DNA from: Macrostomum lignano | Lineage: Eukaryota | NCBI GenBank assembly: GCA_002269645.1 | Contig: NIVC01003300.1 | Location: forward strand, 1-64,000 | Direction of reading: 5' to 3' | DNA length: 64,000 nt | Shown: positions 1 through 64,000 of the stretch, one piece after another | How positions within the stretch are numbered: the stretch's first letter is position 1 | Layout: each line of letters opens with the position of its first letter | Made by a program: the position numbers and the translations under genes | The notes under the pieces: model-generated | The model's input: the letters and a program-made list of their open reading frames with translations, nothing else | What the model was told of the DNA's origin: nothing | The model's database searches: none

Positions 1-110
1 TACTTGGTAACTTGATGATGAGAAGGACGGCGTGCATGCAAACCATATGCAGCCTTTCTCAGAGGAAGGCGGTTACAGAAATCGCTTGAAACTGGAGACT
101 GATTGAGCGA
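1..110 (+). mobile_element. Possible C-terminal remnant of a Gypsy-type integrase
   Basis: Reads YLVT-(frameshift)-DDEKDGVHANHMQPF, resembling the YxV...VHxNxLKP(F/Y) end of Gypsy integrases. It lies upstream of a PPT and LTR. Confidence 0.35.
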
Positions 111-628
111 TGAGGTGTTAGATGCTGGGTGTGAATGAGCCGTTGGGACATACGTTCTCTTGACAGGTTTCTTAAACTCAAAAGAATATTTACTCTGATA
201 GATATTGATTGACAGCTTTTCCGATTTGCTGCCTGTCAGTTGGTTCGAGAGAATTCTACTAAAAATTAAACTCATGTAGTGAGCCGCTAGTTTAGTGTTA
301 GGCGTCCCCCCTTTGTCAGCAGTTTTCTTCGCCCTCGCCCTCGCGGGTCGCTGTCTGCCGCTGGTCAGCCTCCCGCACCCTCTTGTCTGCCTGTTTGCCG
401 TTCCCGCTCCCCCTTTTTCTGTCTGTTTTCTGCGCTCTTGTTTGCAGACATGATTTTCCCTGCTGTGGTCTGCTCTTGTTTCCGTTCCCGTCCTGTGGTC
501 ACAAGTCACATGACAAGTCTTGCTTTCTCGAAGTCCTAAAGTGCAGTAAACATGTTTACTGCAACGGCTGGTCCGTGTTTACTGGGAATCACGTGCCCGA
601 GGCCCTTATCTTCTCTAAGGAAAAGGGG

Positions 629-1208
629 TGACTCATGTTTCTAAAAATAGACACTGAGTCACAGCCTGGCGCACTCTGCCCGGGACCCCAAGTGACGCCA
701 GTTCTAAAAATAGAACAAAGTCACGAGGTCTTGTGCGCATTGGGGCAGTGGAGAATCCCGCCTATAAATACGGATCCCCTCGGCCCTCACCTCACCCTTG
801 GATCAGTCAAGGAGTCCTTTCTCGGTTTCACTGTTCTCCAACCGTTCGTTCGTCCCGCGTGTGCGTACAACTTATCATTCTTTTCTTTGCCTGACCATCC
901 AGCCCAGGCCCGAGCCTACGAGAGGCTACCTCAGTCCTCCCAACCGCCCTATAAGCCCAACAGGATCTGCTGACGAGACGCCCTGTTCGTTGAACTGCAA
1001 TTCTGCATACGGTGCTGTATTCGGTCGTCTTAATTATTTCGTCCGACAGAAGCTCACCTCACCAAAGGCCGAGACCCGACGGACTGGTGGCAGGCAGCAC
1101 TACCTTACCTATGCTATTGAGAGCTACAAGAGAACTTCCAAGAAGAGGCGCGAGACTTAAGGCAGAAATTAAGTGCCTGTAAATCGGGAAGTGAACGCTC
1201 TATCTTCA
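629..1208 (+). mobile_element. LTR (about 580 bp) of an LTR retrotransposon
   Basis: TGA...TCA termini; polypurine tract AAGGAAAAGGGG at 617-628 immediately 5'; TATAAATA at 763-770; PBS TGGTGGCAGCGGTG at 1210-1223 immediately 3'. Confidence 0.7.
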
Positions 1209-1209
1209 C

Positions 1210-1223
1210 TGGTGGCAGCGGTG
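1210..1223 (+). promoter_or_regulatory. Primer-binding site complementary to the 3' end of tRNA-Leu
   Basis: TGGTGGCAGCGGTG is the reverse complement of CACCGCTGCCA+CCA, the 3' end of eukaryotic tRNA-Leu(AAG/TAG). It starts 1 nt after the LTR's terminal CA. Confidence 0.7.
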
Positions 1224-1461
1224 ATATTCCAAGACCTACCAGGCCACCCCGAGACAACCTATACTTCACTCACATAAAGACTCTGTTTTCGTGCAAAAGA
1301 CTCAAGTCTAGACACAACCGCACACCAACGTGTTATTTGAATGTTCTTTGGTTCAAGTCTGCCTCCAAAAAGCTTTCATAACCTAAATCCGGTGTATTTC
1401 TAAGAGCAAACACAGATCACAGTTCAAGTCTCTTTTTCAGGTCAGTCTGGACTCTGAATGT

Positions 1462-2201
1462 TCAGCCGACGATCCAGACATCGCCAGTCTCGTTGGCGAA
1501 GGCGGTGGCGAAGCTGCTGAGGCGGCAGAGGCCGCTGCTGCTGTTGAAGCGAAAGGAGGAGCAGCTGGCAGTCCGGGCGCAGTAGTCGGCGCAGTCGACC
1601 AGGCTCTCCGCTTTGCGTTCCCAGCCCATTGAGCCGGCGAATTCGGCAGTGGTGACCAGCGGAGGGGCGACAAAGGCAGCGAACTTGTGAAAATTGGTCA
1701 GTAATCCTGCAACACGAGAATTATGAGGTTTGGTACCAACTGAGATTAGTGACACTTAAAACATCAAAGCTTTCGCTGCATTCGCTTACTCAATGGGTGC
1801 ACGTTCTCGTAGATGGAGTTTCGGAGCGTACCGCCGCAGATCTGGCCGGCATTCCCAGAGCAGCTGGTGCTGCACTCAGATTCGGGCGTGGGACCCCAGG
1901 AGCCGTAGCTGGAGTCGCACACGCAGTTACTGTAATGCTGCACTCCGAAGTACCGGAAGCCGCCGTAGACGCAGATCTCGTAGCACAGCTGCACAGTCAT
2001 GTCGCTTCTGATCACAAGTCCTTGGCTCCTGTCGCTGATGCTAAATGGGCCGAGCTGGGCAATGCCAACGAGGCCCAGCATGTCTCTGTTGGCATGTCCT
2101 TGGTCAACAAAGCAGCCGACGTAGGCCGGAGTGGCTTTGCGCTGGCACAGCGACCCGGAGACCAGCAGAGCGGCGACAACAACGACCAGCTTGCAGCGCA
2201 T
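1462..2201 (-). CDS. Secreted WSC + PAN/Apple protein, copy 1 (intact, about 218 aa, 2 exons)
   Basis: Exon 2201-1790: signal peptide MRCKLVVVVAALLVSGSLC and WSC domain YVGCFVD...MTVQLCYEIC...CVC...C...C.G...CGG..RNSIY. Phase-1 GTAAGC..TTGCAG intron 1789-1707 (83 nt). Exon 1706-1462: PAN-type CxxxC..C.SFRFN...CRL. The join is in frame. Confidence 0.85.
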
Positions 2202-2471
2202 TTTGAATAAGTTTTCGAGATGGGAGCATTGGTCGGGAGAATCTTCCCATATTTATTGACAACTCCTTCTTCTCCGTCAGCTCAAGAGAGGCGGAAAAAG
2301 TTTTGGCTTCTGAAGCTTCCCACTGCGGGCTCTCGCTGCAAAAGATCGATGGCTATTCAAATAAAAAACAATGCATTTCTTCTGCTCTCGTCGTCTGACG
2401 TAGAAAAAAAGTTTAGATTTTTTTCTGCAAGATCTCCTAAGCGGGGAACAAGTAGTGTAGCTCTGCTATAG

Positions 2472-2585
2472 AAAATATGCATGAATCGACTCAAAGTCAA
2501 GCTCTGGGCTGAGCTGGAGGCCCGAGATGTGGAAGAGACCCACAGCTGCCAGATGCTGCATGAACGCTTGAAAGCGAAAGATGCA
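2472..2585 (+). CDS. Candidate isolated internal exon (38 codons, phase 0/0), product unknown
   Basis: TGCTATAG acceptor, GTAAGT donor, stop-free KICMNRLKVKLWAELEARDVEETHSCQMLHERLKAKDA with host-like GC3 codons. No partner exons identified. Confidence 0.35.
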
Positions 2586-3059
2586 GTAAGTCTCCGAATT
2601 CGTCAGTATGTCTCTAAAATAAGGGGGCAAAACTCCCCTTACTTCTAATTTCCTTGCTTCCTCTGCATCAAAAACTGGAAATTCCGTGGGGCCCGAGGAG
2701 CCTTCTCTCTCCGGGCCGCGGGTCCTTTGAAACTCGAGGTTTATGTCTCTTCTCAGCTCTCTTACCTCTCCTCTCTCCCCTCTCACTAGTCTTTACGGTC
2801 ATCTCTACTCTTCCTTATCTCTCATCCCATCTTCTCTCATCTTATCTTTCCATCTCTTATATTCTTTGAGCCCAGTGGAAAAATATTGAAAACATTCTGT
2901 GTGGATTCGAGCAAAGAACAGACTAATTTGTACACTGAGTTGACACACCTGTCAGGATCTGTGGCTTTTGGCTCCAGCCAGATAGTCAGGTTTCTCCACT
3001 GCCAAAAGTCTTTAAATAAAAAATAAGTATTTTGCCGACAAGGTCATTGACAGACCGAC

Positions 3060-3125
3060 CAACAAAGCAGCCGTCACAGACCGGAGCTGGCGCAGCGCCC
3101 CGGGAGCCAGCAGAGCGGCCAACTT
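3060..3125 (-). pseudogene. Short 5' remnant of a WSC-PAN family gene
   Basis: Minus strand reads GCCGCTCTGCTGGCTCCCGGGGCGCTGCGCCAGCTCCGGTCTGTGACGGCTGCTTTGTTG, matching the signal-peptide/GCFVD region of copies 1 and 3 with deletions. Confidence 0.55.
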
Positions 3126-3508
3126 AATGGCACTGGGAGCTGTCACTCAGCGTCTCTTCTTAAGTTGTGTTGTCTTGTCGAATTTCGCTGCTATTTGTAT
3201 TGAAAAACAAAATTGCAAAAGCAAACGACGGCCAAGCGCTGCCCTCCGACTGTCACAGGCGGCATGAGATGAGAAAATTAATTAACAAGCTTAGTTTCAA
3301 AAAGCTGATGCTTCCAGAATCAAACTTAATTATGATTTGGTTACTCTTGACTTATTGCTTTTTTCAATAGATTGTAACAGCTCAGTAAAACAATTAAAAT
3401 GACATATCCCATTTGCAATAAATCCAGCAGATTAAAGGAACAAAACCGGAGCGTTACGTCCTGATACGGCAGCTCCTGGCGGTCAGATGCTGCCAGACGC
3501 TTGGGTCT

Positions 3509-4170
3509 TCAGCCGACGATCCAGACATCGCCAGTCTCGTTGGCGAAAGCGGTGGCGAAGCTGCTGATGTGGCAGAGGCCGCTGCTGCTGTTGAAGCGAT
3601 AGGAGGAGCAGCTGGCAGTCCGGGCGCAGAAGGCGGCGCACTGCATCCGGCTCTGCGTCTTGACGTCCCAGCCCAGTGAGCCGGCGAATGCAGCGGTGGT
3701 GACCAGCGGAGGAGCGGCAGAGGCGGCGAACTTGCGAAAATTGATCGGTGATCCTGAAACCGGAGAATGATGAGGTTGGACATCGCCGAGTTGAATACCA
3801 TTTAACATACCAAAGCACTCGGTAGCGTTCGCTCACTCGTTGGCTGAAAATTCTCGTAGATGGAGTTTCTGAACCCTCCGCCGCAGATCTGGCCAGCATT
3901 CCCAGAGCAGCTGGTGCTGCACTCAGAGTCTGGCGCGGGACCCCAGGAGCAGTAGCTGGAGCCGCACATGCAGTGCCTGAAATGCTACAGTCCGAAGTAC
4001 CGGAAGCCGCCATAGACGCAGATCTCGCTGCTCAGCTCCACCGTCATGTCGGCTCTTTTTACAGCCGCCTGGGCCATGTAGGTGACGCTGAACGGGCCGA
4101 GCTGGACGATGCCAACGAGGCCAGCGACCCGGAACTAAGCAGAGCGGCCATCGCAACAGGTAACGCATGC
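3509..4170 (-). pseudogene. WSC-PAN copy 2, pseudogene
   Basis: Intact PAN exon 3753-3509 and the same 83-nt intron (3836-3754). The WSC exon has a frameshifting deletion between GSL and GLVG and an in-frame TAG at 3986-3984. Confidence 0.8.
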
Positions 4171-4933
4171 TGAGCACGGATACGTAGACTAGTTCGGATA
4201 GTGAGCCTTCTTCTCCCTTTGCACAGAGAATTTGAGAGTTGCTGCCTTTATTCTGGTGGTGGAGCAGCAGCACTGCATGTTGCAATGCGTTTCTCACTAA
4301 GAAGAATTTTGCTGGGTTCACAAATATAGACAGAGCTGTTAAGCTGGAATCCTAGAGAAATTTGATTCTCCAGGTCTCAGTTGCCTGTCAGAGGCTCACT
4401 GACACAGAGGGTCTTCAACTACCTAATTGGATTCGATTCCGTGTTGGTAGATGATGGCAGCGGTTCTGCCTGACGATCTGCGCTGCACTCAGCTCAGCTG
4501 CACTATCTACCTACAACAGTAACTTCTAGTGGTCCTTGACTCCGCTATCAGCAGATCGAGGGCTATTTTCATGTAATCAGTCTAGGATGCAGGTTGGCTG
4601 ATCAGCTGCTGAGATCATCAACCTCTCCCTCCGGCCTCAGGATTTGTACGGTATTCATTCAGTGCGAAGTCACGTTTCTGAAGTCTTAACCAATAACTGT
4701 ATATACTACAACCGTCAACAAAATATTGAAAAATTTTAATGACGATTGCCTTATTCTAGAGTTTCATACGCTCGTAAAAGGTGAAAATCGTTTTCGGGTC
4801 ACTCATAATATATTTTCAAAATAGAAAGTTTCTCTTCCAAATTGTTCCTTACATCGAAACGCGTTTTGTATTTGGGCATTCCCCGATATAATCACTGCTG
4901 TGTTTCCAAAGCTCCAAAAAACAGCTCTGAGAC

Positions 4934-5713
4934 TCAGCACAAAATCCACACATCGCCAGCTTCTCCGCTGATGGCGGTGGCGAAGCTGCTGAGGCGGCAG
5001 AGGCCGCTGCTGCTGTTGAAGCGATAGGAGGAGCAGCTGGCAGACCGGGCGCAGAGGACGGCGCAGTCATCCAGGCTCGACTTGACGTCCCAGCCCAGTG
5101 AGCCGGCGAATGCAGCTGTGGTGACCAGCTTTGGAGCGGCAGAGGTGGCGAACTTGCGGAAACGAATGCCCGGAATGGCTGCAATTCAGGGAATTGAGAT
5201 TTCGCAGTAAAAAATCATCGATTTCCAAAATCTAGGCGGGCAGTAAAGCATTGTTAACGCACAGAGCTAAACAGCAGTGGCACACTTACAGGACGAGTAC
5301 ACATTCTCGTAGATGGAGTTTCGCCAGGCTCCGCCGCACATCTGCGCGGAATTTCCGCGGCATTTCTGATTGCACTGAAATTCCGGCGCCGGACCCCAGG
5401 AGACGTAGCTGGAGTCGCAGCTGCACTCCGAGTTGCTCTGCACTGCCATGTAGCGGAAGCCGCCATAGATGCCGATCTCGCTGCACAGCTCCACCGTCAT
5501 GTCGGCTCTGGAAGCGATGCCTTGGCTCACGTGATTTACTCTGAATGGGCCGAGCTGGGCGATGCCAACGAGGCCCTGCATGTCTCTGTTGGGCGGCCCT
5601 CTGTCAACAAAGCAGCCCACATAGACCGGAGTGGCCTTGCGCTGGCACAGAGACCCGGAGATCAGCAGAGCGGCCATCGCAACAGCCGCTATGCCAGTTT
5701 TATTGAGAGGCAT
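4934..5713 (-). CDS. Secreted WSC + PAN/Apple protein, copy 3 (open frame, about 222 aa, 2 exons)
   Basis: ATG at 5713 (MPLNKTGIAAVAMAALLISGSLC); exon 5713-5290; phase-1 intron GTAAGT..TTGCAG 5289-5179 (111 nt); exon 5178-4934 ends DVWILC*. The join is in frame. Confidence 0.85.
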
Positions 5714-6141
5714 CTTCTTTCTGCTAAGGTTAATATTTTTGACAGCAACAGCCCTTCCTTGGTCTGAATTTATCGTCAAAAATTCCTTTGGCCTGCACCA
5801 CGCTGTCTCGATCGCAGTCGATTGGGTGTAAAGAAACTGCTGGTTGGCAGATGCGGCTCAAGCTTTCTTCTAAAGAAAGACATCTGACTTAGCGGACGTC
5901 TCTCGGAATTTTGAAAGCAATCAACAAGAACGTTGATAGGGTTAAGGTTAATTTTTTTCTATGAATACTAGAAAATAGAGTCATGGGTAGAGCAGGAGTG
6001 AGAAACGGGAACTGTCAGGAACAGGTGTCGGAGTTGACGGACGTGGGAGAGTCTGCACTAGCTGGCAGGTGCTGGCTGATCGGTGAAGAGGCGCAAACCG
6101 CATCAAGTTGAAGTTCTTCTTAGCTGTCTTGATAGGCTCCA

Positions 6142-6740
<599 letters not shown>

Positions 6741-6741
6741 T

Positions 6742-7020
6742 TAGCAAAGTAGACACAACCATGCCATTTCTAACAGGCAGTTCCTTTGCACTTCCCACAC
6801 AGCGTATCTGCATCCACCTGATCTCTCACAGCCCCATATGTCATATATTTATAAATAAGCATCGGGACTGCTCAAGCGGAATGATGGGGCGCACGCGCAA
6901 TGGCACAGCGACACTGACGGACGTGATGAGGCTAGTGAAGCTGCATGGATAGACAAACAGAGATCACAGGTGAAGCTAAAGGCTGCCTATGCTAAAAAAT
7001 CCGGATTCTCCGGGTTCGAT
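6742..7020 (+). repeat. Dispersed repeat, copy a (copy b at about 12398-12650)
   Basis: Shared blocks ATGCCATTT..CAGTTCCTTTGCAC, CCACCTGATCTC.CACAGCC, GAGGCT..GCTGCATGGATAGAC and GGCTGCCTATGCTAAAA.ATCCGGATTCTC. Confidence 0.75.
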
Positions 7021-7257
7021 GGGATGGCTTGAGCTCAAGCTCAATGACACTGTGCTCGGGCAGTTTGGGGCGCTGTGCTTCGCTCCCATATGGTTTGTGG
7101 GATGCGGCAGTCAGGGACGATGCTGAAACGAGAAGCAACGGATGAAAGAAGAGACAGTCCGGGCTTCCAGCGAGACTATGAGATGAGAGCTGTTATTATA
7201 CTCAGCAATATTCGGTGCAATACAATAGACTGGGATTCTGAGAGTTAAGCTTAACCC

Positions 7258-8348
7258 GCAGTCTCATAGGCAGTGAGATACACTGCAGTCTCAGTGAGAT
7301 ACACTGCAGTCTCATTGAGATACACTGCAGTCTCAGTGAGATACACTGCAGTCTCATTGAGATACACTGCAGTCTCAGTGAGATACACTGCAGTCTCAGT
7401 GAGATACACTACAGTCTCATAGGCAGTGAGATACACTGCAGTCTCAGTGAGATACACTGCAGTCTCATTGAGATACACTGCAGTCTCAGTGAGATACACT
7501 ACAGTCTCATTGAGATACACTGCATTCTCATAGGCAGTGAGATACACTGCAGTCTCAGTGAGATACACTGCAGTCTCATTGAGATACACTGCAGTCTCAG
7601 TGAGATACACTACAGTCTCATAGGCAGTGGGATACACTGCAGTCTCAGTGAGATACACTGCAGTCTCATTGGGATACACTGCAGTCTCAGTGAGATACAC
7701 TGCAGTCTCAGTGAGATACACTGCAGTCTCATTGAGATACACTGCAGTCTCATAGGCAGTGAGATACACTGCAGTCTCAGTGAGATACACTGCAGTCTCA
7801 TAGGCAGTGAGATACACTGCAGTCTCAGTGAGATACACTGCAGTCTCAGTGAGATGCACTGCAGTTTCAGTAAGATACACTGCAGTCTCAGTGAGATACA
7901 CTGCAGTCTCATAGGCAGTGAGATACACTGCAGTCTCATAGGCAGTGAGATACACTGCAGTCTCAGTGAGATACACTGCAGTCTCATAGGCAGTGAGATA
8001 CACTGCAGTCTCATAGGCAGTGAGATACACTGCAGTCTCAGTGAGATACACTGCAGTCTCAGTGAGATACACTGCAGGCTCATTGAGATACACTGCAGTC
8101 TCAGTGAGATACACTGCAGTCTCAGTGAGATACAATGCAGTCTCATTGAGATACACTGCAGTCTCAGTGAGATACACTGCAGTCTCAGTGAGATACACTG
8201 CAGTCTCATAGGCAGTGAGATACACTGCAGTCTCAGTGAGATACACTGCAGTCTCAGTGAGATACACTGCAGTCTCAGTGAGATACACTGCAGTCTCAGT
8301 GAGATACACTGCAGTCTCAGTGAGATGCACTGCAGTCTCATAGGCAGT
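7258..8348. repeat. Minisatellite, 21-bp unit GTCTCAGTGAGATACACTGCA with a 27-bp variant
   Basis: About 48 tandem units. Explains the ETAVYLT, RLQCISL and SEIHCSL pseudo-ORFs. Confidence 0.97.
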
Positions 8349-8980
8349 ATGATAATGGAACATAAGCCAGCAGGCATCGAAAGTCAGTGGAACACATGAG
8401 CAGTCAAAAGCAAAACAGAGAATTAAAAATCCAAGGCAGTCAAAAGCAAACACCCAGCAAAGGCTGACATTTGCTTCATGCTTCACTGCACGGGAGGCAT
8501 TTTCTCTGCGTTAATTCTCGATTCAGCTGTGTGTATGTGCAGGGCACTCACTGAACCGGTTCGCTCCACTCAACCTGTGATAATATTTAACAATAAAAGC
8601 ATCATTGCGCTCTACCTAGTCTACCCGCTGCAGTCTACTGTCTTTGACCCTCTCTTCTTGGGCTTCTGTCAGGCACGCACCACCGAAGTCTTCATAAGAT
8701 GGAAAATTGCGCCCTCTATTCAAATATTTACACTGCAAATATTGAAATTTATGTTCATTTTTATCATTGATTTATCTTGCCCAAACAAGAAATTATACAG
8801 GATAGTTAGTGCACTTGTGGCATGTAATAAATATTGACTAAACCAATTTCAACTTATTTATAAAATTAAGTAGCAACTTTCTTAACAGACTACTGTCCAG
8901 CATCTAAGTAGTAAAAAGTAAAAATTCATAGTTTTTGCTAAGAAAACGACAAAGAAATTTTCGCGCAGCACATAAAAACA

Positions 8981-11981
<3,001 letters not shown>

Positions 11982-11982
11982 C

Positions 11983-12252
11983 TCTTTCCTTGCCTTTCCT
12001 TCACTCTTACCCTCTCTCCCTCTCACCCTCTACCCTTTCTCACCCTCTCCTCTCTCTCACCCTCTACCCTTTCTCACCCTCTCCTCTCTCACACCCTCTA
12101 CCCTGTCTCAACCTCTACCCTGTCTCATCCTCTCCCCACTCTCACCCTCTACCCTCTCACCCTCTACCCTGTCTCACCCTCTCCTCTCTCTCACCCTCTA
12201 CCCTGTCTCACCCTCTCCTCTCTCTCACCCTCTACCCTTTCTCACCCTATCA
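11983..12252. repeat. CT-rich low-complexity repeat (CTCACCCTCT-like)
   Basis: Pyrimidine-rich degenerate tandem units. Confidence 0.85.
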
Positions 12253-12397
12253 CTCTGATTGAAGTTTCTGCTTATTTGCCCTTTTTGAGCCAAATCAGTA
12301 CGGTGAGGTACGAGAAGAAAACTCCATCAGAGTGAGAGTTGAACTCTAAATAATTCTTTCGTCAGTCGCGTAGTTCCCAAGCCTTCGGTTGTGCATC

Positions 12398-12650
12398 TAG
12401 CAAAGCCGACGTATTGCCATGCCATTTTTAACACGCAGTTCCTTTGCACAACCCTTTGGCATGTCTGCACCCACCTGATCTCACACAGCCGCCATACGCC
12501 ATGTTGCTATTGATATCTATAGATATTTATCAATAAGCACCGCGGCACTGACAGAGATGATGACGCCAAGTGAGGCTGCATGGATAGACGAACAGATATC
12601 ACTGGTGATGCTCAGGCTGCCTATGCTAAAACATCCGGATTCTCGTGGAT
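12398..12650 (+). repeat. Dispersed repeat, copy b (homologous to 6742-7020)
   Basis: Shares the blocks listed for copy a, in the same orientation. Confidence 0.75.
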
Positions 12651-12718
12651 GCGGGCCGCCCTGTTATCTGTTCGACTAGACGGCTTGAGCCGCATCTGCC
12701 CACCAGCAGTTTACCCCC

Positions 12719-13358
12719 CGAATCAACAAAACTGCCTTAGCAGCTGTAGCGGTGGCCGCTCTGCTGATCTCCGGGTGCAAAGCCACTCCGGTCTATGCCG
12801 GCTGCTTTGTTGACAAAGCGCCAGACGATAGAGACATGCAGGGCCCATACAAAGTCACCTACAAGAGCCAGGGCATCGTGTCCAGAAGCGACATGACGGT
12901 AGAGCTGTGCAGCGAGATCTGCGTCTACGGCGGCTTCCGGTACTTCGGACTGCAGCATTTCCGTCACTGCGTGTGCGACTCCAGCTACGGCTCCTGGGGT
13001 TCCGCGCTGGAATCCGTGTGCAACACGCATTGCTCTGGGAATGCTGGCCAGGTTTGCGGAGGAGAAGCTTATAATAGAGACAAGTGAGGTCTATGCTCTT
13101 AAAATTTCCATTTCAGATTTGAAAAATGCTCGCTTTCGCAAGTTCGCCGCCTCTGCCGCTCCTCAGCTGGTCGCCACTGGCGAAATCGCCGGCTCCTGGT
13201 ACGTCAAGACGCAGATCCGGATGCAGTGCGCCGCCTTCTGCGCCCAGACTACCAGCTGCATCTTCTATCACTTCAACAGCAGCAGCGGCCTCTGCCGCCT
13301 CAGCAGCTTCGCCACCGTCTTCGCCAACGAGACTGGCGATGTCTGGATCGTCGGCTGA
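12719..13358 (+). pseudogene. WSC-PAN copy 4, inverted, probably a pseudogene
   Basis: No in-frame ATG (TGA at 12686) and in-frame deletions in the WSC part. The GTGAG donor at 13084 is phase 2 in the WSC frame but the acceptor at 13116 needs phase 1. The PAN exon 13117-13358 is open. Confidence 0.75.
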
Positions 13359-13827
13359 AGACCCAAGCGCCTGGCAGCATCTGACCGCCAGGAACTGCCG
13401 TATGAGGATGTAACACTCCTGTTTTTCAGAAACTTTTTTCCTTCAATATATTGAAGCTGAGCTATCGAGAAAGAAACAATAAATCAAGAGCAAACCGTCA
13501 AACCGATCATAATTGGAGGCAGAGCTTTGCAGCGGGCCTGATGAGGCAGTTAAAGATTAGAGAAGGAGTAGAGAGTGAAACTTGACTGACAGAGTGGGGG
13601 CGGGCAGGGAAGTTGGGTGGGCGACCATCCTCTTCACAAGTTTGCCAAACTCCGCAATTTTGCGTTTGTCACCCTGCAACACATGTGCAAGTATCCACCT
13701 CCGCAACCAGCGCTTTCATGCCAGACGCTCTTCTCCATCATATCGATTTGTACCGAATATAACTTATAGTTTTTATGAAAAATTGTATGAAAAACAGTTT
13801 TGAATAATTTGAGTTTTGTTCTCCTCC

Positions 13828-14347
13828 TCGAGTCTCCCTTCTCTTCTCCGATTGAGTCTCCCTGCTCTTCTCCGATTGAGTCTCCCTGCTCTTCTCCGAT
13901 TGAGTCTCCCTGCTCTTCTCCGATCGAGTCTCCCTGCTCTTCTCCGATTGAGTCTCCCTTCTCTTCTCCGATTGAGTCTCCCTGCTCTTCTCCGATTGAG
14001 TCTCCCTGCTCTTCTCCGATTGAGTCTCCCTGCTCTTCTCCGATCGAGTCTCCCTGCTCTTCTCCGATTGAGTCTCCCTTCTCTTCTCCGATTGAGTCTC
14101 CCTGCTCTTCTCCGATCGAGTCTCCCTGCTCTTCTCCGATTGAGTCTCCCTTCTCTTCTCCGATTGAGTCTCCCTGCTCTTCTCCGATCGAGTCTCCCTT
14201 CTCTTCTCCGATTGAGTCTCCCTGCTCTTCTCCGATTGAGTCTCCCTGCTCTTCTCCGATCCAGTCTCCCTGCTCTTCACCGATCGAGTCTCCCTGCTCT
14301 TCACCGATCGAGTCTCCCTTCTCTTCACCGATCGAGTCTCCCTGCTT
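13828..14347. repeat. 24-bp minisatellite GAGTCTCCCTGCTCTTCTCCGATT
   Basis: About 21 units; source of the ESPCSSPI and SEKSRETQ pseudo-ORFs. Confidence 0.97.
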
Positions 14348-15219
14348 TTCTCTTTGAGCTCGGTCTGCAAGTAGGCGTCAGATGACCGGTCGAGAGTGGC
14401 AAAATCAATCAATCATCACCCCGACTTGCAATTGGCACAAGTTCTGACATTGCCATTAGGTTTTAGAACGCAGACAATCGGGAACGCCCAATTGCCTTCC
14501 GTCACTGGCTCAGAGGTGTCACACTACGGAACCAAGTCAACTGTGCGAAACGTGTCTCTGTGACTCCACGTGGGCAGCGAACTCTCCCAGGGTTCTTATG
14601 ATTTGCTCAACGCTGGGCGTCCAACTGCCTCCCAGTGGTCCCTTAGGATGAGGCTTCATGAGGCTGATGAACCGGAAGTTCCGGTGCTGCAATTGTCCCG
14701 TTGAGCCGCGGTTCCAGTAGCATCCAGTGACACAGTGGGTGTACTTTGGTACTCCATATCCTGCTGAAAGGCGGATTCTCCCGTCAGTTTTTTTCCCGCC
14801 GTGGTTTTGCCGTCAATATTTGACAGCTGATGTACAAGGGATTTATTCAAAAGACTACTGTCAAGCATCTAAGTAGTACAAAGCGAAAATTCATAAGTTT
14901 TGCCAGCTGAAAAGACAACTGCAAAGGACTTTTAGTGTCGCAAACAAAGGAGCAGACGGATTGGAAACGGAAAGAACAACTCATCATTTTCCAGCGGGGC
15001 CGAGGTGAGACTGGGACAGCTTCTTTCGGACACCACTTCATCTGCATCGTATTCTTTGCTGCTTTGCACGACTCCCCATAATTTGTGTAAGTTTTCCCGC
15101 CAACTGGTGAATCTTTTCATAGCAACCGGCTGCATGGCCAGTGGGAAGACAGAAAAGATGACCAACAGTCCCGGTGTCTCTTTCATCAGCTTTATGCTTA
15201 AAGGGCATTGCTTTATCTT

Positions 15220-15730
15220 GCATTCTCCCGCATTCTCCCTGCATTATACCTAATTTTTCTATGCATTCTCCCTGTATTCTCCTTGCATTCTCCCTGCATT
15301 CTCCCAGCATTCTCCTGCATTCTCCTGCATTCTCCCTGCATTCTCCTGCATTCTCCCTGCATTCTCCCTACATTCTCCATGCATTCTCCTGCATTCTCCC
15401 TGCATTCTCCTGCATTCTCCCTGCATTCTCCCTGCATTCTCCCTGCATTCTCCCTGCATTCTCCCTGCATTCTCCCTGCATTCTCCCTGCATTCTCTCTG
15501 CATTCTCCCTACATTCTCCTGCATTCTCCCTGCATTCTCCCTGCATTATACCTGCATTCTCCTGCATTCTCCTGCATTCTCCCTGCCTTCTCCCTGCATT
15601 CTCCCTGCATTCTCTCTGCATTCTCCCTGCATTCTCCCTGCATTCTCCCTGCATTCTCCTGCATTCTCTCTGCATTCTCCCTGCATTCTCCCTGCATTCT
15701 CCTGCATTCTCCCTGCACTCTCCTGCATTC
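15220..15730. repeat. 10/11-bp minisatellite CATTCTCC(C)TG
   Basis: Tandem units with a single-C length variant. Confidence 0.95.
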
Positions 15731-16319
15731 TAAATTCGAGCTTAAGCCGCAGACGCAGATCCTCAGTTCCCAGGTAATCTCATCGCTGAGTGGTTAATTA
15801 TTGTCCGAATATCCCCTCTCAATGCGTCACCTGCCCGGTGCAGCTTTAAGCTGTCAAGCAGACGCGAGAGGATCGGAGAGAGCAGGGGAAATACTGGCCA
15901 CCCAGAGGAGCAGGACGTGGGCGCTCAAGGTCTCATCGCTAATTAAAGGCAATTCCTTTGCGGCACTCACGCGCAGCTGTGGGAGACGCAAAGAGGCGCC
16001 AAATTTCCGAGGAGGAACTGAGATGGGATGGGAAAACGGGACGCTGCTCGGGACCAGCAATTTCTTCATCTTCTAGCTGAGCATCTGTCTGCCTCTGCGC
16101 AGCCTCCCATCTGCCTCATTAGCGTGAGAGGGAAAAGCGCCTCAGCCTGCCATCCTCATGCAGCGCCTCTCTCTCTCTCTCTCCAGTGCGTGCAAGTCAG
16201 CTGGATTCGGGCACCTTTTCTTCTTTTTAAAGCAATTTGCTCCAGAAATAAAACTGGATTTTGTAGGGACTGTCTTGAGGCTGGGGGACTGGCTTGACCT
16301 CACGACCTCAAGAAAATAT

Positions 16320-16485
16320 GGTTAGTTAATTAGTTGGTTAGTTAGTCAGTTAGTTAGTTAGCTAGCTAGTTAGTTAGTTAATTAGTTAGTTAGTTAGTTA
16401 GTTCGTTAGTTCGTTAGTTAGTTCGTTAGTTCGTTAGTTAGTTAGCTAGTTAATTAGTTAGTTAGTTAGTTAGTTAGCTAGTTAA

Positions 16486-16519
<34 letters not shown>

Positions 16520-16581
16520 CGTTAGTTAGTTCGTTAGTTCGTTAGTTAGTTCGTTAGCTCGTTAGTTAGTTAGCTAGTTAA

Positions 16582-16625
<44 letters not shown>

Positions 16626-16645
16626 CTAGTTAGTTAGTTAGTTAA

Positions 16646-16677
<32 letters not shown>

Positions 16678-16685
16678 CTAGTTAA

Positions 16686-16759
<74 letters not shown>

Positions 16760-16785
16760 GGTTAGTTAGTTAGTTAGTTAGTTAA

Positions 16786-16827
<42 letters not shown>

Positions 16828-16849
16828 CGCTAGTTAGTTAGCTAGTTAA

Positions 16850-16925
<76 letters not shown>

Positions 16926-16938
16926 CTAGTTAGTTAGC
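16320..16938. repeat. Second (GTTA)n array with GCTA/ATTA/GTTC variants
   Basis: Tetramer run whose variant set differs from that of the 9-12 kb array. Confidence 0.95.
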
Positions 16939-17612
16939 AAGGGTTCCAATTCAACTTTGCTCGTAACAGCTAGCTAGCTGATGGCTTCGAACTCCTCCTA
17001 GGATTAGCGACAATCACGCGGGATATTTTCTAACTTCATCAGTAATTCCTAACCTCCCACCCCATTCGCATGAGGATTTTGCCCCCGCGCTTAGCTCCTT
17101 GCATTTGGAAAAAAATTGCCGAGTCGAGCATGTCCGGGATGAGATTCGAGCCGGGGTGACGGGCTTGGCTACAAGTTTCCTTGTTCGAATCCGCTTCCCC
17201 TCCTTCCTTGTCTGCCGGATTAACTCGGGAATCAAGGATTAATCCCGGGTCGAGTGGGATATCGAGTTTCGAGTTTTGTCCTCAGAGGCCGAGAGCCTAA
17301 ATGTGAGCTCATGTGAGCTATGTTTTTCGAGCAGGTCGTATTGAGGAAGCGCGCTTCTCTTTGTCAAAGGCCGATACAATGGATCGGAGAGGCAGGTGAG
17401 CGCCAGAGCGATACCAGAAGCCTATTGATAACCAGTAGAAACAAAAGCTTGCAAAGCAGATCAGCTCGAGTTAAAAGCAATTTTGCCAGAACGCTGTCTC
17501 AACGCTATTCTGGATAGAAAAACAGATAGATTTGATTGCTTTTTAAATTTTTTTTGAAGACTAATCAAGCATCTGCTCAGGAACGCTGTTACTATTTTTA
17601 GAAACCTTCTAC

Positions 17613-17917
17613 GATGACGTCACAATCTTAGAGTATTTAAAGTACATTTGTCCTGTGACGTCACAATTAAATCAACATTCATAGTACATTTGACCGGTGA
17701 CGTCACAATCGAATGACGATTTAAAGAGCATTTGCACGGTGCCGTCACAATCAAATGCCTATTTATAAAACACTTAGTGACATCACAATCAAATGACTAT
17801 TTATAGAAAATCTGCACGGTGACGTCACAATCAAATGCCTATTTATAAAACACTTAGTGACATCACAATCAAATGACTGTTTATAGAAAATCTGTACGGT
17901 GACGTCACAATCAAATC
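17613..17917. repeat. 38-42-bp diverged repeat with a TGACGTCA (CRE-like) core
   Basis: Eight cores at 17615, 17656, 17698, 17740, 17778, 17820, 17858 and 17900; five are perfect TGACGTCA. Confidence 0.85.
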
Positions 17918-18521
17918 AAAGCGATGTTAAAGCTGGTTTGTATAGACCCCATTTATAGATTGTACAGTATTCCTGAGCGACAGGTATTTGAGAATCATAC
18001 TCACTCGCTGCGCAACTAACGCCTATCTGTAAGCGTCCATAAGCACTCATGAGCAGTGCGCATTGAGGTGATAAAATACAGAGCTGTTAGCAGAAGCAAC
18101 ATCGAAGCCAGGAAATGAGGCTGGATTGGGAACAGCGTCTCAGTTACTTCATCACTGAATCACTGAACGCAGCGAATTTCACCTGTTGCATTTTTGTCCT
18201 CGCCTGCCCTGCCCGGAAGCAGGCCGCTGCACCGGCCGCAGCTTCTGCTTCCGCTTCTTTGTCAAGCTTTTAGAAGAGGCAGACGCTCGGGCTTAGCTTT
18301 GGCAGGCAAACTGCCGGATCTGCTTTGAGCTTCAGAGTTAGAAAGGCATAAGGCTGGGGTAGTTTATTGCCAATAATAATGATAGTAACAACTATAGTAA
18401 CTATATTTAGGCAGAATACTGCCCGAAGCTGGCCTCAATGTGAAAACATTCTTCACAAAAATTGTTAGAACTTTGAAGCGAGTGTTAAAAGTAAGAAGAG
18501 ATAAATATTAGCAGAAGGGCT

Positions 18522-20030
18522 GGGGGCGATTCTGTGATGTAGTTTGGGGGCGATTCTGTGATGTAGGTTTGGGGCGATTCAGTGATGTAGTTTGGGGCGA
18601 TTCTGTGATGTAGTTTGGGGCGATTCTGTGATGTAGTTTGGGGCGATTCTGTGATGTAGTTTGGGGCGATTCTGTGATGTAGTTTGGGGCGATTCTGTGA
18701 TGTAGTTTGGGGCGATTCTGTAATGTAGATTGGGGGCGATTCTGTGATGTAGATTGGGGGCGATTCTTTGATGTAGTTTGGGGCGATTCTGTGATGTAGT
18801 TTGGGGCGATTCAGTGATGTAGTTTGGGGCGATTCTGTGATGTAGTTTGGGGCGATTCTGTGATGTAGTTTGGGGGCGATTCTGTGATGTAGTTTGGGGC
18901 GATTCTTGATGTAGTTTGGGGGCGATTCTGTGATGTAGTTTGGGGTGATTCTGTGATGTAGTTTGGGGGCGATTCTGTGATGTAGGTTTGGGGCGATTCT
19001 GTGATGTAGATTGGGGGCGATTCTTTGATGTAGATTGGGGGCGATTCTGTGATGTAGTTTGGGGCGATTCTGTGATGTAGTTTGGGGCGATTCTGTGATG
19101 TAGTTTGGGGGCGATTCTGTGATGTAGGTTTGGGGCGATTCTGTGATGTAGTTTGGGGGATTCTGTGATGTAGTTTGGGGCGATTCTGTGATGTAGTTTG
19201 GGGCGATTCTGTGATGTAGTTTGGGGCGATTCTGTGATGTAGTTTGGGGCGATTCTGTGATGTAGTTTGGGGCGATTCTGTGATGTAGTTTGGGGCGATT
19301 CTGTGATGTAGTTTGGGGCGATTCTGTGATGTAGTTTGGGGCGATTCTGTGATGTAGTTTGGGGCGATTCTGTGATGTAGATTGGGGCGATTCTTTGATG
19401 TAGATTGGGGCGATTCTGTGATGTAGATTGGGGGCGATTCTTGATGTAGTTTGGGGCGATTCTGTGATGTAGTTTGGGGGCGATTCTGTGATGTAGTTTG
19501 GGGGATTCTGTGATGTAGTTTGGGGGCGATTCAGTGATGTAGTTTGGGGGCGATTCTGTGATGTAGTTTGGGGGCGATTCTGTGATGTAGTTTGGGGTGA
19601 TTCTGTGATGTAGTTTGGGGGCGATTCAGTGATGCAGGTTTGGGGGCGATTCTGTGATGTAGTTTGGGGGCGATTCAGTGATGTAGTTTGGGGGCGATTC
19701 TGTGATGTAGTTTGGGGGCGATTCTGTGATGTAGTTTGGGGGATTCTGTGATGTAGGTTTGGGGGCGATTCTGTGATGTAGGTTTGGGGTGATTCTGTGA
19801 TGTAGGTTTGGGGGCGATTCTGTGATGTAGTTTGGGGGATTCTGTGATGTAGTTTGGGGGCGATTCTGTGATGTAGTTTGGGGGCGATTCTGTGATGTAG
19901 ATTTGGGGGATTCTGTGATGTAGTTTGGGGGCGATTCTGTGATGTAGATTGGGGTGATTCTGTGATGTAGTTTGGGGTGATTCTGTGATGTAGTTTGGGG
20001 GCGATTCTGTGATGTAGATTGGGGCGATTT
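18522..20030. repeat. 23/24-bp minisatellite GGGG(G)CGATTCTGTGATGTAGTTT
   Basis: About 64 units; source of the 547-aa pseudo-ORF. Confidence 0.97.
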
Positions 20031-21210
20031 TGGGATATTTGGGAGCGACTCTCGAAATAACGAGTACATATATTTGACAATGGCCGACTGAGATTCCAAT
20101 AATTCACTAATCGCTTTATAACTGTCACTGCAAAATACTTCGAATTTTTCCGATTTTCTTATTGTTGCTTTTTTATTGCCAGCAAATTTGTTCAACTCTC
20201 CATCGATTTTCTCTCTTCTACTCGTATATTTCACGACGCTCTCGCGCCTCCTATTCACAGATAGCTGGACCGCAAATCCTAGCCCCAAACCCTAGCCCAA
20301 GCCGTTTAACCATAGCCCTTTAGCCCTAGCCTTAAACAATGGTTTTCAAGTTACAAAACAATAATATAATAATTTTCATAGCTTCACGCGACAGAGCGAG
20401 CAAAAGATGCAGAATTTGCATGCTCATTACTATTCATAAATATATATTTAACACAGTAGAGAAGTTCTGATAACACAGGCAGTCGGTGCAGAAGCCCTGA
20501 CAGTTGAAGAAGGCGGGAAATACACAGGGGGGAGCGGGAGGGAGAGTGAGATGGAGGTAGCAATGGGGACTCCAGCAGGTTGAGCATTCTGATGCAATAA
20601 AAGTGCAACACAAGCAATAGCAGGGAGCATGCTGGGGGGACAGTGAAGTGTGGCTGACGATACAAACACATGGCAAAGTACAAGCACAGCGAACCCGTGG
20701 CGCTCGATCACAGCGTAATGGAATGCTAAACCGCGTGAACACAAACAAGTAGAACTGGTATCACAGAACCCGAGATCACCTTCTGGAGCTGGCGAGCACT
20801 GCCAACTAGCGAAAGGGGAAATAAAATTTGGGAAGCAAAAAGCCACAGCCTTTAAAAAGAGAAAAAAAACGCAACGGCGAAAAAATAGAAAGAGAAAATT
20901 TGTTGCAGAAATTGGATGAGAACAAAATCATCTCAAGGACGGTAGAAGGGTCTCTGCTCACAGAGTTAAAGGACGGAACAACAGGAGAGTCGAGTGGTTC
21001 AAGTGCGAACGTCTCAAACTATAACTATAATAAGTAAAACTGAGAACAGGCAAAGCAACTGAACAGCTTTGCAAAATAAGACAAAATATTCATATATACG
21101 TGAACAGGCCATCGCGGAGCATTAGCTGAATTAAAACAAATCTAACAGGCCCAATTGGCCCCAAGGAAGCACCCAAGGATTGATTTATTAACACGGGCCC
21201 GGGCGGCATC

Positions 21211-21688
21211 TCAGTTCTGATCTCTGCAGCCTGCCGACGCTGCCGTCCTTGTCGTTGGCTGCTGGGAGGCGGCCGGCGGCCTGGGCGGCAACCCGTTGGT
21301 GCGGCCGAACCTGCTGAGCCAGGCCCTGTGCTGCGCCAGCTTGTCCTCCGTGCTGCTGCCAGCCTGCTGCTGATGAGGCTGATGATGAGGCTGATGATGC
21401 AGCAGCCGGTTGGCACTTGTTGATGGCAGCGGCTGGGAGACAGGAGAGGCGGCTGATGACGAGGTTGACACCGAGGGAGACGCGGAGCTGCTGTGGCTCT
21501 GCTGGTGCTGCAGCTGGTGGTGACCCAGGGCGCCGCCCAGGCCATTGGGCAGCGACGGCTTTCTGTCCAGCAGCTGCCGCAGCGGGGCGGCCGGGGGCGC
21601 CGCGGCGCCGACTTTGCGCCAGTCGATGTGGTGGCGCGGCTGGCGCAGGTAGGGATTGCCCGAGGGAGGAGGCGGCGGCCGCGGAGGC

Positions 21689-21720
<32 letters not shown>

Positions 21721-21910
21721 ATGGAGCGCGGTAGCCGGCTGCGGCGGAGGCTGCGGTCGGTACAGCAGGCTCGATAGGCGGCCCAAGTCGCTGTTGAGAC
21801 GGCTCAACGAGCTGGCCACAGCGCCGCTGCTGCTGTCAACGCCACCACCGCCAATGCCGACGCTGCCATGGCGACTGCCGACGCTGCCGCGGACTCCGTT
21901 GATGCGATCG
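21211..21910 (-). CDS. CEP164: Probable terminal coding exon of CEP164
   Basis: TTTGCAG acceptor at 21911 in phase 2, matching the phase-2 donor at 26494. SLSRLNSDLGRLSSLL and DKLAQHRAWLSRF resemble, from recall, CEP164 C-terminal helices. AATAAA about 22 nt past the stop. Confidence 0.65.
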
Positions 21911-21940
21911 CTGCAAATTCGAGTGAAGGCAAAAGTTAGA

Positions 21941-22652
21941 GCAATGTCTAGCTTCAGGGACACTGAACCCTCAGGGCAATGTCTAGCTTCAGGGACACTG
22001 AACCCTCAGGGCAATGTCTAGCTTCAGGGACACTGAACCCTCAGGGCAATGTCAAGCTTCAGGGACACTGAACCCTCAGGGCAATGTCTAGCTTCAGGGA
22101 CACTGAACCCTCAGGGCAATGTCTAGCTTCAGGGACACTGAACCCTCAGGGCAATGTCTAGCTTCAGGGACACTGAACCCTCAGGGCAATGTCAAGCTTC
22201 AGGGACACTGAACCCTCAGGGCAATGTCAAGCTTCAGGGACACTGAACCCTCAGGCAATGTCTAGCTTCAGGGACACTGAACCCTCAGGGCAATGTCTAG
22301 CTTCAGGGACACTGAACCCTCAGGGCAATGTCAAGCTTCAGGGACACTGAACCCTCAGGGCAATGTCAAGCTTCAGGGACACTGAACCCCCAGACAATGT
22401 CTAGCTTCAGGGACACTGAACCCTCAGACAATGTCTAGCTTCAGGGACACTGAACCCTCAGACAATGTCTAGCTTCAGGGACACTGAACCCTCAGGTAAT
22501 GTCAAGCTTCAGGGACACTGAACCCTCAGGCAATGTCAAGCTTCAGGGACACTGAACCCTCAGGTAATGTCAAGCTTCAGGGACACTGAACCCTCAGGCA
22601 ATGTCAAGCTTCAGGGACACTGAACCCTCAGGGCAATGTCTAGCTTCAGGGA
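21941..22652. repeat. 35-bp minisatellite GCAATGTCTAGCTTCAGGGACACTGAACCCTCAGG (intronic)
   Basis: About 20 units; the array edge is about 30 nt from the exon acceptor. Confidence 0.97.
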
Positions 22653-23654
22653 ACCTGAAATTTACGGAAATTAGAAGAAACCTTCCAAGCCTTTCATTCT
22701 ATAAAAACTGAGGAAAGTTCAATATTAGTTCAGTAACCAAATGAAGGTTAGGCTCTCCCGCCTATCGAACCAAAAGCATTGTTAAGCCCAGGCAAGCAGG
22801 AGAAAACAGGGTGAAGCCAGGAGGCTGGGGCGAGGAACTGGCTGGCTCCTTGGAGGCGAGGGTTGGGGCCGATTGTTGACCCACACAGACCGCCATTCAC
22901 TCCCTACGCTAAAAAAACGCACTCTTTCTTCATTATTAGTCAGTCTAACTAGCAAGGCCAAAATGCTTCAAGTACATTTCTCTGCCCCCAATCTGCCTGA
23001 TACATGCCTGAGCTGGTAGTAGAGGACGCGGATGGCAGTGGCTGGGAGGGAGGGAGAGCAGAGCGGGTGCTGGCCTGTAGAAAACTGCTGCAGAAACCCT
23101 CGCAGTGGCAGCGGAAGTCTCTGCCGCAGAGCTCAGGCTGAAATACCTCAACTAGCCAAAATAAGTCCCGCATCTCGCTCGCCCCCCCCCCCACGCTCAG
23201 CATCCGCATGCCGCATCGCTGGGAGGATTTCTACGCGCGTTGGCAAGGATTTCTATGGAAGAGAGGAGGAGGGAAAAGATTGAGGAGAGGAAAACAGACC
23301 TCCCTCCCCCCCCATCTGCTGAGCCCCGTGCAGGCGGCAAACGCAGCTGCGGCGGCAGTACTGTAACTCAGTAATTGCCCTCTCACAGCAGTGCAGATTG
23401 CTAGGGGCAGATTTCAAATCCGTATTATTCCCACTGCCAGATACGTGGGGAGTCTCCTACCTGCATTCCTGTGCAGTGCTTGACTCAGGTCGCTTACTAG
23501 CCCGGCTGCTTTCATTTGATTTTGCCACTCAATGCCATCCAATTTTTCTCCATCACTTATCTGCTGATCTGCATTGAAGTGCGAAAACAATAGCGGATTC
23601 CAGTGCCAACAAGCACACACGCGGGAGAGATGCTAAAACTGCTGCCGACAACAG

Positions 23655-23990
23655 GGAAAGATTAAGGGAGAGAAAGGAAAGATTAAGGGAGAGAGAGGGG
23701 AAAGATTAAGTGAGAGAGAGGGAAAGATTGAGGGAGAGAGAGGGGGGAGATGAAGGGAGAGAGAGAGGGAAAGATGAAGGGAGAGAGGGATAGATGAAGG
23801 GAGAGAGAGGGAAAGATGAGGGGGAGAGAGGTAAAGATGAAGGGAGAGAGGGATAGATGAAGGGAGGGAGAGGGATAGATGAAGGGAGAGAGAGGGAAAG
23901 ATGGAGAGAGAGGAAATATTAAGGGATAGAGGGAAAGATGAAGGGAGAGAGGGAAAGATGAAGGGAGAGAGAGAAGGGAGAGAGGCAAAG
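23655..23990. repeat. GA-rich polypurine low-complexity tract
   Basis: GAGAGAGGGAAAGATGAAGG-like degenerate units. Confidence 0.85.
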
Positions 23991-24584
23991 TCAGAGAAAC
24001 AGAGTAAAATAGAATGCAACGAAAGCCCCCATTCAGGCACTGGAGTGCAGCCAGGCGAGCGAAACTCAATGCAGTTAACAATTTGAATTTAATCAAAAAA
24101 TTGCACTGCAGTCTAATCTTGACTTTTCATTCATTAAAGATAAATTCTGCAGCCGCTGTTTGCTGACTGCCAGCTTCTCATGCAGCAATAAAACAGGTGA
24201 TAATAAAAATTGAATTAAAAATCTGTCATCGCAGTCCCATTGTTAACCCTGGGTTTCATTTCCCAATCTCAGCTCCAGGCATTCAGGCGCTGCCAGGTGA
24301 AATGCATTGAGCGAGATGAGGATGCCAGATATTGGGTGTCGCTGCCTGTGCTCAAGGTTCTGCACCGACTGCTGATTTATGATGCGATTGAGTTGTATAT
24401 AATAAGCATTGAGACAGCCAAGGACTGGCAGTGAGACATTTGATTGCAGACCTGTGCGATTCACTCTAATATGCTCTCTCCCAGCTTCCCTCACAGCATC
24501 TCCCACTCTCTGCTCTCCATCTCAGCCCTCTGCTTTTCGAATTACTCTTTCCTGTTCTTTCCTTCACTCTTTTCTTCTCTCCCC

Positions 24585-24960
24585 TCTTACCCTCTCACCC
24601 TCTCCCCACTCTCACCCTCTCACCCTCTCTCCGCTCTCACCCTCTCCCCTCTTTCATCCTCTCCCCACTCTCACCCTCCCCCTCTTTCATCCTCTCCCCA
24701 CTCTCACCCTCCCCCTCTTTCATCCTCTCCCCACTCTCACCCTCCCCCTCTTTCATCCTCTCCCCACTCTCACCCTCCCCTCTTTCATCCTCTCCCCACT
24801 CTCACCCTCCCCCTCTTTCATCCTCTCCCCACTCTCACCCTCCCCCTCTTTCATCCTCTCCCCACTCTCACCCTCCCCTCTTTCACCCTCTCCCCTCTCT
24901 CACCCTCCATCCCTTACCCTCTCGCCTCTCTCGTCTCCCCCTCTTACCCTCCCTCTTTCC
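24585..24960. repeat. 33-bp CT-rich minisatellite
   Basis: Unit TTTCATCCTCTCCCCACTCTCACCCTCCCCCTC; period 33 confirmed at 24652/24685. Confidence 0.9.
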
Positions 24961-25457
24961 ATCTCTACCTTTATTTTCTCCCCCTATACCTTTTCCACTC
25001 ATATCGCTCTGCGGCTCACTGATCCCTTTTCTCTCCTCGCCTTTCACTTTTTTTTCTATTCCTTCAGTTTGTTCCTATCACCATCCTCCCTTTCACTTTT
25101 ACCTCACTCTTTTGTTCCCGTTATAAGTGAAATACTTTCAAGTTGAGCCAACAATTTCGATCCGTGCACTACATTGTCTTGTTATGATAGAATCCAGCAG
25201 TTCAAAAGTGCTTGAACACCCCAGCTATGCCAATATTAGCGAGCTGTTAATAGTTAATTACTTCAAACACGTCCAAAAATTTTTCCATTCTATTGAGCGA
25301 CTGCTTGACACAGTGGGACAGATTGGGGAGCCTTCAAAACAGGATATTGAAAACTTGCGGGGAATGGGATTTCACCTCTGCCTGTATTTGAGTCACTCAG
25401 CTCAGCTAAGAATTCTGAGAGCTTCTTGAAGTGAACAATTTTTTGCATAAAATTTAG

Positions 25458-26205
25458 TGTCTCTACCTGAATCTCTTCTAGTCTCTACCTGAATCTCTTC
25501 TAGTCTCTACCTGAATCTCTTCTAGTCTCTACCTGAATCTCTTCTAGTCTCTACCTGAATCTCTTCTAGTCTCTACCTGAATCTCTTCTAGTCTCTACCT
25601 GAATCTCTTCTAGTCTCTAATTGAATCTCTTCTAGTCTCTACCTGAATCTCTTCTAGTCTCTACCTGAATCTCTTCTAGCCTCTACCTGAATCTCTTCTA
25701 GTCTCTACCTGAATCTCTTCTAGTCTCTATCTGAATCTCTTCTAGTCTCTACCTGAATCTCTTCTAGTCTCTACCTGAATCTCTTCTAGTCTCTACCTGA
25801 ATCTCTTCTAGTCTCTATCTGAATCTCTTCTAGTCTCTACCTGAATCTATTCTAGTCTCTACCTGAATCTCTTCTAGTCTCTACCTGAATCTCTTCTAGT
25901 CTCTACCTGAATCTTCCCGAGTCTCTACCTGAATCTCTAATAATCTGAATCCTGCGTATCTACTTGAATCTTTTTTAGTCTCTACCTGAATCTCTGCTAG
26001 TCTCTACCTGAATCTATTCTAGTCTCTACCTGAATCTCTTCTAGTCTCTACCTGAATCTCTTCTAGTCTCTACCTGAATCTTCCCGAGTCTCTACCTGAA
26101 TCTCTAATAATCTGAATCCTGCGTATCTACTTGAATCTTTTTTAGTCTCTACCTGAATCTCTGCCAGTCTTCACCTGAATCTCTTCTAGTCTCAACCTGA
26201 ATCTT
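25458..26205. repeat. 22-bp minisatellite GTCTCTACCTGAATCTCTTCTA
   Basis: About 33 units, with a duplicated diverged block near the right end. Confidence 0.95.
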
Positions 26206-26493
26206 TATCAGTACATGTGAACTTTCTACCAAGATGTTTTCCTCCTGTTAGTGTTTACTACTAAACCCAAACCAGACAGCCCCAGACGACATAAAAGCTG
26301 ACAGGTCACAAAAGCAATGTGACAGTAAATAAACAACAATGCAACTGCACTAATAAATTGAGCTACACCCACTTAGGCAATAAAAACTGTGAATTTTCCA
26401 CTCTAGCTGCAAGGGAGGGGCAGCGAGGAAAGCAGAACAAACTCCAACAATGTCTAAATATGCAGACAAGGCCAATAAAAGTGCAAAGCTCAC

Positions 26494-29486
26494 CTGAACT
26501 CGGCGCTAGAATTCGTGCTCGTGTTGTTGTCCTCGGAGTCCGTGGCCCCGGCTGCCAGGCTCGGCATGCTCTTGCTCTTGAAGCCGCCGCCGCTGCCGCC
26601 TCCGTCGGCCACCTCGCCGGAGACGCCGTTCGACACCATCGTGACCGGCCGGTGGCGCCTACGGCGAGTCGCCTCAGCGATGCAGCCGCCGCCCGTCCCG
26701 CCACCGACGCTGTCGACGCGAATTCGGACTCGCTGGCCGCGCAGCCGCCGGCGCTTCTCGACGTCCTCGACGGCGGTCTCGGCGGCGCCCGGGTAGCCGC
26801 GCACGGCCATCTGCCGCCGAAGGAAGTCCTTCGCTCTGGCCAGGGCGTCAAGCCGGGAGCCGGCGCCGGAGCCCGCCTCCTCTGTCTCCTCCTCGTCCTC
26901 GTCGGCTTCGTCTGGAGCTCGCGGCGCTGCGCCATTCTCGTCTGCTTCTTCATCATCGTTGTCAGCGTCAACGTCGAAATACCGACCGTTGCCGTTCGTC
27001 AGGCCGACGGCGCCCGCTGCCGCCGGGGCGCGCAGTTCGCTGCGCTCCGAGGTCAGGCGCTCCACCTCACGCTGCAGCTCCGCCTTCGCCTGAGCCAGCT
27101 GATCGCGCTGGCCGCACAGCGCCCGCATCTCCGCCTCGATCCGCGCCCGGCGCCGCTTTGCCTCCTCCTCGGCCTGCGCCGCCTCCGCCGCCAGCGCCTC
27201 AGCCGAGCGGCGGCGAGACTCCGCCTCCTGCGCCGCGCGATCCCCCCGGCGCTGCTCTTCCTCAAGGCGCGCCGAATTCTCGCGCTCCTGCTTCCGCTTT
27301 TCCGACTCCACTTCCGCCTGTAGCTGGGCGCGCGCCGCTTCGACCTGCGCGGCCAGCTCTTTGCGCAGCGCCTCCTCCTTAGCGGCGTGCTCTTTTCGCA
27401 GCGCCTCCAGCCTCTGCGCATGTTGCTCCTCCAGCTGCTTCAGCTGCCGCTCCTGCCGCTCCCGCAAGTCGCGCCGGCGCTCCTGAAGCACATCGTCGAG
27501 GCTCCGCTCCATGCCTTGGAGGGCCTGCATCCGCTCCTGACTGCCGCGAAGCTCCGCCTCGCGGCGCCGGCGCTCCTCGCGCTGCTGCCGCTCGAGCTCG
27601 CGCGACAGCTCCTCCAGTTCCGCCTCATAGCGCGCCTGCAGTTCGCGCCGCTGCTCCTCGATGCGCTCAGCGTGACGCCGCTCCGCCTGCTCCCGCTCGG
27701 ATTTGAGCTGCTCAGCCAGTCGCGACTTCACCGCCTCCAGCTGCCTGGCCGACTCCTGCTCCAGCTTCTTGCGCTCCCTGTCCTCCGCGGTGCGCAGCTC
27801 CGAGCGCAGCTTGCCGAGCAGGCGCTCCTTCTCTGACTCGAGCCGCTGCCGCTCGTCAGCCTGAATTGACTGCACGTCCTGGCGCAGCTGCTCCAGGCTC
27901 TCCTCCTGCTTCGCCTTCAGCTCGGCCTCCGCCTCAGCCAGCTCAGCCTGCAGGCGGTCTTCGAGCTCCGCTTTCTGCTTCAACGCGGCGCCGCGCATGG
28001 CCGCCTCCGCCCGCTCGAGCTCCGCCTGGCTGAGCTGCCGCTCCCTGGCTAGCTTCTCGTTGCGCTCGGCTTCCAGCGCCCGGCGCTCGGCCTCCACAGC
28101 CTCGGCTAGCTGAATTCGCAGTCTCCGAACTTCCGACTCTTTATCTTCTAATAATTGCAGCTTCCGGTCTTCCAGTTCCGCCTGGTTGCGGTGGCCCAGC
28201 CGCATCAGCGACTGCTCAGCGGCCGAGCTCAATTCCTCGTCTACTCGGGGCGGCGGCCGTAGCGGCGTTCGCGGAGTCCGCGGTGTCCGGCCGGTGAGCG
28301 GCTTTCTCGGCGAGCTCTCGTCGAACGAGGAGCGGCCGATGTCGCGCAGGGTGTTGTTGCTGAGCCGCAGGCTCTCGGCTACGCTCTCGAAGTCGTGCTG
28401 CTGCTCCAGCATCTCGATGCGGGTGGACACCTCCTTGTCTACGTGGAAGTCCGGCTCCTGACGGCCGCCGGCCGCCGACTCGTCGACGTCATCGTCGTCT
28501 TCGTCGTCGTCGTCCTCGTCAGCCAGAGCGCCGTTGGTCAAGGAGGCGGTGGCAGCAGCAGTTTTGTTGAACGACTGGTGGCCGCCGTTGGCCGCCGCCT
28601 TGGCCGGCCGCTGCGGCTCGGGCGCGGCCTCGGACTCGGTGGTCTCCGTCTCCTCGTACTCGGCAGCCGGCGCAGCGTACTCCTGCGGCCGCATCAGACT
28701 GAGCCGGTTGCTCAGCCTCAGCTTCTTCTTTGATCCGCCGTCATTGGCATCGCGGACTTTCTCACCGCGCTCGTTATCGCCCGCCGCCTCTTCGCCGTCG
28801 TCTTCTCGGTCGCTGGCGTCGCTATCTTCCTCGACGACATCGTCCTGCCGACTGTCGTTGCCGATGTCGAGGAGGATCCGACTGCCGGCGCCGATAGCGA
28901 TCCGGCTGTTGCTGCTGGCGCCGGATGCCGTTGCCGTCGACTTGATGGCGCTGTGCTCCGCCAGGCTGCGCGGCGTCCGCGCCGTAGTTGCCGGAGTCTG
29001 CGGCTGCGATGAAGCCGCCGCCGCCTGCTCCGCCTGGGCGCCGCTGCCTCCTTGGGAGCCGCTCCTGCCTGGCGAGGCGCCCGGCGCCGCCGCAGCCGTG
29101 GCAAGCCGCTGTCGCTCCTTGATGACGAGCAGCCGGTAGTGCTCATCGCAGGGGTGCTCCCAGCTGGACTGCCCGGTGCGGAAGTTGAAATAGTACACCG
29201 CCTCGTCCTCGGCCGACCGGTCCTGAATCGGGCGCCAGTCGGGAGGCAGCGGCGCTACCAGGCCTTCGCGGGCCAGGAACATGAGCTCCGGCTCCTCCTC
29301 CACGTTGATGCCGATCGACCGGGCATATTCGGCCAATTCCTCGGGCGTCGGCTGATAGTCTTCGATTACCTCCTCCAGGATGACCTGGTTGCCATAGTTA
29401 CCATTGTGATTGCCGTCTTGGCTCCGTGAGGACATGTTGCTCTCATAATCGTGATCAGGCTCTGAGATGCCCGAGTCAATCATCAT
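26494..29486 (-). CDS. CEP164: Centrosomal protein 164 (WW domain + long coiled coil), major coding exon
   Basis: N-terminus [52 protein letters not shown]...[28 protein letters not shown] matches the CEP164 N-terminal/WW region. E/R/Q/L-rich coiled coil and [12 protein letters not shown] follow. Donor AG|GTGAG at 26494/26493. Start Met uncertain (29486, 29483 or 29435). About 1230 aa with the terminal exon. Confidence 0.92.
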
Positions 29487-30130
29487 AGGCAGCTCCGTTG
29501 TCGGGCAGGCCTGCTGCTGCAGCCTTGGCCGCTGCTGCAATGTCAGCCCTGCGGCACAGGACGAGGGATGGGTCGGGCGGTTAGCACTGACGCATTCAAG
29601 GGAAAGCAGAGGAGAAGAGGGAGAGTGTGGATCGAGTTGGCCTACAAATAGCACTGATAAGGGCCCGAGCTTGCCTGCGTGCAGGCCTCTGTGAGCCTGT
29701 CACCCTGTGCGAAAATTCGACCCGATAATGCGTGTCTCTCTCTCACTGCGGTCTCTCACCCGCCAGGGGGGGGGGGGTTAGACAGGCGAGTTGGCCAGGT
29801 AATGGAAACGAAAATTCTTTGCCCCACTATATAAAATGATCGGCGCGCTTAGCCGGTCAGCTAAACTTTCGCCATATCTTCTGCGTATACTAAATATTAA
29901 GCCGATGTTAATGAACTGGGTTGGGGCAGGCAGGTTGCGCACGAGAGCCAGTGTCAGTGAATACCTGCTAACAACTCCATTAAATAATTTTTTGCCAATC
30001 TTATCCAGGCTGCTATCGATCAAGATTAGGAATAATTGATAGCAACGACTGGGATTGAATCGTGGAGGTACAATTCGATCTGGATCGAAGATAATGCATT
30101 TCGTTTTGCTAAATTTTACTGAAATTGAGC

Positions 30131-30131
<1 letters not shown>

Positions 30132-30215
<84 letters not shown>

Positions 30216-30249
30216 AATCAATCAATCAATCTATCTATCTATCTATCTA
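30132..30249. repeat. (ATCT)n microsatellite with an (ATCA)n insert
   Basis: Direct reading. Confidence 0.95.
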
Positions 30250-31410
30250 GTTAAGAAGCAATACAACCGTAAAAAAGAACTAGGTCAACTCACTGGGTTG
30301 AAGTGCGGAACCTGTTGCTGTGGCCAATTTCTAAGTAAAGTGGTGAGACTATCTTTTAAAAATTTCGAGAAATTAACGATGAAGAGAGGTTAAAAAAGCA
30401 GGCAAGAAAATAAATTTGGGCCTCAGTTGGCAGCTGAGCTGTGAACGAAACCTCGATGTCGGAGCAGGCGCTTCATTTTTGAGCTGCCAGTGGGGTGGAG
30501 GCGGGCAAGGCCGAAAGAGATGAAGAATAGCAGAGGCTGGATGGGTTTAAGGTCGCCTATACCTGCCTATGCCCAGTGTCGGGGGCTACGGCTAGCGGTA
30601 TTTTTCGGAGCAGGGGGTGGCGAAGCATGGCAGACAAACAGACTCGGAGGCTATCAAGCCGGGGTTAACCTCTGGGCGCAGCAAAACAGAAGATAAGAAT
30701 AGGCAAGAGACGATACGCGAGAGTAAACACGCCAGCAGGCCAGCCTCTCTCTCAATAAGAGCCAGGGAGACAGAAAATCAGCCCCCGGAGAGACAAGGTG
30801 TGGGGTGGATGGCCACCCAAGGCCACAGGCGGGCAGTCAGCAAGTGCCTCTGCCGGCCTCGGAGACCGCACCCAGCAACTAAAACGCCGAATTCATTAAA
30901 TCATCTCTTGCAAATAATGGAACGAAAAGCTTGTCTTACTATTGCAGAAGAGTTTAGCCGATAAAATAAGTGTTGCACTCGCCAAGAATTAACTGATAGC
31001 GACTCAACTAAACCTAAAGTCCATCGATCCAATACGCTAATATTATTACTATTAAATGAGTGAATTCTGAATTCTAAAACATCACAGTCTGTGCACTAAA
31101 AATCCACCTTTAAATTAAGAAGCTTTTCTCGCATTTCCATAAACACTCCAATTTTATGTTGCTATGATAAAAGAAAGGAGAGAGAGAGAGGGAAAGAGAG
31201 AAAGAGAGGAACGCCAACTCTTCTCCATTCTCCTGTCTTGCCCACCGAGTTTTAACCAGCATACAAACAAACAGTTCAACTTCCCGCAATGGATTTTTAT
31301 GCGCATATTTTGGCAAAATATGCGCATAACCGAAACATCATCACCACCGAAATATTCGACTCACGGGCATTCGCATTGCAGCAGCTTAGCCTTGATTGCA
31401 GCTTAATACC

Positions 31411-32090
31411 TTGATTGCAACTCACTAACTTGATTTTAACTCACTAACTTGATTTTAACTCACTAACTTTATTGCAGCTCACTAACTTGATTGCAGCTCA
31501 CTAACTTGATTGCAGCTCACTAACTTGATTGCAGCTCACTAACTTGATTGCAGCTCACTAACTTGATTGCAGCTCACTAACTTGATTGCAACTCACTAAC
31601 TTGATTGCAGCTCACTAACTTGATTGCAGCTCACTAACTTGATTGCAGCTCATTAACTTGATTGCAGCTCACTAACTTGATTGCAGCTCACTAACTTGAT
31701 TGCAGCTCACTAACTTGATTGCAGCTCACTAACTTGATTGCAGCTCACTAACTTGATTGCAGCTCACTAACTTGATTGCAGCTCACTAACTTGATTGCAA
31801 CTCACTAACTTGATTGCAGCTCACTAACTTGATTGCAGCTCACTAACTTGATTGCAGCTCATTAACTTGATTGCAGCTCACTAACTTGATTGCAGCTCAC
31901 TAACTTGATTGCAGCTCACTAACTTGATTGCAGCTCACTAACTTGATTGCAGCTCACTAACTTGATTGCAGCTCACTAACTTGATTGCAGCTCAATAACT
32001 TGATTGCAGTTCACTAACTTGATTGCAGCTCACTAACTTGATTGCAGCTCACTAACTTGATTGCAGCTCACTAACTTGATTGCAGTTCAC
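31411..32090. repeat. 19-bp minisatellite AACTTGATTGCAGCTCACT
   Basis: About 35 units, period 19. Confidence 0.97.
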
Positions 32091-32884
32091 TGCTCGGACT
32101 GCAAAGGTTTCGCAGGCTAGCCCATAGTTAAAGCTAATGATCTGAAGCCAATCATGTTCAATCGTTTGATTTTTTTGAATCCAAACAAATTAACAAATTA
32201 ATGAGAAATTTAATCTCGGAACCCAGCATGTCACCGGGAAACAAGAGATAGAGCAGAATTGGCTGTTCAGAAACAAAATGCACTTTTCATGTAACCTCGT
32301 GGGCGTTGGCTCTTCACATGCAACCATGACAGGAGCCATATTTTAAGAAACTGGCGCTTGGAAGAAAAGTTCATTTAAGCAATAGTTAATCGCATCGCTA
32401 GAGAGGAAAGCACGTGACTAAGCAGACAGGTCTGGCATAGGGGAAATAGGGGGGGGGGGTAGTTGAAAACGACCAGGTAGGTAATGAATAATTAATTAGA
32501 CATTGAGAGAGAGAGACAGAGACGCAATGAAAGGAGCCAGAAAAAGCAGAAACGGGAAGGGGAGTCTGAAAAGAAAAGATGCTGCGGTGGAGCGACGCTA
32601 TGTTAAAAGACAAGGGAAGACAAAGCGGAAAGAGGATCTTAAGAAAAAGTGATCGAGACAAAACTTCTTAAGCTCCAGTGGGCCCCGCCGACCATGCTCA
32701 ACACTCTCAGAGTTATTAGTGCTCTAACCGTGCCGTGGGCCCGCCTTCATTCATTGAGTAAACTCTCGCTGAGTGGAGACAAAACTCAGTAAGTGGGGGA
32801 CATCAGGGATAAAGTTAGTAACGCTACATGTCGGCCATGTAAACTTTATGAGTAATCACTGCTGAAATCAAGCATGAGGGCTGC

Positions 32885-33390
32885 GCATGCGAATGAGGGC
32901 AGTGGAATGAGCAGGTGCTGTCATGAATGAGGGCAGTGGAATGAGCAGTTGCGGTCATGAATGAAGGCACTGGAATGAGCAGGTGCTGTCATGAATGAGG
33001 GCAGTGGAATGAGCAGGTGCTGTCATGAATGAAGGCACTGGAATGAGCAGGTGCTGTCATGAATGAGGGCAGTGGAATGAGCAGGTGCTGTCATGAATGA
33101 AGGCACTGGAATGAGCAGGTGCTGTCATGAATGAAGGCACTGGAATGAGCAGTTGCTGTCATGAATGAGCAGGTGCTGTGTCATGATTGAGCAGGTGCTG
33201 TGTCATGATTGAGCAGGTGCTGTCATGACTGAGCAGGTGCTGTCATGAATGAGCAGGTGCTGCATTATGACTGAGCAGGTGCTGTCATGACTGAGCAGGT
33301 GCTGCATCATGAATGAGCAGATGCTGCATCATGACTAAGCAGATGCTGTCATGACCGAGCTGGGGCTGTCATGACTGAGCAGGTGTCATG
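32885..33390. repeat. 34-bp minisatellite decaying into about 20-bp units
   Basis: GAATGAGGGCAGTGGAATGAGCAGGTGCTGTCAT, then GACTGAGCAGGTGCTGTCAT. Confidence 0.9.
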
Positions 33391-34244
33391 CTGTGTCAAA
33401 GCTAAAAGTGCAGACTCCCAGGCTCTCACCGTCCCGCTGTCGGAGCATTACTGCTCAGGCAGCCAGGAACATCGCTGCCACCAGAACTCGGTGCAACTTC
33501 AATGCAACGGATGACTCTGCCGAGGAACCCCAGTGTCTGTCCGTATTGCAAGCACTTCCGGGCGTTTTCTAGTGTGTATTTATCGCGACTTGGACGCAAA
33601 AAAGATAAATTGCCGACACAAATAACGAGTTGACTGTTCCAGACAAAAGGACAAGCCTAAAAACTGGCATGGGCGGTGGCGGCGCTTACGTAGCCGAAGC
33701 ACGTGAGGGGAGCAGGCGGATTCTAGAACTGGGACCCGCGATTGGCTGGGAGCAGTAATCTAGTCAGAAAAAGCAGAGCACAATATAATGCAGCCAGGCT
33801 GCATCGGGAGTCTGGTGGCCCGCATTCCCCACCCTCCTAACCAAACAGGGAATGGGAAGCGGAGCGAGAACGGTCGTGACTAGGAGAAGACGAAAGAGGG
33901 GGGAAGGGGGGCAGACAAGAAAAATAAGGCAAGAGCTGGCTGGGTCTTGAAGGAGAAGCAAGGGATTTGCAATGCCCTTTCTTGCTCATACTCCCTAGCA
34001 TCCAATCCAATGCAAAGCACTCTTCTGCATTGCCATTGTCTCCTGTGCCCGGGCAAAACCAGCAGCTGAACGGAGGCGAAAATATCCCAGCAATGCGGAG
34101 CTCCCAAAACAGGGCTGGCTGTACGCCCCCGCAACACACCGGTTATTTCTAAGAAAAAAATCAAGTAACACTGACAGCTGATAAGAGAACTTTCGGTATA
34201 TGGCCTAATTAGCTCTCGAAAATTTAATATTTCAGATCCCAGAA

Positions 34245-35460
34245 GGGAGTCAGATCCCAAAACTGAGGGATTGAGATCCCAAACTGAGGGATTGAGATCC
34301 CAAACTGAAGGAATAAGATCCCAAACTGAGGGATTGAGATCCCAAACTGAGGGATTGAGTTCCCAAACTGAGGGATTGAGATCCCAAACTGAGGGATTGA
34401 GATCCCAAACTGAGGGATTGAGTTCCCAAACTGAAGGATTGAGATCTTAAACTGAGGGATTGAGATCCCAAACTGAGGGATTAAGTTTCCAAACTGAAGG
34501 ATTAAGATCCCAAACTGAGGGATAAAGATCCCAAACTGAGGGATTAAGATCCCAAACTGAAGGATTGAGATCCCAAACTGAGGGATTGATATCCCAAACT
34601 GAGGGATTAAGATCCCAAACCGAGGGATTGAGATATCAAACTGAGGGATTAAGATCCCAAACTGAGGGATTGAGATACCAAACTGAGGGATTAAGATCTC
34701 AAACTAAGGGATTGAGATCCCAAACTGAGGGATTAAGATCTCAAACTAAGGGATTGAGATCCCAAACTGAGGGAATAAGATCCCAAACTAAGGGATTGAT
34801 ATCCCAAACCGAAGGAATAAGATCCCAAACTGAGAGATTGAGATCCCAAACTGAGGGAATTAGTTCCCAATAATAATAACAATAATAATAGTTACGCCCC
34901 ACGCCAGCCACAGAAGTGGCCAAAAGGGGGGGGGGCGTCAAATCGCGCGTTTCAGAGCTAGGTCTCTAATGTGCTTCACACCGGCACCGGCCGCCTGGCT
35001 GGGTGCTCGCGCATCTTCAAAAAGGCGGTCGACGTAGCGGGCTGATCGTCCCTGGCCACGCCTGCGCGGTCCCTGCGGTGTCCACAGCAGGAGTTCCCAA
35101 ACTGAGGGAATTAGTTCCCAAACTGAGGGAATTAGTTCCCAAACTGAGGGAATTAGTTCCCAAACTGAGGGAATTAGTTCCCAAACTGAGGGAATTAGTT
35201 CCCAAACCGAGGGAATTAGTTCCCAAACTGAGGGAATTAGTTCCCAAACCGAGGGAATTAGTTCACAAACTGAGGGAATTAGTTCCCAAACTGAGGGAAT
35301 TAGTTCCCAAACTGAGGGAATTAGTTACCAGACTGAGAGATTAAGATCATAAACTGGGGGGTGGAGATCCCAAACTAATGATTGAGATCCTAAACTGAGG
35401 GATTTAAATTCCAAACTGAGGGGTTAAGATCCCAAAATGAGAATAACATAAGATCCCAAA
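34245..35460. repeat. 21-bp minisatellite TGAGGGATTGAGATCCCAAAC, split by a LINE fragment
   Basis: Arrays at about 34245-34870 and 35092-35460. Confidence 0.95.
34871..35091 (-). mobile_element. 5'-truncated RTE-type non-LTR retroposon (221 bp)
   Basis: Minus strand encodes LLLWTPQGPRRRGQGRSARYVDRLFEDA...IRDLALKRAI* (35093-34938), then a (TAT)n-like tail. 9-bp TSD AGTTCCCAA at 34862-34870 and 35092-35100. Confidence 0.85.
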
Positions 35461-37936
35461 TCCTAAACAAAGCATATATCCCATAGAATTTTAGAGATCT
35501 ATTCTAAAATGCAAAACAGCCCAGATGCATCTAGAATCACAGATGACTCAATCCGACAGCTTTAGAAATGCGATCTCAAATGACTGAACCTGTAAATAGC
35601 GCAGTTTACAGGCAGCGCTGGCCAGAGTTCACACAAGTCATTAATTTTTATTGCATTCTCAGGTTTGGCCTGCTGTGTCGATTGAAAACCGGGAGGGGGT
35701 AGGGCGGGTTGAAGCCGCCAGGATTAAACTCCCAAAACTAATGAGCAGAGGAATGAGCCTAGGGGAGCATTGCAGCTTGTTAGAGCACCCGCCGCGCACG
35801 CAAACATGAGCAATGAAATTGAGCTGGCAAAAAGCATTGAGACACCATGCGATGAAATACTGTCTCAAAAATAAAAGTTTTTAGCATTTAGGAAAAGAAA
35901 TATTCTAAACTGCAGAAAGGGGAGGCACTCGATCCCACAAATTCATCACAACAAAATTCACGAATTCAAAGTGGTGGAGCACTATTTTTGATGTTATATT
36001 TCCTTTAAGTTTCGATGAATTGAGTCTAACAACATCACTGGGGCGATCATTTTCACGCAGAATTTAATTTTTTTTACAACGTTTGACACGTTGACATTCC
36101 TACAATAAATGAGCTCTGCTCTCGGGGTTGCACTAGAAAATTGGGCTATTTAGCCCCGTTATTGCAGCTGGCCTTGTCTGCAGAGCAATAAAATATTTTA
36201 TGCCAAAAGCCTGGCGCCAAACAACCCAAAACTTATGCAATTGAGCGCTTCGTGTGCATCAATTTCTAGAAAATACAAATTGCCATTATTAGCCTACTAA
36301 TAGTAGAACTATTTGAATTTCGGGACAAGTGATTAATAAAACAAAAAAATAAACTCAAGATTTCAAGTATTAGTTAAGTGTTGCTATACATATATTATCA
36401 CCAATGTTGTTGACAATCATAAAACTTCAAAATCCAGAAATTTTAATGATTTGGCCATCTGCAGGGTCATGGCCACTGTGCCACTTATGCTTAAAATTGC
36501 TAAAATTATCATAGAAATTTAAGCTGTCTCATTAATTTCTAGAAATATAAATGGCATTGTCCAAGCACAACATAATATAACCAATAAATATTTCAAGGAG
36601 ATAAAATGAACTGAATTAAGTATATACTAGCTATGCATAAAGTATTCAAATTTCATGCAAAATATTAGGCTAAACATAGATACTAGAATAACTAGATAGA
36701 CAACTCAGTATATCTGCATACAAGCTACTTTCAGTTTAGTAGTAACTGCTGAATCAGTAGTACCAAATTTCAATTAATACCTAGTACAAAATGTATTTTA
36801 GAACTTAAAGTTACTTATTGATTTTTTGTTAAAAATTTAATGACTTGTAAAGCAAAAAACTATTTAAGTTTAAATAATTTTCATTATAATGTAAAGTTTT
36901 CTTATAATATATAGCATATAGGCCTGACTATATATAGGGTGACTATGCATTTTTGGACATAAAAAATAAGGAGAAATAAGGAAAATGAGAAATATATCTA
37001 GTATAAGTAGATTTGCATTGAAATGAAAAAGATTGAAGACAATATTTTCCTTGAAGCAGAATGTTTATAATATAGAAACATTAAAATAATGCTCCAATTA
37101 TTATATTTAAATTATTAGTAGTTATATAGTCATGTAGGAATTAGCATGCTTTGTTAGTATATGCCTAGTTAATTTGAATTAAATTAAAAAGTAGGCTTGC
37201 CTGCTTCATTGAATATTTTAAGAAGTCTAGCTATTAGCTTCACTAATAGCAAGCTTTGCAAAATGCCATTTCTCACCCAGGTTGCACTCTAGTTTCTTGA
37301 TCTGCTCTTGCTTATGTTTCTAGTTTCTGCTAGAGGCTGCTAGCTAAGTAGCTGCCTTTCACTGCTCCTTTTGAGCTGACTAGCATAGGGATTATATAAC
37401 TTATATATATTTTTTATCATAGCCAGTATGAATTGTATTTTAGGATCCAACCTAGCATACTAAATTGCTTTGTAAATGATTCTTTAAGCAATGAGATTCA
37501 ATTTAGATAGATTTTCAACTATTAAATTCTTGTTAACCAGAACTACTTTCAACCAAAGCTTGGCCAATGGATAAAACCAATATAATTTAGATAGGCTTAG
37601 CTAATATACTCATACCATGCCAATAGTTCTTGGCACTTTTGAATGTATTTTTGTCATTGAAAAGTTATGAGTAAAAGTTGTCTATATAAGAATTGGCTAT
37701 TGTAAATTGTTAGAATGTCTTATATACTTTTGAATCAGTGTATAGAATAGCAAACTATACCCTGGCAATATTAGCTGCTTGGTGCATGATCTAGCTAGCT
37801 TCAGATAGCAATATTGGGCAAAGTCCTAGTTTCTTGCATTAAATTATCTTTATACTAAATTTCAAACTAACAAACCTGCAAACCAAAGCATACTTTAAAT
37901 ATGTAAGTCTTTAAACTGTGGAGGTCTTAAAAGTAC

Positions 37937-38559
37937 TACGAGAAGCGTACTGAAAGTTTTGAGATATGACTGACTCATAAGTCACAATTGCACAAATTTT
38001 TATGTACATACTCTACCACCCTTAAGATGATTGGGTATAAATTTTCAGTCTTTTCACTCTTGTCAATTTTTCACAATCACTCTTTAAAGTCAATACCCCC
38101 TACCAAACTGTACTTGCTCCAATAACAAACTGCAACTTTTGTGCCATGATAGTTAATGACTAGCACCAGACTTTGTGGCCTGCTGCTGCACCACGACAAT
38201 GCCAGTGCACACACGGCTGCTGCAACATTGGCATTTCTAGCCAAGAATAGAGTCAAGTTAGTGACGCATCCCGCTTATTCCCCTGACCTGGCACCTTGCG
38301 ACTTCTTTCTCTTCCCTTTGGTGATGAACCAACTGCGTGGGACTTGGTTTGAGAGCCCTGGAGCAGCAAGATTCGAGTTTGAGTGGGTGGTGTCAACAGT
38401 GCCAAAAGAACAGTGGGCTGGAGCCTAGACGGAGTGGTTTCACCAGATGAGGAAATGCGTACAAGCTGGCGACAACTACTTAAAAAAATTGTGATAGAAA
38501 TTTAGCTTCAGACATTTATGGTTTTGATGTATCCCAAAACTTTCAGTATGCCCTGTGTA
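37937..38559 (+). mobile_element. Internally deleted mariner element
   Basis: TA-flanked TIRs of about 27 bp (CGAGAAGCGTACTGAAAGTTTTGAGAT / ATCCCAAAACTTTCAGTATGCCCTGTG). Relic LHHDNASAH...HPAYSPDLAPCDFFLFP at 38156-38470. Confidence 0.9.
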
Positions 38560-38641
38560 TTATACAATATAGTAACAGGTATAGGTTGCCTAGTACAAAA
38601 AGTTGTCAAAGCACTTTTCTAGGTAGAGTTGGCACTAGAGG

Positions 38642-38845
38642 CAGTGGCAGATCTATAATTTCATTTGGTGAGAGAGGAAACAGTCCAAGTTTGGGGCACC
38701 AACATATTAGGGATACCAACTTTTAAGCAAGGGGCACAAATATGCATGTGGAGGGCAAAAATCAAGCCTTTTGGAAGCACAATATATTCTATCAAGGTAT
38801 TTTGGAGAAAGGAGACAACTGTGCCCTACCCTAAATCTGCCCTTG
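38642..38845. mobile_element. hAT-type MITE (204 bp)
   Basis: TIRs CAGTGGCAGATCTA / TAAATCTGCCCTTG; perfect 8-bp TSD ACTAGAGG at 38634-38641 and 38846-38853. Confidence 0.85.
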
Positions 38846-40354
38846 ACTAGAGGAACTAGCAAAAGTAGAAACTAAAAAGGTTTGTCACAGGTGCCATTTT
38901 ATAAAATTTAGATGTAAACTTTATAGTAAACTTTACTTTATTAGTAAACTTTAGGCCTACCTTCAGTAAAACTTTAGTAATGCTTTAGCAAACACATTTT
39001 GGTTTGTTTATTTGAAATTTAATATCAAAATAATTTAATGTGAGAAACTAAGATATTGTCTAGCATTAATAAAAATGTAAAGTACTCATCATAAAGATTA
39101 GCATGATCTGAAATTAGCTAATATAGCATGGTATTTAATCTCTTAGCTCGTATAACTAACTTAAAAAAGGGAATGAGATTCTTACTTGGCCAAAAAAGAA
39201 CTAAATATTTAGATAAAAGGGTGTTCTTTTGTTATGTGATCTTTTCTATTGCACTGTTTTGTTATATAATCCTTTTCCAATTGGGCTATTTACTGCTATT
39301 GATTTATTATATAAAATCCCTAGCAAAAAGTCTAAAGGGGATTGTATAACAAAATTATACGATTATAATAATGAATCAACAGCAATGCACAGCACAAGTA
39401 AAAATGGATTGTATAATGATATAATGCTAATATGAGTCTTCAAAAATCAAAATAAAGAAAAAATAGAGATAGATAAAGAGAAAAATCCAAAATTCATTAG
39501 AAAAAAGAATAAAAGAGACTATAGGCACCCTGTATATAATAAAATAAGCTATATTTATTATAGAATTATAGGGATAAATAAGCCTTGTTAGACTAGAGAA
39601 CAATTAAATATAAGTTTTAGTCTGAATCAGCAATCAGCTTTGTTGCTATAATTTATACTAAATTTCTATTAGAATTATCAGCAATTTATTCAAACAAAAA
39701 TCTAATTTTTAGTGTATAATATAAACATTATATCAAAAAAAAAACAATGTGGTTTTTTCCATTGTTAAGAAAGTTGAAAGTTGTTAACAATATATTCCAT
39801 CTGTAGTAGGGCATTATTTTAGGAATGGGAAATTTTGCAGGTTCAAATATGCTTTTACCCTACTATCAGTAGTTTCAACCCGGGGAAATAATTAGCGCGG
39901 GGGTAAGTGGATAAAATTGGGGTTCCTTTAGAACTACAGAGCAGTTGGGCTCTTGGGAAAGAAAAACCTGTTTGTTGGAGTGTCTTCTCCTGTCCTCGAA
40001 CTTGAATTTCGCAAGGAAAGTGGTAAGAAGGGGAAATAAAAGAAATATAATTTAGGCTTGCACAGAGGAGTCTTGCCTCTAATTCTATAACTGGGAGTCT
40101 TGCCCAAGCACTATAGCGGGAATAAGGAAATAGGGAATTAATGTAAAAAGCAAACTAACTTTTGTACCATAATTCACTTCTTTGTTAAAACTTTTTGTGT
40201 TAACTAACTTATCGGTGTCCTGACTCAGTTCTTTAAAACTAAAGCTAGAATTAGGGAACAGCAGGAACCTGGTGGCAGCGATTCTACCAAATCTCAAATC
40301 AGTACAGCAGATAATAATCCACTCATAATCCTTAGCAAATAAGAAACCAGTAGC

Positions 40355-41403
40355 TTAGCCGCGGTTACACGCCCATACCACATCATTAAGAAAGTTCTCA
40401 TGTTTTCTATAACTTTTTTCCAAACTGAGTTTTTTTGAAATATAGAAGTACTTTAAGAAACAAAGTACTTCATTGAGCCTATTATCTAGGGCTTCCTTAT
40501 CAGTGAAAGTTTTGCTCTTTAAGGCATTGGTCAAGGCCAAGAAAAGATAGTAGTTGCCAAGTGCTAGGTTGGGGAAATATGTAGGATGAGGCACCAGTTT
40601 CCAGCCAAGGTCCAGTAACTTTTGGCAAATCACCTTGGTTGTGATTTGAAGGGGTGGGCATTATTGTGCAGGAATTGGACTAGGCCATGATTTGGTTGCT
40701 TCTATGCAATGGTGGCAGCCAATCTATCCAGTTGTTGATAGTATAGGTTGGCCATAATCAATGCATTGGGTAGTAGCACTTCATAGAGGATCACACCTTT
40801 ATAGTCCCACCAAACATACAGCATCACCTTGCAAAGGTGGAGTCCAGCTTTAGGCTGTGGCTCAGGGGTCACGTCAGCATCCAACTACAACTATTGATGC
40901 TTGATGTTCATATATAAGTACCATTTTTTATTGCCAGTAACAATTGACTTCAGGCAATTATGCAGGAGAGTAGTGGCCACCTCTGCCCTACATTTGCAGT
41001 CCCAGTTAGACAATTCACATGCTTGGGTGCAACCTAGGGATTCACCCGGCCGTTTCTATTGGCAACACACACATGTAAGTCGCTATTGGACAGAATAGTA
41101 GTCACGTGACTTCTCTCAGCCAATAGCGACTTACATGTGTGTGTTGCCAATAGAAATGGCCGAGTGATTCCCAAGGTTGCGCATGTATGACAATTCATGG
41201 GGTACTTATTAAGTCAACTTGTGCACTTTTTTCACTTGATGCAAGTGAGTGGCAATAGTTTGATGGTCTATCCCAAAGACTTGTGCCAACTCACATTTGG
41301 TTTGTTGGGGATCAGCTTTAATGAGTGTGTACAGATAGTTATTCTTTAGAAACATTTTTTTAGAAAATGTTGTATTTGAAAGTAGGTCCCTATGGTAATT
41401 CAT
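40355..41403 (-). mobile_element. Decayed mariner transposase
   Basis: HTH ADPQQTKCELAQVFGIDHQTI; *VPHEL; IVTGNKKW; PKAGLH..KVMLYVWWDYKGV; LHNNAHP; PHPTYFPNLALGNYYLF. These are mariner WVPHEL / D,D34D / YSPDL motifs with substitutions. Termini not located. Confidence 0.9.
41018..41188. mobile_element. Foldback MITE (171 bp) with 9-bp TSD, possibly Mutator-type
   Basis: Inverted arms of about 60 bp around AGTCACGTGACT; TSD GACAATTCA at 41009-41017 and 41189-41197. Interrupts the mariner ORF just after VPHEL. Confidence 0.85.
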
Positions 41404-43771
41404 TTAAACATATATACTATTAGAAATGTTTTAAATAGTATAAATATTTTTTTTTCAATTGTTTAAAACCATACTAAAAGGCCTATAAATATATAAGCAG
41501 CTAGCAAGAAAAGAATCAACTTGTTACTTGGTCCAGTAGCTATGAATTGGAATTTGAATCATTTAAAATCTAAAGCATTATTACTGACTTAGTTATTTGG
41601 AAGCTTTAAAAGCCCCAAGATTGGGAGAACTGACTCCATTCTTAGAGAATGAGACATCTAGATTTAGAATATAAGAAATCACCTTAGAAGGAAGAAATCC
41701 TACCATAGCCCATAGGGTAGAATAGTCTGGACTCGGTCTAAGAAACCTACCTCAGGGTAAGAATACCCAATAAATAAGCTGTGACCCTCTGATCCTGGGA
41801 ATGCCTACGACTAAGAGAAAACCTTTAGAGGAATAGAATAGGATATTTATAAGAAAAGAGTAGACAAGTACTATAAGACCACTTAGGCTAGAAGTAAAGT
41901 ACATATATATACATGTAGATAAATTTATGCACTACCAATAAAAGTATATAATGGTAAGATCATTTCAGAAGATAGAAATTATCCCTATTACAACTTTTGG
42001 TATCAGTAGCAGAATAGTTTAGATAGACTGTCACTGGATCATCTTGTTGCCAGATTGTCTAGAAGCCAAGAAGCAGAGCAGCACCCCTACCACAAATTTT
42101 CTATAAAGTTCTAGATTTGAATTTTCTAGAAACCGCGAGAAATCTTGACAACAGAATGTAAGTACTGGAAACCTGAAATTCATAAGAAAATCTTAGACTT
42201 AGGTTGAGCCTGAGGGTGAGTTAGGACCCAAAGTAGGGCAAAGATAAAAATAACAAAATAGGGACTTCTTGAACTTTAATTATACTTAAGTAAGTGGTTT
42301 AGTGGTGCAAAAAGATCAAGAATTAATATACTTAAAACTCTTCTACTGCATCTAGATTACTAGACATTATAATCGATTGAAGACTAGATAGGCCTACATA
42401 AAATCAATCTCCATGAAGAATCTTGTCACACTAAAATCCCTACCCGATGCTCTATTTGTTCAACGAAAATAGATTATATAAATGATGAAGAAAACTTAGA
42501 CGAAAGATATAAAATGTTTTCTGTAGTTCTAGAGCTGCAGAGCACCTCCATTTAGAATACTTAACTTCCAGCCAGCATTCTCGGAAATTCCATTGATTTA
42601 AATGGTTCACTAAATAAAAGCTAAGACATGATAATATTTTCTACACTCTTTAGACTCTAATTTTATACACATATTGATTTTTAAAAATAGCAAATGTTAT
42701 TTTATTCATTTTGTACATATTTTTTTAGATTTATCACACGGAAATACACATTCCTGTAAAGTTGTAAACCACACCTTTCTTCGCAGCAATTCAATTTCCA
42801 TCAATTTAGTCGATTTTCCTGTTTTGATCTCCTCAAGTCGTCGAGATGCTTCCTTATCTGCTATAAGCCAGATATTTTCTGTTGTTTTCCTTATTTGGAA
42901 TTCTGTAATATTTTTTCTTACTTCCTCGTTCCTTATTTTCTATGAATAGTCCTGTGATGCCTTTATGCTCAAGACTGCTAGTGTTTCCTGGTTCCTGAAG
43001 GAGACTATTATCTCCTATATTTGTGGCCTAATTATATTCAATGCAAGCTGTGGTTTAAAAAAAGATTATTAAATATTATCAAATAAAAACTATTAGTAGG
43101 TTTTTATTTTTAAAAAATGTTTTTATATTCCTTAATTACTATTAATAATATTATTATGTGAAAAATCCAAATACTTTAATAACTTTATTGGTGTATGTTT
43201 TCAATAAAAAGACTTGTTCTTGCTAAAAAAATTAGTAATTGTTGCAAATTATATGTATAAAAATCTAATCTAGTTCTATGAAATATTTTATATATTGATT
43301 ATGCGTAAGACTTAATCAAGTAATAAAAAATAGATTTTTGTTTTATTATATCATAGTTTAATTTACAAAACCTTTAAATCTTTATATTAGGTAAATTGTA
43401 AAGCCTACTTCAATAATTTTTGCCTAATTTTGTTTTTAAGCAAAAGTTGGCAAGCATATTTATAATCAAAAGTAAGTTAATATGCCAAATATAGTATGTT
43501 TATATATAATTAACATATTTTTTTCCTAAAGTGCTAAACTAACTATATTATACCAGATCAATAAACATAAAAGCTTGAGAATTATAGTTATTAAAAAGTG
43601 AAAGTATATAAGATGTGAATCAGGAAAAGAAGTGTCATTTGTAAATAGATTTCAAATCTTTAAAGCCAAAACTGTTATCAAATTTTCCCCTTCAGAGCTT
43701 GCAGACAGTCATAGGAGACTAACTATTTGCTAGATAACAAACAAGTCTAAAAAAACAACAGTTCAAGCTTA

Positions 43772-46700
43772 ATGGCGGACTTGGACACAGACAGTTCGAG
43801 CTCGGGTGGCTGGTCCAACTCTGGTGGTGAGGCTGAAGCGCCGGCGGCTGCTGCGGCAGAGGCTGCGGTTGCAGTGGCGGTGGCGACTGCGGCGGCGGAG
43901 TCGGCCAGCAGCTCCTCCAATGCCGACCCAGAAGAGGCTTTGGCAGTGGCGGCGGCTGCTGAATCTGAGGCGGACAGCAGCGAAGAGGACGAAGGCAACC
44001 CGTTCGACGCGATTCGCGAAGGCCTGGACCGGCTGGCCGGCAGCGAGGCAGAGCGCCAATTCGTGGCCGACTTCGTCTCCAGCGACGCTGTGGCGCTGCT
44101 GTGCGACCTGACGGAGTTCCTGGACACCGAGCTGCAGACATTCCGGCTAAGCGACCAGTTCAAGGCCAGCGTGGCCGGCCTGTCCGAGCTGGTGGCCGAA
44201 GCCATAGAGTCCATCGATGCTGAACGGCTGTCTGGCGAGTTTCAGGTGAGCGTTGAATGATTAGTCAAGGCAGCAGTTTTTATATTTGTCCTCCAATTTC
44301 CCAATTTTGCTGCTCGGCCTCGAAAAAATTTGACGCAAAAGTTTTTTGCCCTTAAAATGAAACTTCAAAAACAAAATTATTTTTAAAGAGCAGATTTTTT
44401 TCTTCAAAATAAGACAATTGGCAATAAAATCTGTTAGTTACATAATCTGGGATCTCGGGATCTAGAGCCATAGCATCCGGGATTGGGGATTTAGAGTCAT
44501 AGCATCCGGGATCTTGGGGATTTAGAGTCACAGCATCCGGGATCTGGGATCTAGAGTCATAGCATCCGGGATCTGGGGATCTAGAGTCATAGCATCCGGG
44601 ATCTGGGGATTTAGAGTAATAGCATCCAGGATCTGGGAATCTAGAGTCATAGCATCCGGGATCTGGGGATCTAGAGTCATAGCATCCGGGATCTGGGGAT
44701 TTAGAGTCATAGCATCCAGGATCTGGGGATCTAGAGTCATAGCATCCGGGATCTGGGGATCTAGAGTCATAGCATCCGGGATTTAGGGATTTGGAGCCAT
44801 TGCATCCGGGATCTGGGGATCTAGAGCCATAGCATCCGGGATCTGGAGATTTTGAGCCATATCATCATAAATCTGGTAACTGAAATGATTCTCACCTGTC
44901 ATTACTCGCCATCAACCCGCACTCGCAGCCGGACGTCTCTGAGCTGACGAGCCTGCTATCCTCGATGAAGCTGTCCAGCTTCCTAGCCAGCATGGCCGAG
45001 GTCGCCAAAGGCGAGTACGAGCCGGAGCTTGGCGAGCTGCCAGAAGATTTCTTCGATGAGTACAGCTCGGGCAGCGAGGACAGCAACTCGGTGGATTCAT
45101 CCGACAGGGAAAGTGAGTCGTCGGTTAAGAGGGGGGAGTACTTGACTTACTTGACTTGACTTAGCTGCAGGGTGGTCCGTAGACACAGCGGGGAGGCAAG
45201 GGTTACCCGATCCGCTAGCCCCTGAAGGCCCTCAAACAGGCAGAGGCGTGGGGCCAGTCAAGGCGGTCCGCCAGTCCAGCGTTATCTTCTGTAGGGAAGA
45301 AAGAGGCTCGTCTTGTCGCCCGGAGGAGCCGGATGAGCCGTGGGATGCTGTCGGGCTGGCAGACCTCGTCAATAGACGGGTTCGGCCCGATGTAGCGTAG
45401 CCGGTCTCTGGTAAAGAAAGGGCAGTGACAGACAAAGTGCTGAGCATCTTTATTGTTCGCAAAAGGGCAAAGTTCACTCTCGAGGTCGCCTGGGAGGAAG
45501 CAGTGCTGTGAAGTGTTTGTTTGTCTTTAGCTTTTAGCGGAGGGGTGTTTTCAAAAGTGCGGAAGACGGGTGGCGGGCTACCAAACGACTCTCCTTTCTT
45601 TAAACACGAATTGATTCTCCACAAAGGCTTCCGCGTCCCTTCGAACTCCGCGGCCGCCGCCTCCGCCGCCTCACCCCTGGTCGCCGGGGGCGTCAACGGC
45701 GACGCTCCGGACACGACGCGGTCGCGACCGAGCGGCAAGCAGGTCAGCTACATCGGCCTGCCGCCTGAGCAGCCGCAGCCGCCGCCTCAGCAACGGCATT
45801 CCTCTGTGCAATTGCGCAACCCCAGCGGCTTAGGCGGAGCCTCGAACTCTGCCTATCGGCATAGCAACCTGGTGGAACGCCAGGTGTCAATCAATAAGGA
45901 TCCCAGCGAGCCGCTCGGCTTCACCGTGGCCAGAGAATACGTGGCCCAGTACGACAAGCAGATGATCATGGTTGAGCGGGTCATGATGGACGGCCCCATC
46001 GATAGGGAGGGCGTGTTTCAGGTGAGTCTCGGCTCGCTCGACAAACCCGAATGTTCACAGATTAACACAAGCATTGTTTAAAAACCCAAACCTTTAAAAT
46101 CCGAGTGTTTACGAACCCAGAATATTCACAACTTTTAATGTTCACAAACCTAACACTATAGTCCACATCCCTAAATCTTCACAAACCTGAATTTCCACAT
46201 CCCCAAATCTTCACAAACCTGAATTTTCACATCCCCAAATCTTCACAAACCTGAACGTTCACATCCCCATGTCTTCACAAACCTGAATGTTTACATCCCC
46301 AAATGTTCATAAACCTGAATGTTCATATGCCAGAATGTTCACAAACCTGACCTTTCACATCCCCAAGTCTTCACAAACCTGAATGTTTACATCCCCAAGT
46401 CTTCACAAACCTGAACGTTCACATGCCCAAATCTTCAAAAATCGGCAACTTTTCGAACCGCAGGTGGGCGACCTGATCACAGAGATCAATGAGCAGCCGC
46501 TGGAGTCGCCAGAAGCTCTTCAACGAATGCTTCGCCAGCTGTCGGGCAACGTGACCTTCACTGTCCTCACTCCAGCCTTTAAAAGTGTGCGATCTGACCA
46601 CAGCACCGTGTACCTTCGAGCCTGCTTCGAGTACCGGCCGGACTTTGACACCCTGCTGCCCACCCGGGATCTGGGACTCCGCTTCGTCTGCGGCGACATC

Positions 46701-48779
46701 CTGCAGGTGGTGAACCAGGAGGACCCGAACTACTGGCAGGCGCGGCTGGTTGGCAAGCCCGGCAAGACCAAGCTGATCCCCTCGCAGCAGCTCGAGGAGA
46801 AGCGCAAGGCATTCATCCCCGTGCGCAAGGATGCGCAGGCCCGGCAGGCCAGTGGTGAGCGAGGAATTTGGGAGGGAGTGGCTGAGCACACTGTATTAGT
46901 AATTTAGCTTTGAAGTTGTTATACCCATATATATTAAATTATTTGTCCTATTTTAATCTTGAATAAATTATTCCATTTTTAAGTTGCAAAGACGTAAACT
47001 TTACATAGATTTAACCTTGATTTTCTGTTATTGCTTTGCTATCTACTATGAGTAGCCCGTTGAAAATGTTACCGTGACAAAAATCGCTAAAAAGTCATTG
47101 CAAACAACGCACGAGTGACTCTCTAGCGATTCTAGAGCGACTCTTGTAACCGTTTAGCGACTCCAAAAAAAACGATTGTAATACACTGGAAAGGCGAATC
47201 GAGTTGTATAAAGTCGTCAAAGAGTCTTCATGTTAGCGCTGAACTCTCTACTAACTCAAGTAGACTAAATAGAGTTGCTGTAAAAGCAAAATGCGATTCT
47301 AATGCACAAAGTGACTCCAGCACGCCTAGCTTAGCTAATTTTTTTATTTCCCACTTATATTTATTCATGGCACCTGATTATAGCGCACCTATTATATTAT
47401 CAGCTCAGCTAATTCGCTTGGCAACGCACTAATACGCACGGCCGCCCCCCCTCTCTCTTCCTCGTCAATCCCCCTGCCCGAATCCAGCGGCCTCCTGCGC
47501 CCCACTTGCAGCTGGCAAGCAGCCGGGCAAGGGCAGAGTGAAGAAGACCATCTTCAGCGCCGAGACTGCAGCCGAGTTCGACCGGGCGGAGATCTGGACC
47601 TACGAGGAGGTGGTGATGTGCCCGCCGGAGCCGCTCACCTGCCTGGTGCTGGTCGGGCCGCCCGGCATCGGCCGGCGCACGGTGAAGAAGTGGCTGTGCC
47701 AGCGCCTGCCAGACAGGTTCGCCGAGGTCAAGCCGGTCAGCAGCAACTCCAGAAGGCGAGACGGCGCCGCCCATGCCAGCAAGGAGGCCATGCGGAAGGC
47801 CATCGCCGCCGGCGAGTTCCTGGAATACGGCGACTTCCAAGGCGAGCTAATCGGAGTCCGACTGGCCGACATTGAGGCCGTGTCGCGGCCGCGGTTGCAG
47901 GAGGACGACGGTGAGGAGGAGCGGCTGACGGCGGTGGTGGACTGCCTGTGCCCGTCCATCAAGCTGCTGCGCAGCGGCCGCTTCAAGCCCTACGTGGTGT
48001 TCATGGCCGCGCCAGCCGTGGAGATCCAGCAGGTGCGTGGGCGGTTTTATATTTGAATTCTGAGACTTGTCATCGCGTTCTAAGAATTCGCCTTCTGATA
48101 GAATGGAACTGCTAGCCATTTAAATATTGGGTTTTAAGTTATTCTTGCATTTTTTCTTTCTTAAGTAATCGGGCTTCAAATCCCCCTGTAAAGATTTTAT
48201 TCGAATCCTAAAGTTTATAATCGGCCTTCAAATTCTTAAAATCTGTCTTAGAATTTTTAATCAAGACTTAATCAAGAATCGGCCTTCAAATCTTGTGTCA
48301 AGAATCGGCTTTCAAATCTTTAGTGAAGAATCGGCCTTTAAGTCCTTAATCAAGAATCGGCCTTTAAAAATTTAGTTAATAATCGGCCTTCAAATATTTA
48401 GTCAAGAATCGGCCTTCAAATCTTCAGTCAAAAATCGGCCTTCAAATCCTGATTCAAACAGCTGTTCTATACTCAGTTAGAATCGGCATTCCCCATGACT
48501 GTGACTTTTAATGCATCCCCCTTGCAGGTGCTGCAGGACAAGGGCCGATCGCAGGGCGTCCTGAGCCGCACGCGGACCCAAGAGGAGATGCAGCGCGCGG
48601 TGAACAAGAGCATCCGGATGGAGCGGCTGTACCGTCCCCTGTTCGACCTGGCCGTTCTGTGCGACAACTTGGAGTCGGTCTATCAGAAAATTGTCACCTG
48701 TGTTGAATCTGTGGAGGCCAACGGCAGGTGGCTGCCCGCCAGTTGGGTGAACGACATGGAGGACCAGCCCACTGCTTGA
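43772..48779 (+). CDS. MAGUK p55-subfamily (MPP/PALS-like) scaffold: L27-PDZ-SH3-GK, about 738 aa, 6 exons
   Basis: Exons 43772-44245, 44929-45112, 45627-46021, 46464-46854, 47512-48032 and 48528-48779; all introns GT-AG with phases 0,1,0,1,0. L27 ELTSLLSS..LSSFLASMAEVAKGEYEP; PDZ KDPSEPLGFTV..GDLITEIN; SH3 YLRACFEY..DILQVVNQEDPNYWQAR..LIPSQQLEEKR; GK LVLVGPPGIGRRTV..FLEYG; C-terminal WLPASWV. Exact orthologue not assignable. Confidence 0.88.
44445..44870. repeat. 30-bp minisatellite in MAGUK intron 1
   Basis: Unit GCATCCGGGATCTGGGGATCTAGAGTCATA, about 14 copies. Confidence 0.95.
46115..46440. repeat. 32-bp minisatellite in MAGUK intron 3
   Basis: TTCACAAACCTGAATTTCCACATCCCCAAATC; starts at 46178, 46210 and 46242. 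Confidence 0.9.
48160..48450. repeat. 26-bp diverged minisatellite in MAGUK intron 5
   Basis: AATCGGC cores at 48303, 48329, 48355, 48381, 48407 and 48433. Confidence 0.85.
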
Positions 48780-49446
48780 ATGTGGCAACCACTGGTTAGT
48801 AACCGTGATGTTTACGTTAGTTACCTTGTTTTTTATCGAACGATTCAGCCGATTCCAATGACGTGTTTCAATATATTCGCTTTGCATCTACTTAGAGTAG
48901 GCAGTACCGAGTTTCTTTAGCTTTATATTTATCATGTTGTAGCAACACGCTTGGTCTGTTTGATTCCGCGCTTAAAATGATTAATTCGAAATGAATGCGA
49001 CTGCAGTCAGCAGAGTTCTGTTGCTCAAATTTTAAATTAATTTGATTTCTCAACTGACGCCGTGTTCTATCAATAATAATGTGTCATTTATCTGACATAT
49101 GGCCGCTAATTGATCCACCTTTTATCCTTATCTAATCTTCCAGACTGTTGTTACTGACTTTTAACGTTGTTTTTTACTAATAATTGATTAGGCGTTACAA
49201 TTATTTTCACCGATTTACTTTTTCTGTACTAACTGGTTGAGTAGGCTTCGAGTTTTAGTTCTGTTTTATTTACTTATTAACTCATGCCGCTTTTTTATCT
49301 TGCTGTGATGCTAGCGTTTAATCCGTTTAGTTTGTTTTGTTTTATTGACACTGGCTTCTCTTGGTTTCACTATGATATAACTGCCCGCTCATTATCAGGT
49401 GTAATCGGGAGCTTCACGTGCTCCTCAAGGGTGTTAAAAAATTCTT

Positions 49447-49923
49447 TTAATTGGCGCCGCTTTAAGGGTTTAATTGGCGCCGCTGTAAGGGTTTAATTGG
49501 CGCCACTTTAAGGGTTTAATTGGCGCCGCTGTAAGGGTTTAATTGGCGCCGCTGTAAGGGTTTCATTGGCGCCGCTGTAAGGGTTTCATTGGCACCGCTG
49601 TAAGTGTCTAATTAGCGTAGCGCCGCTCTAAGGGTTTAATTGGCGCCGCTGTAAGTGTTTAATTAGCGCCGCTCTAAGGGTTTAATTGGCGCCGCTGTAA
49701 GTGTTTAATTGGCGCCGCTTTAAGGGTTTAATTGGCGCCGCTGTAAGGGTTTAGTTGGCGCCGCTGTAAGAGTTTAATTGGCGCCGCTGTAAGTGTTTAA
49801 TTGGCGCCGCTTTAAGGGTTTAATTGGCGCCGCTGTAAGGGTTTAGTTGGCGCCGCTGTAAGAGTTTAATTGGCACCGCTGTAAGTGTCTTATTAGCGCC
49901 GCTGTAAGGGTTTAATTGGCGCC
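49447..49923. repeat. 23-bp minisatellite TAATTGGCGCCGCTGTAAGGGTT
   Basis: About 20 units. Confidence 0.95.
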
Positions 49924-50627
49924 AAAGTTTCGGATAAGCCAGAATAAGCTCTCAGGCACATTTGAGGGCCTGAGAGTTCTCTCTGTTATAAGTCCTTTGT
50001 TCATCTTTGGTCAGCAGGTAGAATTCCACTGTCTCTAATTAATTAATTGACCCATTCCGACACATTCCATAAATTTGTACGCTTTTTCATTTTGCCTTAA
50101 TTGCTGATTTATTATTCTTATTTGTGTGTGACGTTTTTATTAAATATAAGTTTTCGTTTGCATGACCCCACACCTGCTTTTGCAGTATTTTTCATTATAT
50201 TATCATTGCCCTAAATTATATTAACATTAAACTGCCTGCTTAATATATAATAACTACCTGTAAATACCTGTAACGATACGCATCGCGCGAACCGGTTTTG
50301 CGGTGAAACTAAAATATTTTGTACTTTAATTTCGACTTTTTTCTTTGTGGCTTCTCATCAACAATGCGAGACGATTCACGAGCTACTTTTTACTGTACTA
50401 TATATAGCGAACTGTAAACTTTTAACTAGTTTCTATGTCACCTTTGTAGCATTCCTATTGTGCTTACGTACTCGTATATTGATTTTAGTACTGTCAGCTC
50501 CATCAATTGTATTCTCGAGGTCAAAATACAGGAACTGCTGCGATGTATTTAGGTATTCATTATTAAGATATTAAGATGCTTTCGGTTGATGAAATTTCTT
50601 GTACTAGCTTGCCGCGGCTAATGGTGA

Positions 50628-51655
50628 GGGATTTTGGGAAGCGGAGGGTAAGGGTGAGGGATCTGGGAAGCGGAGGGTAAGGATGAGGGATCTGGGAAGC
50701 GGAGGGTAAGGATGAGGGATCTGGGAAGCGGAGGGTAAGGATGAGGGATCTGGGAAGCGGAGGGTAAGGATGAGGGATCTGGGAAGCGGAGGGTAAGGAT
50801 GAGGGATCTGGGAAGCGGAGGGTAAGGATGAGGGATCTGGGAAGCGGAGGGTAAGGATGAGGGATCTGGGAAGCGGAGGGTAAGGATGAGGGATCTGGGA
50901 AGCGGAGGGTAAGGATGAGGGATCTGGGAAGCGGAGGGTAAGGATGAGGGATCTGGGAAGCGGAGGGTAAGGATGAGGGATCTGGGAAGCGGAGGGTAAG
51001 GATGAGGGATCTGGGAAGCGGAGGGTAAGGATGAGGGATCTGGGAATAAGAGGTTAGCAGCGGGCTAAGGATGAGGGATCTGGGAATAAGAGGTTGGCAG
51101 CGGGCTAAGGATGAGGGATCTGGGAATAAGAGGTTGGCAGCGGGCTAAGGATGAGGGATCTGGGAAGCGGAGGTTAGCAGCGGGCTAAGGATGAGGGATC
51201 TGGGAATAAGAGGTTGGCAGCGGGCTAAGGATGAGGGATCTGGGAAGCGGAGGTTGGCAGCGGGCTAAGGATGAGGGATCCGGGAATAAGAGGTTAGCAG
51301 CGGGCTAAGGATGAGGGATCCGGGAATAAGAGGTTAGCAGCGGGCTAAGGATGAGGGATCTGGGAATAAGAGGTTAGCAGCGGGCTAAGGATGAGGGATC
51401 CGGGAATAAGAGGTTAGCAGCGGGCTAAGGATGAGGGATCTGGGAATAAGAGGTTAGCAGTGGGCTAAGGATGAGGGATCCGGGAATGAGATGTTAGCAG
51501 TGGGCTAAGGATGAGGGATCCGGGAATGAGATGTTAGCAGTGGGCTAAGGATGAGGGATCTGGGAATAAGAGGTTAGCAGCGGGCTAAGGATGAGGGATC
51601 CGGGAATAAGAGGTTAGCAGCGGGCTAAGGATGAGGGATCTGGGAAGAAGAGGTA
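50628..51655. repeat. G-rich bipartite minisatellite: 29-bp units then 40-bp units
   Basis: GATGAGGGATCTGGGAAGCGGAGGGTAAG about 14 times, then GATGAGGGATCTGGGAATAAGAGGTTAGCAGCGGGCTAAG about 15 times from 51030. Confidence 0.95.
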
Positions 51656-52359
51656 CGCTCGTAGCTTCGCTAAAACGACAATTAGCAATCTGTAACGAAG
51701 TTAAAGTTCTGATCTTAAGTATATACACGAATAAATCCTAAAACTTGTGCAGCACACAAAGCTTTATTTACTGTACATCATATGTATATCATTTCCCAGT
51801 GGCTATGCGTCTGTCATAAAAACTTATTTTCTATACCAAAAGCCACCTTCATAGCATTAGAAAATACGATCGCGTACGAGTACTTTTTAGTGGCTCAGTC
51901 AGCTGGCTCTCTGAGCTTGGGCGCCAAGAATTAGCTATACTGTTCCTACCCAAAAATATTCGCTTCTTACAGACTTACAGCACTACATTCCCAAATTCTT
52001 CTCATTATAATTATGTGAGCGTATGCAGTGTCTGCAGCTATCCTGCACTCCGTTTACTGTATTGAATAGACATTCCGTTTTAATGGCAATTTTTGCTACA
52101 CGATTCAAGTTGCTGATACTTTTTGTATTAAATATAACGAAAAGGGAGATGATTTTATCAAAGAATCCAGCCATTGCAGCCAGGAATGATTTACTGACAA
52201 TATTTTGTCTGTATCATCTCTACTTGTTAGTTTTTTGCTATTTTAAGATGCATTTATAGTTAATTCTTTATTAAGTGGTTGAGTAAGCTATATGTACGTA
52301 AATTCATCAAGAATTAGACAACTTTTTTGCGTCGACGGACTTCTCTAAGTTTTCTACAC

Positions 52360-53790
52360 AAGTATACAACAAAAAATACACGGTCAGCGTCACAGGGTTC
52401 GCCTCAGGGCCAGGTCGCGAACGAACACCACGCCGCCGGCCGAATCCGGGGCGCCGTCGTTAGTGAACTAGTCGACGAAACGCCGAGTGCGCGCCTGTCC
52501 CCGCCGGTAGGGTGCTTGCCGCATCAGCAGCACCTGCACTGGCTGTGGGCAGGTTACTTAGACAGACCAGGCCGGCGCGGTGATACAAAGCCGCGTTGGT
52601 CACTCGCTCGTATCCGATCTTGAAGGCGGCGCCCAGCAGGCCAGCGTGCGCCGCGTCAACTTGTTGCTCGAGCGACTCCGTCAGCGTCCAGGTCTCGGCG
52701 TTGTACAGCAGGACGGTCTCGGCCACCGCCTGGAAAAACGCCGCCCTCTAGCGGTCAGGTACGGCCTTGGACTGCAGGACTGTCCTCACAGAGCGAAGAC
52801 AGCCCAGGCAAGCCCGTGGCGACGCCGCAAATCCTCGCGGACGCCGGGATCCAGACCGCCGAGGTAGACGAACTGCTGACAACGCGGAAGCTCTGTCGCC
52901 TTTCCATCAGCACAAAATTGCACGCCGGCACATCTGGCGCGCAGAGTACGACGGTTTTCTGCGTGTTGACCACGAGGCCGACACTCGCCGCAACATCAAA
53001 TGTAGTTTTTTGCAGTTGTCGCTGGGCGCATTCGACAGTTGAGGACAGCAGAGGGCGAGATCGTCGACATATAGCCAACCATGCTGAGCCGCCTCTCCGG
53101 TTGACGTCTACCCACGCGTCACCGCAACAGAAAGCCGGCGTCGGTCAAGCACCAGAACTAACAGGAACGGCGCGAACGTATCTCTTTGAAGCAACCCGGA
53201 GGACGTCTCAAAGAAGTCTGATAGGCCGTCCGGTGTTGGAACAGCAGCTTGCGTATCGTGGTACATCGCCATGATAGCGGAGATACGCCGCTCTTTGGCA
53301 CGTTGTACGCTCGGAGCTCCTTTAGGAGCACAGAACTGACGACCGAGTCGAATGCCTTCTTGAAATATATGAAGATGAAAATCAGGATCGATTGGCGTAC
53401 CCGTGCCTCCTCCATGACTCGGCGAAGAGCTGGGATCTACGTCACTGTGCTGCGATGGGACGATGAGTTCTTCTCAGGACGCAAGTACGGATCCAGCACC
53501 GTTGCTACAACCCCGTTACCAGCAGCATCGAGTTGAATAACTTCGCAGCGCAGGAGTGAAGGCAGATGCCTCGATACTTCTCAAGCTTTATGGTGCCCGG
53601 CAATTCTTAGGAATTGCGACGATGTACGTCGTGGTCCATTCTTTGGGTGCTCCTCACCGAAGAGCACGCGATTCATCACTCTGCATGGCGACCTCCCTCA
53701 AGCTGGCCACACAATGATGCGCAGCCCCTCGATGGGCATGGGCACTGCACCTCGTCCGGACCCAGCACTTTCCCGCCTGGTGGCTGGTGA
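52360..53790 (-). mobile_element. Degenerate RTE-type LINE (reverse transcriptase remnant)
   Basis: Frameshifted fragments IYFKKAFDSV, GLVVNTQKT, ETVLLYNAETWTLT..; ends RRGQARTRRFVD*..VRDLALRRTL* at 52390. Confidence 0.88.
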
Positions 53791-56782
53791 CATCAAGCAT
53801 GTGTGTATGTATACAGTAGTGCATTATCATTTACATTTATAAGAGTGATCTACATATTTAACTGAATAAAATTTGAGCTTAGTGCAACATGACCTATAAA
53901 TGCATCATTCACATGAATGTTTCATTCACATGACTCATTGAATAGTTTGCTCTAACATCTTACTTGATTGCACAGTCAGTGTTCAGTGTAACGTCCCAAT
54001 CTTAGCTGACGATTGAGTGATGTTACATATCGTGCATCGCGCTTTGCCTATAATGCGAGTAGTGAGTGAAGACGCAGTCGTCCCCAAATTAATTGAATCT
54101 ATCTTAAAACACAAGAGAGAGTGAGTAATGTACATGTACCAGTTAATGTACTAGTTGTGGGACGATGGAGCCAGTAAGTAGTATAGAAAAAAAGGCGAGC
54201 GAAGCGAGAATTTTTTTCTATACTGCTTACTTTTGCGAAATCGTCCCTGATAAGATGTAACGTGGTTGCACACACTAAAAATGACGTTTTTCAACTTTGA
54301 AACGCTGCCAATAGAAAACGATACGACCGATTTACAAACAGTTTTTGCCAAAATGTGTCAAAGACCTAGCGCTATCGGATGCACAATAGTTGGTTGCCAT
54401 GGCAACGCGTTTTGGTTGCCATGGCAACCAAAAACTGCGTTTTTTCAACTTTTTCAAAAAATTTGATCTCAATTACAGCGGCAGGAAATTATGGCAGCGC
54501 TTAGTGAGTGTGCTCAATAGACGCGGGCATTTGAACGCTACAATGATCAGAAATGGATTTTTTGATTGTATTTTCACTTTACAGGTAAAAGTACAAAAAA
54601 CGTGTTTTTTGAGGTCGAAAAATTGGCATTTTTTTCAACTTTGCCTCACCGCAGCGAAAAGGACGCGCGATAGCGCGGCCTTTGAGCTGCCTCCTAGCGT
54701 TGACAACACTTTGGGCTGTTTGATGCGCTATAGTTTTTAGGGCTAAAATGTACTTTTCACATGGCTGCCTATCTGCTGTTTAAAAGTACAAATTTTTAGT
54801 GCACTTTTGTGAGGCCTATGGCGTCGAGATGGAAAACTTTATTTTTGCTGTTTTGTATACCAAATAACTCAAATGGATGTCTTTTAATCGGAAACATCGA
54901 GATTTGGCCGATTGGGCCATCAATAACCTGCCCAGGTGCCAAAGAGTGCCTAAAAACGACATTTTCGAAAAATTGGGTCACGTTTTTAAAAAGTAGTCCC
55001 AAAAAATAAGAAAGTGTTTTATGTTACGGTGTTGAGACTTTAACACAACGTGTCAAACATATGGAAATTTGTTTTCCTGAATTTTCTAAGCATTTGGACC
55101 TACCTGTGCGGAGCAGTGACCCGGAAACCAGGGAAAAAAGAGGCCGGGGGCTCTGCAGAAAATCAGACGTTGTTAAGAAAAATTTTTTAAAATGGGGCGA
55201 ATTTTTTTGAGTGTAGTGTCAGATTGTAGCCTATCGGAAGCCCGTTTGAACGACGTACGACACTCTGGAAAAAACCCCTGTTAACAGGTACTTTTTACCT
55301 GTTAATTGAAAAACGGCCCATTTTGGGGTACAAACTTTGGAGTCGAAAAATAAGAAATTTTGCGCACCGATTTTTCTGCATTTTCAATATTGTTTAGTCG
55401 AATAGCTAAAGTTTCACCGGTCATACGCCAATATGGCTGGAAAATTCGTATTTTTGAGCAAACTGCATCTGATTTTTAAAAATGCAATTTTTCGGTCAAT
55501 TTTTTGTACACGTTTTTCAACCTTGCCCGTACTGCAGCGAAAAGGACGCGCAATAGCGCGGCTTTTGAGCTGCTGCCTAATGTCAACAACACCTGGGGCT
55601 TTTAGATGCGCTATAATATTTTGGGCTAAAATGTACTTTTGACATGGCTGCCTATCTGCACTTTAAAAGTACAAACCGTTTGTGCACTTTAAAGAGGCTT
55701 ATCCTATACAGATGCAAATCTTGATTTTTTCAATTTTTCAACCCAAATCACTCAAATGGATGTCTTTTATTCGGAAATGCTGAGATCTGCTTGATTGGGC
55801 CATTCATTGCTGCTCTATATGGCTACAAGGGTCAAAAACAGTGTTTTTGAAAATTTGGGTCACGTTTTCAAAAAGTAGTCTCCAAAAATAAGAAAGTGTT
55901 TTTAGCTACGGTGTTGAGATTTTAACAAAACGTGTCAAACATATGGAAATTTGTTTTCCTAAATTTTCTAAGCATTTGGAGCTACCTGTGCGGAGCAGTG
56001 ACCCGGAAACCCGGGAAAAAAGAGGCCGGGGGACTCGACCAAAAAAGCATATGTTGTTAAAGAAAAATTTTTATTACTGGGCGAATTTTTTCAAGTGTGG
56101 TGTCAAATCGTAGCCCATCGGATGCCCGTTCGAATGGCGCAAGACACTCTGAAAAAAATACCTGTTAACAGGTACTTTTTACCTGTTAATTGAAAAACGG
56201 CCCTTTTGGGGTACAAACTTTGAAGTCGAAAAATAAGAAATTTTGCGCACCGATTTTTCTGCATTTTCAATATTGTTTAGTCGAATAGCTGAAGTTACAC
56301 CGGTCATACGCCAATATGGCTGGAAAATTCGTATTTTTGAGAAAATTGGCTCCGAATTTTGAGTAGGCCATTTTTGGGCAAATTTTGAGCATACTTTTGC
56401 TAATAACTCTGCATTGGCGAGACCTAGAGACTCAAGTTTGGTGTCTAAAAACAGCACTATGGATGCATTATGCAGCTAAATCAGTTTTGAAAACTGATTC
56501 TTAGGTTAACAGGTCTTAATACCTGTTTGATTACCTGTCAGAACAGGTGAAAATTAATATTTTGGCGCCTAGCAGCCGAAAAATTTGTTGACATAATTTG
56601 AAAATGCATTGGATGAATGCGCCTTAATGTTATCTCTGTAACGACATGTGACTCGTATTTTTAGGTAGAAGCGTTGCGATGCAACGAGCAGAAATGTATG
56701 AAAAAGCAGCAAAAATGGTAGAAATGGCTGCTATTAGCGATATTCGATATAAAATACGTGTACTATAGGCCAACTAAGTAAG

Positions 56783-56865
56783 CAATTAGTGGCTCAGTGG
56801 CAGAGTTAGTTTCCATATAATTGAGTGCTGCAGGGTTCGATTCCCAAGAGATCCGAAAATTTTTT
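56783..56865 (+). promoter_or_regulatory. tRNA-derived Pol III A/B-box cassette inside element A
   Basis: TGGCTCAGTGG (56790) and GGTTCGATTCC (56834) are 44 nt apart as in tRNA, followed by a T-run. The acceptor stem does not pair, so it is not a functional tRNA. Confidence 0.55.
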
Positions 56866-57174
56866 AGTTTAAAGTTCTTTTAGAGCAAACAGATTTTTAG
56901 TATTTTTATTTCTCCAACTATTATGTTTTTTATACAAGTAAATTACATTTATTTAAATTTATTTTTCTTTTTATACGTATTTAAAGAGTAACAGTGAATC
57001 TTTTAGTGCGGCACGTATGATTGTTAGTGCAAAAAGTATATTACGATACATGTCGGCAAGCAAGTATTTGATGTCTGGTCGTTTGAAGGCTAGAATATAG
57101 TTGTAACATATTACAAAGACGTGTTTAGATGTGGGAAAAGTTCTCGAGGGGTGGTGGAGCGGTGGGGGAGCCAG

Positions 57175-58025
57175 CCCCCCTTTACCACTAGACTAACTAA
57201 TGCCAGGGGCGTGGGGGGCGGCCAGCCCCCCACTATACCACTAGACTAACTAATGCCAGGGGCGTGGGGGGCGGCCAGCCCCCCACTATACCACTAGACT
57301 AATAAATGCCAGGGGCGCGGGGGGCGGCCAGCCCCCCACTATACCACTAGACTAATAAATGCCAGGGGCGTGGGGGGCGGCCAGCCCCCCACTATACCAC
57401 TAGACTAACTAATGCCAGGGGCGTGGGGGCGGCCAGCCCCCTACTATACCACTAGACTAACTAATGCCAGGGGCGTGGGGGGCGGCCAGCCCCCCACTAT
57501 ACCACTATACCACTAGACTAACTAATGCCAGGGGCGTGGGGGGCGGCTAGCCCCCACTATACCACTATACCACTAGACTAACTAATGCCAGGGGCGTGGG
57601 GGCGGCCAGCCCCCACTATACCACTAGACTAACTAATGCCAGGGGCGTGGGGGCGGCCAGCCCCCTACTATACCACTAGACTAACTAATGCCAGGGGCGT
57701 GGGGGCGGCCAGCCCCCCACTATACCACTATACCACTAGACTAACTAATGCCAGGGGCGTGGGGGCGGCCAGCCCCCACTATACCACTAGACTAACTAAT
57801 GCCAGGGGCGTGGGGGGCGGCCAGCCCCCACTATACCACTAGACTAACTAATGCCAGGGGCGTGGGGGCGGCCAGCCCCCACTATACCACTAGACTAACT
57901 AATGCCAGGGGCGTGGGGGCGGCCAGCCCCCACTATACCACTAGACTAACTAATGCCAGGGGCGTGGGGGGCGGCCAGCCCCCCACTATACCACTAGACT
58001 AACTAATGCCAGGGGCGTGGGGGGG
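57175..58025. repeat. GC-rich hairpin minisatellite (about 52-53 bp) in element A
   Basis: Unit ACTAGACTAACTAATGCCAGGGGCGTGGGGGGCGGCCAGCCCCCCACTATACC, about 16 copies. Confidence 0.95.
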
Positions 58026-59882
58026 GCTTTTTAGCTCTCAATTTAGGTTAAATAAATAGATGTCATAGCCATAAACAATAATAAGCAAATAATAAACCAT
58101 CGTCCCACCTTTGAAGACGACAGCGTCTTCATTCACTAGTTGTGGGACGATGAGCCAGTAAGTAGTATAGAAAAAAATGCGAGCGAAGCGAGAATTTTTT
58201 TCTATACTGCTTACTTTTGCGAAATCGTCCCTGATAAGATGTAACGTGGTTGCACACACTAAAAATGACGTTTTTCAACTTTTAAACGCTGCCAATAAAA
58301 AACGGTACAACCGATTTACAAACAGTTTTTGCCAAAATGTGTCAAAGACCTAGCGCTATCGGATGCACAATAGTTGGTTGCTATGGCAACGCGTTTTGGT
58401 TGCCATGGCAACCAAAAACTGCGTTTTTTCGACTTTGTCAAAAACTTTGATCTCAAAAAATAAGGATTGAGAATATGGCAGCGCTTAGCGAGTGGGCTCA
58501 GTAAACGCGGGCATTCAAACGCTACAATGATCAGAAATGGATTTTTTGATTGTACTTTAACTTTTAGGGTAAAAGTGCAAAAAACGTGTTTTCTGAGGTC
58601 GAAAAATCGGCATTTTTTTCAACTTTGCCTCACCGCAGCGAAAAGGACGCGCGATAGCGCGGCCTTTGAGCTGCCTCATAGCGTCAATAACACCTGGGGC
58701 TGTTTGATGCGCTATAGTTTTTAGGGCTAAAATGTACTTTTCACATGGCTGCCTATCTGCTGTTTAAAAGTACAAATTTTTAGTGCACTTTTGTGAGGCC
58801 TATGGCGTCGAGATGGAAAACTTTATTTTTGCTGTTTTGTATACCAAATAACTCAAATGGATGTCTTTTAATCGGAAACATCGAGATTTGGCCGATTGGG
58901 CCATCAATAACCTGCCCAGGTGCCAAAGAGTGCCTAAAAACGACATTTTCGAAAAATTGGGTCACGTTTTAAAAAAGTAGTCCTCAAACTTGAAAAAGTG
59001 TTTTATGCTACAGTGTTGCGACTTTAACACGACGTGTCAAACATATGGAAATTTGTTTTCCTAAATTTTCTAAGCATTTGGACCTACCTGTGCTGAGCAG
59101 TGACCCGGAAACCAGGGAAAAAAGAGGCCGGGGGGCACTGCAGAAAATCAGACGTTGTTAAGGAAATTTTTTTAAAATGGGGCAAAGTTTTTCGAGTATG
59201 GCGTCAAATTGTAGCCTATCGGATGCCCTTTTGAATGACATAAAACACTCCTGAAAAAACCTCTGTTAACAGGTACTTTTTACCTGTTAAGTGAAAAACG
59301 GCCCATTCGGGGTACAAACTTTGAAGTCGAAAAATAAGAATTTTTGCGCACCGATTTTTCTGCATTTTCAATATTGTTTAGTCGAATAGCTAAAGTTACA
59401 CCGGTCATACGCCAATATGGCTGGAAAATTCGTATTTTTGAGAAAATTGGCTCCGAATTTTTAGAAGGCTATTTTTGGGCAAATTTTGAGCATACTTTTG
59501 CTAATAACTCTGCATTGGCAAGGCCTAGAGACTCAATTTTGGTGTCTAAAAACAGCACTATGGATGCACTGTGCAACTAAATTAGTTTTGAAAACTGATT
59601 CTTAAGTTAATAGGTCTTAATACCTGTTTGAATACCTGTCAGAACAGGTGAAAATGCACAATTTGGCGCCTAGGAGGCGTAAAATTTGTTGACATACTTT
59701 AAAAATGCATTAGATGAATGCGCCTTGATGTTATCTCTGTAACGACATGCAACTCGCATTTTTAGATGAAGGCGCTGCGATGCAGCGAGCAGAAATGTAT
59801 GAAAAAGCAGCAAAAATCGTAAAAGTGGCTACCATAGGGAATATTCGATATAAAGGGCGTGCACTGTAGAGCTTCGCTTAAG

Positions 59883-59970
59883 CAAGAGATGGATCGGGGC
59901 CGAAGGCAGTTGCTTTGTAAATGGCCTAAACACGGGTTCGAATTCCAAGTGGGCCAAGTTTTTTTTTTAA
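59883..59970 (+). promoter_or_regulatory. Diverged Pol III-like A/B-box cassette inside element B
   Basis: GGTTCGAATTCC at 59935, 45 nt after a degenerate A box at 59890; poly-T follows; syntenic with the copy A cassette. Confidence 0.4.
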
Positions 59971-60329
59971 ATTTAATTTTTTTAGCAGGAACGGATTTAT
60001 TAGTATTTTCAATTCTCTTTCACTTGAATATAATTTAATATTGATTGTTTAATTTTCATTTCCTTCTATACCTTATTAAAGAGTAAGAGTGAAGCTGAAA
60101 GTGCGGCACAGATGATTTGTTAGTGCAGAAAAAATATTACGATACATATCGGCAAGTATCATGTGTTGCGCGGTCGCCAAAGGCTTACAAGCAGTTTTAG
60201 CATGCTAAAAAGATGTGTTAGAGGTGAGAAGAGTTGCGGAGGGGTGGGGTGGGGGAGCGGGGGTGTGGGGGCGGCAGCCCCCACGTTACGCAAACCCCAC
60301 AACAACAACCACCCTCCCCAACAACAACG

Positions 60330-62110
60330 CGCGGGAGGGGTGGGGGAGCGGGGGTGTGGGGGCGGCCAGCCCCCACTATACCACTAGAAAAACTAATGCC
60401 AGGGGCGTGGGGGGCGGCCAGCCCCCCACTATACCACTAGACTAACTAATGCCAGGGGCGTGGGGGCGGCTAGCCCCCCACTATACCACTATACCACTAG
60501 ACTAACTAATGCCAGGGGCGTGGGGGCGGCCAGCCCCCACTATACCACTAGAAAAACTAATGCCAGGGGCGTGGGGGCGGCTAGCCCCCTACTATACCAC
60601 AAGACTAACTAATGCCAGGGGCGTGGGGGCGGCCAGCCCCCCACTATACCACTAGACTAACTAATGCCAGGGGCGTGGGGGCGGCCAGCCCCCCACTATA
60701 CCACTAGACTAACTAATGCCAGGGGCGTGGGGGCGGCCAGCCCCCCACTATACCACTAGACTAACTAATGCCAGGGGCGTGGGGGGCGGCCAGCCCCCAC
60801 TATACCACTAGACTAACTAATGCCAGGGGCGTGGGGGCGGCAAGCCCCCCCCCCACTATACGAGCGTACCACTAGAAGAACTAATGCCAGGGGCGTGGGG
60901 GGCGGCTAGCCCCCACTATACCACTAGACTAACTAATGCCAGGGGTGTGGGGGCGGCCAGCCCCCACTATACCACTAGACTAACTAATGCCAGGGGCGTG
61001 GGGGGCGGCCAGCCCCCCACTATACCACTAGACTAACTAATGCCAGGGGCGTGGGGGGCGGCAAGCCCCCCACTATACGAGCGTACCACTAGACTAACTA
61101 ATGCCAGGGGCGTGGGGGGCGGCCAGCCCCCCACTATACCACTAGACTAACTAATGCCAGGGGCGTGGGGGGCGGCCAGCCCCCCCACTATACCACTAGA
61201 CTAACTAATGCCAGGGGCGTGGGGGGCGGCCAGCCCCCACTACACCACTAGACTAACTAATGCCAGGGGCGTGGGGGCGGCCAGCCCCCCACTATACCAC
61301 TAGACTAACTAATGCCAGGGGCGTGGGGGCGGCAAGCCCCCCCCCACTATACGAGCGTACCACTAGAAGAACTAATGCCAGGGGCGTGGGGGCGGCTAGC
61401 CCCCACTATACCACTAGACTAACTAATGCCAGGGGCGTGGGGGCGGCCAGCCCCCCACTATACCACTAGACTAACTAATGCCAGGGGCGTGGGGGGCGGC
61501 CAGCCCCCCACTATACCACTAGACTAACTAATGCCAGGGGCGTGGGGGCGGCCAGCCCCCACTATACCACTAGACTAACTAATGCCAGGAGCGTGGGGGC
61601 GGCCAGCCCCCCACTATACCACTAGACTAACTAATGCCAGGGGCGTGGGGGCGGCCAGCCCCCACTATACCACTAGACTAACTAATGCCAGGGGCGTGGG
61701 GGCGGCCAGCCCCCACTATACCACTAGACTAACTAATGCCAGGGGCGTGGGGGGCGGCCAGCCCCCCACTACACTACTAGACTAACTAATGCCAGGGGCG
61801 TGGGGGGCGGCCAGCCCCCACTATACCACTAGACTAACTAATGCCAGGGGCGTGGGGGCGGCCAGCCCCCACTATACCACTAGACTAACTAATGCCAGGG
61901 GCGTGGGGGGCGGCCAGCCCCCCACTATACCACTAGACTAACTAATGCCAGGGGCGTGGGGGGCGAGCCCCCCACTATACCACTAGACTAACTAATGCCA
62001 GGGGCGTGGGGGCGGCCAGCCCCCCACTATACCACTAGACTAACTAATGCCAGGGGCGTGGGGGCGGCCAGCCCCCCCACTAGACCACTAGACTAACTAA
62101 TGCCAGGGGC
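60330..62110. repeat. GC-rich hairpin minisatellite (about 52-53 bp) in element B
   Basis: Same unit as 57175-58025, about 34 copies. Confidence 0.95.
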
Positions 62111-63248
62111 ATATGTCATAGCCATAAAAGGATAAAAACACAATATATAAACCATCGTCCCACCTTTGAAGACGACAGCGTCTTCATTCACTAGTAAAGG
62201 TCGTTAGCAAGTTGCTGGCCCCGTGCTGTTGCTGTGGGAGTTTTGTTGAGTTTCTAAGACACACAGAACCACAGCTAATACGAGCTATAGAAGTAACAAC
62301 TTTTTAAATAGACTTTATCCTGTCTTTCTCAATCTCTGAAACTGAACCTATTTTATACTCAGAAATCCTTATGCTGAGCCAGGGTTCACTTATTCTTCAG
62401 AATCATCCTGTTCGCTTCGCAGTAAATATCTAAAATATCTGAAATCTAATCAATCAATATGCACATTACCCTAATGTATTCAGAGGTAATTTTACGTAAA
62501 CCATGGCGTTTTTTAAGCAATCATTCCAAGAAACCACTACTTAAATCCGTTTGTGGTAGGCCGATCTACCACTGGACTACTGGGGTGGACGGCGGCAGAT
62601 CTCCCGCGGGCGACGACAGGAGGACGACCGGACCCCAAGTGACGGACTGACGTCATTGTTTTCAACTATTGTTCCCTTGGTTGTTCCCCGGCTGTCCCCG
62701 CCTTTGTTCCCCCACCTGTTCCCTCTTTTGTTCCCTCTGTTGGCCCCGGTTGTTTTAGTGATTCCAGTGGGCGGGTTTTTCTCGTTTCCCATCGTTGTCC
62801 CTCCCCTTGTCCCATCCTCTGTCCCATCCCCGGGTTTTCCCATGTTAACTTATTATATATTGTGTGAAGTTCGGGCATATTTTTGCTCATGCCTCTGGCC
62901 TCTTGCCTCTTGCCTCTTTCCTTTTTCCGTTTCCGTTTTTTCGTTTAATATTTAGTGTGAGTTTGATCGTTTATTAGTTATTTAGTTTTGCTCTAACAGT
63001 TGCTCACCCTCGGCACCGCCGAATCAAGCTCGATCGTACGCAATTATAATAACAGTTTGTTTCTTTAATAATCGGTTAATATTAATAATAATAAGAAGCT
63101 CAGTTATATTAAATATTTATTCCGTCAAACTTAATCGAAGCCATTAGTTTTTATTGAGTTCTTTGCCCGCGGGGCGTAAAATAACCAATCAGTCTCAACT
63201 CAAAGAAAGCTCTGAGACCCTCAACGTTCCGTAAAACGACATTTACGG

Positions 63249-63259
63249 TGGTGGCAGCG
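63249..63259 (+). mobile_element. tRNA-Leu PBS-like motif, possibly after an LTR ending near 63241
   Basis: TGGTGGCAGCG lies 7 nt after ...AACGACA. The LTR start could not be defined. Confidence 0.3.
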
Positions 63260-64000
63260 CTACTTTACTACTGAGAGTAACACAACTAGCAATCTCGACG
63301 AATTACGAGTTTACGGTGTCTGAGGACCCATTCTGAACGACTCGGGCCGCTACTAGACCGCTCGACTGCGATTACGACCACCCTCCCCCCGGAATTGAGG
63401 ACCCGGCAGACGAAGTAACCAAGGAGAAGAATCAGCGCATCAATTCGTGCATTTTCCGGCTTTATTCGTGCTTCTACAACGCCGGCGGCAATTCAAACGA
63501 GGAATCCGCCCCACCTCACTGGGTCGTTCTCAAAGCTAGGTCACAACTTTTTGTTATTGCAAAAAAAGTTTATACATCGACCAATAATCGTACAAAAAAA
63601 ATTCTTTTGACAATTTCTGTAAGAAGCTGCTACTAAAACCACAAGAAAACTTGAAATTAAGAAGAAATCAAGGCTATTTGTTATTCTTTGTTGCGGAAAA
63701 TAAACGACAAAAATATTAAAGAGAAAATAAAATTTTCTTCCATTTTTATTTTAAATATGCAGTTAAATTTCTTTTGCAAAAATAAAAGAACAAGAAATTG
63801 ACAAAGGAAATGTTTTTGAGCACAGCATTTTGTTACTCTGCTCTAAATCCCAGACATTTAAAATTATCGTGTGCGAAAAAGTGCGAAATTATTATAGCAT
63901 GCACTCGAAAGAACTTCGATCAGTTTAACTAATCACTGAATTGAGAAGTCTAAATAAGTCTTGAAAGGTTGAATTAAAAATCAAGTTTTCACTATGTTTC

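What the first reader, a model, noticed from the sequence alone, without database searches (positions are those of the whole stretch)
36325..43640. RIP-like, one-directional C>T hypermutation of a transposon island in an animal genome
Seen: (a) I found no CpG in 36325-37935 (1.6 kb) and only two in about 38560-39860, whereas the similarly AT-rich element at 54-57 kb and DNA just left of 36300 are CpG-replete. (b) Hand count over 36601-36780 gives about 29 TpA versus 23 ApT. (c) Stops in the hAT-like relic (37665, 37587, 37484, 37460) are TAA/TAG, each one C>T step from CAA/CAG. (d) Mariner motifs have changed almost only by C>T or G>A: WVPHEL to TAA-VPHEL, TGDEKW to TGNKKW, HDNARP to HNNAHP, YSPDLAPSDYHL to YFPNLALGNYYL, and W to TAG at 38426. 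(e) Both MITE TIRs read GGCAGAT where such TIRs usually have GGCGGAT. Established: animal 5mC decay is CpG-focused, while CpA>TpA skew confined to repeats is the hallmark of fungal repeat-induced point mutation. Inference: a locally targeted mutagenic silencing system (dense CpG plus non-CpG methylation, or a deaminase) inactivates transposons here and stops short of the CpG-rich MAGUK exon at 43772. Ancestral states are inferred from family consensus motifs, not alignments.
Basis: partly seen in the sequence, partly recalled or inferred. Interest (0 to 1): 0.85.

Follow-up and report, generated by a model that had tools for sequence, protein, structure and literature searches.

The report
CpG-eroded dead-transposon patch, not RIP
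A 7-kb patch of dead DNA transposons, probably in a flatworm genome, has lost almost all its CpG sites and much of its G+C through C-to-T changes, which looks like long-term local DNA methylation plus ordinary decay and not a fungal-style RIP system.

Summary
The raw observation holds. Positions 36322-37938 have 0 CpG against 33.6 expected. The whole island has 49 against 195 (o/e 0.25), while non-satellite DNA elsewhere in the window has o/e 0.45-1.56.

I aligned the mariner relic (40378-41400, minus strand) to an intact relative and four outgroups. 80 of 115 polarised substitutions are G:C>A:T transitions, and 32 of 34 ancestral CpGs were destroyed.

A LINE relic 11 kb away serves as a control. 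It has the same A>G rate (0.030 vs 0.031) and the same transversion rate (0.047 vs 0.040). It shows no CpG effect (0.075 at CpG, 0.078 elsewhere).

So the island has a local C>T excess: about 6.6x at CpG and about 2.2x at non-CpG sites.

The excess is CpG-dominated. There is no CpA preference and the RIP indices are negative. Both strands are hit, and other substitutions and indels are present.

Homologues point to Macrostomum, which the literature says keeps DNMT1 and DNMT3.

Best reading: patch-specific germline 5mC decay plus AT-biased erosion. The modest non-CpG excess, with its WpC bias, is an open lead. Interest is moderate.

The parts
36322..37938 (.). CpG-free, AT-rich block (GC 0.29) of unidentified origin.
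   Evidence: 0 CpG against 33.6 expected, GpC o/e 2.12, TpG+CpA o/e 1.13. No Pfam hit in six frames at E<=1.
37810..37876 (.). Left arm of a 67-nt inverted repeat. It may be a terminal repeat of an older element that hosts the two insertions listed below.
   Evidence: the repeat finder I2, 79% complementary to 39001-39067. blastn gives 85% over 53 nt.
39001..39067 (.). Right arm of the same 67-nt inverted repeat.
37945..38551 (+). Internally deleted Tc1/mariner-type element with 22-nt terminal inverted repeats. It carries a C-terminal transposase fragment (ORF 38156-38428: HHDNASAH...YSPDLAPCDFFLF). It is younger and only partly CpG-eroded.
   Evidence: I7 arms 37945-37966 and 38530-38551, 91% complementary. 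Weak Pfam DDE_3 hit, E=1.9e-4. tblastn with mariner proteins. 11 CpG, o/e 0.39, TpG+CpA o/e 1.41.
38647..38841 (.). Its status as a mobile element is unverified.
   Evidence: The ends were read. There are 0 CpG against 8.3 expected. No second copy in the window and no obvious target-site duplication.
38471..39880 (.). Second CpG-poor, AT-rich block.
   Evidence: 2 CpG against 29.8 expected.
40378..41400 (-). Mariner relic. It is 5'-truncated or degenerate, and has several stops and one frameshift. This is the element used for the polarised substitution spectrum.
   Evidence: Pfam Transposase_1, E=5.9e-16. 56% aa and 72% nt identity to intact P0001/L001. Spectrum. CpG o/e 0.04 and TpG+CpA o/e 1.37 in 40372-41028.
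41016..41186 (.). Palindromic MITE inserted into the mariner relic. It is flanked by an 8-bp target-site duplication (41008-41015 AGACAATT, 41187-41194 TGACAATT), which is hAT-like. It is younger and still holds 7 CpG.
   Evidence: I1 arms of 61 nt, 93% complementary. It appears as an insertion relative to L001-L006. Ends and duplication read. CpG o/e 0.68.
41400..43700 (.). AT-rich, CpG-poor block of unidentified origin that runs up to the exon.
   Evidence: 16 CpG against 48.8 expected, GC 0.29. GC is 0.20-0.23 in 43001-43750.
43772..44257 (+). GC- and CpG-rich ORF (162 aa) that bounds the island on the right. It is presumably the first coding exon of the downstream PDZ-SH3-guanylate-kinase (MAGUK) gene, but this is not verified.
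   Evidence: CpG becomes dense from 43776, o/e 0.95-1.1. No Pfam hit on this ORF, but PDZ, SH3 and GuK hits at 46383-48056.
52300..53800 (-). CONTROL, outside the island: a frameshifted LINE reverse-transcriptase relic in CpG-replete DNA.
   Evidence: Translation. Relatives P0121-P0124 and loci L007-L010. Spectrum. CpG o/e 1.15.

Best explanation
The island is an intergenic patch of nested, dead DNA transposons. It sits between satellite arrays and the first exon of a MAGUK gene, in a genome that is probably a macrostomid flatworm (Macrostomum lignano or a close relative).

Unlike the rest of the window, this patch has been CpG-methylated in the germ line for a long time. Spontaneous deamination of 5-methylcytosine turned nearly every CpG into TpG or CpA. 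This step is shown as a substitution pattern; the methylation itself is inferred.

Ordinary AT-biased C>T decay runs on top of that, at about twice the rate seen in a GC-rich control. The doubling is shown; its cause is inferred. The likely causes are easier strand opening or poorer repair in AT-rich, probably heterochromatic DNA, with some non-CpG methylation possible. This decay has driven G+C down to 0.20-0.33.

Younger insertions inside the patch (element A and the palindromic MITE) are only partly eroded.
For: 1. CpG is depleted and GpC is not. Island CpG o/e is 0.25 and GpC o/e is 1.4. The island is an outlier against all non-satellite DNA in the window (p=9e-9).

2. TpG+CpA is reciprocally in excess inside the recognisable elements, at 1.37-1.45.

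3. Polarised mariner lineage: the C>T rate per site is 0.468 at CpG and 0.162 at CpH (Fisher p=1e-7). 32 of 34 CpG dinucleotides were lost by a transition, and the split is symmetric (17 G>A, 13 C>T).

4. Control LINE relic 11 kb away: A>G 0.030 vs 0.031 and transversions 0.047 vs 0.040, so it is the same age. Its CpG rate is 0.075 and its CpH rate 0.078, and 24 of 159 CpGs were lost. CpG hypermutability is therefore confined to the patch. The result survives stricter outgroup rules, splitting by codon position and alignment-quality filters.

5. The neighbouring exons are CpG-replete, so this is not gene-body methylation.

6. Organism and enzymes. The named homologues are from Macrostomum lignano. 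M. lignano keeps DNMT1 and DNMT3 and has low-level 5mC (PMC11292947, PMC10658182, PMC9246332).

7. The CpH context profile has the same shape as in the control (CpA about equal to CpT, both above CpC), only about 2x higher.

8. CpG rates are known to rise as local GC falls (PMC3169530).
Against: No methylation data were available, so 5mC at this locus is inferred.

The organism assignment is indirect. The WW protein is only 74% identical to its M. lignano homologue in its conserved domain.

The test rests on one in-island element and one control.

CpG decay alone cannot explain the 2.2x non-CpG excess, its WpC bias (23/118 vs 12/190, p=7e-4; TpC 9/51 vs 4/101, p=0.01), or the marginal strand clustering (P=0.023).

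Part of each relic's branch predates insertion.

In the oldest blocks the TpG+CpA excess has faded to 1.06-1.13, so their history is extrapolated from the mariner.
Confidence: 0.62

Rival explanations
1. An enzymatic cytosine deaminase or a RIP-like process edits transposon DNA in the germ line. Candidates are an AID/APOBEC-like enzyme or a RID-type methyltransferase-driven process. This would produce C>T at both CpG and non-CpG sites in discrete blocks.
For: Non-CpG C>T is 2.2x above an equal-age control (CI 1.25-3.9). The excess is concentrated at C preceded by A or T: WpC OR 3.6 (p=7e-4) and TpC 0.18 vs 0.04 (p=0.01, uncorrected). C>T and G>A events cluster slightly by strand (runs per event 0.40 vs 0.51+-0.056, P=0.023), and there is none of this in the control. 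AID/APOBEC-like genes do exist in several invertebrate phyla (PMC5889660, PMC5956068).
Against: CpG is the main target and is hit symmetrically. CpA is not preferred over CpT (0.21 vs 0.18; CpH heterogeneity p=0.057). CpA/TpG dinucleotides are in excess and the RIP composite index is negative. G>A and C>T are nearly balanced (45 vs 35). The strand clustering disappears in the CpG-only and CpH-only subsets. 30% of substitutions are of other types. There is no second copy in the window. APOBEC-type editing was not found in DNA transposons or in 19 invertebrate genomes (PMC4866542).
Confidence: 0.1
2. The same methylation machinery also methylates non-CpG cytosines in the patch (DNMT3-type CpH methylation). 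The non-CpG C>T excess would then also be 5mC deamination.
For: The non-CpG excess coincides with the CpG-eroded patch. CpA is nominally the highest CpH context at 0.21. Non-CpG methylation has been reported as dominant in another flatworm, Taenia solium, as summarised in PMC10658182.
Against: The excess is a near-uniform doubling of CpA, CpT and CpC (2.2x, 1.8x, 2.0x) and not CpA-specific. It depends more on the 5' neighbour (W above S), which is not the known DNMT3 CpH signature (the latter point is from my own knowledge).
Confidence: 0.1
3. The difference is one of time, not place.
For: Present-day 5mC in M. lignano is reported as low (PMC11292947). Younger insertions inside the island keep more CpG: element A has o/e 0.39 and the palindromic MITE 0.68.
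Against: The mariner relic and the CpG-replete LINE relic have equal A>G and transversion divergence (0.054 vs 0.057 combined). Their CpG loss nevertheless differs at 94% vs 15%. Element A is already CpG-eroded with a TpG/CpA excess, which suggests the process continued.
Confidence: 0.08
4. No methylation is involved. A regional mutation or fixation bias alone produced the pattern, for example AT-rich DNA opening more easily, or a lack of GC-biased gene conversion.
For: The implied equilibrium GC is 0.16 from the mariner lineage and 0.30 from the control lineage. The W-neighbour effect fits strand opening.
Against: A bias without methylation does not explain why CpG mutates 3x faster than CpH within the same element, when CpG equals CpH in the control. 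A>G is not lower in the island (0.031 vs 0.030), as weaker biased gene conversion would predict.
Confidence: 0.05
5. Assembly artefact or contaminant segment.
For: None. It could not be tested without reads.
Against: The island is contiguous with host satellites and exons. It contains nested insertions with target-site duplications. Its mariner relic is a degraded member of a family, not foreign intact DNA.
Confidence: 0.03

Closest known systems
Germline 5mC-driven CpG decay of methylated DNA in mosaic invertebrate methylomes, including species that methylate transposons
   Same: CpG o/e is far below 1 while GpC is normal or high. There is an excess of TpG/CpA. CpG transitions are symmetric and far above CpH transitions. 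The boundaries against unmethylated-looking DNA (CpG o/e about 1) are sharp. DNMT1 and DNMT3 are reported in the putative host.
   Different: The footprint is on an intergenic transposon patch, not a gene body; the adjacent exons are CpG-replete. The rest of the 64-kb window shows no footprint at all, so methylation would be very sparse. There is an extra twofold non-CpG C>T excess. No methylome confirms any of this.
Fungal repeat-induced point mutation (RIP)
   Same: C:G>T:A transitions dominate, a repeat-derived block turns AT-rich, stop codons arise from CAA, CAG and TGG, and TpA is enriched relative to the rest of the window.
   Different: There is no CpA (or any single dinucleotide) preference apart from CpG. 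The substrate index (CpA+TpG)/(ApC+GpT) is 1.1-1.9, where RIP gives below 1.03. 30% of changes are other substitutions, and there are indels. No duplicated partner is seen. The genome is animal.
AID/APOBEC editing of retroelements and viruses
   Same: There is some excess of C>T at TpC or WpC, and weak same-strand clustering.
   Different: The target is a cut-and-paste DNA transposon. Both strands are hit about equally. CpG dominates. The clustering is marginal. No such editing is reported for invertebrates or DNA transposons (PMC4866542).
GC-dependent cytosine deamination (the strand-opening model of isochore evolution; CpG rates negatively correlated with local GC, PMC3169530)
   Same: C>T is higher in the AT-rich setting and at cytosines with A or T neighbours. 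The implied equilibrium GC is lower (0.16 vs 0.30).
   Different: The model was described for vertebrate genomes at larger scales. Here it would act on a 7-kb patch, and it was not tested directly.

Membership tests
Fungal-type RIP | Nearly all changes are C:G>T:A transitions. | tested here: not met
   80 of 115 polarised substitutions (70%). There are also 26 transversions, 9 A:T>G:C transitions, several indels and a frameshift.
Fungal-type RIP | Strong dinucleotide preference (CpA>TpA in Neurospora), giving a high TpA/ApT and a (CpA+TpG)/(ApC+GpT) below about 1.03. | tested here: not met
   CpA 0.21, CpT 0.18, CpC 0.09, CpG 0.47. CpA vs other CpH p=0.09. The substrate index is 1.1-1.9 across the island and the composite index is negative.
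Fungal-type RIP | Acts on duplicated sequences. | tested here: inconclusive
   No second copy of any island element within the 64-kb window. Genome-wide copy number is not testable here.
Fungal-type RIP | RID/DIM-2-type machinery in the genome. | not testable with these tools
   No access to the genome of origin.
5mC-deamination footprint of a methylated domain | CpG depletion without GpC depletion, beyond what base composition gives. | tested here: met
   CpG 49 vs 194.7 expected, GpC o/e 1.4. The island differs from the rest of the window at p=9e-9.
5mC-deamination footprint of a methylated domain | Excess of the products TpG and CpA. | tested here: met
   o/e 1.37-1.45 in the mariner relic and element A. 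It has faded to 1.06-1.13 in the oldest blocks.
5mC-deamination footprint of a methylated domain | Polarised CpG transition rate well above the CpH rate, symmetric on both strands, and absent from unmethylated control DNA. | tested here: met
   0.468 vs 0.162 in the island. 17 G>A and 13 C>T single hits among 34 CpGs. The control shows 0.075 vs 0.078.
5mC-deamination footprint of a methylated domain | Maintenance and de novo DNA methyltransferases present in the organism. | tested here: inconclusive
   The organism is inferred as Macrostomum from named homologues. DNMT1 and DNMT3 are reported for M. lignano (PMC11292947, PMC9246332). They were not checked in the genome of origin.
5mC-deamination footprint of a methylated domain | 5mC actually present on the DNA in germline cells. 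| not testable with these tools
   Needs bisulfite or nanopore data.
AID/APOBEC-type DNA editing | Strand-biased, clustered G>A (or C>T) runs. | tested here: inconclusive
   G>A 45 vs C>T 35 (p=0.07 given the available sites). Runs test P=0.023 for all events, 0.53 for CpH only and 0.34 for CpG only.
AID/APOBEC-type DNA editing | Enzyme-specific 5' motif (TpC, CpC or WRC). | tested here: inconclusive
   TpC 0.18, ApC 0.21, CpC 0.17, GpC 0.10. Relative to the control, TpC is 4.5x (p=0.01 uncorrected, 9 events).
AID/APOBEC-type DNA editing | Substrate is exposed single-stranded DNA of a reverse-transcribing element or virus. | tested here: not met
   The tested element is a mariner DNA transposon.
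mariner (Tc1/mariner superfamily) transposon, for 40378-41400 | Transposase with an HTH and a DD34D catalytic domain, homologous to mariner transposases. | tested here: met
   Pfam Transposase_1, E=5.9e-16. Collinear with the 339-aa intact P0001 from residue 69 onward. The catalytic motif HDNARP is degraded to HNNAHP.
   No Pfam family at E<=1 in any of six frames of 36300-37950.

The most novel reading that the evidence does not exclude
The twofold, WpC-biased, weakly strand-clustered non-CpG C>T excess is the trace of an active, locus-targeted cytosine-deaminating (or CpH-methylating) defence. It would act on DNA-transposon clusters in a flatworm germ line, making it an animal analogue of RIP layered on CpG methylation.
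Probability: 0.08. Interest if true: 0.85.

Novelty: new member of a known kind. Interest (0 to 1): 0.35.

Why it matters
[quoted passage not shown] Macrostomum is of interest because, unlike planarians and parasitic flatworms, it keeps DNMT1 and DNMT3.

This window gives an evolutionary footprint for that pattern. It suggests methylation there is sparse and aimed at particular transposon patches, not at gene bodies, and that it has lasted long enough to erase 94% of an element's CpGs.

That prediction can be tested directly with a methylome.

The window also shows how to separate true hypermutation from methylation decay: compare against an equal-age relic nearby.

The residual non-CpG excess is a small lead, worth checking genome-wide.

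Tried and rejected
1. Within-window paired copies of island elements. blastn found none, only the 67-nt inverted repeat.

2. A second in-island test with element A. A metagenome scan found relatives only 36-45% identical over their full length, too distant to polarise DNA changes.

3. hAT identity of 37200-37900. No Pfam hit.

4. My first argument was that the mariner spectrum simply matches the genome's equilibrium GC. I rejected it. Non-satellite DNA elsewhere in the window is 0.38-0.45 GC with CpG o/e about 1, and the control relic implies an equilibrium of 0.30 against 0.16 for the mariner.

5. The repeat pair 54150-55503 / 58135-59487 as a spectrum control. It is unpolarised and gives only Ts:Tv of about 1 (46:44, and 149:144 for the second pair). 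The LINE relic superseded it.

6. The first runs test (P=0.003) used a null that let both bases of a CpG mutate independently. With CpG pairs handled as units, P=0.023, and the signal is absent in the subsets.

7. The LINE 3' fragment at 34941-35102 belongs to a different subfamily and is too short. It only shows that CpG-rich DNA lies 1.2 kb left of the island.

8. Wasik et al. 2015 (PMC4603488), the primary source for M. lignano methylation, is not held in the library.

9. The top hits for the WW protein, from a fish and a protist, were low-complexity matches and were ignored for organism assignment.

Full report
**Observation.** The CpG desert is real. No CpG occurs between 36321 and 37939, and only two (39149, 39360) lie between 38471 and 39880. 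From base composition, 36322-37938 should hold 33.6 CpG and holds none, while GpC is over-represented (o/e 2.12). The whole island (36325-43640) has 49 CpG against 194.7 expected. I masked tandem repeats and scored 500-bp bins. The island bins have CpG o/e 0-0.63 and all other bins 0.45-1.56 (Mann-Whitney p=9e-9). The island is also the most AT-rich non-satellite DNA in the window, at GC 0.20-0.36 outside its two younger elements, against mostly 0.38-0.7 elsewhere.

The classical RIP indices fail, however. (CpA+TpG)/(ApC+GpT) is 1.1-1.9 across the island and TpG+CpA is at or above expectation.

**Anatomy.** The island is a nest of dead DNA transposons.
- A mariner relic lies on the minus strand at about 40378-41400 (Pfam Transposase_1, E=5.9e-16).
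- It is interrupted by a 171-bp palindromic MITE (41016-41186) with an 8-bp target-site duplication, which still carries 7 CpG.
- An internally deleted Tc1/mariner-type element with 22-nt terminal repeats sits at 37945-38551.
- The remaining blocks are unidentified. The 'hAT-like relic' gave no Pfam hit.
- On the right the island ends at a GC- and CpG-rich ORF (43772-44257), upstream of PDZ, SH3 and guanylate-kinase exons. On the left it abuts CpG-containing DNA and satellite arrays.

**The decisive test.** A protein search with the relic's conceptual translation found one close intact relative, P0001 (339 aa). Its 1375-bp contig is L001 (GC 0.50, CpG o/e 0.93). A second search gave outgroups 73-76% identical to P0001 (P0002-P0005), with DNA loci L002, L003, L004 and L006.

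In the six-sequence alignment I assigned changes to the relic lineage by parsimony. There are 115 substitutions over 643 sites: G>A 45, C>T 35, A>G 5, T>C 4 and 26 transversions. The C>T rate per site is 0.468 at CpG (36/77), 0.209 at CpA, 0.183 at CpT and 0.088 at CpC. CpG against CpH gives p=1e-7, and heterogeneity among CpH contexts gives p=0.057. Of 34 ancestral CpG dinucleotides, 32 were destroyed by a transition: 17 on the G, 13 on the C and 2 on both.

**Control.** A frameshifted LINE reverse-transcriptase relic lies at about 52300-53800 (minus strand) in CpG-replete DNA. Its relatives are L007 and L008 (sisters) and L009 and L010 (outgroups). They allowed the same analysis: 142 substitutions over 1307 sites. 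The rates are CpG C>T 0.075 (25/333), CpH C>T 0.078 (42/541; CpA 0.095, CpT 0.104, CpC 0.043), A>G 0.030 and transversions 0.047.

The two relics are therefore of equal age by every substitution class except C>T: A>G 0.031 vs 0.030, and transversions 0.040 vs 0.047. CpG loss, however, is 94% against 15%. Normalised to the other substitutions, the island shows a 6.6-fold excess of CpG transitions (bootstrap CI 3.8-12.7) and a 2.2-fold excess of non-CpG C>T (CI 1.25-3.9). The result holds under a stricter outgroup rule, at codon positions 1+2 and 3 separately, and after removing columns near gaps or in poorly matching stretches. Under those filters CpH stays at 1.7-1.9x, CpG at 7-13x, and A>G and transversions stay equal.

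**What the excess looks like.** It is dominated by CpG and symmetric on the two strands, which is the signature of 5-methylcytosine deamination. In the control, CpG mutates no faster than other cytosines, so CpG hypermutability is a property of the patch and not of the genome.

The non-CpG component keeps the shape of the background profile (CpA about equal to CpT, both above CpC) at about double the level. It is stronger at cytosines preceded by A or T: WpC 23/118 vs 12/190 (p=7e-4), TpC 9/51 vs 4/101 (p=0.01), with SpC not significant. Within CpG, WCG sites (27/45) were hit more than SCG sites (9/32).

C>T and G>A events are slightly clustered by strand (P=0.023, with a null that treats CpG pairs as units). 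The signal vanishes in the CpG-only and CpH-only subsets and is absent from the control.

**Organism and machinery.** The named homologues come from Macrostomum lignano. These are reverse-transcriptase fragments 68-84% identical to the LINE relic, and a WW-domain protein 74% identical in its conserved region to the window's 1054-aa ORF. The window's 46% GC and its load of satellites fit that genome as I remember it; this is my own knowledge and was not tested.

Reviews state that M. lignano keeps DNMT1 and DNMT3 and has low-level 5mC. [quoted passage not shown] The assignment is indirect, and the primary paper was not available.

**Interpretation.** The best-supported mechanism is long-term germline CpG methylation confined to this transposon patch, with 5mC deamination erasing the CpGs. 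The adjacent exons are CpG-replete, so this is not gene-body methylation.

An AT-biased C>T decay runs about twice as fast here as in the GC-rich control. The likely reason is that AT-rich, probably heterochromatic DNA opens more easily or is repaired less well. CpG rates are known to correlate negatively with local GC (PMC3169530).

The substitution patterns are shown. The methylation, its targeting and the cause of the non-CpG doubling are inferred.

**Rivals.**
- A deaminase or RIP-like process is not required. It is contradicted by the CpG dominance, the lack of a CpA preference, the near balance of the strands, the 30% share of other substitutions, and the absence of such editing in DNA transposons and invertebrates in a published screen (PMC4866542). 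The WpC bias and weak clustering keep it alive at about 0.1.
- Non-CpG methylation could account for the extra C>T. The uniform doubling argues against it, since that is not CpA-specific.
- A purely historical explanation (old DNA from an era of global methylation) is contradicted by the equal age of the two relics.
- A methylation-free regional bias cannot explain why CpG mutates three times faster than CpH only inside the patch.

**Limits.**
- The argument rests on one in-island element and one control.
- Parsimony with outgroups from other hosts can misassign some changes, although the same bias applies to the control.
- Part of each branch predates insertion.
- No reads, methylome or genome-wide data were available.
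- A second in-island test failed because element A has no close relatives in the collections.

**Verdict.** The RIP-like reading is not. This is a new instance of a known phenomenon, a methylation-decay footprint on transposons, in a lineage where the methylation landscape has not been described. It comes with a small unexplained non-CpG component that deserves a genome-wide look.

Noticed in passing
window 6141-6740, 8980-11981, 16321-16937 and about 20 further arrays: The tandem-repeat load is extreme: (ATCT)n for 600 bp, (AGTT)n for 3 kb, (GTTA)n for 600 bp, and many 17-53-bp minisatellites. TRF lists 50 rows. Several of the low-CpG stretches outside the island are simply CpG-free satellite monomers.
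   Followed up: partly
window 54150-57171 + 57170-58027, and 58135-60258 + 60351-62110: Two copies of a 2-3 kb AT-rich unit (93% and 81% identical segments, with an internal duplication in copy 1). Each is followed by an array of the same 52/53-bp GC-rich satellite. CpG o/e is 1.06-1.08 and differences between the copies have Ts:Tv of about 1. This may be a transposon with a satellite tail.
   Followed up: partly
whole window, strongest at 36322-37938: GpC is over-represented almost everywhere (o/e 1.4-1.6 in non-coding DNA, 2.1 in the oldest island block). This fits GpC being the cytosine context least prone to C>T in the mariner relic (0.10).
   Followed up: partly
window 41016-41186: A palindromic 171-bp MITE with 61-nt arms (93% complementary) and an 8-bp hAT-like target-site duplication, inserted into the mariner relic. 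Its four arm mismatches are two transversions, one CpG transition and one non-CpG transition.
   Followed up: yes
window 26490-29654 (minus strand): An uninterrupted 1054-aa ORF, GC 0.67-0.71. It has one WW domain and a long, charged, coiled-coil-like region. Its closest named homologue is a Macrostomum lignano WW-domain protein.
   Followed up: partly
window 1764-2201 and 5267-5779 (minus strand): Two paralogous ORFs that look secreted and carry a WSC domain (Pfam hit on the second, E=6.5e-13). They are 3.5 kb apart.
   Followed up: no
window 34941-35102 (minus strand): A short 3' fragment of a second LINE subfamily lies between two 21-bp satellite arrays. It is still CpG-rich and sits only 1.2 kb left of the island.
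   Followed up: partly
L001-L006, L007-L010: Intact relatives of both the mariner and the LINE turn up on short contigs of environmental metagenomes and unrelated sequencing runs. All have CpG o/e of about 1 and GC of 0.45-0.66. Their hosts are unknown.
   Followed up: no
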